A stretch of DNA of 63,887 bases, filler included, from Klebsormidium nitens (lineage: Eukaryota > Plantae > Klebsormidiophyceae): assembly GCA_000708835.1 (NCBI GenBank). It is 5 parts of 5 records of this genome, joined end to end, with 100 filler letters (N's around TTAATTAATTAA, not from the genome) between each part and the next. Parts side by side here need not be neighbours in the genome. Positions count along the whole stretch, not along the records: positions 31,752 to 47,393 come from DF238037.1; 4 more parts are not named here. One strand, written 5' to 3'. Below are positions 1 to 63,887 of the stretch, one piece after another (positions within the stretch are counted from its first letter, which is position 1; the number at the start of each line of letters is the position of its first letter). The translations under genes and the position numbers were made by a program. Under the pieces are notes generated by a model, which saw only the letters and a program-made list of their open reading frames with translations, did no database searches and was not told the origin of the DNA.

Positions 1-75
1 TAGACTGTCAGTGTCACTCATAGACTCAGAGGCAGGTAAGGGAACATTCAACAAGGAATCAAGGAAAGGCACGCA

Positions 76-2262
76 ATGGCGGCTGCGGGAGTGGGGCCAG
101 GAAGTGGCAGATCTACTGACATTAACTATGTTTTGATTGTGCACGGGACCTTCTCTGGGCCCAAACTCATTGATGGGAAGGCTCATCTGGAAAATGCTTG
201 GTGGGCGCCTCCTGGTGGTTTTGGCACGACCCTACAGAATGCTTTGAGTGCAAAAGCAGGGAGTTCGTTGGAATGGGACAATGCCGTTTTCCGCGACCGT
301 TTCCTCACATCCAACAACAATCTTTTCTTCTGGGAGGGCAAGAATACGGATGAAAGCCGGGAAAAGGGGCCAAGCAGCTTGCAGAACGTATCTTGGACAT
401 CAGTCAGAAAGACCCCCGTGCTAGAATCTACATTGTCGCCCATAGCCATGGAGGCAATGTGGCGCTTCGAGCGGTAGAAATTGTGCTCTGGCAGCTGGGA
501 GAGCTGGGGGTGCAGGAGCGCGTATCTGCCAGCGAGCAGAATCAGGCTGCTCAAAATTCCAAAGAGGAACTAGATGCTCTGAGGAAGTTGCTTCCTGCAC
601 ATGAGGACAGAAATCGGCTAGGGTCATTGATCTTCCTTGGAACGCCGTTCTTGTACAAGCCAGAGAGGGGTGGTTGGGTGCCTTATCTGGGGCGCTTGTT
701 CGCCAGTATTCTTCATCATCCAAAGATGCCCTTACTATTTCTACTCGTGGGCCTTCTGGCTGTCTCCTTGCTCATCACGGCAGTATACGGGGGAGTCACC
801 AACCGGACAATAGAGATCATCCTCATAGTGCTGTGGGCACTGTTGTTCTGCCGTTCTTGGCTGCTTTCCTCTTCATGGAGAGCCCTCCCTTTAAGGCCTA
901 CAGAACAAAGAAGGCCAGTTCTGCGGGGAACCTCTACCATTTGACAGATCAGAGCTGGTCCAAAAGGATGAACACACTGGTTATCCATGCAGGCCTTCTG
1001 GATGAAGCGTTGTGCATTTTGACCGCCGTGAAACCTTTATTGGAGGTATATGTGCTGCCTCGTCTATCTGAGTACCTGACTATATATCCATTTACAATGG
1101 TAAAGGGTCTGATAAAGCATGAAGAAGCTCTCCTGGACTTCCAGAGGAACATTGCATGGATCCGGATTCACGGTCCGCATGCAGATTCTCAGCAGGGAAG
1201 TTTGTGGACTTCTGAGGGCAGGCAAAACCTGGACGGAAGGCTGCAGGTTGCTTTTTTCGGAAGCCGTGTCAAACAAATGTTGGCATGCTTGGGGTGCCTT
1301 TCCATGGCCATCCTCAAGGTCCTGAGCTGGCCAGTCCTAATCTGTGCCAATCGGTTCGCAGCGTCATTGATCGAACATATCTTTATTGACTTGGCAATGG
1401 GCACAGGCACTGCCGAGCAAGAGGTCAGGAAAGTGAGGTCCAAGCTAAGGGTTTCAGAGAGGCTAGAGCTGGAGCAGTTCCACGACCCTGATGCTTCCCG
1501 ACAGGTTAGTGATGGTCATTCTGTGACACTGGGCCCCAGGGTCACGCACCGTAATGTGCAAAAGATCCTCATTGGTGAAGAAAGGCTTGCAGAGTCTCCC
1601 TTTAAGTTTCTGTGGGAATTAGATCCAGCGGTTGAGGAGCTAGGGCAAGGCATGGGGGGGAAGAGCAATGGAGTGGCCCCTCCAACACCTATGGTAGACA
1701 GGGCTGGCCCGACAGGACCAGCAGTCAAGCCCAGGGAACCAGATCCCAATTCAGCACACCTAACGAGAAGTTCCCCACTGAATGAGGAGACAGGTCCAGT
1801 TATCAGCGAAGGGGTAGGGGAGGCAGAGACTGTTGGGATAGGGGAGCAATCATTAGGAGACTTGGCGGAGGACAGGCCCGGTGTCGGACAAAGGAAAGCG
1901 AAGTCAAGCAAAGGAAAGCGGCTCCCGCAGGTTGGACGGAACCAGAAGTTGCCGTGCAAGTGGGGGCCCAGGCAGCACCAAACTTTGTCCTGGAAGCTTT
2001 CAAGGAGAAACTTGGTCTTGCTAAGATGGTTAGTGAGGAGAGGAAAAGGTTAGAGCTCTTGTCCCGGATGTTGGTTGAGAGGGTGAGGGAAATTGTGGGT
2101 TTGGTAGGTATCCGGCACAGCCTCTACTATAAGAACCAGGACGTGGTCGAGGGGATTGCGGAGTTTCTGGTGACAGGGGGAACTCCCAGCCTGGATGCAA
2201 AGCTGCAGAGTCTCGGTAAGTCTTTACCACATCACCTTTGTAGTATATGGCGGAGTCGATAG
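76..2262 (+). pseudogene. Intronless alpha/beta-hydrolase-fold protein with a central transmembrane segment, split by three single-base frameshifts (pseudogene or sequencing errors)
   Basis: Four consecutive ORFs (76-477, 393-944, 674-2053, 1954-2262) each step one frame back and join into one protein of about 730 aa. Motifs are VLIVHGTF, IVAHSHGGN (nucleophile elbow), LIFLGTPF, a hydrophobic stretch (LLFLLVGLLAVSLLITAVY...), and C-terminal IRHSLYYKNQDVVEGIAEFL (catalytic-His-type motif). Shifts lie near 361-370, 830-850 and 1880-1950. Confidence 0.7.
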
Positions 2263-2710
2263 TCAAGCAACTGCCTGCATGCGGGTTTGCATCTTTGTGA
2301 TTGTACTGAGTCTGTAGGCCTTTTCATGGTGTATCTTTTGAAGGGGTTGTGCAGTGGTAGACTGTCGGTGTCAGTCTCCAGTTGGTCACCACTGCAAATG
2401 CTTGCAACATCCTGTTCATTTTCACTCGATTAATCTGTCGATCATACTGTTTGGCATCGTCAAGGTCGATGTGCTGCCAGATCTAAATTTCAGATCTCAG
2501 GTGGCGCCAACATACTTCTCCCTTTTTCTATGTTCTGGACCCTGTGAGGCTGAAGAACATCAAGTACCGACCCGAATGTTCAGTGACCAAGTATACAGAC
2601 CAACAGGTGATGAGACTAGCTTACCACTTATGAGGCCTTCTTGAGAACCGTTTTCATCTTCGCGGGAATTAGATCAAAGCATGCAGACTCATGAACGTCC
2701 TCACTTATGC

Positions 2711-3290
2711 AGGTACCCCGATCACCCCGCCGCAGGGAACAACCCCTCTAGCAATGCGGAGTCGCGACACAGGTCCAGAATTGCATGACGAGGTGGGGGC
2801 TGATGAGGAGAGAGTGCTTTTCTTTGAAAGATTCTATGTACTTTTTTCTCAACAAATGTTAGTGCCAGCAGCTGCAAATTCTCTCTGAAAGGTGCTGTTG
2901 TATCCACTTCTCATGGGGAGGAGAGCTTTGATGAGCTTTTCAGGAGGAGGATTTTAAATCAACGGTATGCAGCCTTCTGAGATTCTGAATGTGCGAGCAA
3001 CTGGACAGTATGCGAGATTATGTTGTGGTATTTGATTGAGCAGCGGAGTGGTCTCTCTGTGCTTAGGTCCTGATGTGAAAGGCCAAAGCTTTCGTATCCT
3101 CTATATTAAGCCAGATCCACAAATTGCTCAATAATGGAAAATCCGGTCTTCTTATGCAGACTTTGATCGACCCCCTGGAAAAGGGTCCGGAGATTGCTTC
3201 CAATGAGCGCCAGCGTATGCAACAATCGGGAGGAAAGCCTTTCGCCGAGCTTGTTGGAGGAATTGTGGTCGACCAACTCGGGGATATGGT
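2711..3290 (+). pseudogene. Decayed coding relic, possibly a downstream exon of the hydrolase gene
   Basis: The acceptor ttatgcag|gt at about 2711 is phase-compatible with the donor ctcg|gtaagt at about 2216. Protein-like reading continues through several TGA/TAG/TAA interruptions and ends at a gtgagt donor near 3288. No family recognised. Confidence 0.3.
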
Positions 3291-3699
3291 GAGTCCGAAG
3301 AAGTAACACCTTTTCAACACAAGGCAAAGCCTTACTGGTTCATCTACAATCAAGCTTGCAAAGAGGTTTGGTTACCTGTAGGATTCGAATCGAAACGTAA
3401 GCGGCAAAGTGTGCACTTGTAGTCACAGGTTTGGTCGTTCAGGTTTGGCAACAAAGCTGAGGTCAACCAATTAGGAGGCCTGCCTCGATCTCCATCGTAT
3501 GTGGGTCGTCCTAGTCAGTCCTGTGACGGTACGTCGGAATTGTCCAGTCCACGCGATTAAGCTCCCACAAGCGTTGGGCGCTGTGATTCTTGAGTGCTTA
3601 TAATCAAACGGCGCACTAAAGGCTTCCCAAAAGCCCGTGCTTGCATTTTTCCGTGCGAAAAACCTTAGAAGGGAACGATCTGAGAAAATTCTAAAGTCG

Positions 3700-5500
3700 A
3701 CGAATGCGGATAAGTTCTGCAGACGTATCACTGTCTGCTCTGAATGCATTCTTGTCATTGCAGGAGAAACAGGTTTGTCCTGCCGAGTCGCAAGAGGAGG
3801 AGAACCGGAAGCAGAAGCACCCAGAGGTATCGCTTCAGGTAATCACAGTTGATAAGTGAATTTCTGCGCTTGTCATTGCAAGCTGTTCATGAAAGCATAG
3901 GCGACCGCCTCAGTAGCCGCTTGCTGGTTGTTTTGCGCAAGTTTCCAGTCTATTTCGGTTGCCATTCGACGTTTCCAACAATTCTGGAAAGACGCTGTCC
4001 AAAGCACAGGAAGGAGCGGAAATGGTCAAAATTGATTCAGATTGGTAGGTCGAATCGGTCAAAGGCGTTCCGCTCCGTGGACAAAGTCTTTCCGTTTGAC
4101 GGACTGACAGTTCATTCGCTTCAGTGCTTTGTGATTCTTTACTGCTCTTTCCTGATCCACAGTCGCTCAAACGACCACTTAAGGGGGTCCTTTGCCGCAC
4201 TACTTCAGGGAATCTTGTTTTTCGACTCGAAAAGTCCAGTGATCCTTTTCGAACAAACACCTTGAACCGAAACTGGATTCAATTCTGTTTTATAGGGCGA
4301 GGAGGACGAAGACTCGGTGGCCACAAGGAGGTTGGAGAGCCTCATCAGTGTTGCGGAGGCTCGTTCGACGCTCTTCGAGACGTTCAATGCTAACCAGAAG
4401 GTAACGACCTGTCTCAAGACTTCATAGACTGCCATGCAGTCTGCAAAAAGCGAGTTGTTCGGTCGATTGGCCCCGTCTTAAAACCATTCGGAGGCAGCGT
4501 TTCGTTGGCTTGGGATCTTTCTCAGCTCGGTCAGAACGTAAATTTTTTGAGGTGCCAATCACGGTTCGCTAAGCAAACCAGACTTTTAGCGGCAGCAAAC
4601 GTGTGTGTGGACCTTTGCGAAACATAAAGTCCTCGAGTCTTTCTGAATCTCTTCGGCAGCATTTCTTTCTGAATCTCTTCGGCAGCATTCTTGAATTGTA
4701 TCATCTTTGCTACGATACCTCAGGCCCATAATTGATGCATCGAAGCGAAACCGTCATCCATTATGGCACCATCCCAGAAATAGAAGGGGAGCTTCACGAG
4801 ACCTGTCCTGTTTCATACGTACGTGGGATTTTTTCTCAGCTTGAGTTTGAAAGATCCTCAGCGAGTATCGTCCCGAGAAATTTGTGCGCTCTTCTTGCTG
4901 GACGTCTGGCTCCCTGCAAAGTCGAGCTTAGGGAGGCCTCGGGCTCTGGAGTTTTCTGATAACTTTGGACTTATCATTCTTCAAAACAGTGCGGCATGGA
5001 TCCGCACAGCAAGGATGAAAGATGCGTCGTATTTGCGATACGTACAGGGGCTTGTCCACGATTCCGGGCTGGTTCTCAACAGCCGGGAGCTTGCGGATAG
5101 TCTGTACAAACTTCTCTTGGAAGCAGAACGAGTCCTACTTCCCGCGCTTGCGACCAGAGGCTACAACGCCATCAAGGGATTGTCGGCTATTCTCGAGAGG
5201 GTGAGCCGCACCTTTTCCTGAAGATTCATAAGCTGGTCAACTTTGGCACCCATGTCGCAGTATGCTTAGGTCCTTGTAAAGGCGTATGTCTGTTCACAAA
5301 GGTATGCCATGGAAAGAGTCAGGCCTTGACAGAACAGCTAAGCAGTCTGCTAAGAAAGCTGGCGGGTTTCAATTGTTGATCGGCTTTAAGCAGCTTGCGA
5401 AGAAGCTATCGACGTTGGAAAATGGGTTGATTGGATTATTAAATTTGTTTGCTCGATGAGTTTGATTGATTTTGTACACGTCCAACTGAAATGATCAGAG
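3700..5500 (-). pseudogene. Probable decayed gene of unknown family
   Basis: Protein-like minus-strand fragments (e.g. MAVYEVLRQVVTFWLALNVSKSVERASATLMRLSNLL, 4205-4435) are broken by stops and contain a 26-bp tandem duplication. No motif recognised. Confidence 0.25.
4638..4689. repeat. Perfect 26-bp tandem duplication
   Basis: tctttctgaatctcttcggcagcatt occurs at 4638-4663 and 4664-4689. Confidence 0.95.
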
Positions 5501-6512
5501 TTTGCCCGCAACCTGCAGACTCGGCAATGTAGCGAAAAAATAGACCATTGTCGTTCAGCTAAAGGAGTGGCATACTGTCATACAGTCCTTGAGGTCACAT
5601 TCGTTTAGGGTGCAGGTGTCTCATGGAGGACTTGGTTGTATCAACCTCCATGACAAGTTGCAGACGGAAAGAATTTTCCTAACGAAGTAGGATCAAGCGG
5701 TCAAGGCTTACTTTTATCAGGTCTCCTTTCGAAGCCGGGGTCACTGTTGCTGTAGGGTTGACCGACTTCAGATTTGACGGTCCGTTAAGAGAGAGCCCGG
5801 ATAAGCGAGAGGTCCTTGTGCCAGCTGCTTCAATTGGATGACTTCCTCTTGAACGGGATACATCTTTGCAGTACGAGGACTCAAGGTCAACATCCGGCAC
5901 CAGCGGATGATCGGGGAAAGTCGGCCTTTTGTGTGCGGCGCAGCTAGTTGTTTATGAGTTCTGTTGCGGGTACCAAACTTCATTTATAGGCATTATAGGC
6001 CGGGCGTAAACAGCCCCATAGGGGTCGACTTATCGTGAGTGCGTAGAAGACAACAGAAAGTGTTCAATGTCGCAGTCTGGGTTGAGAACTACGGAAGTAG
6101 CGGCTAGCTGCTGAAATTAGGCCCGCCCCGCTCTGGCCTGAAAGAGGAAGGCCAGTATTAGCTCCTCCGTCCGACATGGCGATGAAGCAGGAACCATGGA
6201 TCTTGAACCATGACTCAAGAACAGATATTCTGAAATAGTTGTGCCGCAACTCAATGAAATGCAGCACGCGCATATACCGTCGATTCAGCTCAAGCCTGGG
6301 CTCAGCCTTTATTGCATGCGCATGTGCATATCACCTAGCTTGGCAGCACAATTGCGCATCAAGTATATGTGCAGGCCGGCCTTATGCAGTTAAAGGGCTG
6401 TTATCCAGCTACTTTTGTTAACCAATAAAATGGTTGTTGCAGACAGCGGACTTTGGCTAGTGAATCTGCAAGCTGCAGATATAAATCTGCACTGATGTGT
6501 CTACTTCAATTC

Positions 6513-6536
6513 TGTACTACCGGATCCGGTAGTACA
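6513..6536. repeat. Perfect 24-bp palindrome
   Basis: tgtactaccggatccggtagtaca equals its own reverse complement. Confidence 0.95.
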
Positions 6537-7368
6537 CTTTCTTGCGCTACATTGCCGAGTGAATTCTGAATCCCACATGGCTAGAGAAAGCACGAGTTGA
6601 ACTGCTATAAGACTATGCATGTTGATCACCATCTTGGCTGCCAACTTGTGCCGTTGTTCGAGAGCATGTTTTGTGAAGGTGATGTTAGCGATTATAAGCG
6701 TATGTTAAAGACGTGATTGTTAGTTATATAAGTCTCAGAAGCTAAAACATCCTAGCGCTTGAATTAAAATAAATTGCATGTCTCTCTAGTCACGCGTATG
6801 CCGAGCGCTGTTGACAGCAAAAGGCTCAACACCTGAAAGTCTTGCATACTACTTGTGTAAAGCTTTTTGTCTTCGTAGACCTCGCAACTCAACAATCTAT
6901 CTTACAACGGGGTGTTTTTGTTCGGGAAACTCAATCCCTTAGTTTGACGGCTTTGATATGGCGTTATGCTACAAGTTTTGACGGCCCATTTGATTTGATA
7001 AGCTAACAATACGTTCCGCCGAGCCAAACTCCAGAGGTGCTTACAAGATAGCCGGCCTGCTGCTATTGCTATAACGGCTACTAAAACAGATTTCAAACGG
7101 AATCAGCGCTAGTATCTGGAGAGACGTTAGCCACGGCTCCTCCCCTGTGATACCTTCCACCTATATGACCAATCACACCTAATAAGGGGAACGCTCGAGG
7201 CTCGCGGGCTCTCTTCGAAAGTTCTGGAAAGGCGCCTCGATCCTTTCCATCTTCCTTATACCTCTTTGAAATACCTACCTTTCACACACAAGCTCATAGA
7301 TACCATAACCAAGTAAAGGGCACAAACACGCGCACAGCGCGAGCGGGACGCGCGGCGCGGCCGCCGCC

Positions 7369-10300
7369 CTAGATTTCGAGCCGGTCCCCTTCAGTCGCTC
7401 GCTCATTCTCGTTGGCCGTGGGCTGTGCGTCGGCCCTGCCGGTCTCCAACACTGAGGCCAGCGCTCTGGCAGCCTGTACAAAATAAGGTCAGATGTGGTG
7501 TCAATTGCGAAAGCGCTGGTGGAGAGCAGGACTGAAGTAATTTGCAGCGAGTATTGGCATCGGAAATTCAGCAAAGAGTACCACGAGAATAGCTGCTGTC
7601 TGCCTGTGCGTGGGCATCGAAGATCTGGAATCACGGGTCCACGTTCGCACTTGTAGGCGTAGCTGAGGGTTTCGTGGTAATTTTCGTTTTGATTTTAGGG
7701 ATCAAGCAGATCGCCGCTGAAATGCTGCGGAAACTTAAGTGGACGTTTCCAATAGCAGGTCGTAAACACCATTGCATTTACAGGAGAAAAATATTACAGC
7801 CAGACAGCCCCCACCGACAGAAAACTTGGAACCCCTTTAGGCGGATGTGAAGGCATTTGATGTGATGCGAAACGAAATGACTCCGTTGCGTGGGTGTAGC
7901 GAGAGATGCTCACCTGACGTGGCCAGTTTGTGAAGGCGACAGCTGTCGCAAGGAACGCGGCCTGGCACGTGACTCCCAGGATCTGACCTCCCACGAGACC
8001 CTGCAAGCGGGAACATAGATAAGGGAGGAATCATTAGCGCTGGGACAAAGGCAAACAAAGAACAACAGGATATGAAAATTTGGAATGTTGGAGATTTGAT
8101 CGTCTGCGATTGGAAGGCCTGGCAGCCATGCCGTAAAAATAACAACAAGAGCAGTTTGTAACGAGCCTCAAGCCAAAAGCTTGGTTTCAATCGGCAAAGA
8201 CTATTCGAAAAAGGTGGCAACAGAGAAGAGGGTGCTATGACGAGACGAGCCACGTGTAACGGATGTGACACGTGTCGCTCACCCAGATGCCCAGCTTGAA
8301 GCCAAACGCCAGCGCGGCGCACGTGGGCAGCCCTATGACGTAGTAAGCCGAAAGAGTGATTGTCGCGCCGAGCGGCTGACGTCCGCAGCCGCGAATAACA
8401 CCTGCACATGTGAAGAATGCATCTGGAAACCAACCTTACGATGGGCAGGAGAAGTACGGTTCTACCTTCGGGAAGGGATGCATAAGCAGATCATCGAAAC
8501 AAGCTCACCGCCGGCGTTCTGAGGATTCACGTCCAAGAACGCGAGGCACACGAGGATCACCTTGAAAGCTGCTTAGAGCATGAAATAACATCCCAAAGAA
8601 CGTCTAGACCAGGTTCTCTGTGCATTTGTGACTGGAAAACACGTTCTCGCAAATGATAGGCAGGAGAAGGACGGTGACAACTTCCGGAGAAGAGGCAAAA
8701 CGGAGAATGTCCAGAAAAGCTCACCTCCGGCGTTTTGCGAGATGGCGTCCGAGAACGCGAGGCAGGCCAGGATCATCATGAGCTGGGTGGAGAGGCGCAG
8801 CACTTTGGTGTCTTCGGCACTAACGAAGATGAGCGGCACCCAGCGCGCGGTCGCCAGGATGATCGCGCACACGCACACCCCCAGGAACGCGCCCGCGGTG
8901 AGGCCGACGCGCGCGGCCACGCGCGCTTTGGTGCTGGAGTTGGAGCCGAGCTCGGTGGACACGCGCGTGCTGCGCGGAGAGAACGGGACTTTTCTCAGGC
9001 GGGCCCGCGAGGTGAAGTTTTGGAACGTCTTGAATCTTAATCTTTCAGGATGTTGGGGAAGTCGAGCGCGACGAATGTCATGTCTTCAATCGTCAACCGC
9101 TGAGTGATCGTATAGAATCCACATTAAAAGGTGGCTGCTTCCGGACTTAACTTGCCATTGTTGAGGTGTAGGTGCAACGTGACATTAAGCGCAGACTATT
9201 TCGCCGATCAATCAGTCATCATCTATGCGCTTTGCACAAACTGGCTAATCCTTGCAGCATCACAGAAAAGGACTCTCGACCTTCCAGCAACAATGAAACA
9301 TTCTTTATTGCAGTTAGTGAATAGAGGAGTTCATCTTTGAACATCTGGGAGCACGTGAGTCTTTGAGATCAGGCTCACCTCAGCGCGGCTCCCAGCCCAA
9401 TGTACGTCATGGATGCGAGCCACGACGCGTTCATGCTGCACAGCGGATTTGACACGTGTCAGTCAGTATTGCAGTCGGGGTTTCCGTGCTGACGATCCGT
9501 GACGGGTCATCAACGTTGAACGGGTGCTGGCCCTTCGCTTCGTGTGCTCCACATTATGCGCCGTCACGCCTGAAATTTGGTGTTTAGATAAGCTGGTGAT
9601 CATGACTTGAAAGAGATTTAGGAGGCCGTGGATTAACCTGGAAGATTTGCTGATTCGTGAAGTCGTTAGCCCTCACACACGGACGGAGTTGGGAATCTGT
9701 TTGCGGCTTTCATGAGTTGCTGACGTGGAAACTTCCGGACACTCACACTACGGACAGTCCGTTCTAGAAACAGTCTGCAGCTTCCACGAGCTGCTGAGTT
9801 AAGAGGTTTCGGACACTCACGCGACGGACAGTGCGGACACGACGACGATCGGGTCCGGCAGCAGCCCCGCCAGGATGTACAGAATGTCGAACGCCCAGAA
9901 CTCGAGGCTGCGGAAACGAACAGCGGAACGGGAGTGAGCCGACTCGGCCACTCTTTTTTATTCGTACTGGGCTAGATACGGACCTAGATGCTCTAGATGG
10001 AGATTGCAGGGAAGTGGAGACAGCATTCGAACAATGGGCATACAACCATGCGCGCGGCCAGAACAGTGATTTGAAGGATTGTTTTGATTCAATGACCACG
10101 ATACAACTGGATTGTCAGTGTGGTCAGCACCAGAGGCTACGAAAGAAGCAGGAAGAGAGGGCAGCCATCCCCAACAGTTCGTTTTCAAGATTTTCATTGC
10201 GCAGGTAAGTCACGCACGGTCCGCAGATGCTGTCCGAACCATTTCAAAGCCTTGACAGAGTGCAACAAAGTAAAATTTCCGTCTGCTCTGAGAGATGTAA

Positions 10301-13300
10301 GCGGTTTACAGAGCCCCCTTGCTGGAGCACGACCGTTCATTCTTCATAGTGACAGCCTGGGTCACACAGTAGGAACGTCCAAAGGGCGCCGATGGAATCC
10401 TCACCACCCTTCAACCACAGAACCATTAATTAAAGCTACGAAACCATATACCTCAGACCTTCACGTCCCAATACCCGAAAAATATGGTCGACGTGGCGCA
10501 AGCGTGAGGAGCTGCCGCCACTTTCATCTTGCGGTTCTCGTGTTGGACAATGTGGACAATAAGACGTGTACAAACCGCTACGTGTCCGACAAACTCACCA
10601 GAGCATGACGGTGGACGGCGCCGCCAGCTTGACGAGCGGCCGCCAGTTGCGGAAGGTTTTGTTCCACGCGAAGCGCGGCCGCGAGGGCGCGTAGCGCTTG
10701 GTGAAGTACACGTGTGCGGCCAGGATGAGGAACATGACGCAGTAGGAGATCGACGTGGCGATCGCGGCGCCGTCGGATTTCCAGCCCAGGTAGTAGATTA
10801 AGAGCCTGCATGACGTCAAAACGACGTGAAGATGAATTGAGGGTAACGGGTGTTGGTATTGAGAATGGCAATGGGGCGACATAGAGCAATTGTGTTCGCA
10901 ACGCCAAACGAATTGGAAGCTCGTATCCAAATGTGATGGGTTCTCTTTCTCAAAGGACAACTTCTTCCACTCATGCCTTCGCTCTCGTGCTGGCAGCAGA
11001 TGTACTTCACTTCTGTAAGCGACGAATGAATCGAAGGCAGAGCCGTCCAAAGAGAATGGAGTAAAAGTGGTCCCAGTGCCTTTCCTTTTCATGGGCCCTA
11101 CTCTGCAGCCTCTATCACAAGAAGAGTGGGAGTCAAACTCACGGCCCCTTTCCTATAGCCTCGATCCACAACGAGAACTTTACAAGCTAATCACCTAATT
11201 TCCGCAATCCAGAGAAGGGTTGGTGAGTTCCACCGGCCCTGTTTTGGCAGCTTTTTCCTTTGACGAGGGTGACAGCTCTCCCAGAGTGTTTACACCTCTT
11301 CTGCAGACTTCACATCAACGGAGGCATTTTGGAGAATCTGCATTCCTCAAAGATGCAAACCCACTCACCAGTTGGCCGGCACGTGCAGCACCAGAGTCAG
11401 TGCAGAACACCACGCGAGCGGCCCCGTGACCCCCTGGGACTGTAGAAACACGACTAGCGGCGCAGACCATGCGTGCGCAAACATGCTAGGGATGAGGAAG
11501 ATCAGGTAGCGCGCCGCCATTTTCGCCAGTTCGGGGTCTTGTCCCAGTAAGAGGAGAATCGGGTAGGCTTGAGTCCATATGGCGCAGACGAGTACAGCAA
11601 CTAGGGTGAGGAGAATGACGGAGCATAGCATCATGTGGCCGAGCTCGGTGTACTGGCCCGCGCCAAACGCGCGCCCGCCGAGGGTCTCGAAGCCGAGGAT
11701 CATGCCAATCTGCGGGGGAATTTTATTTGTGACAAGATCAAGAGATCCAGAATATAGCAGGTGAACGCTTTCCGTTGCTCGAACTTTTGTGGGAGCAAGA
11801 AATAAAAGATACGAAAATTGGTAAAAGAACGCCTACTAGTCGCTCAGGGTCTCGAAGCCAAGGATCATGCCGATCTGCGGGGAAGGTGGAGAGGAGAAGA
11901 GGGGGTTTGTGCGTGGCAAGAGATTGATGAACACGAAGAGGGGCAAAAGAATGCCTTCAGTTGCCCAGGGTCTCGAAACCGAGGATCATGCCCACTTATC
12001 TGCGGAAAAGATGGAGGGTGTTTTTGTAAGGTGAGAGATTACAGATACGAAAAATGAAGCAAACGAACGCCTTCAGTTGCCTAGGGTTATGGAGCAGAGG
12101 ATCCTGCCAATTTGAGGGGAAAGATAGGGACAATTGCCGCGAGTGGCGAGAGATTGACACTCATTAGAGCCGTCTGGAGGTGACGACCCAGAATCTTAGG
12201 TGTGGAAATGCTTGAAGTTTCGAATGGATCTTTCTGCAACCTATTTGTGACTGGTGCCCCGCATGTGGTTTCGAGGAGCATGCCAATACCCAGTTGAAAA
12301 ATTTGCTGCTTCCAAATTAGAGGCCCACGAAAAGATTTCAAGAAACCCGCGTTGCTGTTTACATGCAAAGGTATTGCTGCCAAAGCTTTCTGGAGCCAAG
12401 TGGCCCACAAATTAGAGCTGTTTCATGCAAGGCAGAAGAAGTTATGATCTAGTGAGGAAAGATGGCGTCATCGCATGCTGCTCAACTAACTTTGCCATTG
12501 TTAAAAGTGTCGTCATTGGACAGATTTTGTTCCTGTTACAAACATACGGAATGTGAGGATCCTGCTAGCAGAAGAGATACCGCCAGCGCTACGCTTGTAT
12601 CTTGGAACCATTTTCAGACTTATGTGCTAAGTACATGGCCAGGAAATGAAGCTCAAAACTTCTGAACTCTCTTACATTATCTTCTTCCGGAACACCTCTG
12701 CCCTGAAGCGTGTTGATAAGCACATGGTTGTACACCTCTTCTTTTGTCAAAGGCCATGGGTTTGATTGTGGTTCAAGTGCCCATTAACAAGGCTTGGTCA
12801 ACATCCGGCCATTCCTGTGTGTACTACTCGTGCGCTTTCTTATAGTCAGCTCAAAGTGAAGCCAGCACCAACATCAGCACCACTTCCAAGGTCTGAAAGC
12901 TGTCTTCAAGGAAAAATGAGGGCACTGAAAGAGTACAGGACCATAACCATCTTCCACTTGTGCAGCTTGACATTCAGAGGTATAGACTAGCTTCGAGCAG
13001 ATTAGACACGCTCTGCTAGACATCGACCGACCAGTCAACACCAGGACCGACCAATTAACAGCAGGACCAGAAGTGTTGCTATGGCACCACCACCTCCACT
13101 TCATCAACATACCCCGAGCTCAAAATCCATTCCTTGATTCCATATACCACCACTATATGCAAGCCCACAGGAGCTGCCAAAGTGACGCACTGCCAACCGC
13201 TTACAAGCAAATGTACCACCAGCGTACATTCATCCATCATGACCATTTGTAGAGCTGTGGTAACATAGAGAGATCAGAGAATGCAAGCAAAGTTGAAAGA

Positions 13301-13766
13301 AAGAGAATCCCTCGCCCACCAGCACATAATGACCCGTCGCATTGGCCAGCGTTGTCGCCAGCTGACAGCTCGCCAGCTCAAGCGTCCCCAGATGCCCCAC
13401 GAACGCCGCTGAGCTCAGCACGAGCAGCATCTGCACCAGGTTCATGCCAACGATCGGTGCAGCCAGTTTTACCTGGCCCTTTGCCTCGTCCCAGAACACT
13501 TTTCTCGGCTCCACCGCAACCTCCGCCTCCTGAGCCTCGTGCTGCCTGGCAGCTTCCGCAGCAGTTTGAGGGGGGGGAGAAGCAGGAATTTGCTCGGGCT
13601 GGCTGAAACCCCCCGCTGGGAGCCGAGGGTTTCGGAAGTTGGGTGTTTTGGGGGCGACCCGAGATGGGGTTTGGAGGGGGGAGCTCCCATCTTTCATAGA
13701 GCGGGGAGAGGGGATGGTTAGTGCAATCTCCTTCGGATACCTCTCATACGAGATGCTCTCCATCAT
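7369..13766 (-). CDS. MATE (DTX-family) multidrug and toxic compound extrusion transporter, 9 exons, about 564 aa
   Basis: Exons 13766-13320, 11709-11369, 10805-10599, 9907-9821, 9435-9379, 8969-8725, 8401-8283, 8000-7914 and 7473-7369 are all GT-AG and phase-consistent (1695 nt). Motifs are FVGHLGTLELA, GFETLGGRAFGAGQY, FLQSQG, CLEFWAFDILYILAGLLP, STRVSTELG and GVIRGCGRQPLGA. Confidence 0.95.
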
Positions 13767-16700
13767 GGCTGCAGAATGTGACGGGAGCTGGAAAGGAAAG
13801 GAAGGGAACTGCTGCTAGCTGGAAAGCATGGAAGGAAGGGAAAATTGGAAGAGACACTGCGAAACCAAGCAAAAAGAAGAGAGTGTGCCAAACTCAAGAG
13901 ATTGTCCAGCTCAATGCTTCTTCTTCATAAAAGGTAGACTGTCCAGCACTCGCCCGCGCCCTGTTGCATGGGCAGTCTGAACAGTACCGTCGGCATACTA
14001 GTATTGATCAAAAGGCTGATTGAGAGCAGCATTCATGGCAAATCCTTCACTTCCGAAATTCTAGCTCAGAACACCGACTGACCACGAGAAACCGAAGGAA
14101 GGCATCTTCAGCCGTGGATTCCCATCAAGAAAGCATATCGTGCGGCCAGCAATGTTCTCCACCGGAGGGTTAATAACTAACTTTTGAACGGACATGACTT
14201 CATACTAAACCCTTTCACTGCAGGCCGCCCGCGGCACACGAAGCGCGCGGCGCTGCACATGCGTACCGTAGCTTGAGTCCGGCCGATTCCTTACGCAGTC
14301 AGCAGAACTGAGATTTTGATGATATAGACTAGTAGTACGACTGTTCCTTCTTATGCTGAAGCTAGGTAAAAGTGGACAGAAGAGCAAGCCTCGTGAGGCT
14401 GGTGACGGGACCGCATAGAAACCTCAATAAAAGCTAGAATACTACTAGGAGACGGCCCCGCTGGCTGTCGCGCCTGCCTCGAGTTCGTGCTGACGCTGTG
14501 AGACGCTGGTTATGATCTGATGGGTACCAATAATGTTCGTTCTTGATATCGAAATGGAGTTTCAGCGGGACAGGCGGTACGGTCCAGAGTTTCCAGAATT
14601 GTGTAGGCCAGGATTCTAGGACTCGTTTGTCAATCATTTTTACTTGCAAACTTCTCGTCTGACACGTCCGACTGTTTCGATTTTTGGATTCATCTACTCG
14701 TAAGCCTCAGGGGTTCTCGGCTGGCTATTCTCCCTGCTTGCCCTTAATGTTTCCTCTGTTAATTTATCTATGGGTTTTTTAGGCAGACCATTGACGCTCG
14801 ACCGTCAGGATGGGAGCGATCGGGCATACTACAACTCTGCTCGACATTAACAAAAAATGAATTCAGATCGTGCGTCTTGTGACATATTGCCAGCCTATTG
14901 GTATAGATCCGACGCTGCAAAAATTCAACTTGACAGACCTTTTCTTTCAAAGAATACATGAGAGCATCGATGTGTGATATGGTGACGGTCTATTACCAAG
15001 TGCAGGCTCGTCATGTTGAAGACCCTTCGACTCCGACTGAGTCTTTCTCATTTGTAGTGGCATGAAGTGATCGATCGTCAAGAATCAATCGAGTTATTGA
15101 TTCCAGTCAGTCATGTCACTTACTAAGTTTCCGAGATGCCAGAGTTTTGATATGCAGTGGGCCCAAGCAACATAACGAAGTTCTCATCACAAATGCAACT
15201 TGCGTGAAGTTCTGCCTTCACGCCAAGAAGCCAGCAGGATATAGAAGATATAGAAGGTGCGCTAGTCGCAGTAGGCAAAACGCGCCTGCTGAATCCTTGG
15301 GAAACTGACCAACTGACCAACGTTTCAGGACGTTTTAGAAAACTTGACTCTTGTTGTGGAGCCCCAAACTTTCTGACTTTCTAAGATGAATGCCGAAAAA
15401 CTTAGGCGATCTCAGTGCCCACCGATCTTGATAAGTTTTGAAGCCGCCACTTCTCCGAAGGGATCTTGTACTGTCAAGGGCACAACATGAAATCTATTTA
15501 GAATAATAGAATCAGCTCTGCGCGCGACACTTCCATTGGGGACGTACATTACGAACACTGCAACATGGCACACGGTTAGCTCACGCTGAGGAACCGATCC
15601 GGATGAATAATGCGCTCAGTCTGGACGTGTACTAATCTATCTACTCAGCAGATACTTGCCAAGGGGCCACAATCCCGCACGCCTTTTTCTGGGGTTGCAG
15701 GGGAAGTGGCAACTTTAATTCAAAGTTCAAAGCTTCGCGTTCCAATGGTGGCAATTTTTGCTTCAAAGAAGGTCAGACAAGCTTTCGATCAGTATCAGCA
15801 GCACCTTTCTAGCCCATTTACATCTGAAAGTAGAGCAAAATGTGGTTCCTCCTACCTCCAACTTCACAACTCCTCAGGGATTTCTTTCCAGCGATATAAG
15901 TAAGCCAAATTCTAGTAGAATTTGCAGCAAGAGTTTTCTCGATTGTGCTTGCATCAGATCATGAATACAACGGCATGCAGGCTCACCTCAAAGAATGCTA
16001 CCGGTGCTTTCTGAGCTTACCGGTGCTGATGCTAGAGGTAACTTTGACTTTCGGTGCCGGACACCCGCAAGAGTGGCCGGCCGAGTCCGTGTCCCCCAAA
16101 AATACCACCATCGACAGTTTGTTTTGGCTTTACACCAATAGAGGCACAGTGTGCCGTCAGCCATTCCACTTTGCTCCGCAACTTTGCCAATAACGCATGT
16201 CTATTGGTACTTCTTGTCTGCAGGTCAAAATCATGTTACGCTTGAGGAGAGAGGCGGAAGACACAAGAGTTTTCAAATTATATTGTTATACATATTGTCA
16301 GAGATAACCTCAAAATAACCGACCATCAACCGGACACCTTTGCACACCTGGCACACAGGTTTTGATCGATTTCATGGCAGCTATAAGCTCCATTCTTACT
16401 GAACTGTCTGACAAAGCCGGATCATTGGGGCAAATTGATTACTCCGAGCCCAATATTGGAGGCATATGCTCCAATAGATCAAGGACTTCAGAATCGCATG
16501 CCCATGATCGCATGCGTGCAGTGACAGAAGCAAAAGAACCTTGACAGAAACGATACAGCTTCGCATATGTGTCCATTCTCACCTCTTTAGGGCCTTTCCC
16601 AGGTTGCAATCCGCTCATGGTGAGATGCCAGTGCCTTGTACCCAGCACCGTGAAATCATGAAACGTAGCTAAGTTCTTGTACGTTTTCTCGCCGTACTCA

Positions 16701-17191
16701 TTGATTACAATGTGCCTGATCATATAGAACATGCACCGACTCCGATCCGTTCTTTGAATCTCTATAACGTCGCCATCTTTGTACACCCACCCATATTCAT
16801 GCTCACGTCTTTGCCTGTTCGGTTCACAATTTTCGCAAGGTTCTGCCAGAACCATTAGTCTAATAAGTCAGACATCTTGGGGCGAAGATACTCCAGTGGC
16901 AGGGACCTCAGGCTGGCAGGAATTCACTTCCCGTCTTCCCGAATTGTTGAGAAGTTTTTTGGTTTTTACGTTTCCGGTCAGCTTTCGTGGGCAATTTAAA
17001 CTGGTGCTTGAAAAGTGATACCAATCGCTTCCTGTCTACCGCCTCAAATCCAAGAAGCATTTTTTTGAAACTGTTCCCGACTCCCAGACAGTAGCCATTG
17101 TATGATTGTACATGTGCAGCCTGGAAATGCCGGGTAGTCGGCCGGCCGCCACTGTGCACGCGGCCGCTGCGCGACCGCAGTCTACGGTAGG

Positions 17192-17257
17192 AGGGTTTAA
17201 GGGTACGTCAAGGGTTTTGTAGTTATGTCACGTACCAGTTACGTACCCGTAAACCCT
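17192..17257. repeat. Short inverted repeat (hairpin), MITE-like fragment
   Basis: agggtttaagggtacgt (17192-17208) matches the reverse complement of acgtacccgtaaaccct (17241-17257) at 16/17 positions. Confidence 0.7.
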
Positions 17258-18185
17258 ACGGCAGACCGTAACCCTACAGGCTAGAATCGTGACCGCGCCT
17301 GCTCCAAAATGGGAAGGGCCACATTGCGAGCTGAGGGAACGCCATTCCAAGCTTCATCAATTGATGGCAGCTCTCACAGTGGACGTGGTGGTAGCTCACT
17401 GTACTGCTTCTTCAATCGACTTGATTTCAAATGGGCAAAGTCTTGACTTTTCCATGCATTGCATGGCAGTTGAGCCTCACAAAGCTGCAGCAGCCTCCCT
17501 AGGATTGCCGGTGCTCCGTCTGAGACAAGTAGCAGCAATACAGCTGCATTTCTTCTGCGGGCAGCATTGCACCGCTTGTGTCCTGTGAGTGACCCTATCT
17601 GGTGGTGTATTCTACTAAAGACTTTCTTCATGTGGTCCCGGGTGTGTCCCGGTCCCCCAATGGCAGCTGAATTGATCACACCGTATATATTCTGGCCTGG
17701 ACGAGGGTGCCAAAGTTTTATTAATATCACTGGCCAATTGGAAAGAGGAGGACCTGACACGTACCATTTGACCAATCGTTGAGAACAATGCTTCAAACGC
17801 GTTAGTTGGTTTTAGTAAAATTGTACCTCATGGCGCCAGGAGGATAGTAATCATGCAACCCATAGTCTTCTGCGTCGCTCAATGTGCTCCTTCTTGTTAA
17901 AAAACGGAAAGCTGGCAGACTTGATCATCACAGCGATTCATTCACCAGTCCTTCACAGCTTCTGGTGTGAACCTCTTAAAGCTGCAGTGAAAGAACCACA
18001 GGCGCTCCTCAAAGTCTCTTACAAAACCAATTCCTATTCTTTCAAGCTGAGTTTGACATCAGGAGAGAGAAAGCCGTTATGGCAGCAACTCCTCTGCATA
18101 TATCTCTTCTGCCTCAAACGACGTAAGAAAGCTGTGCCTATACTTACACTCCCTTTTCTTGCAGTTTCCTTGAGCCCCCAAAGCC

Positions 18186-21100
18186 ATGGCAATTCGTGAG
18201 GTCAGCAGGGGCTGGGTGAAACCCTTCCCCCCATCAGACTCTCCCAAGGAACTCCCTCTGAGCGACCTTGATGTCATTCAAGTCCCATACCACATACCCG
18301 TCATCTTTGTCTACCGTTCTGGGGGGTCCTCTAAAGGGGCAGAAGTAAGCCCCCTGACAGGAAGTGGTTTGCCTACTACAGCTTTGCTGAAGGAGTCTCT
18401 GGCTCGCACCTTAGCAGCTTTCTACCCTCTGGGGGGGCGCATTGGAAGCTCAAACGGCAGGTGCGCACTCACACTTTTGCTACTGCCCAGGCTTTTTGAG
18501 AGAGCCAAAGTTGGTTCACTGAGGTGTCAATTGCAGTCGCGATTCTTTGCATAATTGTTTTCCCTTGTAGGGAGAGTCCTTGTAGTAAAGCTGTATGTTG
18601 AAAACGATTCTTTTACGGTTGTCATGCAGATGCAGGATTTCAAATTCTTGGGACTGTGGCACCTAGCAGCTATCCGCCCCTGCCCACCATTTCCCCTGAC
18701 GAAACCACTTGCTCATGAAGTGGAAAAGAACTTAGAGGGTTTGAGGCTCTGTGGAGAGGAACGTACTCTTATGGTTGCCCTCTTTCCTTTCACAAAGTCT
18801 TCATCTTTCCCGCAGACCGGTAGCCTATGGATTCAACGACGGCGTTCCCTTCATCGAGTCTGAGTGCAATTTGGAGATTCCTTCCGATCTGCAGCCCAGT
18901 CAGTTCTCGTCCGAATTGCTGGCTACACCAACGCCAGGGATTGGCGGAACACCTCAGGGCGTCCCAGTGATGTCAGTCAAGGTGAGATTCGCTGACATCA
19001 TTGATCATTTGTCATTTATCATTTATCCTGCTACTACAGCCGCTTCCTGTGCAGAGGAAAGAGTGAAAGTCATTTTCAACCAGCAGCTGCCCTTACAATC
19101 GAAGCGTCCTCTGATGGGCCCTCCTCCGCAGTTGAGGGATACCGTCCGCGAGTCTACCTGTCGAGACAAACGGAAAAATCACATTCAAGGGGAATTACTC
19201 TTGAGATACTGAGGCTAAAGATGCGAAGGCGCCCTTGATTTAAACCTGGGCTCTTATCGCCATCTAGTCGAAGGACCTCCGTGATCAAGTCGACAGGTTT
19301 CAGTCAGGTGACGGAATTTGTATAACCCAGCTAACCAAGCTTATCCCTCTCTGCTAGGTAGTCTAACCTCCAGCCATGTTCCGAGCCCCATTTTTTGTTT
19401 ACTCCGTTTCGTATTTGGCGCCTGGCATCTTCCAACACTCGCCACGAGCTTCTCAATTACGGTTCAATAAATTCACTATGGAGCAACATGTTGAAAGACA
19501 ATTCCATAATTTGATTATGAGGCAACATGTTAAAAGTCCACTTGACAAGCGTGTCCTCCACTCACATCTTGCCACGTGTCCGCCTCAGGTAACCCGGTTT
19601 CGGTGCGGGGGCCTCGTGCTCGGAGTCAGTTTCCACCATCAGATTGTGGATGCAGCGGCGTTCTTCACTTTTATGGGCGCCTGGGCGGGGGTCGCCCGCG
19701 GCAAATCTCCAGCGTCGCCGTCCCTTAACCGGACGGTCCTAATTGGTCGGGATGAGCGAACGAATGGAGGTCGGTTCCCCGTATCTTCTATCGGCGTTGA
19801 ATGTTCAAGCCGATTCCGGAACGATTGCAAGAAGGCTCTTGAGTTGAAGACTGGACTTCGAATTGCAGTACTGAGTCTAAGTGTCCGTAAGCCAGCTGCA
19901 ATGCTTCTCTTTCACAGATCGTAATTCATGCGCCAGCCACCGACGCCTTTCTTGGCACTTCGAACCGCTCATAGCCCCCGCTTAGGCAACCCACTCCGCC
20001 AACATCTGAAACTATTCGAATCTTACGTGTATTATGCGTCCGGCTGTTGCGCACCATGGCTGCCTCGACCCTTTGATTCTTCCTTTTTTGATTATTCATC
20101 GAATGGCTCAAAACGCACAGAGTCGTAATGCGTACTTCTGTACCCTTCCCAGTGCAGGCCTCGAAAACGGAGGTCCGCAACCGTCGTCCCTGTGGGGCTC
20201 CGCGTTCGCCACGTGGCAGAAGCACGCGTCCTTCTGGCGCGCATATGCCGATCTGCGGTGGCGGTCGCTCGGCCAAAAAGAAGGCCTCCTGCGAGTGACG
20301 TTTACGCGGGAGGAGGTGGCGTGGCTGAAGCGGGCAGCGAACGAGAAGAGCAGCCAGAGCTGGGACCCAAGGTATGGAAAATATCGACTTACAGTCAGCT
20401 AGTTTCTTTCCGCTTTTTGACTTTCGTGTGTTATAGATGCAACGGCAGGGCATGGAGCTTTCAGTTTGATGTCTCTTCAATTTAGCAAGGGTAAGCTGTA
20501 GCAATTGTAAGCTCCTGCACTAACACGAAAAACCTAACCCGTAGAATCGCCCGCTCCGCACCCGAACCCACCCTAACCCCCAAACTAACCCTACCCGTCC
20601 TAGGCTGGTTACCTTACTATTGCTAAAGCTTACTATTGCTGAATCGAAGATCCTTCAGAAATACCGAAGTCAGCTGGTTCTTTTCCGCTTGTTGGACTTT
20701 CGTGTTTAAAAGAAGCAACGGAAGGGCACGGAGCTTTCAGTTTGTTCACTGTCTCCAAGCCTGCCCTTCGATGCTCCCTTGTCGACTCCGGGCATCGATG
20801 CAAAGCGTAGTGGTCCGCCTCCGATAGAACACTCGTAAGAACATCAGTTACGAGCCGAAGATTTTGTTCATTTGGATAGAAGAAACACTTTTGATGTGCT
20901 TCAATCGCGAAGACCACAATGAACGGGCCGACGGACGTGCAGGCTCGCAACCGACCTCTTCGGCTCCCCACATCAAGACAAGGAACCTTCTCAAGATTCG
21001 AGTCTATTTGTCGCACTGATAGGAAACGTCGATGTGGAGGTTTCAGGGTAGCAGACAAAGAAAACAGTCATTGCAAACGCCTGAGCCCAAGGTCACAAAG

Positions 21101-23974
21101 CACCCCAGGCAAAACGGGTTGTAACCGGTTCCATGCTCCGAGGCGTACTTTGCATGTCTGCCCGGAATCCAAATTTTGATGGGTTTGACCCAAATTGGGT
21201 TAGCAGCAAATTCCAACAACTTTTGTCTCCGGGCAGACGTGCGAACACCGTGTTCTGGGCGCCTGGTTAAGCCTGGTTTCACAGCCATTATAATGCTAAC
21301 CCGTATTGTGTTAGTCACGTTCCCTGTTTCTGCAAGAAACCGAGGACCTTGCGGCGCCCAGGAAGAACTTGGAAGCATCCTGAGCCGTCCGATCGATCAA
21401 TCGGTAGAGAGCATACTCTTCGGCTTTTCAGTGGCGCTTTGCGACCCTGCCTGAGCCTTGACTTTTCGCATTCGCAGCCAAAGCACGGCTACTCCTGGCT
21501 GCGACTGGGCCTCCAGCGACGACGCCGTGTGCGCGCACATATGGCAGAGGATCACGCGAGCGCGCGCGCTTCCCGCTGACACAACCGTCACTTTCGACCG
21601 GTGAGATCCCCTTATCCATGCGTGCTGTCCGGTGTTTCAAGCTTGTCTTTCAGCAGCTCGATGGCGGCGGATGTACGCACAACCGTGGAAGCATTTTCTT
21701 CTTATGCGTGATCACATGGAATTTGAAGAGACCTGAACTTTGTTTTTCTTCTGGTCTGGCAGTTTGTTTCTATTCCTAAGTCTGTTTTAGTTTGTTTGTA
21801 TGGTCAGGAACCAGAGCTGGCAACAATCGGACAAAATCAGGGTCCATTTGTGACGCCCTAAATCAAGAGCACTGATATACGACGCTGATCGTTAGTCCAT
21901 TGCGAGCATTGCCACGACCAGACTGTGGCTCAACATAGCGGGCCGACTTGCTTTATTCCACCCTAGTGACAGCTAGTCTCTCGAAGGATTGATCGCTTTA
22001 CTTGCCCAACGTGCCCTCATTGTTGATTAAGGGTCCAACGGAACGGGCCGACAAAAACAAGTCATTTCGAGGCTTTGGTCAGGGACAGCCCCTGCTTCCC
22101 ACCGGACGCTTCGGCCCTAAACCTCTCCTCATCAGACAGTTTACGTTTGGCGTTGTAAGCTATGGTCGGGACCCGCAAAACATTCGCGTACTTTAGCTGT
22201 ATCGCAAAACCTGAGCATCCTACTTTCAGGCACGTGGACATGCGGTCCCGTCTCGATTCCCCCCTCCCGTCCGACTACATCGGCTCCGGCAACGCGGGAC
22301 CCCCCCGGCTGAGTATATCTGCCGGCGAGTTATTGAATAAGACGTTGGGCCAGGTGGCGCAACGACTGCGGCGGGAGCTTCTGCAAATGGGCGAATCGTA
22401 TCTAAATGCGCTTCTCCGCAAGTAGGTCGGCGACCGTCGATCCTCATCCGTTTTTCCTCATTAGAACGTGAAATCTTCCAGGTTGATTTCGCCCTGTTTT
22501 GTACTGAATGCGAACGGGCGAACTATACCTGACGGCGCTTCTGCCCAAGTTGGTTTGCGACCTTTGATCAGTCTAATTTTCTGCGCTTTCTGCGTTTGGG
22601 CTTTCCGGGTGGTTTTTTCGCGATTTGATTCTCAGTGCGAATGGACGAAACGGATCTGGTGGCGCTTCTCCGCACATGGCCTGATCTCGGCCATTGATCC
22701 TTTGACGTCTCTGCGATGCTACCCTTATTTCCACTGCACCTGTCGTCCCCTCCTTCCGCGACGCGTCTCCCTTTCATCGCTTTTCTTGTCCCCAGACGCA
22801 CAAACGCACAGCCACTTTTTTGCGCTGTTCTTCAAGTAGGCCGTCCTCTTTTTCTCGTGATGATGCTTTTCGATACTTCATCCTTTTTCTGCCTGTGCAT
22901 CGATCAAAGACCCAGAGGAGAGTCAAGCCGTTAATCTCAGTCAAGCCGTCATAACTTCGCTCTCTTTTGCTGCTCAGATTCCGATCAATGCCCTTCGTCC
23001 CGCATTTCCTCGCGCGCGCGTCCCCGTTTGGCACCGCGGTCCGCGTCACTAGCTGGGCGAAGTTCCCGGTGTACGATGCGGACTTCGGCGGGGGGCGTCC
23101 GGCCCTCGTGACGCTGTCCGAACTGCCGTCCTTCTTCGACGGAGTGGTGGAGATCCAGGTCAGTCCTTGAACCGTACTTAGTATGACTTGGTTTCTCTTT
23201 CTCTTTGCCCTGACTCATCCCGGGTTTCGGTCCGTCCTTCAGTACCGTAGTATCAGCGTTTCCCTTTACAACTTCTCCATGTTCTGAGTCTTGCACGCTT
23301 ACCTTCTTGCTGCTATGTCGGGTTTGACTTCTCCTCACCAGTTTCTGACGTCACATATCATAGTCGATGCTTTGGAAACAGTTGGCATGGACCAAAAATG
23401 GTCCAAGATAGGCATTTGCCCGGAGTTGTGTGGTTGGCGTGTTTAGAAAGCACCGGTCCTTGTCCGAAGGGAATATGGCATGCATCTTGTCTTTCCTGCT
23501 TGTTCGAGTCGCACGGCTTGTACATGGGGAAAGGGAATTTTTAAGAAGGGAGAGCGCTCCTCTGAATAGACCGCTATAGCTAGCCGGGTTCTCGGAGATT
23601 CTTCTGAGAGAGCAAGAGTTGCAACCTGAGATCCAAGTAGCTTCTGAGCATTGGCGTCATAAGAAATGAAGCGTTCATCAACCGCAGGCGCTCCTGGTTT
23701 CCCCGTCGTGCTTAGCATCCAATTTGTTTGCCAGTGCGCTTCTGTCAAATCTAATATCCATATTCATCAACTTCGTGATGCTAAATACTCACAATTATTA
23801 GAGGACATCTGTGGGCTTGCACAGTCGGAAGAGGAAATCTTTCCGAATCTCACTGTGCAGCAAACACCTGAAGGGGACGGAGGCCTGGACGTCATCGTGT
23901 TTCTTCAAGAGGAGCACTTGGCGCGGCTTCGAGCGGATCCAGAGCTACACCCCTCCGTCACAACCAGACCCTGA
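18186..23974 (+). CDS. BAHD-family acyl-CoA acyltransferase, 8 exons, about 481 aa
   Basis: Exons 18186-18460, 18816-18981, 19589-19769, 20158-20371, 21478-21600, 22230-22421, 22978-23158 and 23861-23974 are phase-consistent (1446 nt). Motifs are LKESLARTLAAFYPLGGR, VTRFRCGG, HxxxD (HQIVD), AHIWQRITRAR and YDADFGGGRP (DFGWG variant). Confidence 0.95.
20393..20758. repeat. About 90-bp degenerate direct repeat in BAHD intron 4, bracketing CCCTAA-like motifs
   Basis: agtcagct...gagctttcagtttg occurs at about 20393-20475 and 20668-20758. The spacer contains aacctaaccc / ccctaacccc / ctaaccctac and two copies of ttactattgct. Confidence 0.75.
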
Positions 23975-26000
23975 GAGACCTTCCTCGAGTGTAAGGTACC
24001 TCCTGGGATTTGAGAAACTACTATGGCTTCCGGTTGTTGGTGTGACTGTGGCAAAACGTCTGCAGGCTTGAGTGTGGTTGTCGTGGAAAGTACTGTCTGA
24101 AGGATGCACGTTTTACGAAGAACAACAGCCGTTATGTTTCCAGAGGTCCACACATTTTAATGTTTTACGCTTCTAGAAAAGCTTTTCGTCCGGAGCAGAC
24201 GCAATGCAACGGCTGGGTGGGGTTTGAAGTGCTTGAAAACTTGCAGACTGGGATATTTTCCCTGAATAACGTATCGTTTCGAACTAGAGTACACGCGCGT
24301 GTCTTGTGCTTGTCTATTCTAGTTCCGCCTGCTCTGCACCAAAAAGTTTCCCATTAGGCCAAACTCAGAAACGAGCAACGTATTACTCAGGAAAACTGTA
24401 AACTGACTCGTCAAATAAGCGGGCGCAGAAAAGGGTGCCAAAATAAGAAGTGGTCGAACTTGAACTTTTCAACCGGGGTTCTGATGTCGACGTGGTGACA
24501 GCGAGGTCTGATGAAAGCACCACCCCTGGCCGCAGGAGGAAGCCGCAACAGCGCCAGCGACTGCGGGAGCCGGTTAGGATTGAAAAACAAAGAAAAAGGA
24601 AAAATAGAAAACGAATGCTTCAACCGGCATTCCAGGCCCCTTTCTCCGGACATCAAATAGCCGCGGATGACTTCAAAGCGGGAGAGCGTCCGAAAGCCGG
24701 GGCCTCGTCAATTCAAGGAAACAGGCAGAAAAAGGAAATGAGGTGGCCGGCTGGCACAATAAGGATGGAGGAGAGATAAGGAGATTGAGGGCAGAGGTGA
24801 CGAACCAGGTCGAATTGCAAATAGCCGGAAGCGGGTGTCAAGAGCTTGGGGAGTACACAGAAGTATAGATAGATTTATTCAAATACCTTCGTACAAGGCC
24901 GACATGATCTGTAACTCGACCATGTCTTTAAGCTGCAGATGATTCGAGTGCCGGTTGCATGACCGGCAGGCCCAAGCGGAGTAGGACATCGAGTTGGACT
25001 TGGTCCGAAATACAGTTCAATTGTTCAAGTCCAGCTGGGATGATCAGAAGGGTAGCCTCAGCTTTGATTTGGAGTTCCTTGCCTAAGGCTGTTGGCCCGG
25101 GCCGAAGATATTATGGCTGTTATATATACAAGTACACCAGAGACTTTGATCAACTACATTGTCATGCAGGCGGCTATATAATTATGTCTCGCGTACCATG
25201 ACGTGCGTTTCGCTGACGGACGTGCTCCGGTGACATACAGTGCTAGGATCGTAAGAGCCGGGCATGATTGTATATGGCCAGTTTGGGTGATGCACATCCC
25301 CATCAAGGCATGCATATACGTGCTCACGAATCACGCATCCTTGGAGTAGATGTACTGAAAAGCACGCGCTAGTGAAACGTGGTGGGCGACCGCGGTCTGA
25401 GTGCGCGCTCAGTGGTTCATGATTGCATGCAACGAGCGTTTAAAACTTCGTCCGAGTGCCTGGGCCGCCTCGTACTGAATCATGTAGTACAAGGGGCCAA
25501 ATCATATATTTAGCGCAAAAGCGTCACAATCATTATTGGAGCATAAGTTAAGGAAGCTGGGTATATTCGAGTCTCCTTTCTAAATGCAGAAAAACCAATC
25601 AGTGCGTTTGCAAACCAGAATCAGAGTTACATTATTTTAGTTTTGCTTTATCGTTTATTGAAAACTCGAAGTCCAATCGTCATGCCGAGCATACCTAGAT
25701 ATGGAACTACCGTAGTCTGCTTGCATGGCTGTCACCGCGGGGCTCAGCAACACGGTGCAGCTGTAAGTTAGTAATTGTAGCCCCGCGTCTTTCATTTGCA
25801 TGAGCCTTCTTAGTACGGATCAAAACCAAACCTCTCAAATCCTAAGTGCCCGTCGTGTAAAGTCAATATCAGTAGCTCAATCTGGTGCTCAACGGTAAGG
25901 TCTTCCACTCCCAAGTCTTCCCGGCTCTTCACGCTTGAAGACGACCGTTCGGGCGAGTTGACGTCAGAGACCCCTCGCCGGGGCCCTTGCGGCAAGCCGC

Positions 26001-29000
26001 CTAAGCCCGTTGCGGCTTAGGCTTGGTGACTTTATACCAGTTCGTGCACGCCTCGCACTCAGACTGCACCTCAAGCGAGAGCGGCTCGATATGGAGCCGC
26101 TCCTGAGCGGCCTTGCCGTGGTTGATGATCTTGGAGATCTCCGCCAGCAGGCTCTCGTTGTTAGAAAAGTAGCCGTGGCCAAACCCGTCGGTGGCGAACC
26201 CCGACGCGTCCACCGTGTCGAGCTGCCCGGGGAGGAGCACCGGGTGCACCCGGTGCCCTTTGCGAAGGAGCAGCCACTCCCGGAAGAGACCGGCCCGGTA
26301 CCCAAAGTCGACGCCGACGAAGCGCAACACGGACGACACAACGAGCGCCCAATCGCCCCGGGAGCAAAACAGGGTCACCAGAGGGGCGTCGGGGCTTCCC
26401 CCGAGGGGAAGAAGTTGGTTGACCATGACCCGGAAATCTCCCGGGAGACGTCCGGCGCGGCAAAGGTGACGGTCCGCGTCAGCGCGCGGACGTCCGCAAG
26501 ACCGGCGGGGTCGGCGTTCAGAAGGTCTAGCGCGTTCTTGAGGCAGTAGTTGCCCATGCTGTGCGCGACGATGTGGAGCTTCTTCTGCAAAGAGCAGGAC
26601 GCGCACCGTCGGAACCAGCGTCAAGACCTCGCAAAACAAACAAGCGCGGGCCGAAAGACGGGACAACTACAAGCAGAAGTCCAAAAGAGGAATGATGCTT
26701 TGTTACTATTCCAACCCGGACCAGTGCACGGCGGCCGTCCGAGCAGCGTCTAAAACGTGCTCACGCTTTGCAAGATTCAAGGCAGGTGTCGGGATTTGAA
26801 GCAATTACAATAAGTAGCTGAATCTCTTTGTATCTCGTCCACCGCATCAATTCCAGTGGCGACTTGGCAGCGCCACTGGGAAATCGCCAAACTATCAAGC
26901 ATATTGGCGGGCTTGTTTTTCACGACGGCGACGTCTTGGTTGACAAGGACTGAGCTGATTACAATGGGTTGTTTCTCAGCAGGCCCTGGGCAAACGAGCG
27001 GGTCTGAAGGAACGGGCCAGCATGCAGCTTTCAACAGGGCCCTCAAGATCCCGACTTCTCAGCGACCTCGACAATGCCTCCAGCTGTGCGATCTGTCCAG
27101 CGCGCTCTTCCAGCCGACTCTCTGGAAGTCTCTCCGTTTTCCGCCAACCTAGTTCGAAGGCGAATAGACTCCCCGGCGGCCCGGCCTTACCCCGGGGAAG
27201 CTTGCGGCCAGCTCCCGCAGCAGGCCGGCCAGTCGCCCCGCCGACGTGCGCGCGCGGTCGCGGTCGTCGTTTCCTTTGCCCGGCAGGAACCCGTAGCGGA
27301 GCGTTTCGGCGTACGAGGCCCAGTCGTACGCGAGGACCGCCCCTTCGTAGCTCCCGGCGTCCGTCTTGAGGTCGAACGCGAGCTGCGCCGCGCCGCGGAT
27401 CGCGCCCTTGAAGGACGTGTTGAAGCCGTGGATGAAGAGCAGGAGTTCGCCCCCCCGCGCCTCGGTTTCCTGCCGGAGGTCTTCGTAAAAGGCGACCCGG
27501 TCGGAGGGGTACGTACCGTTCTGGCCCGGGAGGAGGATGATGTGGTACTGGGCGGCGCGCTCCGAGGAGTCGTCGGTGTCCTTGCCGATCTCCCCGGGCT
27601 TGCGCCGCTACAATGACAAGAAACGCGCGCGGTGAGAAAGTTGAAGGTCGATTGCGCGGCAAGCTTTGGTTGGTAAGGAGAGATGCTGAGCGCAGATCGA
27701 AAGTTGTGGAAGCGACACTTTTACCGGCTTGAACATGGTTCTCCTCGTCAATCTCGGCTAAACATAGCAACAAAGGAGAGGAAAGGAATTGAAAACATCG
27801 ATTAATTTACGGCTCTTCTCCGGATTTCGACGTCGTAAGCTGAGCGGCCGTACAGGTTACGCACAAGTTGCTGTAAACCTCAGCTCGTTGGAAAGGGCTT
27901 TTCCTGGATGCAAAACCATTGTCATTTGGAAGTTCAAGGCGAAAGCCAGTCGAGCCTTGCAGACGCTGATTTTGAATAGTCCCAAGAACGTACCCGGCCC
28001 AGAGTTTTGCACAAGAATCAAAGGCTATCCTTGAATGGTAGCCCCACTTCAAAGACACAGCTTCGACATCATCATCAAGGAGACGGCTAGCAACCTAACT
28101 TGAACTTGTGGATCGGGCCTTTGACACAACTTCCTGGCAGTGAATTATCTTGCGCATCGTAATCCAAAAGTGTCCAATCCGGACAGGGACTTGCTTCCAA
28201 ACGAAGTCCAAATGTGATCCGAACCGATTCGAACTTGGTCCGGAATCACGATTCCATGTTGCTGCAACGATCTGAAGTGTGTCCGAACCGATCCGAACCG
28301 CAGTGATCAGTTCGGATCTGGTTCGGACCTGGTTCGGACAAAGGCTGTCTCACGGTAACTAGAGAGGTCCGTTGAATCCTAGATGGGCGCATGTGTTCGA
28401 AGGCAGCATGTTTTTGCTGCCTAAAAGACTGAAAAAAATGAAAACTGAGAAATGGTGAGGATTTCTTTGATTCTTACCGAGCCGTCCTCCCACTTGCTGG
28501 GGATGCTGACGTTGGTCCAGCCCGTTTCAAGCGTGTCGTGCATCTTATTGGAGTATGCCAGCACGCCCTCGGGGGATCCTCCTGCGAGTACGCGGTCGGT
28601 GGCAAAGAACACCTTCTGAACTGCGTACGGCAGTTCCACAGGCTGGAAGAAAGGGTGGAAACACGTAAGGCCTCAGCAATTTCAGTCTTGATAGCTGAAG
28701 TGCGAACACTGGTCCTTGGAGTGGTGAGACACTCGTGTTACCAGAGTTACACAATTCTCATTCACATGGTAAACGGACCCAGAGTCCTTTGATTGGTTGT
28801 TGCCAGCGAATGAGAAGCTTGATGGGCAAGGCCTCTTGGAAGGACGATGAGTTCTCACGGTGAAGTCAAGTTTGTTCGCACAAGCCGTTGGAAGGGTATG
28901 CACAGCAAGACTCAGCGTCTGATACTACCTGTCTCTCTCAGACTTCAGGCTCCTTTATGGCAAATGAGAGAACCGTTGAGTGGAATATTGTTATCGGCAT

Positions 29001-30974
29001 GCTGGAACTGATCAGCCAGCAATGAGCCAACAGGACTGATCCAGAGTGCGTCAGCGGCGTTTATACCAGAGTATTATCAGACTTTTTCTAAGAACTTACA
29101 AAACGCAAGTCCAAAAAAATCCACTAACTCGTCGAGTCATCTCATGTTCGTGGACTGGTCCCATACCTTTCCCAAGCTGGCCACCCCCTGCGCCGGAGGC
29201 TCCTTGCGGTCGCTCACGCTTTCCTCCCTCCCAAAGGTACGCAACAATTTCGTTGGGAGTGTCCGGGTCAACTGAATCTGAAAGCGTGACAGGAGGGAGG
29301 GCGGGGGCGCTTCGAACTCGAACAGGGCCCTGACATTCTCCAGGCCGACAAGAAGCGACTGCACAACTCCCAGGCACCCCTCGAGCAGGGCATCCAGGTA
29401 GTCGGCGCACATATCCTGGGCTTCGGCCGAGGCCCTTTTGCCACTTTGCTCGGTGAGGTTCTGCACAACAGCAAGCGCTCCGGCGCCGGCACTCGACCCG
29501 CTCGAAAACTTAGCAAGCCCGAGCAGGAAGTCCTCCGAAACCTCCGTCTTGTCTGAGCCCTTGGTTAGGAGCCCGTTCACACTGGCCGCGAGCTCCTTGG
29601 TATGCCGGACAAATCCGGTGAGAAGCTCCTCCTGAACCGGCCGTCCGGTCGTGCGCGCTTCTATGGCCGTCTTGAGACCTGTTTTCATTTGCTGGAGCCC
29701 TCCGTAGGCAGTGTCTATGAAAGGGGCGATGGCCTTGGGCTCTTGGCGGGCCAGCTCGTTCGCAATGATGCCTTTGACTGAGTTTATGCCTTGTAAGAGG
29801 AAGGCTGCGTCGATTGCCAGGGCCAGCAGATTCCTCCGTTCCTCGTTGTCCAGCCAACTTGTGAGAAGCGCGGTTCGCTGCTCGTCGCCTGCGCAAAAAG
29901 TGCGGCGCTTGCATCAGATGGGTTTGCCTGCAAAGTGCTTGCTTGTGGGTGCAGTGGCATGGTTTCAGTCCTGTTCACAAGGAATTTCAAAGATTTTGTA
30001 GCCAAGTAGTGACTGACACCCTGTTTTGGGTTTTCCGGCGACAATTGTCCACACAACTCCAATTGCTGACAACATCCTACTGGAGGGCAGTCCTTGATAC
30101 ATATCCCTTGCTCTTACCCAAAAGCAAATCAAAAGACATTGGTTTGCCATCTCATCGCTATATTGACCCCTTCACCCGCCTGCATCATGCCACCAGTTAG
30201 AGGATATTGATGACTCATTATCTGGGCAAGGTTCTTGAAGATTGAAGCCACTTCTACTGAGCTGTCTGCTTCCCCCAGACTTGTTCGTGCATTGCTGCAA
30301 GCTTGAAGTCCACCGAGTGTTCGAGAAGTTACTGAATTTCGGTGCTTTTCACAGAGGTCAAACACTTTTTGGGCTCGATGTATAATGCAGCTGCAAATTG
30401 TTGTCTCTAAGAGCCTTGACAAAAGGACACGCCTGAAGCAACGCTCTTCAGTCTGCCTGATTTAGCTGGTCCTGACTTTCATTGATCAGTGACATCTGAG
30501 CTCGCATTGAAATGACAAACTCCAAGTGAAGGAACGACGACACTATCAGAACTGGTAAATCAGAGCAATGAAATGGAGCATGGTCCGCATTGAACAGAGC
30601 TTACTTGCACTGCCACCCTGCGCTTCCGGAGCCGCCGTACCAGCTGCCTTTGAAAAACTCTGCCGGCCATTCCTCAACTGATCCGCTCTTTTGCTCCAGG
30701 GCACTCCCCCAGCTCCAGGCGCGCTTCCACGGTAGACAAACTGCTCCGGTTCTTGACGGGCCCTGACGCCCGCCGTGCATGTTCGTTTGCACAGAGTACT
30801 GATTGCGCGCAGAGAAGACACGGACTGGACACTTGCTAGAGTGGGGATTTGGACTCGGCCGCGGGCCACTAGGGGCGGGTCAACCTTTGTGAAGCATCCT
30901 TTAGAAAGATGGGCATGGGCAACTGCAGGTCCATAGGAAAGCGCACACCGTTGCGACACACTGGGGGCGGCCAT
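26001..30974 (-). CDS. DUF900-like alpha/beta hydrolase with a long N-terminal extension and transit-peptide-like leader, about 820 aa, one frameshift in the last exon
   Basis: Predicted exons are 30974-30605, 30406-30194, 29888-29167, 28642-28478, 27607-27191 and 26584-26001; the first two are less certain. Motifs are VFFATDR, LLFIHGFNTSF..A...AAQLAFD, YDWAS, HIVAHSMGN, FAAPDV, TLFCSRGDWAL and GHGYF. One base is missing at about 26440 (APDVSRE-DFRVMVNQ). Confidence 0.85.
28281..28340. repeat. Intronic CCGAAC-motif hairpin (MITE-like)
   Basis: gtccgaaccgatccgaac (28281-28298) pairs with gttcggatctggttcggac (28310-28328) with one indel. Further ccgaac/gttcgg copies lie nearby (28219-28240, 28330-28339). 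Confidence 0.7.
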
Positions 30975-31651
30975 GCTTCTCCACGCGTGTATCCCAGGAA
31001 GGAATCAGCGTTAACCAAGTTTGGTTTGTAAGTGGTGAGACGGTGCCAGGAGAACCTGGTTGGATGTTCTTGATAAAGCAGAACTTTGTGAATAAGGGCG
31101 AATATTAAAGCTCACTGTGCTTTCGAGCAGCAATGTTGGTGCCCATCCGCCGTGTTGCTGAAAGATCAGACAGCCTTCAATTCGACTTTCAACAACGCAA
31201 CAGAATGCGACCCAGGTGATATTGAATGACGGTTCAAAGCAGCTTTCTTTGACGCAACGATATTCTGCATCGAGTCACCAATTCCGCAAGCTGATGCGTC
31301 GCCCATGTACTATTGGCCGTACGCAAATTGAGCTACAGAACACTACCGTATATTGAATGCTCATAACGTATGGCGCTGAGTTCTGCCATGGCTGCCGTTG
31401 ACTGTTAATATGGATTCCAGCTGGACAGTGATGGTGGCATTCTCAGCTACTAGGTAGTCGCAGAGAAGCAACCCAAAGAAACGAAGGGAGTTCCTTCTGG
31501 GAATTGAATCCACTTCAATCCTGGATACACTGTACGGATGGGGTGTACTGTACAGTGTAGACACTGGAGAGGTGCTGGAGAGCGCTCCCCAAGAGTTAGG
31601 GTACCGTCATTTTACGTACCCGGTACCCCCCCATATTTATTTGGGGGGGGG

Positions 31652-31751
31652 NNNNNNNNNNNNNNNNNNNNNNNNNNNNNNNNNNNNNNNNNNNNTTAAT
31701 TAATTAANNNNNNNNNNNNNNNNNNNNNNNNNNNNNNNNNNNNNNNNNNNN
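31652..31751. other. Assembly gap with TTAATTAATTAA linker
   Basis: 44 N + ttaattaattaa + 44 N, an artificial 100-nt spacer. Confidence 0.98.
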
Positions 31752-32870
31752 CTCTGAGGGGGCCGGATCTTCCTAAGCCCCGTGCGCCTCCACCTGCCTG
31801 CTGCTACCCGGCCCGTATTTCCCGGGCCCTCGAAGGTGCCTTTTGGACTCGACGGCCTCTCCTTAAGTGTCTGAGCCCCGACCTTGGCCGCTGGTACCCG
31901 GTCGCTTGGCCCTAAGTTCCGACGATTCGACGCACCGGTGATCGAAAATGTCCCGGACCGTCGTGGGGGGGAGCCTACGTGGCGTCCTCTCCGGTACATG
32001 CAAGAAAATTTACCGTCACTGCCAAATCCGGCACGATCGTTAACGCCTTTCCACCGTCCGATCGGGGCGGGCGCATCGCGACCGTTCATTTAACACCGAA
32101 CTTCATTTGGTAGGCCCTTGACCCGGTTGCGCCGTCGAAGCAAAAAGACGGTTGCGACAGTGCCGCCAACTGCCGGTTTTCGTGACCCTTACCGCCCATA
32201 ATCAGCGTTCCCGGTCTGAAGTAGTCAGCAGATTCATGACTCGGTCTCAAACAGAAGAGACAGGAGAGACGGATTTTGCCATGACCGAGCCTCGAGCCCA
32301 TGAGTCAAGATCGAGTGCTAAGCCTATAGCATGCATGCCCTCGGGATTCTGTACCTAAATAGTCACGAGGCTTTGACAGAGGGAATTTTTGCGCCCGGGG
32401 GTAGCTTCTACTTTGATTGCTATCCTCTTTTTGTGTTGAAACCAACTCACTTGTGAGTGGTCTGGGCTGCACCGAGTCAGAATCAAGAGTCAGAAGTCAG
32501 GAGCCGACAATACAGGCTCTCAGGGCGAACGAAGTGGGAGAGGCCGAAGGCCCCACCCAAAGCTGTACACCCGTGCGCATCGACTCAAGGCGTGCCGTAT
32601 GAGACGCCATTGATAGGATCAAAAGCCTGCATTGCGTCCTGGAAGGTTGATCCCTGCATGGTCAGAAGCGCAGCCAGCATTGCGTGTAGCTAAGGAGCTG
32701 AAGTCTGAACCCAATTGCTGATCTTCAAACCACTTGGCATAGGCGCCCATTGTCTGGCTGTCTGGGAGGGCAACTTACGACTGTCTACTACAAACTTCAA
32801 CCCTCAGTCCACTTTAAGTGCAACCCTCAGCTCCCTTGGAATTTAATCTTCAGCCCCGCGTCCTCCAGCC

Positions 32871-35800
32871 ATGATGGCAGCTTGCACTCAAGTACCCTCC
32901 CCCGCAGCCGTGGTGAGCCTCGAGAGAGCACCGCTGAGACCTCAGCAGCGGTCCTGTAGGGCTCTTCTACGGCCGAATTCGAGATGCGGGCAGCACGTGC
33001 TCTTCCTCGGGTCCTGCCAGGATCTTCAGGAAGGGCTGCAGCAGCGGGCACCTTTGGCTCACTTACGCAGCTCAGGGCTCAGGTTGAAGCCCTTGGGCCG
33101 GCCGTCCTCCTCCATTCTCTGCTCCGCAACAGACTCCTCTGGGAAGCCAACATCAGATAGGTAGGTGACTCGGATATTGTAGACAGAGGCTTCCTGCTTG
33201 TTCAGCGATATGAGGATATGTTGGTGATGAGGTTTACAAGGGTCGTGTTTGCGGTCGAGAATTGAGCAGGCTTGTCACTGAGATTGTGTTTGGTATAGAA
33301 GTATAAGAGAAGTGAACAGAAGCTGTTTGCCTATACAGTAAGCACTGCACATCCAGCAAGTTGCTGCATATTTAGATGCAGATGCTTGTACTGTAGCCAT
33401 CGCAGAATCCTCTCGTACGGAATTTTTTGCTTGCCTTGCAGCTCTCCCGTCAGATACTTCAAAAATGATGAGAGGCCGGAGGACCCCCTTGAGGTGATTC
33501 CCTTCGACAGTGAGACTGGGCTGGTGGACCTTACCGTGCTGACCACAGTGGCAGGGACAGACCGGCCCTACGTGAGGGTCCTCGATTCCACCGGGAAGCT
33601 CTGGGTGAGTTTCACAGGCAGGCTTGGCGGGCCTGTCAAGTTCTACGGAGACGGGACTGCATCCAAACCCTACCTCTTCAGAAAGCCCGGTGAGTGTGAT
33701 AGTGCCCTGAACGAGGTTGGAGATGTGGGTTTTCCCTCACGTTTTCAGCTATACTTAGAAGCTAGATTTGCTTGGTCTTTCTCATAGATACAATGGGGAA
33801 TTATTCTGGTGTACTCCTCTTCATTTGGAATGCATTGGGAATGCATTGCTTCACATGGGAAGAGAAGTTTCTGATGAAGCTTCTTAGCATATGACAAAAG
33901 ACGTCAAAAAACTTATCTTTTCAAGAACAGTGTTCGCTGATGGGCTTCAAACGTAGTTTGAAACGTAGCTTAGCAGTACCCTGTAAGCAGATTACAGGGT
34001 ACTGCTTTGCGGCAGCTCTGAGTGCTCTATATTTTTGGACAGGAGTAGAGCAAGTTTATTTTGGAAGACGATGTTGGGATCGCAGTTTGAGAGAGGCAAT
34101 GAACTCTTGAGCCTTACGGGTGTGCTGATGGCATATCATTCCTGAGGTTTTGTTGTTCGTTTGTGCAGAAAGCGTCCCCTATGCAGAGCGAGTTGCATTC
34201 GCTCAAGTTTCGCCATCTACAATGAGCGAGTCGTACCTGCGCAACGAGCAGAGGGTCGACTCCACTGGGGCAAACATCCCTGGAGAAGAGAATGCCCGCT
34301 TGCTGTACAACCATAGGCCATTTACAGCAGCAGCGCTCCCCGCGAGCCTAGCATACCCGGGCTTTGGCAGGTTTTTAGATGGACTAAAGTCGAAAAATGT
34401 TCGCCCTGGTAGAGAGGACTACGAGGCAGCGGCGGCGCTGTGCAATGCTGGGCACCAACTGTTTTTGAAAGAGGACAAGCGCCGAGACGCCATCAATGCC
34501 ATCTTGTCAGAGTTCTTGGAGAAGCTCATTGAGCCTGTCAACTTGGAAGCCCGTGAGTAAATTCTCATTGTCATAGTCTGATTGGAGGCCTGAGGAGGAA
34601 TCAACTAAGCTCCGTGTGCAAGATTTTTCTCTCTGCTTTTCGACTTGATTAAACTTGTTACTCGAACTATCAGCTCGACTACACTTAGATGCTCTCAAAG
34701 ACTGTGCATGTTGTGGTTTTGGTTCTCTTGCTGTCCAAGAGACTCATGTCTGGAACTGCTTCTTCTGGATGTATTTGTGTTGTGTCCAGCTTGAGTATCT
34801 TAGAGGACGTCATTGCTTCTTATTGAAGGGCATTGCAAGAGCCAACAGATGCTTGGGCAGCCCATGCGCTTACGAGATCGAGCGTGGTTGTGATCTCTCC
34901 TTTTGATGGGCGTTTAGGTCTGACCACGGGACGCATGATTGATTACACTACGGACGGCTCTGCGATTGAAACCACCAAGGCCGGGGACTACATGTCTCTG
35001 AACACCGAATACAAGAATGAGGGCGGCCCTGTCTACTTCCAAAATCAATTCTACTACAAGACATTCTGGGGTGCCCGGCTGGAGAGTCCTCTTTTGCAGT
35101 CCTCGGTGGTTCCTACCTTCTTGATTGATCAGCCGGGCCCCCTTTTCAGGTAGGACGAGGTTGAAGGGAAATGAGCCCCTTTGCAACAGAATCCAGAAGT
35201 CAATTGAGGCGCATTTTTGCTCAATCCGAGTCTGACCGAAACAAGGCTTGGAGGATGTGCTCTCATCCTCTCAAATTCACACCAGCCAGATATTAAAACC
35301 TTTGAACAATATGGATTGCTTTTGGTGAGACGTGGTCAACATTTTCTGTTCCTCTATCCGCCCAATTTAGGTCTGGCACCCATTTCAGTTGCGCCTCCTT
35401 TCACTTTCGATCCACCACGCTCCGCCCACCTTGCCGCTCCTGCTAATACTGTGGGGAGCTTCTCACCGCCATTGTGACCCCCCCCCTTTCAGTGCTGTCG
35501 TCCCACCCCCCTGCACCTCCTTTGCTCTTTCTTGTCGCGCCACACCCGCTCCCCCAACACCCTCCGGGGGGAAATTCTGAGTGCACTTTCTACCCTCCTG
35601 CTGTTTTCCGTCACCGCCTTTGCGCGTCTCTTCCGCTCGTGCCCGCTGCACCGCCCCCGCTGTCGCAATTGCAGATCAGGGGGAGCTTCTGACCCCTGTC
35701 CCGAACCCTCCGTTTGTGCACAGACGCGCACCTTCCTCCCTGTTCTTCTCCCCTTATGACCTACTTATCCGAGCCGCTCCAACAACTGTCTTGGGGGGGG

Positions 35801-38762
35801 GCTTTCAGCGCTTATTCACCCCCCCTGCTTCCTCCTTTTTCCTTTTGGACCTTCTTTCGCCCCACCGTCCCCTTTTACCCCCGCTGGCCTCAAATCGGGG
35901 GCTTGTCGGGGCTGGCCTGTGCATCCCGTTCTGAACGGCTCTGTGGTTTTCATCACCTCCAAGCTTTCTCTTCGAAAGTCATATGGCTTGAGATTGCGCC
36001 CTTCGTTTCTGACTAAATCTGTGTTGGCATAGGCGGCTCGACGGGGCATATGGAAGCTTGAGGATCCAAGTTTCAGAGATGTTCGTCATTATACAGAAGG
36101 AGAGGATGGAAGTTCCGCTGCTTTTATTGGCTGGGGAACATGCAGGTCCAGCTGTCCGGAGCACCGACTCACTAGGAGTAATCGAGGTGGCTCTTAGATT
36201 CTGTGGAGTTTATGTTGGTGGACTGGAGTAGATGTCTTTATACTTGCTTCTTCTGAAACTGGGTCATTTCCGTCTCGTGCAGTGTGGTCGCGGCATTCTT
36301 CACGGATCATCTGCACGCGGAGCCGCTGACGCCGGCCCTCAACCTCGTCTCCCTTGAACGGTACAACCTGGATCAGATGGAGTACCTTGCACGGGTCCTT
36401 CTGAACCTGAAGCGGGAGCTCAAGGAGCTAGACCTATTCATGCGGGAGGCGGCGAACGAGAATGCCATCGAAAGGCGAAAAGACTACTTGCAAAGAAACC
36501 TGCCATACCCCTTCTATTCGCACTTTGAACGGAGCGGATCCATCTTCAAGAGGTAAGCTCCAAGCAGTAAGAGAGTCCACGGTTTGCTCCTTTTGGGATT
36601 CCACGGGTTGCTTCTCTTTGGGATTGTACTTTGACCCCGATCGAAATTTAAGCCCGAGAGCACATCATCCTCTCTTTGGGGCGGCTGCGTTGTTTGTTAG
36701 AGGGGCGCTGTGGCAAGGCACTTGCCAAAGGTTCTCCCAGGGCTCGTTTGGCAACGAAAGCAATTCTGTTCCGCTCATTTGAGAGTTGTTGGCGTCTGTG
36801 GCAAAGTGGCTGGAAATAAACGAACGGCGAAAGGAAGCGAGTGTAACATGATTCGCGAAAGTCTTTATGTAGGAGTTGCCTTCAGCTTTCAGAAGGTTTG
36901 AAAACCCAGCCGGCCGCCCTTCGAAAAGTGCTATTTGTTGGAGTCGGCACCTGACTGCAGCTGCCGTCCTTCGTGTTTGTTCTTCTGGTGTTCTTCACCA
37001 TTGTTCTTCATCAGAATCGGCATGCTTGGGAAAACCAGAAAGCGGATACTCTGCTCTAGTTCTCGTGCGCCGGTCAGTGTGGTTGATGGCCGCAAAACCG
37101 CCGAGGTTCGCTCTGAAGGCCCAAGCGAAAATATAAAATCCTCATGCCATGTGAGCAAAGCCGAAGGAGCAGCGAAAAGCCAGACCGGTGGCTTTCAAAC
37201 CCCACCAATATACTGCAATCAGGAGGCCGAGACCAAACGAACCCGCGCGCCCAGGATCCCGTCCTTAATACGTTCCATCGCCGTCCCGCTCTTTGCTCCA
37301 TTCCTCCCTCTTTCCGTTCCGCTCTCATTCCGTTCCGACCCCGTTCCACCGTCCCTCCGTTGTGCCCTCACTCCGTTCCGCTTCTTTTCTTCCCTTTCTG
37401 TCTTCGTTCCGCTCTCACTCCATTTTGCTCCCATTCCGTGTCATCCCGTTCCATTGCTGGTGCGCGCAGGCCACCTACATTCCCACAGTCAACTGAACAA
37501 CTGGTTTCATACTACTGTGGCATTGGTCGGGAGAATTTTGTGTTTGTACAGCTATGAGGGGCCAGAGCATAGCGCTTGCATTACATTGAAACGGATTCCG
37601 TTTTCCGTCTAATGTGTGGCAGATTGCGTGACATCAGCCGGCCCCGCTTTATTACCGACGGCCAGCGGATCTGGGTTGCGGTCCTGGATACCGGGGAGGA
37701 GGTTCTTGTCAAGTTTGCCCAGACCTATGGGAAGCTGGTCCACAAGGCCTGGGCCGAGGAAGGCTTTGCGCCTAGGCTGTATGAGTGCGAGCCAATCGCA
37801 GGTACAATGAGTTGGGCATGCCCTTGAAGAGCAAGATTCGGCAGTTGCCTTCAGCCAATTGTCCTACCTTGATGCTCGATCCTTTCTGTTGAGCTGGTAT
37901 TGCTACAAGCAACTCGTGTCTTTTCTACGTCTGATTTTTTGCCCCAAGAATTAGTTCGTTGTGACGCAAATTGCACCATCCCTGCAGGAGGGTTCTTCGT
38001 TGTTGTGATGGAGTACCTGAGCGGAGAGGACACATGGATCTCCATGGCGTCTCTCAAGGACGAGGCGCGGCGGAACGTCCTTCCCCTTGTCGAGCAAACA
38101 TTGCGCCAGGCGCACGCCGTCGAAGTCGATGGGCTAGGCGGCAAAGGGGTGCTTGGTGACTGCAGGGACCAGAACATCTTGTTACAATGTGAGTCACAAA
38201 AATGGACGAGGTAAAGATGAAGCGCGTGTGGTTAGTTTCTTGATTTCTGCTAAGTATCACGCGGGCATGCGTTCTGCCAAGCATCACGCTGTCCTCTGAG
38301 GCCGTGTGCATTAAAAAGCGGATGATTGCCTGGCATCCCTCATCTAGCTTCGTTGTCCACCTACTCCGTGCTCTACATGCAAACTAGCTACGCCGTTCAT
38401 TCTTGCTGCTTGACTACGTGCTTTGTGCATTGCTTGCTGCAAAGCAACCACCTCGCTGGGCCTGCTGTGCGGCACGTGCCACCTATGTCTGCATCGGTCA
38501 TAGAGTACTTGGTTCTTCAGTTTCCCTTTCCCTTGCAGGCGAGAAGGAGGTTCTGGGATCGACCATGGACCTGCGTGCACAGGATGTCTTGGCCGTGCGT
38601 TTTATTGACTTCGATTGGGCGGGGGTTGCGGGAGTTCAGAGGTACCCACCCTTTATGAATACAAAGCAAGTCGTATGGCCAGCTGGTGTAGAGACGGGAA
38701 ATGTTATAGATCAACATCACGACGTGGATCTGTTGAGAACCGGAGGTCGGATCGTCAAGTAG
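32871..38762 (+). CDS. Crinkler-like protein: transit-peptide-like leader + small N-terminal domain + PD-(D/E)xK restriction-endonuclease-fold domain + kinase-like domain, 8 exons, about 671 aa
   Basis: Exons 32871-33160, 33454-33689, 34169-34552, 34918-35149, 36283-36552, 37623-37801, 37988-38188 and 38539-38762 are all GT-AG and phase-consistent (2016 nt). REase motifs are TDG...EYKNEGG....QNQFYY. Kinase motifs are VLVKF...YG..VH.....GFAPRL, VVVMEYL, LGDCRDQNIL, FIDFDWAG and RYPPFMN...WP.GV..G..I...HD. Confidence 0.85.
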
Positions 38763-38773
38763 TTACAAAATTG

Positions 38774-38820
38774 AGCAGTTCAGCGATTCAGCGGTCCAGC
38801 GGTTCAGCGGTTTAGCAGTT
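38774..38820. repeat. 8-bp tandem repeat (agcggttc consensus, 6 copies) just after the kinase stop codon
   Basis: agcagttc agcgattc agcggtcc agcggttc agcggttt agcagtt. Confidence 0.85.
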
Positions 38821-39745
38821 GACTCTCATGGGGTCTTAGTGACGCAGCCTTTGTATAGATTGATTGAGGCAACAAATTCTAACAAATAACAGTACATTGT
38901 TTCCTCTTGGGATACACTGCATACGTTAGAGAAATAGGAAAAGGTCCGGGTCTAACAACATGAGTCCCAAGCCCGCAGGCTCCTTTGCGTCCAGAGGCAA
39001 TAAGCGAGGCAATGTTGTCATCATTTGGTTGCATGCACATGTTGAGTCAATTTTGCATGTTCGAATAGCGTCGGCATAATATGGCAGGTTCTCAGATGTT
39101 GCCATGGGAGCCATGCAATCTTGTGTACTATATGCCTGCCATGATGCATCATATACATGCTGCACAAAGATCCTGTTGTGTGTTCGGCGATATACTCGTG
39201 GTAATGATACATTGCATGTCCAGCTCGAGAGCCGTTGAAGTCACCACGATGAGGGGGTCGAACGGCTCTACAGTTTTGAATCTGATGAATCTCCAACGAC
39301 AACGTTTCAGTGATCTCTAAATCAAATTGCTTCAATCGCCTGTGCTTGTGCTTCAATACGCTGCATTTCAATCTGACCGTCATGCATGCCATGATGAGCT
39401 ACAGACGTTCTCGGACATCTATGCGTGCGGGCATCTGACGGATTGCTGAAGTTGGATTTCGGAGAGAATGTTGAACCCCCCTCGATGGGCTGCATGCATG
39501 GTCATCGGCCGCGGCCGGCCAGGCGCCCCTCAGCGGCTGGGACAATGCTAAATCTGTTGAACGACAAATGCCTCTTTTGGCTCTACAAAAATTCGTCTTG
39601 CCCCCCTCTCCCCTCTCATGCAGGCGGACCGTATGTATGCCGTCTCATGTGCAATCTAGTACTTTCGAATCTCATCAGAAGGATCATATCTTTGTGCCTC
39701 GAACGCCGCAAACGAATTGATCTAAACGTCCTTTCTCGTTTCCAG

Positions 39746-42700
39746 GGCATCGCCACGCTCTACAGAGACCTGGGCTACCCCGTCTTCTTGGGCAAGATCA
39801 CCTGGAACCCGCAGAAGGGATCGGAAAGAAGCGCTTCAAGTTTCCAAATAATTGGCCGGCGTGCACGCTGGCCAACTGCCTAGAGTCCTTCGTGCGCGAT
39901 GGCGACGACGCTCTGATGATCAACACCACCCGCTGCGACCTCATAGGCGTCGACGTCGACGTCAAGGACGGCGGTATGGTGGCTTGGACGGCCCTGGAGC
40001 AGGCGCACGGCGGGCCGGTCCAGGCGCCGAAGGTACGGACCGGTTCGGGGGGGTGGCCACGTGTCTTTTCGTTCAACAAGAGCGTCGCTGCGGGGCTGCT
40101 CCCAAACACACCCACCACCTTCACCAGGCTCCAGGTCGGAGCTGATCTCGTCGGGATCGACCTGCGCGGCAACAGCACACCGGCCTGCCTCGTCGCGCCG
40201 CCCACCACGTACGTTAACGGGGCGGGGGCGACCGTTGGTTACGTGGCTGTGGGGGAGGGCATCCCGCACATCAATGACCTGCCCCCTCTGCCGCATTTCC
40301 TCATCGACTTGCTGCACCAGCGGGTGACGCCCCCTGTGGGAGGCGATCGGGGGGCGCATGGCAGAGCTCACGGGCCCGAGCGGCCCCCATCGATGGAGCC
40401 CGATCTCGCATCGCCTGAGCTGCAGGCGGAGGTGGTCGGCGAGCTCACGAGGCTGTTGTGCGGTTGGGGGGACAACACCTCCGTCTTCTCAGAGGCGGTG
40501 GCGTCGTCCGTGGGGCCGGGGGTGCTGTACAAGTTCAGAAACGGGCCGCAGGGTCGAGCGGCCTGCCCGTACTTCCCAGCGGGGACGGGCAACCACGATT
40601 CGAACAACTTCGGGCTGTTGCGGCGGGGAGTGGAAATCAGCTACATTTGCCACGGGGAGCGGTGCAAGACGGAGGCGCGGGCCAACAGCATCCGGCTGGG
40701 GGCTCTGCCCTTTCTTGTGGCCGCCTCCTTCTCCGATAGCCAGCCCCTGAACAGCGANNNNNNNNNNNNNNNNNNNNNNNNNNNNNNNNNNNNNNNNNNN
40801 NNNNNNNNNNNNNNNNNNNNNNNNNNNNNNNNNNNNNNNNNNNNNNNNNNNNNNNNNNNNNNNNNNNNNNNNNNNNNNNNNNNNNNNNNNNNNNNNNNNN
40901 NNNNNNNNNNNNNNNNNNNNNNNNNNNNNNNNNNNNNNNNNNNNNNNNNNNNNNNNNNNNNNNNNNNNNNNNNNNNNNNNNNNNNNNNNNNNNNNNNNNN
41001 NNNNNNNNNNNNNNNNNNNNNNNNNNNNNNNNNNNNNNNNNNNNNNNNNNNNNNNNNNNNNNNNNNNNNNNNNNNNNNNNNNNNNNNNNNNNNNNNNNNN
41101 NNNNNNNNNNNNNNNNNNNNNNNNNNNNNNNNNNNNNNNNNNNNNNNNNNNNNNNNNNNNNNNNNNNNNNNNNNNNNNNNNNNNNNNNNNNNNNNNNNNN
41201 NNNNNNNNNNNNNNNNNNNNNNNNNNNNNNNNNNNNNNNNNNNNNNNNNNNNNNNNNNNNNNNNNNNNNNNNNNNNNNNNNNNNNNNNNNNNNNNNNNNN
41301 NNNNNNNNNNNNNNNNNNNNNNNNNNNNNNNNNNNNNNNNNNNNNNNNNNNNNNNNNNNNNNNNNNNNNNNNNNNNNNNNNNNNNNNNNNNNNNNNNNNN
41401 NNNNNNNNNNNNNNNNNNNNNNNNNNNNNNNNNNNNNNNNNNNNNNNNNNNNNNNNNNNNNNNNNNNNNNNNNNNNNNNNNNNNNNNNNNNNNNNNNNNN
41501 NNNNNNNNNNNNNNNNNNNNNNNNNNNNNNNNNNNNNNNNNNNNNNNNNNNNNNNNNNNNNNNNNNNNNNNNNNNNNNNNNNNNNNNNNNNNNNNNNNNN
41601 NNNNNNNNNNNNNNNNNNNNNNNNNNNNNNNNNNNNNNNNNNNNNNNNNNNNNNNNNNNNNNNNNNNNNNNNNNNNNNNNNNNNNNNNNNNNNNNNNNNN
41701 NNNNNNNNNNNNNNNNNNNNNNNNNNNNNNNNNNNNNNNNNNNACGAGAGACGGGAGAGACACGTTTTTAGAGGAGGGTCTCATGTGCTTTTTCTCCACA
41801 CCGTCTTGCAGGTGATGTGGGCGGGGCGACCATCATCGAGCGCATCTACCTCAGGAAGGGGCTCAAGTTCGTCTTCACTCCAAACGGGTGGTTCTACTGG
41901 AACGGGATCATCTGGGTCGCCGACGAGGGCGGCAGCCACATCCTACGAATCATGCGCGAGGAGCTGGTCAAAGTAGAGAAGGGCTACCTGGCCGAACGAG
42001 GATCGAACCTCGAGGCGCGGTCGGACGAGGCATCGATGGAGAGCGACGACGAGAGCCTGACGGACTCGGGTACCGCCGGTACCGAAAGGAACGGCAAGAA
42101 GAAAGAGCCTAAGATCGTCAACTTCAACTTCAACGCGAAGATGTCGAACGTCCTCACCACCTGCAAGGACATGTTCTTCAACGCGGGCTTCGAGGGGAAG
42201 CTGGACTTCAACCGGGACTTCAGGGCCGCTCAGAACGGGGTCATCGACCTCAAGACCGGGGGTTTTTAGCCCCATCACCCGCGGGTGAGCGCGACGAATC
42301 GTCTTGCCATTTTTGCTCGAACTCTCTACGTGTTTCTGGTCGCAACCTCCTTCGCTCTGCCGCAGTCTGTCTGGAGCGCTCGTCGGTAAAGGCCCTCCTT
42401 CTCATCGGTTCTCTTCGTTTTTCCTGCAGTTCTTGCACAGCAAGTACATGAGCTGGGCTTACCCCTTGACGGGGCTCGCCACCCCGCTGGACGACATCCT
42501 TCGTGTGCTGCGGGACATCATGCATGCTGAGGCGCTCGACGGCCAACTCGCGATGGATCACCTGCAGTGCTTCCTCGGGTACGACCTGACAGGGCATACT
42601 AGCAGCCAGGTACGTCTTGGAGGGGTTCACCTATTATGGTTTCATTCAAAAACAATTCTACTAGGGAGTCTCACCGAAGTGTCTCCTCGTTCCACGTGAT

Positions 42701-44162
42701 GACGCTCCCATCAGCACTCGGCGACGACAAGCAAAAAACGCTGGATCATTTGCAGTGCCTTAGGGGTACCGCTTGGAGAGTAACACCTATTATGGTTTCA
42801 TTCAAAAACAATTCATATTAGTGAGTCTCCTCGTCTCATCCCACCACTCACTTGACGAATCATCTGCAGGTATTGGGAATCTTGTACGGGGAGGGTAGTG
42901 CAGGCAAGAGCGTTCTCATGGCTCTGCTGAGGCTGCTCCTCGGGAGGTTCTACAAGGACATGAACAAGGACATCATCGTGAGCGCGAGGGGACAGAGGGC
43001 GGCCGCGAAGGGCGCGGCATCCCCCTTGGAAGCAGGGGAGGAAGCTCATCCCTTAGAGATTCTGGGTGTGAGCGACCGGGGCCGAGTACAAAAAACCCGT
43101 CCCTCCTGTCTCTCCTGTCTTTTTCCCTGCCGTTTGAAGGTGCATCATAGCTGCGAGACCAAGACTCTCTTGTTGAAAGTCTGCGAGGCAAAGCCCCCTC
43201 AATGTGCTGCAGGGCTGAAGGGTATTCTGATGGCGGGCGTCGAAGAGACGAACGTCACCGACACACTCAACGAGGGAGGGGTCAAAAAACTAACGGGCAC
43301 GGAGGTGGTCACGGGGCGGCCCCTGTTCAAGGACTTTGTCACATTCAATGCGACGATGCTGGTGAGGCACCCGAGGATCGACTTGCTTTCTCTTGAACTT
43401 TCTGACACTGAATACCCCAAAGCCCCGAGGGATGAGAGCAACGCATGCGAAGAAAAGGCGTATGTGTACTCGATCATTTTACTGCATGCAAACAAAAGCT
43501 CTCGCTTTCGAGTTTGATCTCATCTTCCTCCACTCCCTCTGCAGCTCATCCTCCGTACGAACCACCTTCCACAGACTGAGAAGGCTTGGTCGATCGCCCT
43601 CCGGAGGCGGCTCCAGCTGGTCTGCTTTCCAAAGCGCTACTTCTCCGTCAACGAGGTTGGCTACGACTCGACAAACCCCCTCCATGGGGTCGTAGACACC
43701 AAGCTCATCGCGCGGCTGAGCGACGCTCCGCACATGGAGCAGTTTCTGGTCTGGCTCGTACAGGGCGCCGTCCGATGGTACGCGAACGGGGAGCAGCTGC
43801 TCCCCATGCCCGCGCGCAGCATCGCAGCATTGGATGCCTACCAGGTCGACAACGACCCCTTCGCGGCCTTCCTGGAGTGGAGCTGCGACTTCGGGCCGAA
43901 CCTGTTCATGCCGACCGTCGCGGGGATGCAGGCGTACAACAACAGGGCACGCCTGGTGGACGGGCAGCCCGCGGCTTACACGTTCGACTTCGTGGGGACG
44001 AAGAAGTTCAAGGAACTGATGGCCAGCAGAGCTCAGTTCCGAGGACCGGCGAAGACGAACGTCCTGGGACTCGGCACGATAGTTGGTGTCACGGAGCGCG
44101 GATACCGGGGCCTGGCCCTGAAGCAGCCACTGCCGGTCGCGCCCGGTAGTCACCCGGCATAG
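39746..44162 (+). mobile_element. Intron-containing primase-helicase gene (Prim-Pol + UL52/PrimPol-type Zn finger + D5_N + SF3 helicase) of virus or mobile-element type
   Basis: Prim-Pol motifs are GVDVDVKDGG, VRTGSGG and GIDLRG..CLVAPPT. The Zn finger is CPY...HDSNN...YICHGERC. D5_N motifs are WFYWNGIIW, AQNGVIDLKTG and LQCFLGYDLTG. Walker A is GEGSAGKS and the Walker B region is LKGILMAGVEE..LNEGGVKKLTG, followed by LILRTNHLP, RRRLQLVCF and terminal YRGLAL. Exons are 39746-(gap), 41812-42284, 42430-42609, 42870-43035, 43213-43361 and 43545-44162. Lesions occur at about 39818, 40058-40066, the TAG at 42267 and a GG donor at 43036. The start codon was not identified. Confidence 0.9.
40758..41743. 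other. Sized assembly gap (986 N) inside the primase-helicase gene
   Basis: N run without linker. Its right edge is a reverse-orientation piece of the 70-bp satellite. Confidence 0.98.
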
Positions 44163-44611
44163 ATAGGAGTCTAGTCAGCTTCTCAAAGGTCCCATATGTT
44201 CAAGGACTCGTGAAATCTCGTGTACATATTTGTGTATTCAACGAAAACAGAAGCATGTCCATATCATGACGTCGCCGATCGCACATCTGTGCATTTGTTC
44301 GACATGCAGCGTGCACATGCTCCATATTGCAATATCGTTTTCGTTCCTCCGTCGTTTGTTAAGCTACCGAGAAACCACCCCAAAAAACATGTCTCTCTCT
44401 CTCCTTTTGCTGCAGCGGCAGCATATTCTATGGTTGGCTTCCGGCATTTTTCTCGATTGAGGGGAAACGAAACGGCTGTCCAGCTCAGTATGATTGCTCC
44501 CACATCGCGCCTCCTTGACCTTATTGAGGTCATCCTTTGCCCGTAAGTATGAGTTCACTGCATTGTGGAGCCGGATCACGTCTGCCCCCCGAATTTAGTA
44601 TGCATCATGAG

Positions 44612-45470
44612 TGAGATTTCTGAGCCGGACCTTGCACCCAAAAACATGTCTCTCCCGTCTTTCGTGTCCCCAATGATTGGCCAGGATTTTTGAGCCAGAC
44701 CTTGCCTCTAGAAACATGTCTCTCCCGTCTTTTGTGTCCCCAATGATTGGCCAGGATTTCTGAGCTGGACCTTGCCTCCAAAAACATGTCTCTCCCGTCT
44801 CTGCTGTCCTCAATGATTGGCCAGGATTTCCGAGCCGGACCTTGCTCCCGAAAACATGTCTCTCCTGTCTCTCCTGTCCGGTCAATGATTGGCAAATATT
44901 TCTCAACCGAGCCGGGCCTTGCTCCCAAAAACATGTCTCTCCCGTCTCTGCTGTCCCAGATGATTGGCCAGGATTTTCGAGCCGGACCTTGCTCCCGAAA
45001 ACGTGTCTCTCCTGTCTCTCCTGTCCCTCAATGACTGTCAAATATTTCTCAACCGAGCCGGGCCTTGCTCATAAAAAGGCGTCTCTCCTGTCTCTCCTGT
45101 CCCTCAATGATTGGCAAAGATTTCTCAACCGAGCCGGACCTTGCTCCCGAAAACATGTCTCTCCCGTCTCTGCTGTCCTCAATGATGGCCAAGATTTCTG
45201 AGCCGGACCTTGCTCTCGAAAACATGTCTCTCCCGTCTCTGCTGTCGCCAAGGATTGGCTTTGTAAACTTGTGACATGTCTTTCTCGTCTCTGCTGTCCC
45301 CAAGGATTGGCCAGGACTTCTGAGCCGGACCTTGCTCCCAAAAACATGTCTCTCCGGTCTCTGCTGTCCCCAATGATTGGCAGGGTTTCTGAGCCGGACC
45401 CTTGTCAAAAAAGGTGTCTCTCTTGTCTCTCTTGTCTGCAATAATTGAGGAGGATTTTTGAGCCGGAACT
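44612..45470. repeat. Minisatellite array, about 12-13 units of 69-70 bp and 76-77 bp variants
   Basis: The unit gagccggaccttgctcccgaaaacatgtctctcccgtctctgctgtcctcaatgattggccaggatttct starts at 44621, 44691, 44761, 44831, 44908, 44978, 45054, 45130, 45199, 45321, 45390 and 45459. Confidence 0.95.
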
Positions 45471-45643
45471 TCCTGCAAAAACTTGTTGTCGGCACTCTGC
45501 CACTGCGACGAAAGGGTGGGTTCGACGACCGAGCTGCGAGGATTCGAGCTCTTTTTGGCCCTCACTCATGCACTCACGCCGCCCAACAGGGGACATGAGC
45601 CGGTGCATCTCGCTGGATGGGCAGATTGGGGGCGGACCTGAGG

Positions 45644-47245
45644 ACCCACAGATACACGCATTGCGAGCGAACCCCAAAGGTTTCTCCTAGGCCTAGTAGA
45701 TTGCAATCCAATTCTGAAAAAAGGTTTGGATCTTCTGTGTAATGCGTGGGTGTCTAAGTACAGCCTTTTGCATTATTCCTCTCGGACCCCCCTCGAGCCG
45801 ATTCGTAAATAGCGGCACCGCCTTCGGATCGGGTCGATATGTGGTCAAAAGGGCTCAAGGATGGCGAGGTTGGCTCTCAGTCGAGAAATTTCGTAAGCGA
45901 AGTGCACCCATCTGACGCATCGCCTGTGCCCAACCGAGTGAAATGAAAGACGAAATCCATTTCCGCCTGGTTGCGAGGATTCTTGAGGGGATCCCTCTGA
46001 AAGATTGCAAACTGTGGGCATACGATATGATGTAGTAGCAGCTCTGCCCGCCTGCCTCCTTGCTCTTTCGAAATCAAGGGGCAAAAGGGCCTGGTCTATT
46101 CTGTTAGCAACTTAGGGAAATGATGCATGTACAGAAAGAGCCAAGGATGGAGAGGCAGAACGACCGCACGGACGGAGCGCCCGAATGGGAGGTACGAGCT
46201 GATGGGAGAATTTTTGCGTGCCTGCTAGTGCATCCTCCCGATGCAACGAGCTGCGAGAAGGAATACGCTTCAAAGCAAGGGCTCGAGATGCATCGCAGGC
46301 GGATGGCCGTGCAGGAGCCAAGCCTGCCGAGCCGACGAACGGTCTCGAGATTTTTTGGGCTCGACGAGCAGGGAGCCAAGTCGTTGAAGGCGAGCCACAA
46401 CGAGACGTATGTCGCAAACTACCGCCGCACTGCAAAGGGGAAGCTGGCAACATTTCGTGCGAGGCATTCGAAGGAGCTGCGGCTGCAGGCGGCGGAAATT
46501 CTGCCGTATCCAGCACCCCTCCCGCCGCCCGCCTATCTGCCTCCCCCCATCTCCTGGCTCCTGAGCAAGAGCCCGGTTCGTGCTGACGGCTTGGCGGACC
46601 TCTTTGCGGGCATCGCAGGCGGGCTCAAGATCGATCATCGGACCTGGAGTCTTCAATATCACCCTGACCACGTGAAGGTGAGCCGACAACACGGATTGAT
46701 ATAATGAGCACATCTGTACACTTTTGAACGGAAACCCATTTAACCCTTTTTGAAAATATGTAAGTCTGTACACGTTTTTGTTGGTTTTCACTCTGAAAAA
46801 CCTGATAATACTTGTGTATGTACCCTTATTACTTGAAACATCTGTGTTTTCCGCGAACTTTCCTTTTGGACCCATCGAAAGTCGATGTGAACAATTCAAA
46901 GCCTTTTCTCCGCCCCGCCTCCCTCCAAGACCTCTGAAGGCCAAATGGGCTCGACCCCAAAAAGCAACAGAGGAGTCGAGCGAGACATGCCGGCCGCCAT
47001 TCAAACATTTTCAATGCACCTCGTCGCTCAAACGAGCTCGTTCTAAGTCCATCCGGCTGGCTTCGGTCGCACCCTGACGAGGAAACGCAAGAACTTGAAA
47101 GGATGTTGCGTTTCTTTGAGAAGAGCAATCTCGAGGCACCCACGCATTACACAGAGGATCCAAACCTTTTTTCAGAATTGGTTTGCAATCTACAAGGCCT
47201 AGGAGAAACCTTTGGGATTCGCTCGCAATGCGTGTATCTGTGGGT
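45644..47245. repeat. 112-bp inverted repeat pair (45644-45755 / 47134-47245)
   Basis: The reverse complement of the left arm (agacacccacgcattacacagaagatccaaaccttttttcagaattggattgcaatctactaggcctaggagaaacctttggggttcgctcgcaatgcgtgtatctgtgggt) matches 47134-47245 with about five substitutions. Confidence 0.92.
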
Positions 47246-47388
47246 GTGGCCCAAGTGTCGTGCATGATTGATTGAGTGTTCGACATCATCCAACAGCTTG
47301 CGCGCTTTTTCCGCAGGTCAAGAACCCAACCGCCATCGAGGCCTTTGAGAAGCATCACGGCTACTTCATTGACGACGAGCTTAGGTGA
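46120..47388 (+). CDS. Small protein with a C2H2-like Zn-finger motif and a C-terminal J-domain-like HPD segment (2 predicted exons)
   Basis: ORF 46120-46704 contains FACLLVHPPDATSCEKEYASKQGLEMHRRR and WSLQYHPDH followed by gtgaag/gtgagc donors. The acceptor ttccgcag at 47316 opens VKNPTAIEAFEKHHGYFIDDELR*, resembling J-domain helix III. Confidence 0.5.
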
Positions 47389-47393
47389 AGCGG

Positions 47394-47493
47394 NNNNNNN
47401 NNNNNNNNNNNNNNNNNNNNNNNNNNNNNNNNNNNNNTTAATTAATTAANNNNNNNNNNNNNNNNNNNNNNNNNNNNNNNNNNNNNNNNNNNN
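47394..47493. other. Assembly gap with TTAATTAATTAA linker
   Basis: Artificial 100-nt spacer. Confidence 0.98.
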
Positions 47494-50400
47494 GTCCAAC
47501 CGTCACAGATGTGCTGGAAAGCGGGGTTCCTGATAGGCCGCGGCGGGGCAGCCGGCATAGCCAGCGCGCGCCCACTGCGGTCGAAGATATATGTCGTGAC
47601 TGTCATCAGTTCTATGTTGTATTGATCAAGTCGGCGTCGAGCTGTCTCAGCTTCCAGACGCGAAATCGGTGTCTTGATATGCAAGGGCATAACGGCCCCG
47701 ACATAGCCGCGAATCACTGCTGTGTACGCATGCAGCGGGGAGCGGCCGTACTCAATCGGGAATTTCACACCGAAGGTAGGCGCTGCGCTCGCTGTCTGTG
47801 TTCGGGTCCACATAATACTTCACCCGCTGCTTGCGGGGGTTCGGAATAATGCTGGCCGGTCCGATGACACTCATCCCAATCAGTGTGTCAAGCAGATCGT
47901 GGGATGCAATCACCACGTGCGCCATAACAGTGACTATGTCAGGGGTGCATGGGTTCAGCTCGAAGCTGACCGGCTCAAGTGTTCGATCCAAGCGGTCGGA
48001 CAGGTGTCCCGTTGCACCGCGGATCACAATCGCTCTGCGGCGAATCATGTCAGGGGTAATCCCCATTGCCTTGGCACCGGAGGGGCCAATAATGACGGCC
48101 TGAGCGCCAGAATACAGAATCAAGTTCGGCACCACGCGCCCGTTCACAAGGAGGGCAGGCTGCGGGCCGGAGTTATCAATCCGAGGTGACCTGTGGAACC
48201 CCGCGGTCGGGTCACTGTGGTACGCCCCTGGCAGCTTCCCTAGGAGCGCCAATTCGGGGGTTCTCTGGATCGTCAATGTTGTCTGCAGCCGGCTCTGGGG
48301 GCGAACCTAAGGCAGCTGGTGCCTGGTCGGCTTCTTGCAGCGCGGGCGCAGTGTCCACTGGGGCAGTCGGCCCGTAAATGACTCCCTGTCGGCGTGGATC
48401 GTCCGACGGCAGCTCCTGAAGGCCCTGAGGCAGAATCCGTGTTCTGGTTGTCCCCTGGGCTGCGCTCTTAGCAGCGTCTTCTGGTGCAGTCTCTTTCTGC
48501 TTTTGTTTAGCCAGCGCGGCAACCTCCGGCGCGGCCGTCTGGGCGGAATCCGGCTCTGCGCGCTGCTCAGCTTCGGCTGGCTCGGCAGGCTCGGGTCTGG
48601 TCGGACTGGAAGTTCGAATAAAGTCCTTGGGCAGAAAGCCCAGCGGCATGTCAGCGAGACGGCCGCGACGTCGTTCGTTCTTAGGGGCCCAGTGTCGTGT
48701 GGGGCCACTGTGCAGCTTAGGTGCGGCCTGGCGTGAGGCTGTTGGCCTACTAACTGGCTGCTGCTTGCCCGTTCTGGTTGCGGCGCGCGCTGACATCACG
48801 CAGGCGCCGTATCCTGTGACGCGTCCATAGTGGGCGTCCCAGAGCTCCTGAAGCTCCTCAAGTGTGGGCTCGGCCGGATCCCTGGGCTCGTTCTTCTGAG
48901 CGGCCGGGGCCTGCGCGGCGCGAGCGTTCGCAAGGGGCGGCGCTGATGGCGCCCCGTGCTGTAGGGCCTTGCATTCGGCCGTGTCATGGGTACTGGAGTT
49001 GTGATGCTTGCACCACTTCTTCAACGCGCCGGGCACCTGCCGCTTGGCGCGCTTTATTGCGCAGTGAGAAGCCCAGTGGCCGAATTCTCCGCATTTGTAA
49101 AACTTGCTCTTAGCCTTCGCTGAGCCGCCGCGCTGTGACTCTGCAGCTGCGTTGGCCTGAACCACTGGGGCGATATGGCCCTTTTGCGCCGAGGGTGACC
49201 GGCAATTCCTAGCGATGTGACCGAACTGGCCGCAATTGTGGCATTTGCGGTTGTCAGCGGCCCTTTCGGCGGGGCCAGCCGACTTCGCGGCGGAGCCGCG
49301 TCCCGCATCACTGTGTGTGCTCGGCTGAGAGGCCGAACCTCAGAGCGCTTCTGTGCAGCGCTTCTTCTCCACGCGGATTGCCACCTTGCTAATCTGGTCG
49401 ACTGTCAGGTCGTCGTCACCAGTATCCTCAGCCCATACAATTCTCCGAATTTCACCGCGAAACTGCTTCGGCTCAATTGCATCGAGCAGCTTCTGGGCGG
49501 CCATGCCCTCTGGTCCCTGTAAGACAGTCATGAGCGTCTTCATCCTCTGAGTGAGGCTCGACATGCTCTCATTCGTCTGCATGCGGAAGTTATTGAACTC
49601 GTTTATTTGCGCAGTGGACTTCTCTGGAAAGAGGTCCTTGATCATGGCCCAGAAATGGCCAACCGGGTCGTCATATACTTCGAGGACCGCTGGTTTCTGC
49701 GCCTTGACCGGCGCAGTCGCGGCTGCGCGCTCGGTCGCTCCAAGCGCATCATGCCTCTCTTTGTCACGCTCATATTCGACGAGCTCGCGCTCAAATGCGC
49801 GGAGGCGCGCCTCATTCCATTTGTCCAAATCGTCGGCCATGCGGCTCTCAAGCTCGCCGGCGCAATCGCGAGCCTGACCCGAGGTCAGCTCAACAAGGAA
49901 ATAGAAGTAGTCATTCTCATTCAGATTCTCTGTATTTGGTCGTAGCTTTAACTTTGGCATCATCGTCTTATAGCTCTGTCGCAAATGCGACACACTCATC
50001 CCGGCTGGCCCACCGGTAAAGCGGCCAGCACCATGCTGCGCATGCATATTATCCATGCTGTCGTCGGTTTCGACAACCCAATTCACAGGATTCAAATCGG
50101 AATTGTGCAATGCGCTCGATTCGGCAGGGGGTAGCACACTAGGACTCTCAACAATATAATCACTGTCAATGTCAGCAATATACGATTGAGCCGTGTATCT
50201 GACTCGACCCTACTCTCGATCGCTCTCTCTTCCTGTCGATGGTGCATGTTTCTAAAGTTATAACGGTGCATCAATTCGACCAAGCGACGCTTATGCTGTC
50301 CAAGCGCGTACGCTAACCCTAGGGAGCGGCACTGTAACCTGTCTCCCCCCCCTGCCGCGACCTTGTCTGATCACAGGCACTTGGGTATGGTTGCTGGTCT

Positions 50401-52521
50401 TGCGCGCACATCTGGAACGAGGCAACGTGGCAAGATGGTCAGAAATCTGGCGGACTTGCTCAAAGAGGGTCCAGCCCAATCTCACAAGGCGAACTCCCTT
50501 CAAGAAGGTTTCAACGCAAGAGTACAAAACAGGGTTTCGGCTAATCCAAAACCAAAATTGGCGACTCGCTTCCAAAGAAGGGTCATCACATGGGCGAACT
50601 CACAACGAAGGGTTCAGCACCTGACCGCGAATCGTCCCAACGGGGTTCAGTTGGTCTCAAAAACTCGATGTAGTCGTTGGCAATGTAGTCTCAGAGCCCC
50701 ACAACAAGCAAGTACGGCCACGCCCCCCGAAGTTACAAGACCTCGTCAAGACCCCAGGGTTGTACTGGTTGTCAGCGTGTGTTATTTACCGTACCCTGTT
50801 TCACAAATCCCAACGCCGGCATCAGGCGCGGGACGCTATCTAGCTTACGAGGCGTTCATCTAGCAAGCAGAGCCAATTGGCTCGAATAAACGTGTCTGCT
50901 CACAATATGTGACTGGCGCGCTGCAGTCGCTTGTGCAACTGGCGATGTACTGTGACTGGCTGCAGTTGGCACCAACCCACAACAGCGCGTAAGGCCTGCC
51001 GACGCCTTGTGTGATTGCGCCTGGCGCTTCAGCAGACTCTCCAGTACCGTACACCTGAAGTCCAGCTTGGCGCGCGCGCGCTCAGGCAGGCCCTGTCTGA
51101 CGCCTGCGTACCCGCACAGAAAGCGAATCGGCGCTGCACGCCCTACAAGGCGGCAGCCGTTAGAATGGGGCAGCGCCCCTCCTTTCTGGTGCGCTGCTGG
51201 CACACAATCCTCTGTAACACTGTCCGATTGCGTCCAATCAGCCTGTCCCTGACATGACATACACAACGAACCTCTAGAAAGACGACACGCAATCAGCCCT
51301 GCCGCCACTCCATGCTGCTGTCAAGTCGGTCTCAGCAAGAAACCCTATCAAAAGAAATGACGCCAAAAAGCCCCTGGCCAAGCCACACCTGAACCTGACG
51401 TGCCCTCAATGCTCTGTAACCCTCTGAAAACTCTAGCACGACGCTGTCTAGAAGGTGTCCAAGATCAGCCCAGCAGTGCGGCTCCGAAATAACCACACCT
51501 TGTGCACCCTCTGAGCGTCTTCCTGAGCGCAAAGACTCAGAACTGTAACAATCTGCGACACTGAACAGGCTGCACTGTCGGCAGCCCTGGCGCCACCAAA
51601 ATCAGCCCGAAAGCACCAAAACAAATCCCCAGTCTCAGGAAAAGTCTGGCGCCCAACACTTGTAGCGCAACCACCACCAAAACAATCTCAAATCCCTGGC
51701 AAGTTACAGCCAATCCTCTAGCTCAAAATCAGCAATGCGCGGACAAGCCACGTATGCAAACCTGGCCGGTAATGATTAGCAGATTACCACCACCGCTGAA
51801 AAGCGGCGGAGGCTCTAGCGTATTTAGAGCCCCCAACTCAATGCGATGTCTGTGCAATCAAAAGCCACTAATATCACCACTCAAATGGCGGCAGTGTCAA
51901 AACCCTCCAAACCAAGTGAACAAGCAATGAGGTGCCCAAATCCCTCGATGTCACCCAAGAAGAAAAGCCTGCTGCTGGGAACTTTCTGTCCCACAGAACT
52001 TACTGTCCCTCTTGCCAGATGGCTGCGTATGCGTATGTGTGTGTGCGCCCCCACGTCAACTTGAAGGGGCAAACCTTCTTCCCTCTCCTTCCGGCTCCTC
52101 GTGAGCCAAGGATTCTTCTCGCGAGTCCAAGGTTGGAACTCACGACAAGGTTGTGTCGAGAAGTGCAAGGAGAGAGGTGAATGCTAAGTAGACTAATAGG
52201 ATGCAAGCATGGGTGACCATGTCCGAAGGCGCCAAGAGCTCCTCTAATCTCGCTAGAAGACCATTCTTCTGTATGGCGTGGTCTGAGGCTAACCGTAAGA
52301 CTAGCCTATCGAATCGAATACTAGCAGACTGAGATGTGACTCAAGTCGTAGCTTACTGTAAACATGCAATAAAGTCTGCGATAACCTGCTAAGGTAACCG
52401 TGTCTCTGCAAACCAGCTCGTAAGCTATCAAACGGGGTCATACTCTATACGATAACAAGCAAATCATGCAATAAGCTCTGCCTACCGAGGCTCTGCAATG
52501 CCGATGTCATACGGCGTGACA
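47494..52521 (-). mobile_element. Decayed Ty3/gypsy-type LTR retrotransposon (putative 5' LTR, long leader, gag, protease; 3' part lost in gap)
   Basis: The gag frame runs 50137-48212 with an in-frame TGA at 49340. It has a retrotransposon-gag-like core (FRMQTNESMSSLTQRMKTL) and Zn knuckles CHNCGQFGHIARNC, FYKCGEFGHWASHC and WCKHHNSSTHDTAEC. The retropepsin ORF 48276-47752 has LILYSGAQ (catalytic D changed to Y). A putative LTR runs TGTCACG...GGACA (52521-52220), followed by TGGTCACCC. Confidence 0.8.
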
Positions 52522-53212
52522 GGTGAGGACTTTTTAGGTCAGCTTTATTTCTATACAGGCGACGGTGTATTTCAAGTTTTGAACACTTTATGGTGAGATG
52601 GACGAGATCATTGCTAGCTGACGCATATAGACGTTTAGCACTGTCATTGTTCATATAAGAAGGCTTTTATAAGAACGTTTCATGACACATGAAACAGGTG
52701 TGATGTGGCATGACCCACTACGCTGTACAGCATGGTTTCCGTTCGGATTTTGTATGCCTTCCTCGCGGTCGCGGCATAGTTACTGAGGCATGGAATTCAT
52801 GCAGTTGCAGGATGAAGAACATATGCATGGAAACCGTATCGCGTCCACACGAAGACCGTCAAAGCATGTCGCATGGAAACCATACGAAGTCCGACCGCCC
52901 GATAATTGCACGGAAATCAAATGAGAATATGTCGGGTTTTCGAGCGCTAGAAGCTCGTACGCTTTCTATATATGGAAACCGGGGGGGGGGGGGGTGTTTT
53001 GTGATGACTAAGCCCGACACGAAGGTGACGGCGATGGCGCGCGCGGCGATGCCTTCTCCCCCACAAACGCGACGCGCCCGACATGAGCAGTTCAACGCGG
53101 ACTTTCAAGCTGCTGCCAAGTAGACCACCCAAGCTGGGGGGGCGGTAGAGCAAGGGGATAGTGAAGTACTACTGTAGTGCCCCGAGACCGCCACGTAGCG
53201 GTTAGCACCACC

Positions 53213-53939
53213 CATAGCGTTCTAGAAGTAGCGCGCGACCATGCCCTAACTCGAAGGCCGTAGAAGCCACCACTCCAGATCTCAAAAAAGATTGCCGCGC
53301 AGAATAAGGTAGTTTCAGCCGTCAAAAAGTCCATCGACAGTGCAAACGTGCCTCAGCCAGGCAGCAGGCAGGAAATAGTGTTTTTTGCGGGGCAAAAATG
53401 CTCTGCGCGTGCACAGTGTGGCTGCGCGTGAATAGTGTGCATTTTACCATACCGTCGCTCGAGCAGAATGTTACCGGAGGCCACGCGTCGCATCCATCGA
53501 CTGCCAAATATACCACGCAGTCCAAACCTGTCAGATTGCGCAGAGGTACCGTACGGTTACAGAGTCCAGCCTCTACGGTCAATGTACAACTAATTTGACT
53601 TTGGGCGGTAGCTATAGACCGCCGTGCGAAAACTCGTAGAGGCCGCGCCGATTACAAATTGTTGCCAGTGACTCGACTCGGCCGGTCGCGACTCGCACGG
53701 TGGAACATTCACCGAGGGTAGACTCTGAGTGTCACGGCAATATGAAATGGCGGTCGGACATAGTGGTCGGAAGCAATTTGATTTCCCGGTCCTTGTGTTT
53801 GGAGCTCAGCTGCCCCTAACTTCACTGGCGCCGAACCTTATCGTGCGAACGAATCTTATCCAAAGTCCCCGACCACTTCTCCATCAAGCAACCGGGCTGA
53901 GTTAGGGGCATGGTCGCATGCTACTTCTAGAACGCTATG
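53213..53939. repeat. About 40-bp inverted repeats flanking a 650-bp non-coding segment (non-autonomous DNA transposon-like)
   Basis: catagcgttctagaagtagcgcgcgaccatgccctaactc (53213-53252) matches the reverse complement of 53899-53939 (catagcgttctagaagtagcatgcgaccatgcccctaactc) with 2 substitutions and 1 indel. Confidence 0.85.
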
Positions 53940-56744
53940 ACCGGTAAAGAAGTTGTGGTTAGAATGCGAGTAGGCGCGCGAGTAGGCGTTAACGCGGCCG
54001 CCGCAAGTGTGTCAGGGTTTGAGTGGACCTCAGGCGTTGACGGCAACGATGACGATCACTAGTCCTTAGAGTCGTTCGATAGATTGAAGTAATTGAGAAC
54101 CACCAATAGAAAGATACGCTGGACAGTCATTGGTCGAGGCAAAGTGGTGTTTCGTAGACTTCGCGTTTTTAGAGCAACACTTTGAAAGGATCTAAGAAGA
54201 CGGTATCGAGGAAGACGTATGTTTGCTTAATCCTCACCAGATCTTGACTTGAGTAGACACAATTGAATCTGCGCTTGTTTGATTGCTTGTTTGAGAGGCG
54301 CTTCCTTCTAATAGCGTTTTGATTAGGGACACTTGTCTTTGTAGCGTTTGGTTGGCGTTTCTGCCAGTATTGCATACTTGTAAGCTTGTCAAGCATTCCG
54401 GGACGCCTTATACCCCGCAACCTGAACGACGCCGGTTCTCAACCTCATACCCTCTTGCGACCTGCCTGTCATATCACTTGGTTCTGAGCTCGATCAGACT
54501 TCACCGCGAATGTGCTGCATTGCAACGTGGTGAATGCACAGTAGTCCACACAACGTAGACACTGCCATTGGTGAGCTTATGCGAGTTGTGACTTATTGTT
54601 TGGTTCGTTGCTTCACATAACTGCTAGCTGGAGTGGCACTCCCGTGTGTGATGCTTGATTGTGGTAGTATCGCACTTGTCTGGTTAGCTTTGCATGGGCC
54701 CCACGCTACATTCCGCTGCCTGCTAATCAATAGTTAGCTTGTCTGTACTATCCACGCTGAATTACACTGACGATTAATTGTGGGTCAGTATCACTTAGAG
54801 CCATCCGGTAGTGGGAAGTAGTAGTGACGTTTGTTATAGACTGCTAGTGGTCTCATCGTTCCGGTGATCTTCCCCAGTGTATCACAGTCTTACATCACTA
54901 ACCTCAGGGTCCGAAATTCTAGAAAAGACGTCATTTTGGAACTGACAAGAAAAAAACGATATTGTTCCAGCCAATATCTTAGACATCTTCCTGATGTGAC
55001 CAAAAAAAATTTAGCTTGGTTTTTTTGGTTTACAAAAAACCAGCTATCGTTTTTCCCCCCAGCGTTTGAAAACCCCGAACGTGAGCACCTTAGCTTGGAT
55101 CACTCAGATAAGCCAAATTTATGCGTCGAAAGACACTTTCGCCCCATACTATTCCTTGGAATGATCGACCCGAACTTTCGATGGTTCGATGCAAACTGCT
55201 GTTCAAATTTCTTTTTTTCGCACGTGTAAGGCTCTTTTCGAGCGCGTTCATTTGTGCATTCTGCGGACATGCCAGGCTGAGGCTCGTCTTCAGTGCGGAC
55301 TCGAATCTTGAGATACGGTGACTCGTGAGGCCGTGGCCCGTCCTACGGTCCAAATGAGCTTCAATTTTGCACGCTTGAAGTAACTTTCAACACGTGCAGC
55401 TGAGTGTATTCCGTACGCAAAGTCGGTAAGCAGGGGCGCGCCGCTCTGCGTATCACGAACACCGGGCTCCATGCGCTCAATTTCGCTAGAGGAAAGTGCC
55501 CGGGGTCCCGGATTGCTCTTCTCTTATCGACCTTTCTAGATCCGAATCTGCATTTTGACTAACATCAGGTTTTTCAGCTGGCGGTTCACAATTACCGATC
55601 ACTTTTTCAAGCACCGAGAGTCTCCGTGACCCTACCGTCAAATTCGCAACGCCTACTTTTCATTCGATACCTTGGACCCCCTTGAAAACCGAGCATACGT
55701 GGCGTTCCGCCACCGGTCACATTTTTAGCTCGTTTATAGATTTATCTATAACGAAGCTGTCGGAATGGTCGCCGACCTTGAAATGGGAGAAGGCAAAATT
55801 TTATCCGTCGAAGCAAAACACCTGAAGAGCGACCGTGCCGGTTCTCGACAGTCTGAAGCTCGATGAGGCAATATTTTTTTGTCGTGTAGTGCCTCCAACT
55901 CTCTTTTTTTTGACCCGAAGGACGACAAAAACTTCAGACGGTTGAACATTTCACCGTACGCCTTTTTTACTGTAGCCTGCGTGAAGCAGATACAGCGTAG
56001 TTTACTTCCGCGACGAAATTGCGACCGGTTGAGCGCGAAGATTCCGGCGGGAGCACGAACGCTGACGAACCTGCTCCCGGTCGCATCCGGGTGCCAAAGA
56101 TTTAGGTGCCAAAATTTTGCGCGAAGAAATTAAGAATCGGCCGGGGACTTTTGGCCACGCGCGCATTCTCCAAACCTACTATAGGCTCAGCCCGGGCCCG
56201 CTCAGTGATCGGATCGGACGGCCAGTAGCTGTTCAGTAGTATTGGAGTACATCCGTCCGATGGATTCGGACAGCTGGATCGTGCGATGCAGCTAGGTAGA
56301 AGTACTATGGTCCAAATAAGATTTGTCCAATCTGCCCTACGGGGACAGGGGGGCTGAAAGTACAGGCGATGTGGCCACCCCTACTCTGGACACAATCCAT
56401 ATATTAACTATATTATGCTTTAAAGAGTCATCATAACGGTTGATAACGCAATTTATACTGCCACTAAATAGTCGGAATGAGCCCTGTATTGAAATTTGGG
56501 TCAGCGTTCATATAATGTGCATATTCAGATACGTATGCATAACCTATAAACGAGCTCCTAAACGGCGTCCCGCCGTTTCTCATTTTTTTTTTTTTGACAC
56601 ACATATTCGGGGTGAGATGCCTAGCTGCATGACATTGAAAGCAGCCTGACAAGGGTTTTCAAAGCCAGTAAAGAGACTCTTTTCTTCTCTTTTCTGCGTG
56701 AAACTTTGAAGGCCTATCCTGGGCCCGGAGGTTGCCAGAGTTGC

Positions 56745-56968
56745 CTGCGACATTGCGCGACTTTCCGCGATTCTGCGCGACTTTGCGCGACTGCTCCGCG
56801 ACTGTTCCGCGAACTTCGCGACCTTCACCGCGACTTTAACAATCTTTGAAAAGCATGTTTTGGAGCAACTTTATGTTTATATGCCTTGGAATGCTCCGCG
56901 ACGTTTCGCGACTTTTCGCGACTTTCCGCGACCTTCGTTCGCGACTTTGTCCGCGACTCTGCGACCTC
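56745..56968. repeat. Two short arrays of an about 10-11 bp CGCGAC(TTT) motif
   Basis: gcgacattgcgcgactttccgcgattctgcgcgactttgcgcgactgctccgcgact... at 56745-56836, and a second run at about 56898-56968. Confidence 0.85.
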
Positions 56969-57243
56969 CGGGTCCAGGATAGGCCTCGTGAAAACCGGGG
57001 TCATGTCCCTGTGGAGACCAAAAATTCACCAAAAAGAACATGGAGCAGCTGCTACCTGATCAGCCCTCAATCCCTGGTTGTTCCTAGACATGGAATCAAG
57101 CTAGTAGTAGCTGTACACGTCAGAAGGAATGTGCAATCTGCTTTCCGCACTTTCTCCAAAACTTCCTGAATGGCTGGTCGCTCGTAGTAGAAGCTAGGTT
57201 GATTCAATCCAGTTTGACCAACATTACCTGATCAGCAAGCGCA

Positions 57244-58167
57244 ATGGGGTTATCCTTTCAAGAACTGGACGATGATCTGACCTGCATGATTCTTGAGAGG
57301 CTGGTCAAACCGATTGACAAACTGGGCGAAAACCCTCACTACGTCACCAAGGGATTGGGATACCTGGCCAGCGCTGCCTGCGTGTCACGCCGGTACGCGC
57401 GTCTCGTGCGACAGCGCGTGTGGGGGGCAGCGTGCAGGAGAATCACTCTAGAAGTCTGCGCGCAAATTGCAGAGCGCTCAGGAATCGCACTAGCAGGAGA
57501 GAGCAGCATCGGGCCCGGGGGTGCTAGCTGGCTGAGCTTTGCCAAGCTCTTGACCTGGTGCCCTACACAGCTTTCGATAGACCCCAAGTATGCAAGCCTG
57601 GATGAAGATGGACGCGGGGCTCTGTGCAGGGGCATAGGGAGGGACGGGAGGGGGATACATGTGTGTGAGCCTGACTGGAACGTCGCTCCGCATCTCTGCA
57701 AAGACCCGGCGGATCTCGAGATTGTTCCAGGTGGAGAGGTCCTCGCTGATGCGTCCATCTGCGTTGCGCTCTTCTGCTGCACGCATTCCTTTGTTCACAG
57801 GAGGATGTGGTATCCAAGCGTGATGCAGGAGAGGATCGAAAGGAAAGTGTACCGAGGGTTCCATTGCTCTGTTGATGATGTAGCTTCAATATCTTGCATC
57901 AACGGTGGCAGCAATTCTGGTGACGAGCGTGGTTTCTGCTCGTTTTGCACCTCACCTCTGCAGCAGTTTCCTCGGGGGGGTCTCAGTCTGCCAAAGGGCA
58001 CCCCAGCTGACTTCAGAATCTGCGGTGCGGGACATCTTGTGGGTTTGACTGAGCGCGTCGTTCGGGAGGAGGAATTAAGTGACTCTGATTCAGACTGGGA
58101 CAGTGACATTGTCATTGATATGACCGAGCCTTGGATGCCACCTCCCTGGAAAATGAGCTTGGGCTGA
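57244..58167 (+). CDS. Intronless EID1-like F-box protein, 307 aa
   Basis: N-terminal F-box-like LDDDLTCMILERL...AACVSRRYARLVRQRVWGAACR, then SWLSFAKLLTWCP, FCSFCTSPL and C-terminal FRICGAGHLVG...LSDSD. This layout matches the EID1/EDL family. Confidence 0.75.
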   Translation: MGLSFQELDDDLTCMILERLVKPIDKLGENPHYVTKGLGYLASAACVSRRYARLVRQRVWGAACRRITLEVCAQIAERSGIALAGESSIGPGGASWLSFAKLLTWCPTQLSIDPKYASLDEDGRGALCRGIGRDGRGIHVCEPDWNVAPHLCKDPADLEIVPGGEVLADASICVALFCCTHSFVHRRMWYPSVMQERIERKVYRGFHCSVDDVASISCINGGSNSGDERGFCSFCTSPLQQFPRGGLSLPKGTPADFRICGAGHLVGLTERVVREEELSDSDSDWDSDIVIDMTEPWMPPPWKMSLG

Positions 58168-58984
58168 TCGATACAATCTGGAAGAAATCAAGGAATGCAG
58201 AATTTTGACACACCGGTAGACGATGAGGTCGGATGCCCGATAGCAGGTGAAGAGCCCCGATGTAGCACTGTATAATTAGTAGTTCGTAGGTCCTCAAAAT
58301 GCTTGATTCTCGTAAGGTAGCTGTTTCTCAGAAGTGTGTTCGCGGATCAATCTCCAAGCACTACTAAGGATAATGGTTACAGTGTACAAAAGCATTCAAC
58401 GGTAATGCACCTGGGCCTCAGGCTTGACTGCGAGTACGGTTTGTGCACACAGCACAGTGGGGGACATGCACTCAACCTAATATAATCAGCTTCTAATACT
58501 GTCTCTATATTAGGCTAGATTCCGAGTCGACCAGCTGGCATTGGTGGCGGCCCTTCAATTGGCGCCCTCTGAACAAACGTTAGCCGTGAAGCGATTTGGC
58601 CATGGCAGGTCACTCGAGGCGCGCAGTCCGATTTCATGATTGGATGCATGCGTGATGTACTCAGTGAATCCATTTTGCGGTGAGCCTTCTTCTGAACCGA
58701 ACTGCGGCCATAATGATACCAAATGATCGTATGCAGATCGAATCAGGACCGTCTCATGAGTGGATCTGAAGTTTTGGGTTCGAAGATGCAAGCACGGTTT
58801 GTTGAGCACGCAAATCTTTTTCACACTCATGCAGATGCATGATTCAAGGATCTGCCGGATCATTGATGCAAATAACCGGTGCACGGATTCACGTACAGGT
58901 CAATATTGCATGGACGGTGGCGCGCTGCCGCGGCGGTGACTTTCCTATGTCTGTCATGCGGTCTTATGTCGGTGCGATATCATG

Positions 58985-59084
58985 NNNNNNNNNNNNNNNN
59001 NNNNNNNNNNNNNNNNNNNNNNNNNNNNTTAATTAATTAANNNNNNNNNNNNNNNNNNNNNNNNNNNNNNNNNNNNNNNNNNNN
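58985..59084. other. Assembly gap with TTAATTAATTAA linker
   Basis: Artificial 100-nt spacer. Confidence 0.98.
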
Positions 59085-59399
59085 GCGGAGAGATCCCCGG
59101 AGGCGGCCGGCGAGCGCGACACCGCGCCCGCGCCCGCGCCCGATGACGCGCACGCGCCCGCCAGCGACCGCGGCCGCGTCGCACGCACGATTTCCAAAAC
59201 CGACCCAAAAAGGCAAGTTTCGGAAACGGTGCGAGAGAGCAGAGCAGAGCCGGAAGAGATTGCGGAGGACATAGGGATGCCAACACCGGCTGCTCAGAGG
59301 TACCCCGCGCGTGAGAGACACGCGCCTGGGGAGTGGTATCGCGCATGTCATGCCGTGTGCTGTCGTTGCCGTGAGGGCTCGGCTATAGGGCTTTATGCC

Positions 59400-61733
59400 C
59401 ATGCTAGTTGCTAGATGCCGCCACTTGGCCGCCCATCCTAGTTAGACCCCACCTGGGGCTCGCCAATCCCAGAGGGATCCCCGCATAGATTGCCCCATCT
59501 TAGTGCACAACCGCCGTCAGTAACGGCCGGGCATGCGCTTAGTGCCATCGCCACTTGTGCACAACGCAAGTACCGCGCTCGGTACAAACAACCAGGCACT
59601 CACACGTTTGCCGTTCTTCCGCTACGGCACTTACCTTGGTTGCGTACTGTTCGTTGGGTACTCGGGCCTGTACGCGGTACATCCGCGTCCTATTTTTACC
59701 ACGTTCGCGCGACTCCGCAGCGCATATTCCGCCGACCGAATTATTTACGAGGATCGACATCCTATTTTCTTCCAAGGCGCCATCGACTCCGCCTTATTGT
59801 TCGCACTGGCCACTAGGGGTAGTTTGTACTTCGATTAGACTTTGAGCAGACTTCTAGATCGAAGTAGACCCTTAGAGACTAGACTTTTGACTATAGGCTA
59901 GCAAATTCCGTCGTACCCTATAACCTTGCGAACAAACGCTCATTCTCCAACTTAGTGCAAGTTGGGAATTGGACTTTCGACGTTCCGCTGATAGAGTAGC
60001 CCTACGCTCTTGACACTGACCCGACTTAGCCATTATCTTCTTCACGCTTCCCTCGCTCCACTCGCCTCAGCCTGTGTCAAGTACTTTTGTACTTGCGCTA
60101 AGTTCCGCAGGCAGGTACACGGAGGAGTTGCTGAAGCTGCTTGAAGACCACTGGAGCCAGCCACAGGGAACAACACTGTACCTTAGATGCCAAAGCTACC
60201 ACCAGCCCTGTTACGAGCTCGGGGAGGAGCTCATACGTTGCAGACCGCCGAAGGGAGCAGAGACCAGCTCACAGGGACAGCCAAGGTAACCCGATTACGC
60301 TTGCTTGTCGCCTTTCGCTAGCTTGTTCTTGCTTGGTGACGCCGGCAATCCCGGGTCACATTGTGCTTGTGGTTGCGTCTTTTGGTGAATTGCTAGCTGG
60401 AATTTCAGCGGGGAGCTGAAATCACTGTAGCAATCTCACATGTCCTTTGAAAATCCTCTCAATCCAGCTTGCGTTGCTTGTGATTGCTTGGGGTAGGCAT
60501 TTCTACTACCGATAGAATTGCTTGTTTTGCGGGGTTGGAGCCATCGCAGAATGTTGTGAGCAGGGTTGCATTGCTATGCTTGCTGCTCTTGCTCTGAATT
60601 CTTGCTTGCATGCGCTGTTTGTTTGCTAACAAATCGCTGCAAGGGGTTGCATTGAAAAGGTGAGTAAATTTCTCCCGAGCTTGATGACGAATCGCTGCGG
60701 GGTGTTTTCTTTGTGCTGGAATCTGACTGAGGGTGCAATAGGGCCTGCTTGATGTGTCTCAGCTGCTGAATGCATTGGGGGCTGCTTGAGGGGTGCATTG
60801 TCAGGTTTCTTCGCTTCGCTGTTTTGAGTGCCAGGACTGTTTGGGTCTAGGTCTGGTTAGGACAGTGGTTGAACTCTTAACTTCTGCGCATCGCCTTCAG
60901 ACCAAACATGAGTCCTAGGTAGAGGGGGACCTGCTGGACACGTGGGTATGCTTTGCTTCCATTCTGCTTAGGTTTTCCGCGCTCTCGCTCTTTGTTTCTG
61001 GGGCCTGTTTTGACTATAAACTGTCGCTGAAATTCAGGTTAAGAAGATCAGTTCCAGCATAACCAGGGGTTAGCATTTCTTGACCAAGCTTGGGTGGTAG
61101 ATAGATCTTGACCTTGTCTACTTGTTTGCGGGGGTGCGCGCTGACTTTCTGTTTGCCTACGCCTCGTGGAACTCGTTCTTTAGGGGGGGTCAAATCTGCT
61201 GTGTTACAGAATTTCTTGACACTGTTTCTGGATTCTGCCATTGTCTGAGTCTGTTCTGAATCTGTTGTGCCAATCTGTTTCAAAACACTAATGGCACTCC
61301 GGGCTTGCCACCCATTCTTCTTACCTTAGATGTCAATCCGTGACGAACCTGAAGAGGTTGACTACAACGAGAGTGACGAAGACGTCAACGTCGACGAGTA
61401 CGCCGACGAGGAGGAAGCTCCACCACCTAACCCCGCACCCGTGCAGCCGGCGCCTTTAGCCGCACCTCCGGCTGCCACTCGCCGCCAGCGCCGCCGCGCC
61501 AGGCAGCAGGCCCAGCGTGGAGCTGCGCAGCACCGCGCCCACGACTTGAGGGCTGCCGTCGCAGGGAGCACCTCAACGCCCACCACCCGACGCGCGCCGC
61601 CCCCGCCTTCCCCACACCACTGGCGCAAGGACGTGTGGCCACCGACCCTGTTGAAACACAGCGTTGTTGGAAGTGATATTCAATCAATCAAGTTCACACA
61701 ATGTATATGGAGTGTTCCAAGTCACGGCCTATC
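59400..61733 (+). mobile_element. Possible 5' end of a second retroelement: long non-coding leader followed by an acidic/Pro-Ala-rich ORF truncated by a gap
   Basis: About 1.9 kb lacks a credible ORF and has a T/G-rich composition like the gypsy leader at 50.3-52.2 kb. It is followed by ORF 61330-(61733), MSIRDEPEEVDYNESDEDV...APPPNPAP. No diagnostic retroelement motif is visible. Confidence 0.3.
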
Positions 61734-61833
61734 NNNNNNNNNNNNNNNNNNNNNNNNNNNNNNNNNNNNNNNNNNNNTTAATTAATTAANNNNNNNNNNN
61801 NNNNNNNNNNNNNNNNNNNNNNNNNNNNNNNNN
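61734..61833. other. Assembly gap with TTAATTAATTAA linker
   Basis: Artificial 100-nt spacer. Confidence 0.98.
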
Positions 61834-63887
61834 AATCCCCGGACGCGTGTTCCCGGCGCACTGCTTGACGTCGTAGCCGTAGTTTGCCGCAGCCAAGAGC
61901 AGCAGGCGCATGTCTTCCTTGAGTTCGCCAAACTCCAGCGTGATGGATTCGATACGAGTCGACCCGGTTGCGTCGTAAAGGTGCGTGACTCGTTCTGTGG
62001 CTCTTTGCAAGGTTTGTTCCGGAGCGCCCCGGCAAAGTCGTCTCACGAGTGCCTGGCACTGTGCGAACGCCTCCTCGAGGCCGGGTGCCCCGATCGTTCC
62101 GAATGCGTCCGTGATGCTCGTCGCGCATTCCGATAGGGCAGACGCGGCGCTTCCTACGTCTGACGTCGAATCCAGCTGAGTGCATCCGAGACGGATGCCG
62201 GACTTGCTGATGTTCTCTCGAATGGCGTCCATCCAGACCCCGAATGCCTTCAGACGGACCGCAAAGTCTTGGAGGTAGTCCGGAGGGTCCGCGATGATGG
62301 CGTTGCACGCGTTCCTATTCGGCGCGCCGGACGTGTCGAATATGATGTTCAATGTGGACACGTCGGGGATCGGATCCATGACGACGTCCTTGGTTTCGCA
62401 GATTCCTCTGATCGAAGTCTCGAGGCGCCGTATCGCAGGCGCCGTTTCTGGCGCAAACTCGTTCAAGAGATCCCATTCTGCTCTGACGGGTGCGTCGGGG
62501 GCGAAGAGCAAGCACAGCGAATCGGCCTCACCCAAGGACCTGACGTACAGCTGTAGCGCGACCCTCGTCTTCTGAGAGTCGACCAGTTTTCGAAGTCCGG
62601 CGAGGTGCTCCGGATCCCGGGCGATGAGCTCCTCCGCCAATCCTCGAAGTGCCATCATGATCTCGGATTCTTCGTCCAACGTCATGCTTTCGACGTTCCC
62701 TGACTCGCGCAATGCCTTTGACGCGTCCTGCAAGAACTCGATGGAAGTCGAATCGACAATGGACCTGACGAAAGTCCGCGAATTCATGTACAGTCCGCTG
62801 AACCTGGCGAACTCGCCGGCCTGCTCCCGCCCGAATACTCGGGAAACGTCGTCGGTTCTCAGGAATCGGGAGTCGCGTGTGGTGATGTATTGGAAGCTAT
62901 CTTCGTAGAGTAAGAGAGCATCGTCGCAGGCTTCTTTCACCGCCGTCAGAAACTCGGCGAAAGACTCCGCTTCCGGCCATCGCGGCGGGGGCGTGACGAG
63001 AGGAAACTTCGTTCGTGGGTTGCTGTGCTGGAGTAAGAATTCACCTTCTGCCGAGATCCGATATAAGGCCCCTCGATCGGCTTCGCCGGCGTCGGGTGGT
63101 CGTTTCTCGAGTTCGGTCAGGGCGAAGAGGGGCGTCATGCGATGCGAGAGGAGCGTCATGATCTCTCTTGCGAAGGACCCACTCGTCATACTCTCGATGT
63201 GATGATTAACTCCATCCAAGTCGACGTGCATTTCCCCCAGAGCACGGACGGCCTTTGTAGCACAGAAGAGGTCATTGAGGAGTGCATAGAACTTGAATGC
63301 CTTTTCGAGAGTTTGAATGTCCGCACGTCCGTTCGCCGCGCTCGTTCTCTCTTTTTCCAGTCTGGACAATTGGGATCGGATCAGGTCGAACAGGGAGTCG
63401 ACGTCCTTCCCGGTCATCGGATTCTGTGCCGCAGACGTCTGTTCGGCAAAGATCTCTACGTAATCGCCCAAGAGGTCGGCGCGAGGAGTCGTGCGTATTT
63501 CCTTGGCGGTCTCGAGGACTTGCGCGAGTTTCCGACACCGCTTGAAATAGAGTGGGTCATTGCGTGCGAGGTCCACCGCCAGGTTCCGGAACGTGGTGTC
63601 GTCGTCAGCGGTCCAATTGATCTTAGGCGGTCTCATCATATTTTCGGTTTCTTTCAGAGCCTCCGCTGCGAGTTCCAGGAACCTGGCTGGTTGGTCTACG
63701 ACGGCTTTCGCAAAGTCCCTGGGCAGAGAGGATCGATAAACCACCCCTTCGAACGTCCGCGCCGCCCCCTCTCCAAACGTCGCTGTCACTCTCCCCCTGT
63801 CCGCTCTTCCAGAGTCGCGTAGAACGTCTAATATGCTGTTCGCATACAAGTCGGGTGCTTCTCCAGAAGCATCCGTGACTCTCCCAA
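61834..63887 (-). CDS. Fragment of a large intronless helical protein with long degenerate internal repeats; open at both ends; unknown function
   Basis: The frame is stop-free from the window end (GRVTDASGEAPDLYANS...) to the gap, about 684 codons, with no introns. Two aligned units are offset by about 313 aa. Confidence 0.8.

Follow-up and report, generated by a model that had tools for sequence, protein, structure and literature searches.

A decayed, five-intron Prim-Pol/zinc-finger/D5 replicase gene from a candidate virus-derived element family in Klebsormidium nitens

How does a primase-helicase of virus or plasmid type come to be interrupted by spliceosomal introns in the genome of Klebsormidium nitens, and does such a gene serve the host or an element that multiplies within it? 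The question is raised by a locus in a window of 63,887 nucleotides, the whole stretch of DNA that was analyzed, in which the scaffold bearing the gene occupies positions 31752-47393 (15.6 kb, with one 986-nt gap). Mobile DNA in eukaryotes is sorted by the enzymes that it uses, namely DDE transposases, tyrosine recombinases, HUH proteins and pPolB. A family that spreads with a primase-helicase alone would extend this list by a further replication strategy; on a plainer reading, a viral replication gene still would have gained introns and expanded in an alga closely related to land plants.

Gene architecture, splicing and decay

A sequence-only reading of the locus had proposed a Prim-Pol-zinc-finger-D5 fusion of virus or plasmid type, and this was borne out. 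The Prim-Pol motifs DVDVKDGG, RTGSGG and GIDLRG..VAPPT and the C-terminal YRGLAL were found where that reading had placed them, and sequence inspection located Walker A (GEGSAGKS) at 42888-42911 and Walker B (MAGVEET) at 43230-43250. The HMM searches recommended at that stage were run, and both Prim-Pol (PF09250; E 4.6e-6, 27.6 bits versus a curated cut-off of 22.8) and D5_N (E 1.1e-6) exceeded the curated Pfam cut-offs; the PF09250 cut-off was passed by 21 of the 35 members of alignment A6. The catalytic domain scored as PF09250 Prim-Pol and not as the NCLDV-herpesvirus (UL52/PrimPol) AEP clade, and the fusion of D5_N and a Walker A/B helicase to the primase marks the helicase as a D5-like SF3 enzyme. 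The exons within 41814-44159, when joined at the junctions below, provide 527 codons with phases 0, 0, 1 and 0 and one internal stop. The features of the gene are as follows.

39746-40757, plus strand: first located coding exon, with Prim-Pol AEP and UL52-type Zn-finger domains (motifs, Pfam, relatives, fold comparison)
40564-40665, plus strand: zinc-finger motif C-x9-H-x-S-N-N-x14-C-H-x3-C, with a similar pattern in 39 collected proteins
40758-41743, no strand: assembly gap, with ~24 exon codons and most of intron 1
41812-42284, plus strand: exon, D5_N domain (Pfam, joined reading frame)
42285-42429, plus strand: intron 2, GT-AG, 145 nt, phase 0
42430-42609, plus strand: exon (joined frame, relatives)
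42610-42869, plus strand: intron 3, GT-AG, 260 nt, phase 0, with an internal 50-nt duplication
42870-43035, plus strand: exon, SF3 Walker A (motif, joined frame)
43036-43212, plus strand: intron 4, 177 nt, phase 1, donor GG in the present copy
43213-43361, plus strand: exon, Walker B (motif, joined frame)
43362-43544, plus strand: intron 5, GT-AG, 183 nt, phase 0
43545-44162, plus strand: last exon, remaining SF3 helicase and C-terminal domain ending YRGLAL..., stop TAG (motif, relatives)

The zinc finger, which reads CPYFPAGTGNHDSNNF..CHGERC, had been likened to that of herpes UL52 and eukaryotic PrimPol. The likeness was upheld in part: a herpes helicase-primase chain (9ut1_B, residues 910-1043), which we take to be UL52, ranked first among 48,161 in a structural search with a modest match (Z 5.7, rmsd 4.2, 105 aligned), but the top viral Foldseek matches of the finger model were NCLDV primases at E values of 0.02-0.06, and the domain had no Pfam match.

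The spliceosomal introns are real. Contigs from X5, a run guessed to be RNA, and X9, a run of unrecorded kind, skip introns 2 and 4 exactly, the 177-nt skip of the latter having a 6-nt ambiguity, and intron 5 is skipped exactly in X5. Both runs are labelled as another organism, and the spliced contigs represent a close homolog, mostly 90-99% alike, rather than the present copy; from these contigs the homologs appear to be transcribed. No run recorded as RNA was listed as containing the exact stretch, which is evidence in neither direction. Alignment to the relatives P0004, P0028 and P0033 is gap-free at all four junctions of introns 2-5. Loose ends of the X5 and X9 contigs before the intron-1 acceptor (41811) encode residues hidden in the assembly gap, into which exon 1 extends by ~24 codons that correspond to the unmatched residues 369-392 of P0001. 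The split-read check proposed for each intron was thereby answered in homolog contigs for introns 2, 4 and 5 and the intron-1 acceptor, but the sole join listed for intron 3, in X5, links the predicted acceptor to a cryptic out-of-frame donor at 42579; the donor at 42610 is placed by protein collinearity. Eight short pieces from four further runs contained no splice joints. The description of five phase-consistent introns with host-like sites held for the acceptors, all five of which end in TGCAG, but not for the intron-4 donor (43036), which reads GG both here and, with 0 differences, in a contig from DNA run X1 that possibly is the source sample.

The position of intron 1 appears to be common to four subfamilies, in which the gene calls stop or diverge at one column. 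A sixth intron is likely because position 39746 follows an acceptor-like ...ttccag and the start codon was not located. As read support spans 41744-44600, the upstream splice site and the first-exon lesions described next are those of the assembly. A DNA-run contig crosses the region of introns 2-5 in exactly 679 nt, the spliced length of the P0004 type; copies therefore vary in intron content, and retroposition may contribute to their spread.

The decay of the present copy had been overlooked. The first exon contains a frameshift near 39818-39825 in its N-terminal part and a +1/-1 frameshift pair near 40047-40066 that produces GSGGWPR, with loss of the catalytic His of motif II; TGSGGxH is intact there in P0021, P0108, P0002, P0025 and P0005. 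The present copy consequently lacks an intact set of the catalytic motifs DxD, GxH and D. An in-frame TAG at 42267-42269, a sense codon in a homolog contig, and the GG donor are further lesions. The present copy is a pseudogene and no longer able to produce the protein.

A dispersed family, its flanks and its relatives

The K. nitens relatives comprise 12 proteins at 12 loci, on records that differ in size, 10 of them on scaffolds shorter than 35 kb; identity within the main family is 43-88%. All 12 annotated proteins are incomplete, in part perhaps through annotation errors: P0001 and P0006 end early, and Prim-Pol motifs are missing from P0003, P0004, P0006 and P0026. The gene thus belongs to a dispersed multi-copy family with decayed members, and the 12 loci and the broken present copy speak against a single-copy housekeeping gene. 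A second copy, ~90% alike and with the same introns, is present in DNA run X1, and the 3' flank common to the copies reaches at least 44331. P0034 groups apart, which indicates two separate Klebsormidium lineages. Among the best-supported 40 of 332 rows, 25 of 32 exonic differences from homologs are synonymous, a pattern by which the homologs are under purifying selection. CpG depletion was not seen in the exons (o/e 0.99).

A repeat search and a motif search revealed the following features.

44614-45481, plus strand: tandem array, ~12 units of 70-76 bp, 450 nt past the stop
41747-41769, minus strand: 23-nt motif of the array in intron 1
43091-43113, plus strand: 23-nt motif of the array in intron 4

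All 13 matches to the array motif lie within 41747-45430, with none elsewhere in the window and none expected by chance; the array is a possible origin or protein-binding site. For an inverted-repeat unit at 45644-47245, neither a target-site duplication nor a link to the gene was seen. Among 99 flanking frames on the 15.6-kb scaffold, a scan that short exons or spliced genes could escape, none reached a Pfam cut-off, and genes for a capsid, a packaging ATPase, an integrase, a recombinase or pPolB were not found. Neither element ends nor target-site duplications were seen at the locus, and the earlier suggestion of a self-replicating transposon was not established, as these features and an integrase were not found.

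The helicase tree unites the five Klebsormidium rows in a single clade (SH-aLRT 100), which lies together with 25 other Prim-Pol-ZnF-D5 proteins inside a group of 30 rows (95); the closest row outside is a D5 from a giant-virus MAG. The phylogeny that had been proposed thus sets the group apart from the sampled phage primases, but no donor lineage is claimed because the trees were midpoint-rooted and built by quick methods or FastTree. These proteins point to a clade with 25 or more additional replicases in metagenomes and a fungus, the latter through a Mortierella protein (P0074) with Prim-Pol, UL52-type finger and D5/SF3. Several relatives lie on contigs of 24-45 kb, among them the intact P0033 (24 kb), P0110 (35 kb), P0118 (36 kb) and P0054 (45 kb), whereas the contigs of P0120 and P0098 measure 395 kb and 2.0 Mb. 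Another relative, P0115, is a single uninterrupted ORF in compact DNA (L011), the sole locus of 91 examined that carried the family Zn-finger domain. IMG/VR scans with P0033, P0110, P0045 and A4 found no relatives; a scan with A3 returned 10 distant helicases, and one with A7 over 11 of 64 parts returned 572, of which 80 were kept, without a family member in either. A metagenome scan with the Klebsormidium alignment A2 gave no matches, GTDB scans found no family members, and the ESM Atlas yielded generic Prim-Pol clusters only and no match for the exon of the upstream gene. Seven GTDB pattern matches and one viral match were judged to be chance. The literature searched, with most subscription papers outside it, did not describe the family; Figures S3 and S5 of PMC5294986 may include its loci.

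Origin and spread of the family

We consider with moderate confidence that the locus is a decayed five-intron Prim-Pol/zinc-finger/D5 replicase gene of an undescribed, virus-derived family of selfish DNA elements that would have multiplied in the Klebsormidium nucleus. An undescribed selfish element is likely because related genes occur at a dozen loci and close relatives are spliced. The source of the ancestor may have been a small eukaryotic DNA virus or a plasmid, with introns gained before the split into subfamilies that are 43-62% identical, and the family then would have spread as DNA. By analogy with known families, an undamaged protein would assemble into a hexameric SF3 helicase, load on the element origin and unwind it. 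Its UL52-type finger would keep the single-stranded template in place, and its Prim-Pol domain would synthesize primers, or short DNA, for use by host polymerases; the array 3' of the gene perhaps provides the origin or binding site. A bolder proposal, which we advance tentatively, is a new class of capsid-less, self-replicating nuclear element (transposon or plasmid) that relies on a chimeric Prim-Pol/UL52-finger/D5 replicase together with a repeat-array origin; such elements would lack introns in environmental and fungal hosts and would have become intronised and amplified in Klebsormidium.

The purifying selection on homologs and their apparent transcription also fit a host gene. The introns had been read as a sign of long nuclear residence; they are genuine, but introns by themselves are no proof of a long history as a host gene, since some nuclear viruses are rich in introns, such as mirusviruses according to an excerpt of 10.64898/2026.08.29.747986. 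Domestication is possible, if doubtful: a viral gene acquired once by horizontal transfer would have been intronised as a host gene, for example in repriming or antiviral defense, with duplicates and pseudogenes arising by segmental duplication and retroposition in repeat-rich regions. Host-like acceptors, conserved intron positions, homologs spliced in runs labelled as another organism and the largely synonymous differences in the best-supported 40 of 332 rows suit this account, as do the intronless P0004-type contig, which fits a retrocopy, and the extended N termini of P0002, P0003 and P0006, which contain basic patches. However, many copies are broken or truncated and mostly on short scaffolds, the family has two Klebsormidium lineages, the tandem array is linked to the gene, and no streptophyte outside Klebsormidium occurs among those matches that carry names.

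Repeated integration of a capsid-encoding virus (Polinton-like virus, mriyavirus or giant virus), its capsid module being decayed or on other scaffolds, is unlikely. AEP-SF3 fusions are the usual replication modules of PLVs and mriyaviruses in the excerpted literature, the Zn-finger model has NCLDV primases as its best viral matches (E 0.02-0.06), and relatives on 24-45 kb contigs would accommodate a virus. Excerpts of PMC5294986 describe several NCLDV inserts in K. flaccidum (section 3.3), and the K. flaccidum D5 cell of its Table 1 appears blank, possibly through a dropped symbol. Nevertheless, hallmark genes were not found on the 15.6-kb scaffold, the published inserts are dense in viral genes whereas this scaffold is not, and the IMG/VR scans, one over 11 of 64 parts, lacked a family member. 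An assembly artefact or contaminating DNA, to which the short scaffold and its 986-nt gap might point, is highly improbable and largely refuted by the host-type intron sites, the several copies in a DNA run and the spliced homologs in runs labelled as another organism.

Comparison with known replication systems

The giant endogenous viral elements of K. flaccidum (Gallot-Lavallee and Blanc, 2017) likewise are multi-copy viral-type genes on short contigs in the same host genus, but their contigs are dominated by NCLDV genes, whereas the present scaffold is not and its gene is intron-rich. PLV and mriyavirus AEP-SF3 proteins, in the excerpts available, similarly are single-chain primase-helicases that take the place of a DNA polymerase in small DNA elements of eukaryotes. 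In contrast, the scaffold here lacks capsid, ATPase, integrase and HUH genes, spliceosomal introns are present, and no family member was found in IMG/VR scans.

The 'P4 family' primases of phages and plasmids (Xylella phage, Streptomyces plasmids) have the same PF09250, PF08706 and PF19263 architecture, with ~28-32% helicase identity, but form a distinct clade in helicase trees. None of 1350 phage and 497 plasmid records covered at least 80% of the query, and the UL52-type finger was not detected in phage-like IMG/VR matches. The best solved relative is ASFV C962R, by its helicase part (E 1.5e-50; Foldseek E 4.9e-23). NCLDV proteins of the D5/C962R type (ASFV C962R, poxvirus D5) also combine an AEP-type primase, Zn-binding module, D5_N and SF3 in one chain. 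However, sequence similarity to C962R is limited to the helicase half, the primase here is of the PF09250 phage/plasmid clade, and the gene has five introns and no giant-virus genes alongside. Herpes UL52 and eukaryotic PrimPol, of the NCLDV-herpesvirus AEP clade, differ in their catalytic clade (PMC4538821, in excerpt) and have no fused SF3 helicase, but may share with the Klebsormidium family a C-H-C-C zinc-finger domain.

Domain architecture and exon structure

The primase-helicase feature at 39746-44162 (+) is real. All of the motifs named in the sequence-only reading were found in the gene, and two of the domains it proposed scored above the Pfam cut-off, Prim-Pol in exon 1 (E 4.6e-6) and D5_N in exon 2 (E 1.1e-6). 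A start codon was not located. When the five exons that follow the assembly gap were joined, 527 codons resulted with phases 0, 0, 1, 0 and one stop, and the protein aligned gap-free at all four predicted junctions with the relatives P0004 (53% identity), P0028 (44%) and P0033 (33%). TGCAG ends all five intron acceptors, and the introns are 47-55% G+C compared to 58-66% for exons. A degenerate duplicate of the exon-3 end and its donor region is present inside intron 3 (42609-42658 and 42765-42814).

Among solved structures, the model of P0033, an intact relative (pLDDT 91), came closest to ASFV C962R (E 4.9e-23), and a profile search matched the same protein over the helicase half (E 1.5e-50); among viral models, the best matches were giant-virus D5s. 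With the model of the window Zn-finger domain (pLDDT 85), residues 910-1043 of the herpes helicase-primase chain 9ut1_B, which we take to be UL52, ranked first of 48,161, the match being weak (Z 5.7, rmsd 4.2, 105 aligned). Of the top eight viral matches of this model, also weak (E 0.02-0.06), seven carry names, and these seven are primases or origin-binding proteins of giant viruses. Jointly, these modeled resemblances fit the UL52-like finger proposed earlier. A review assigns such a finger to the NCLDV-herpesvirus AEP clade and sets that clade apart from Prim-Pol (PMC4538821). The protein therefore looks chimeric, with a phage/plasmid-type catalytic domain and a eukaryotic-virus-type finger and helicase.

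Splicing in the family and lesions in the window copy

The exact stretch was found in none of the runs recorded as RNA. Four sequencing runs were compared with window positions 41744-44600. Runs X5 (guessed to be RNA) and X9 (kind unrecorded) carry another organism label, and their contigs represent a close homolog of the gene that mostly is 90-99% alike in X9 with a wider spread in X5. As predicted, introns 2 (42285-42429) and 4 (43036-43212) are absent from the homolog contigs of both runs and intron 5 (43362-43544) is skipped, with GT..AG ends, in an X5 contig. The acceptor of intron 3 is used as proposed, and its predicted donor is indicated by protein collinearity. In the sole join listed at this acceptor, in an X5 contig, the donor is instead a cryptic one at 42579 that is out of frame. 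The X5 and X9 contigs extend before 41811, encoding residues hidden in the N gap. As the spliced contigs are homologs, they demonstrate splicing in the family rather than expression of the window copy.

To judge from its sequence, the window copy is dead, a pseudogene. A frameshift near 39818-39825 in exon 1 and a +1/-1 frameshift pair near 40047-40066, by which GSGGWPR replaces the GSGGxH of five relatives, are read from the assembly alone. An in-frame TAG at 42267-42269 is a sense codon in an X5 contig, and the GG donor of intron 4 at 43036 occurs also in a zero-difference contig of DNA run X1, which may be the source sample.

The Klebsormidium family and its wider relatives

At least 12 proteins named K. 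nitens belong to the family (P0001-P0006, P0022, P0025, P0026, P0028, P0031 and P0034); 30 unnamed matches were looked up for this count, and further members may exist. Their records span 9.5-136 kb, with 10 of the 12 under 35 kb, and none of the 12 is annotated completely end to end. Prim-Pol motifs are missing from P0003, P0004, P0006 and P0026. P0022 is the annotated protein KFL_010880030 and is 100% identical to the window over the matched stretch. The N-termini of P0002, P0003 and P0006 have long low-complexity extensions with a KRRR-like basic patch and a repeat-like word, Y/S-x-P-S/T-S-P-x-Y, that resembles the RNA polymerase II tail heptad. Run X1 contains a second gene copy that is ~90% alike with an identical intron set. 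The 3' flank is common to gene copies as far as at least 44331, and 25 of 32 exonic differences among the best 40 of 332 rows are synonymous.

The introns probably predate the split into subfamilies because gene calls from four subfamilies (P0021, P0023, P0024, P0030 and P0032) end or diverge at the intron-1 column and the P0006 tail resembles an intron-2 donor. Counting against uniform intron content, one contig each in X1 and X18 (guessed to be RNA), at window 42169-43614, represents a P0004-type paralog without introns 2-5, which are spanned with 679 nt, the exact spliced P0004 spacing; a retrocopy or intron loss may account for this.

A full-library search with exon 1 produced 87 matches, many of which are 770-980-aa Prim-Pol, D5_N and DUF5906 proteins with the same C-H-C-C finger. 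In a quick, midpoint-rooted helicase tree of 68 rows, five Klebsormidium rows formed one clade (100) inside a 30-row Prim-Pol-ZnF-D5 group (95) that was separate from the sampled phage primases. P0034, which has too little helicase, was left out and was placed by a Prim-Pol tree in a second Klebsormidium lineage. The family still grouped together (87) in a 58-row tree, likewise quick and midpoint-rooted, with selected giant-virus and phage D5s, the closest row being the giant-virus-MAG D5 L012 (95, long branch). No members were found in the scans made of IMG/VR or GTDB.

The sole named wider relative is from Mortierella and others are on contigs of 4 kb-2.0 Mb. P0074, P0098, P0131, P0120 and P0096 are in Mortierella and on 0.26-2.0 Mb contigs, which suggests that they are integrated into the chromosomes of eukaryotes or the genomes of giant viruses. 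P0042, P0043, P0113 and P0114 share the Prim-Pol domain and Zn finger, have a different C-terminal part without D5_N, and reside on 4.3-4.7 kb contigs that possibly are small plasmid-like replicons. At locus L011 (3.7 kb), the sole relative context examined, P0115 is an uninterrupted ORF amid compact genes. Directly upstream of this intronless gene, an ORF at L011 1210-1860 (-) that is F-box-like by eye had no PHROG match.

Genomic context and interpretation

The five assembly pieces are joined by four artificial linkers, N44-TTAATTAATTAA-N44. As the pieces are separate scaffolds, genes on the others are not neighbors of the primase-helicase gene, whose real genomic context is piece 31752-47393 (15,642 nt) only.

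Linkers and features near the gene
31652-31751, 47394-47493, 58985-59084, 61734-61833: artificial linkers between separate scaffolds
~33450-38762 (+): upstream multi-exon kinase-like gene; one exon (EYKNE..Q..YY) is nuclease-like and the end (DFDWAG..RYP) kinase-like
44614-45481: tandem array of ~12 units of 70-76 bp
45644-47245: downstream 1.6-kb inverted-repeat unit, 112-nt arms (96%)

The 23-nt motif of the tandem array has 13 matches, against a chance expectation of 0. All of them fall between 41747 and 45430, with introns 1 and 4 among the sites; the array is a putative origin or binding array. A weaker motif copy toward the left edge of the scaffold, 32251-32277 (-), could mark a larger unit that takes in the kinase-like gene. 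The latter, which resembles fungal Crinkler-type nuclease-kinase genes, had neither a Pfam nor an Atlas match. The inverted-repeat unit encloses an ORF (46108-46704) whose C2H2-like motif is degenerate, and no target-site duplication was seen at the unit. The other scaffolds include an LTR retroelement fragment at 48212-50209 (-) with gag-like frames whose zinc knuckles are of the CCHC type (Pfam zf-CCHC E 7.5e-9), host-type gene fragments at 354-941 (+), 8576-9085 (-), 13233-13814 (-), 19367-19921 (+) and 57232-58164 (+), with alpha/beta hydrolase-like, MatE, transferase and weak F-box types among them, and short inverted-repeat units at 53213-53939 (34-nt arms) and 56710-56986 (26-nt arms, enclosing 10-nt tandem repeats).

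By a narrow preference, the gene is considered to be the replicase of a selfish, presumably mobile, element family. Were an intact protein active, by analogy with the D5/C962R and Prim-Pol families, a hexameric SF3 helicase would unwind the origin, the AEP domain would prime synthesis and the Zn finger would engage the template; host polymerases would then finish replication in the nucleus, the compartment in which transcripts can be spliced. A domesticated gene family, also raised by the sequence-only reading, is less likely. A capsid-encoding provirus is less probable still. Of 99 flanking frames on the scaffold, none reached any Pfam cut-off, and no capsid, ATPase, integrase or polymerase was found among them.

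Literature searches found no published account of the Klebsormidium Prim-Pol-ZnF-D5 family. Fusions of AEP and SF3 domains have been reported from PLVs (PMC12220804; 10.64898/2026.06.19.733378) and mriyaviruses (10.1101/2024.02.29.582850), and NCLDV inserts are known in K. flaccidum (PMC5294986). Most endogenized giant-virus genes in Amoebidium are reported to be without introns (PMC11244446), and some mirusviruses are described as intron-rich (10.64898/2026.08.29.747986).
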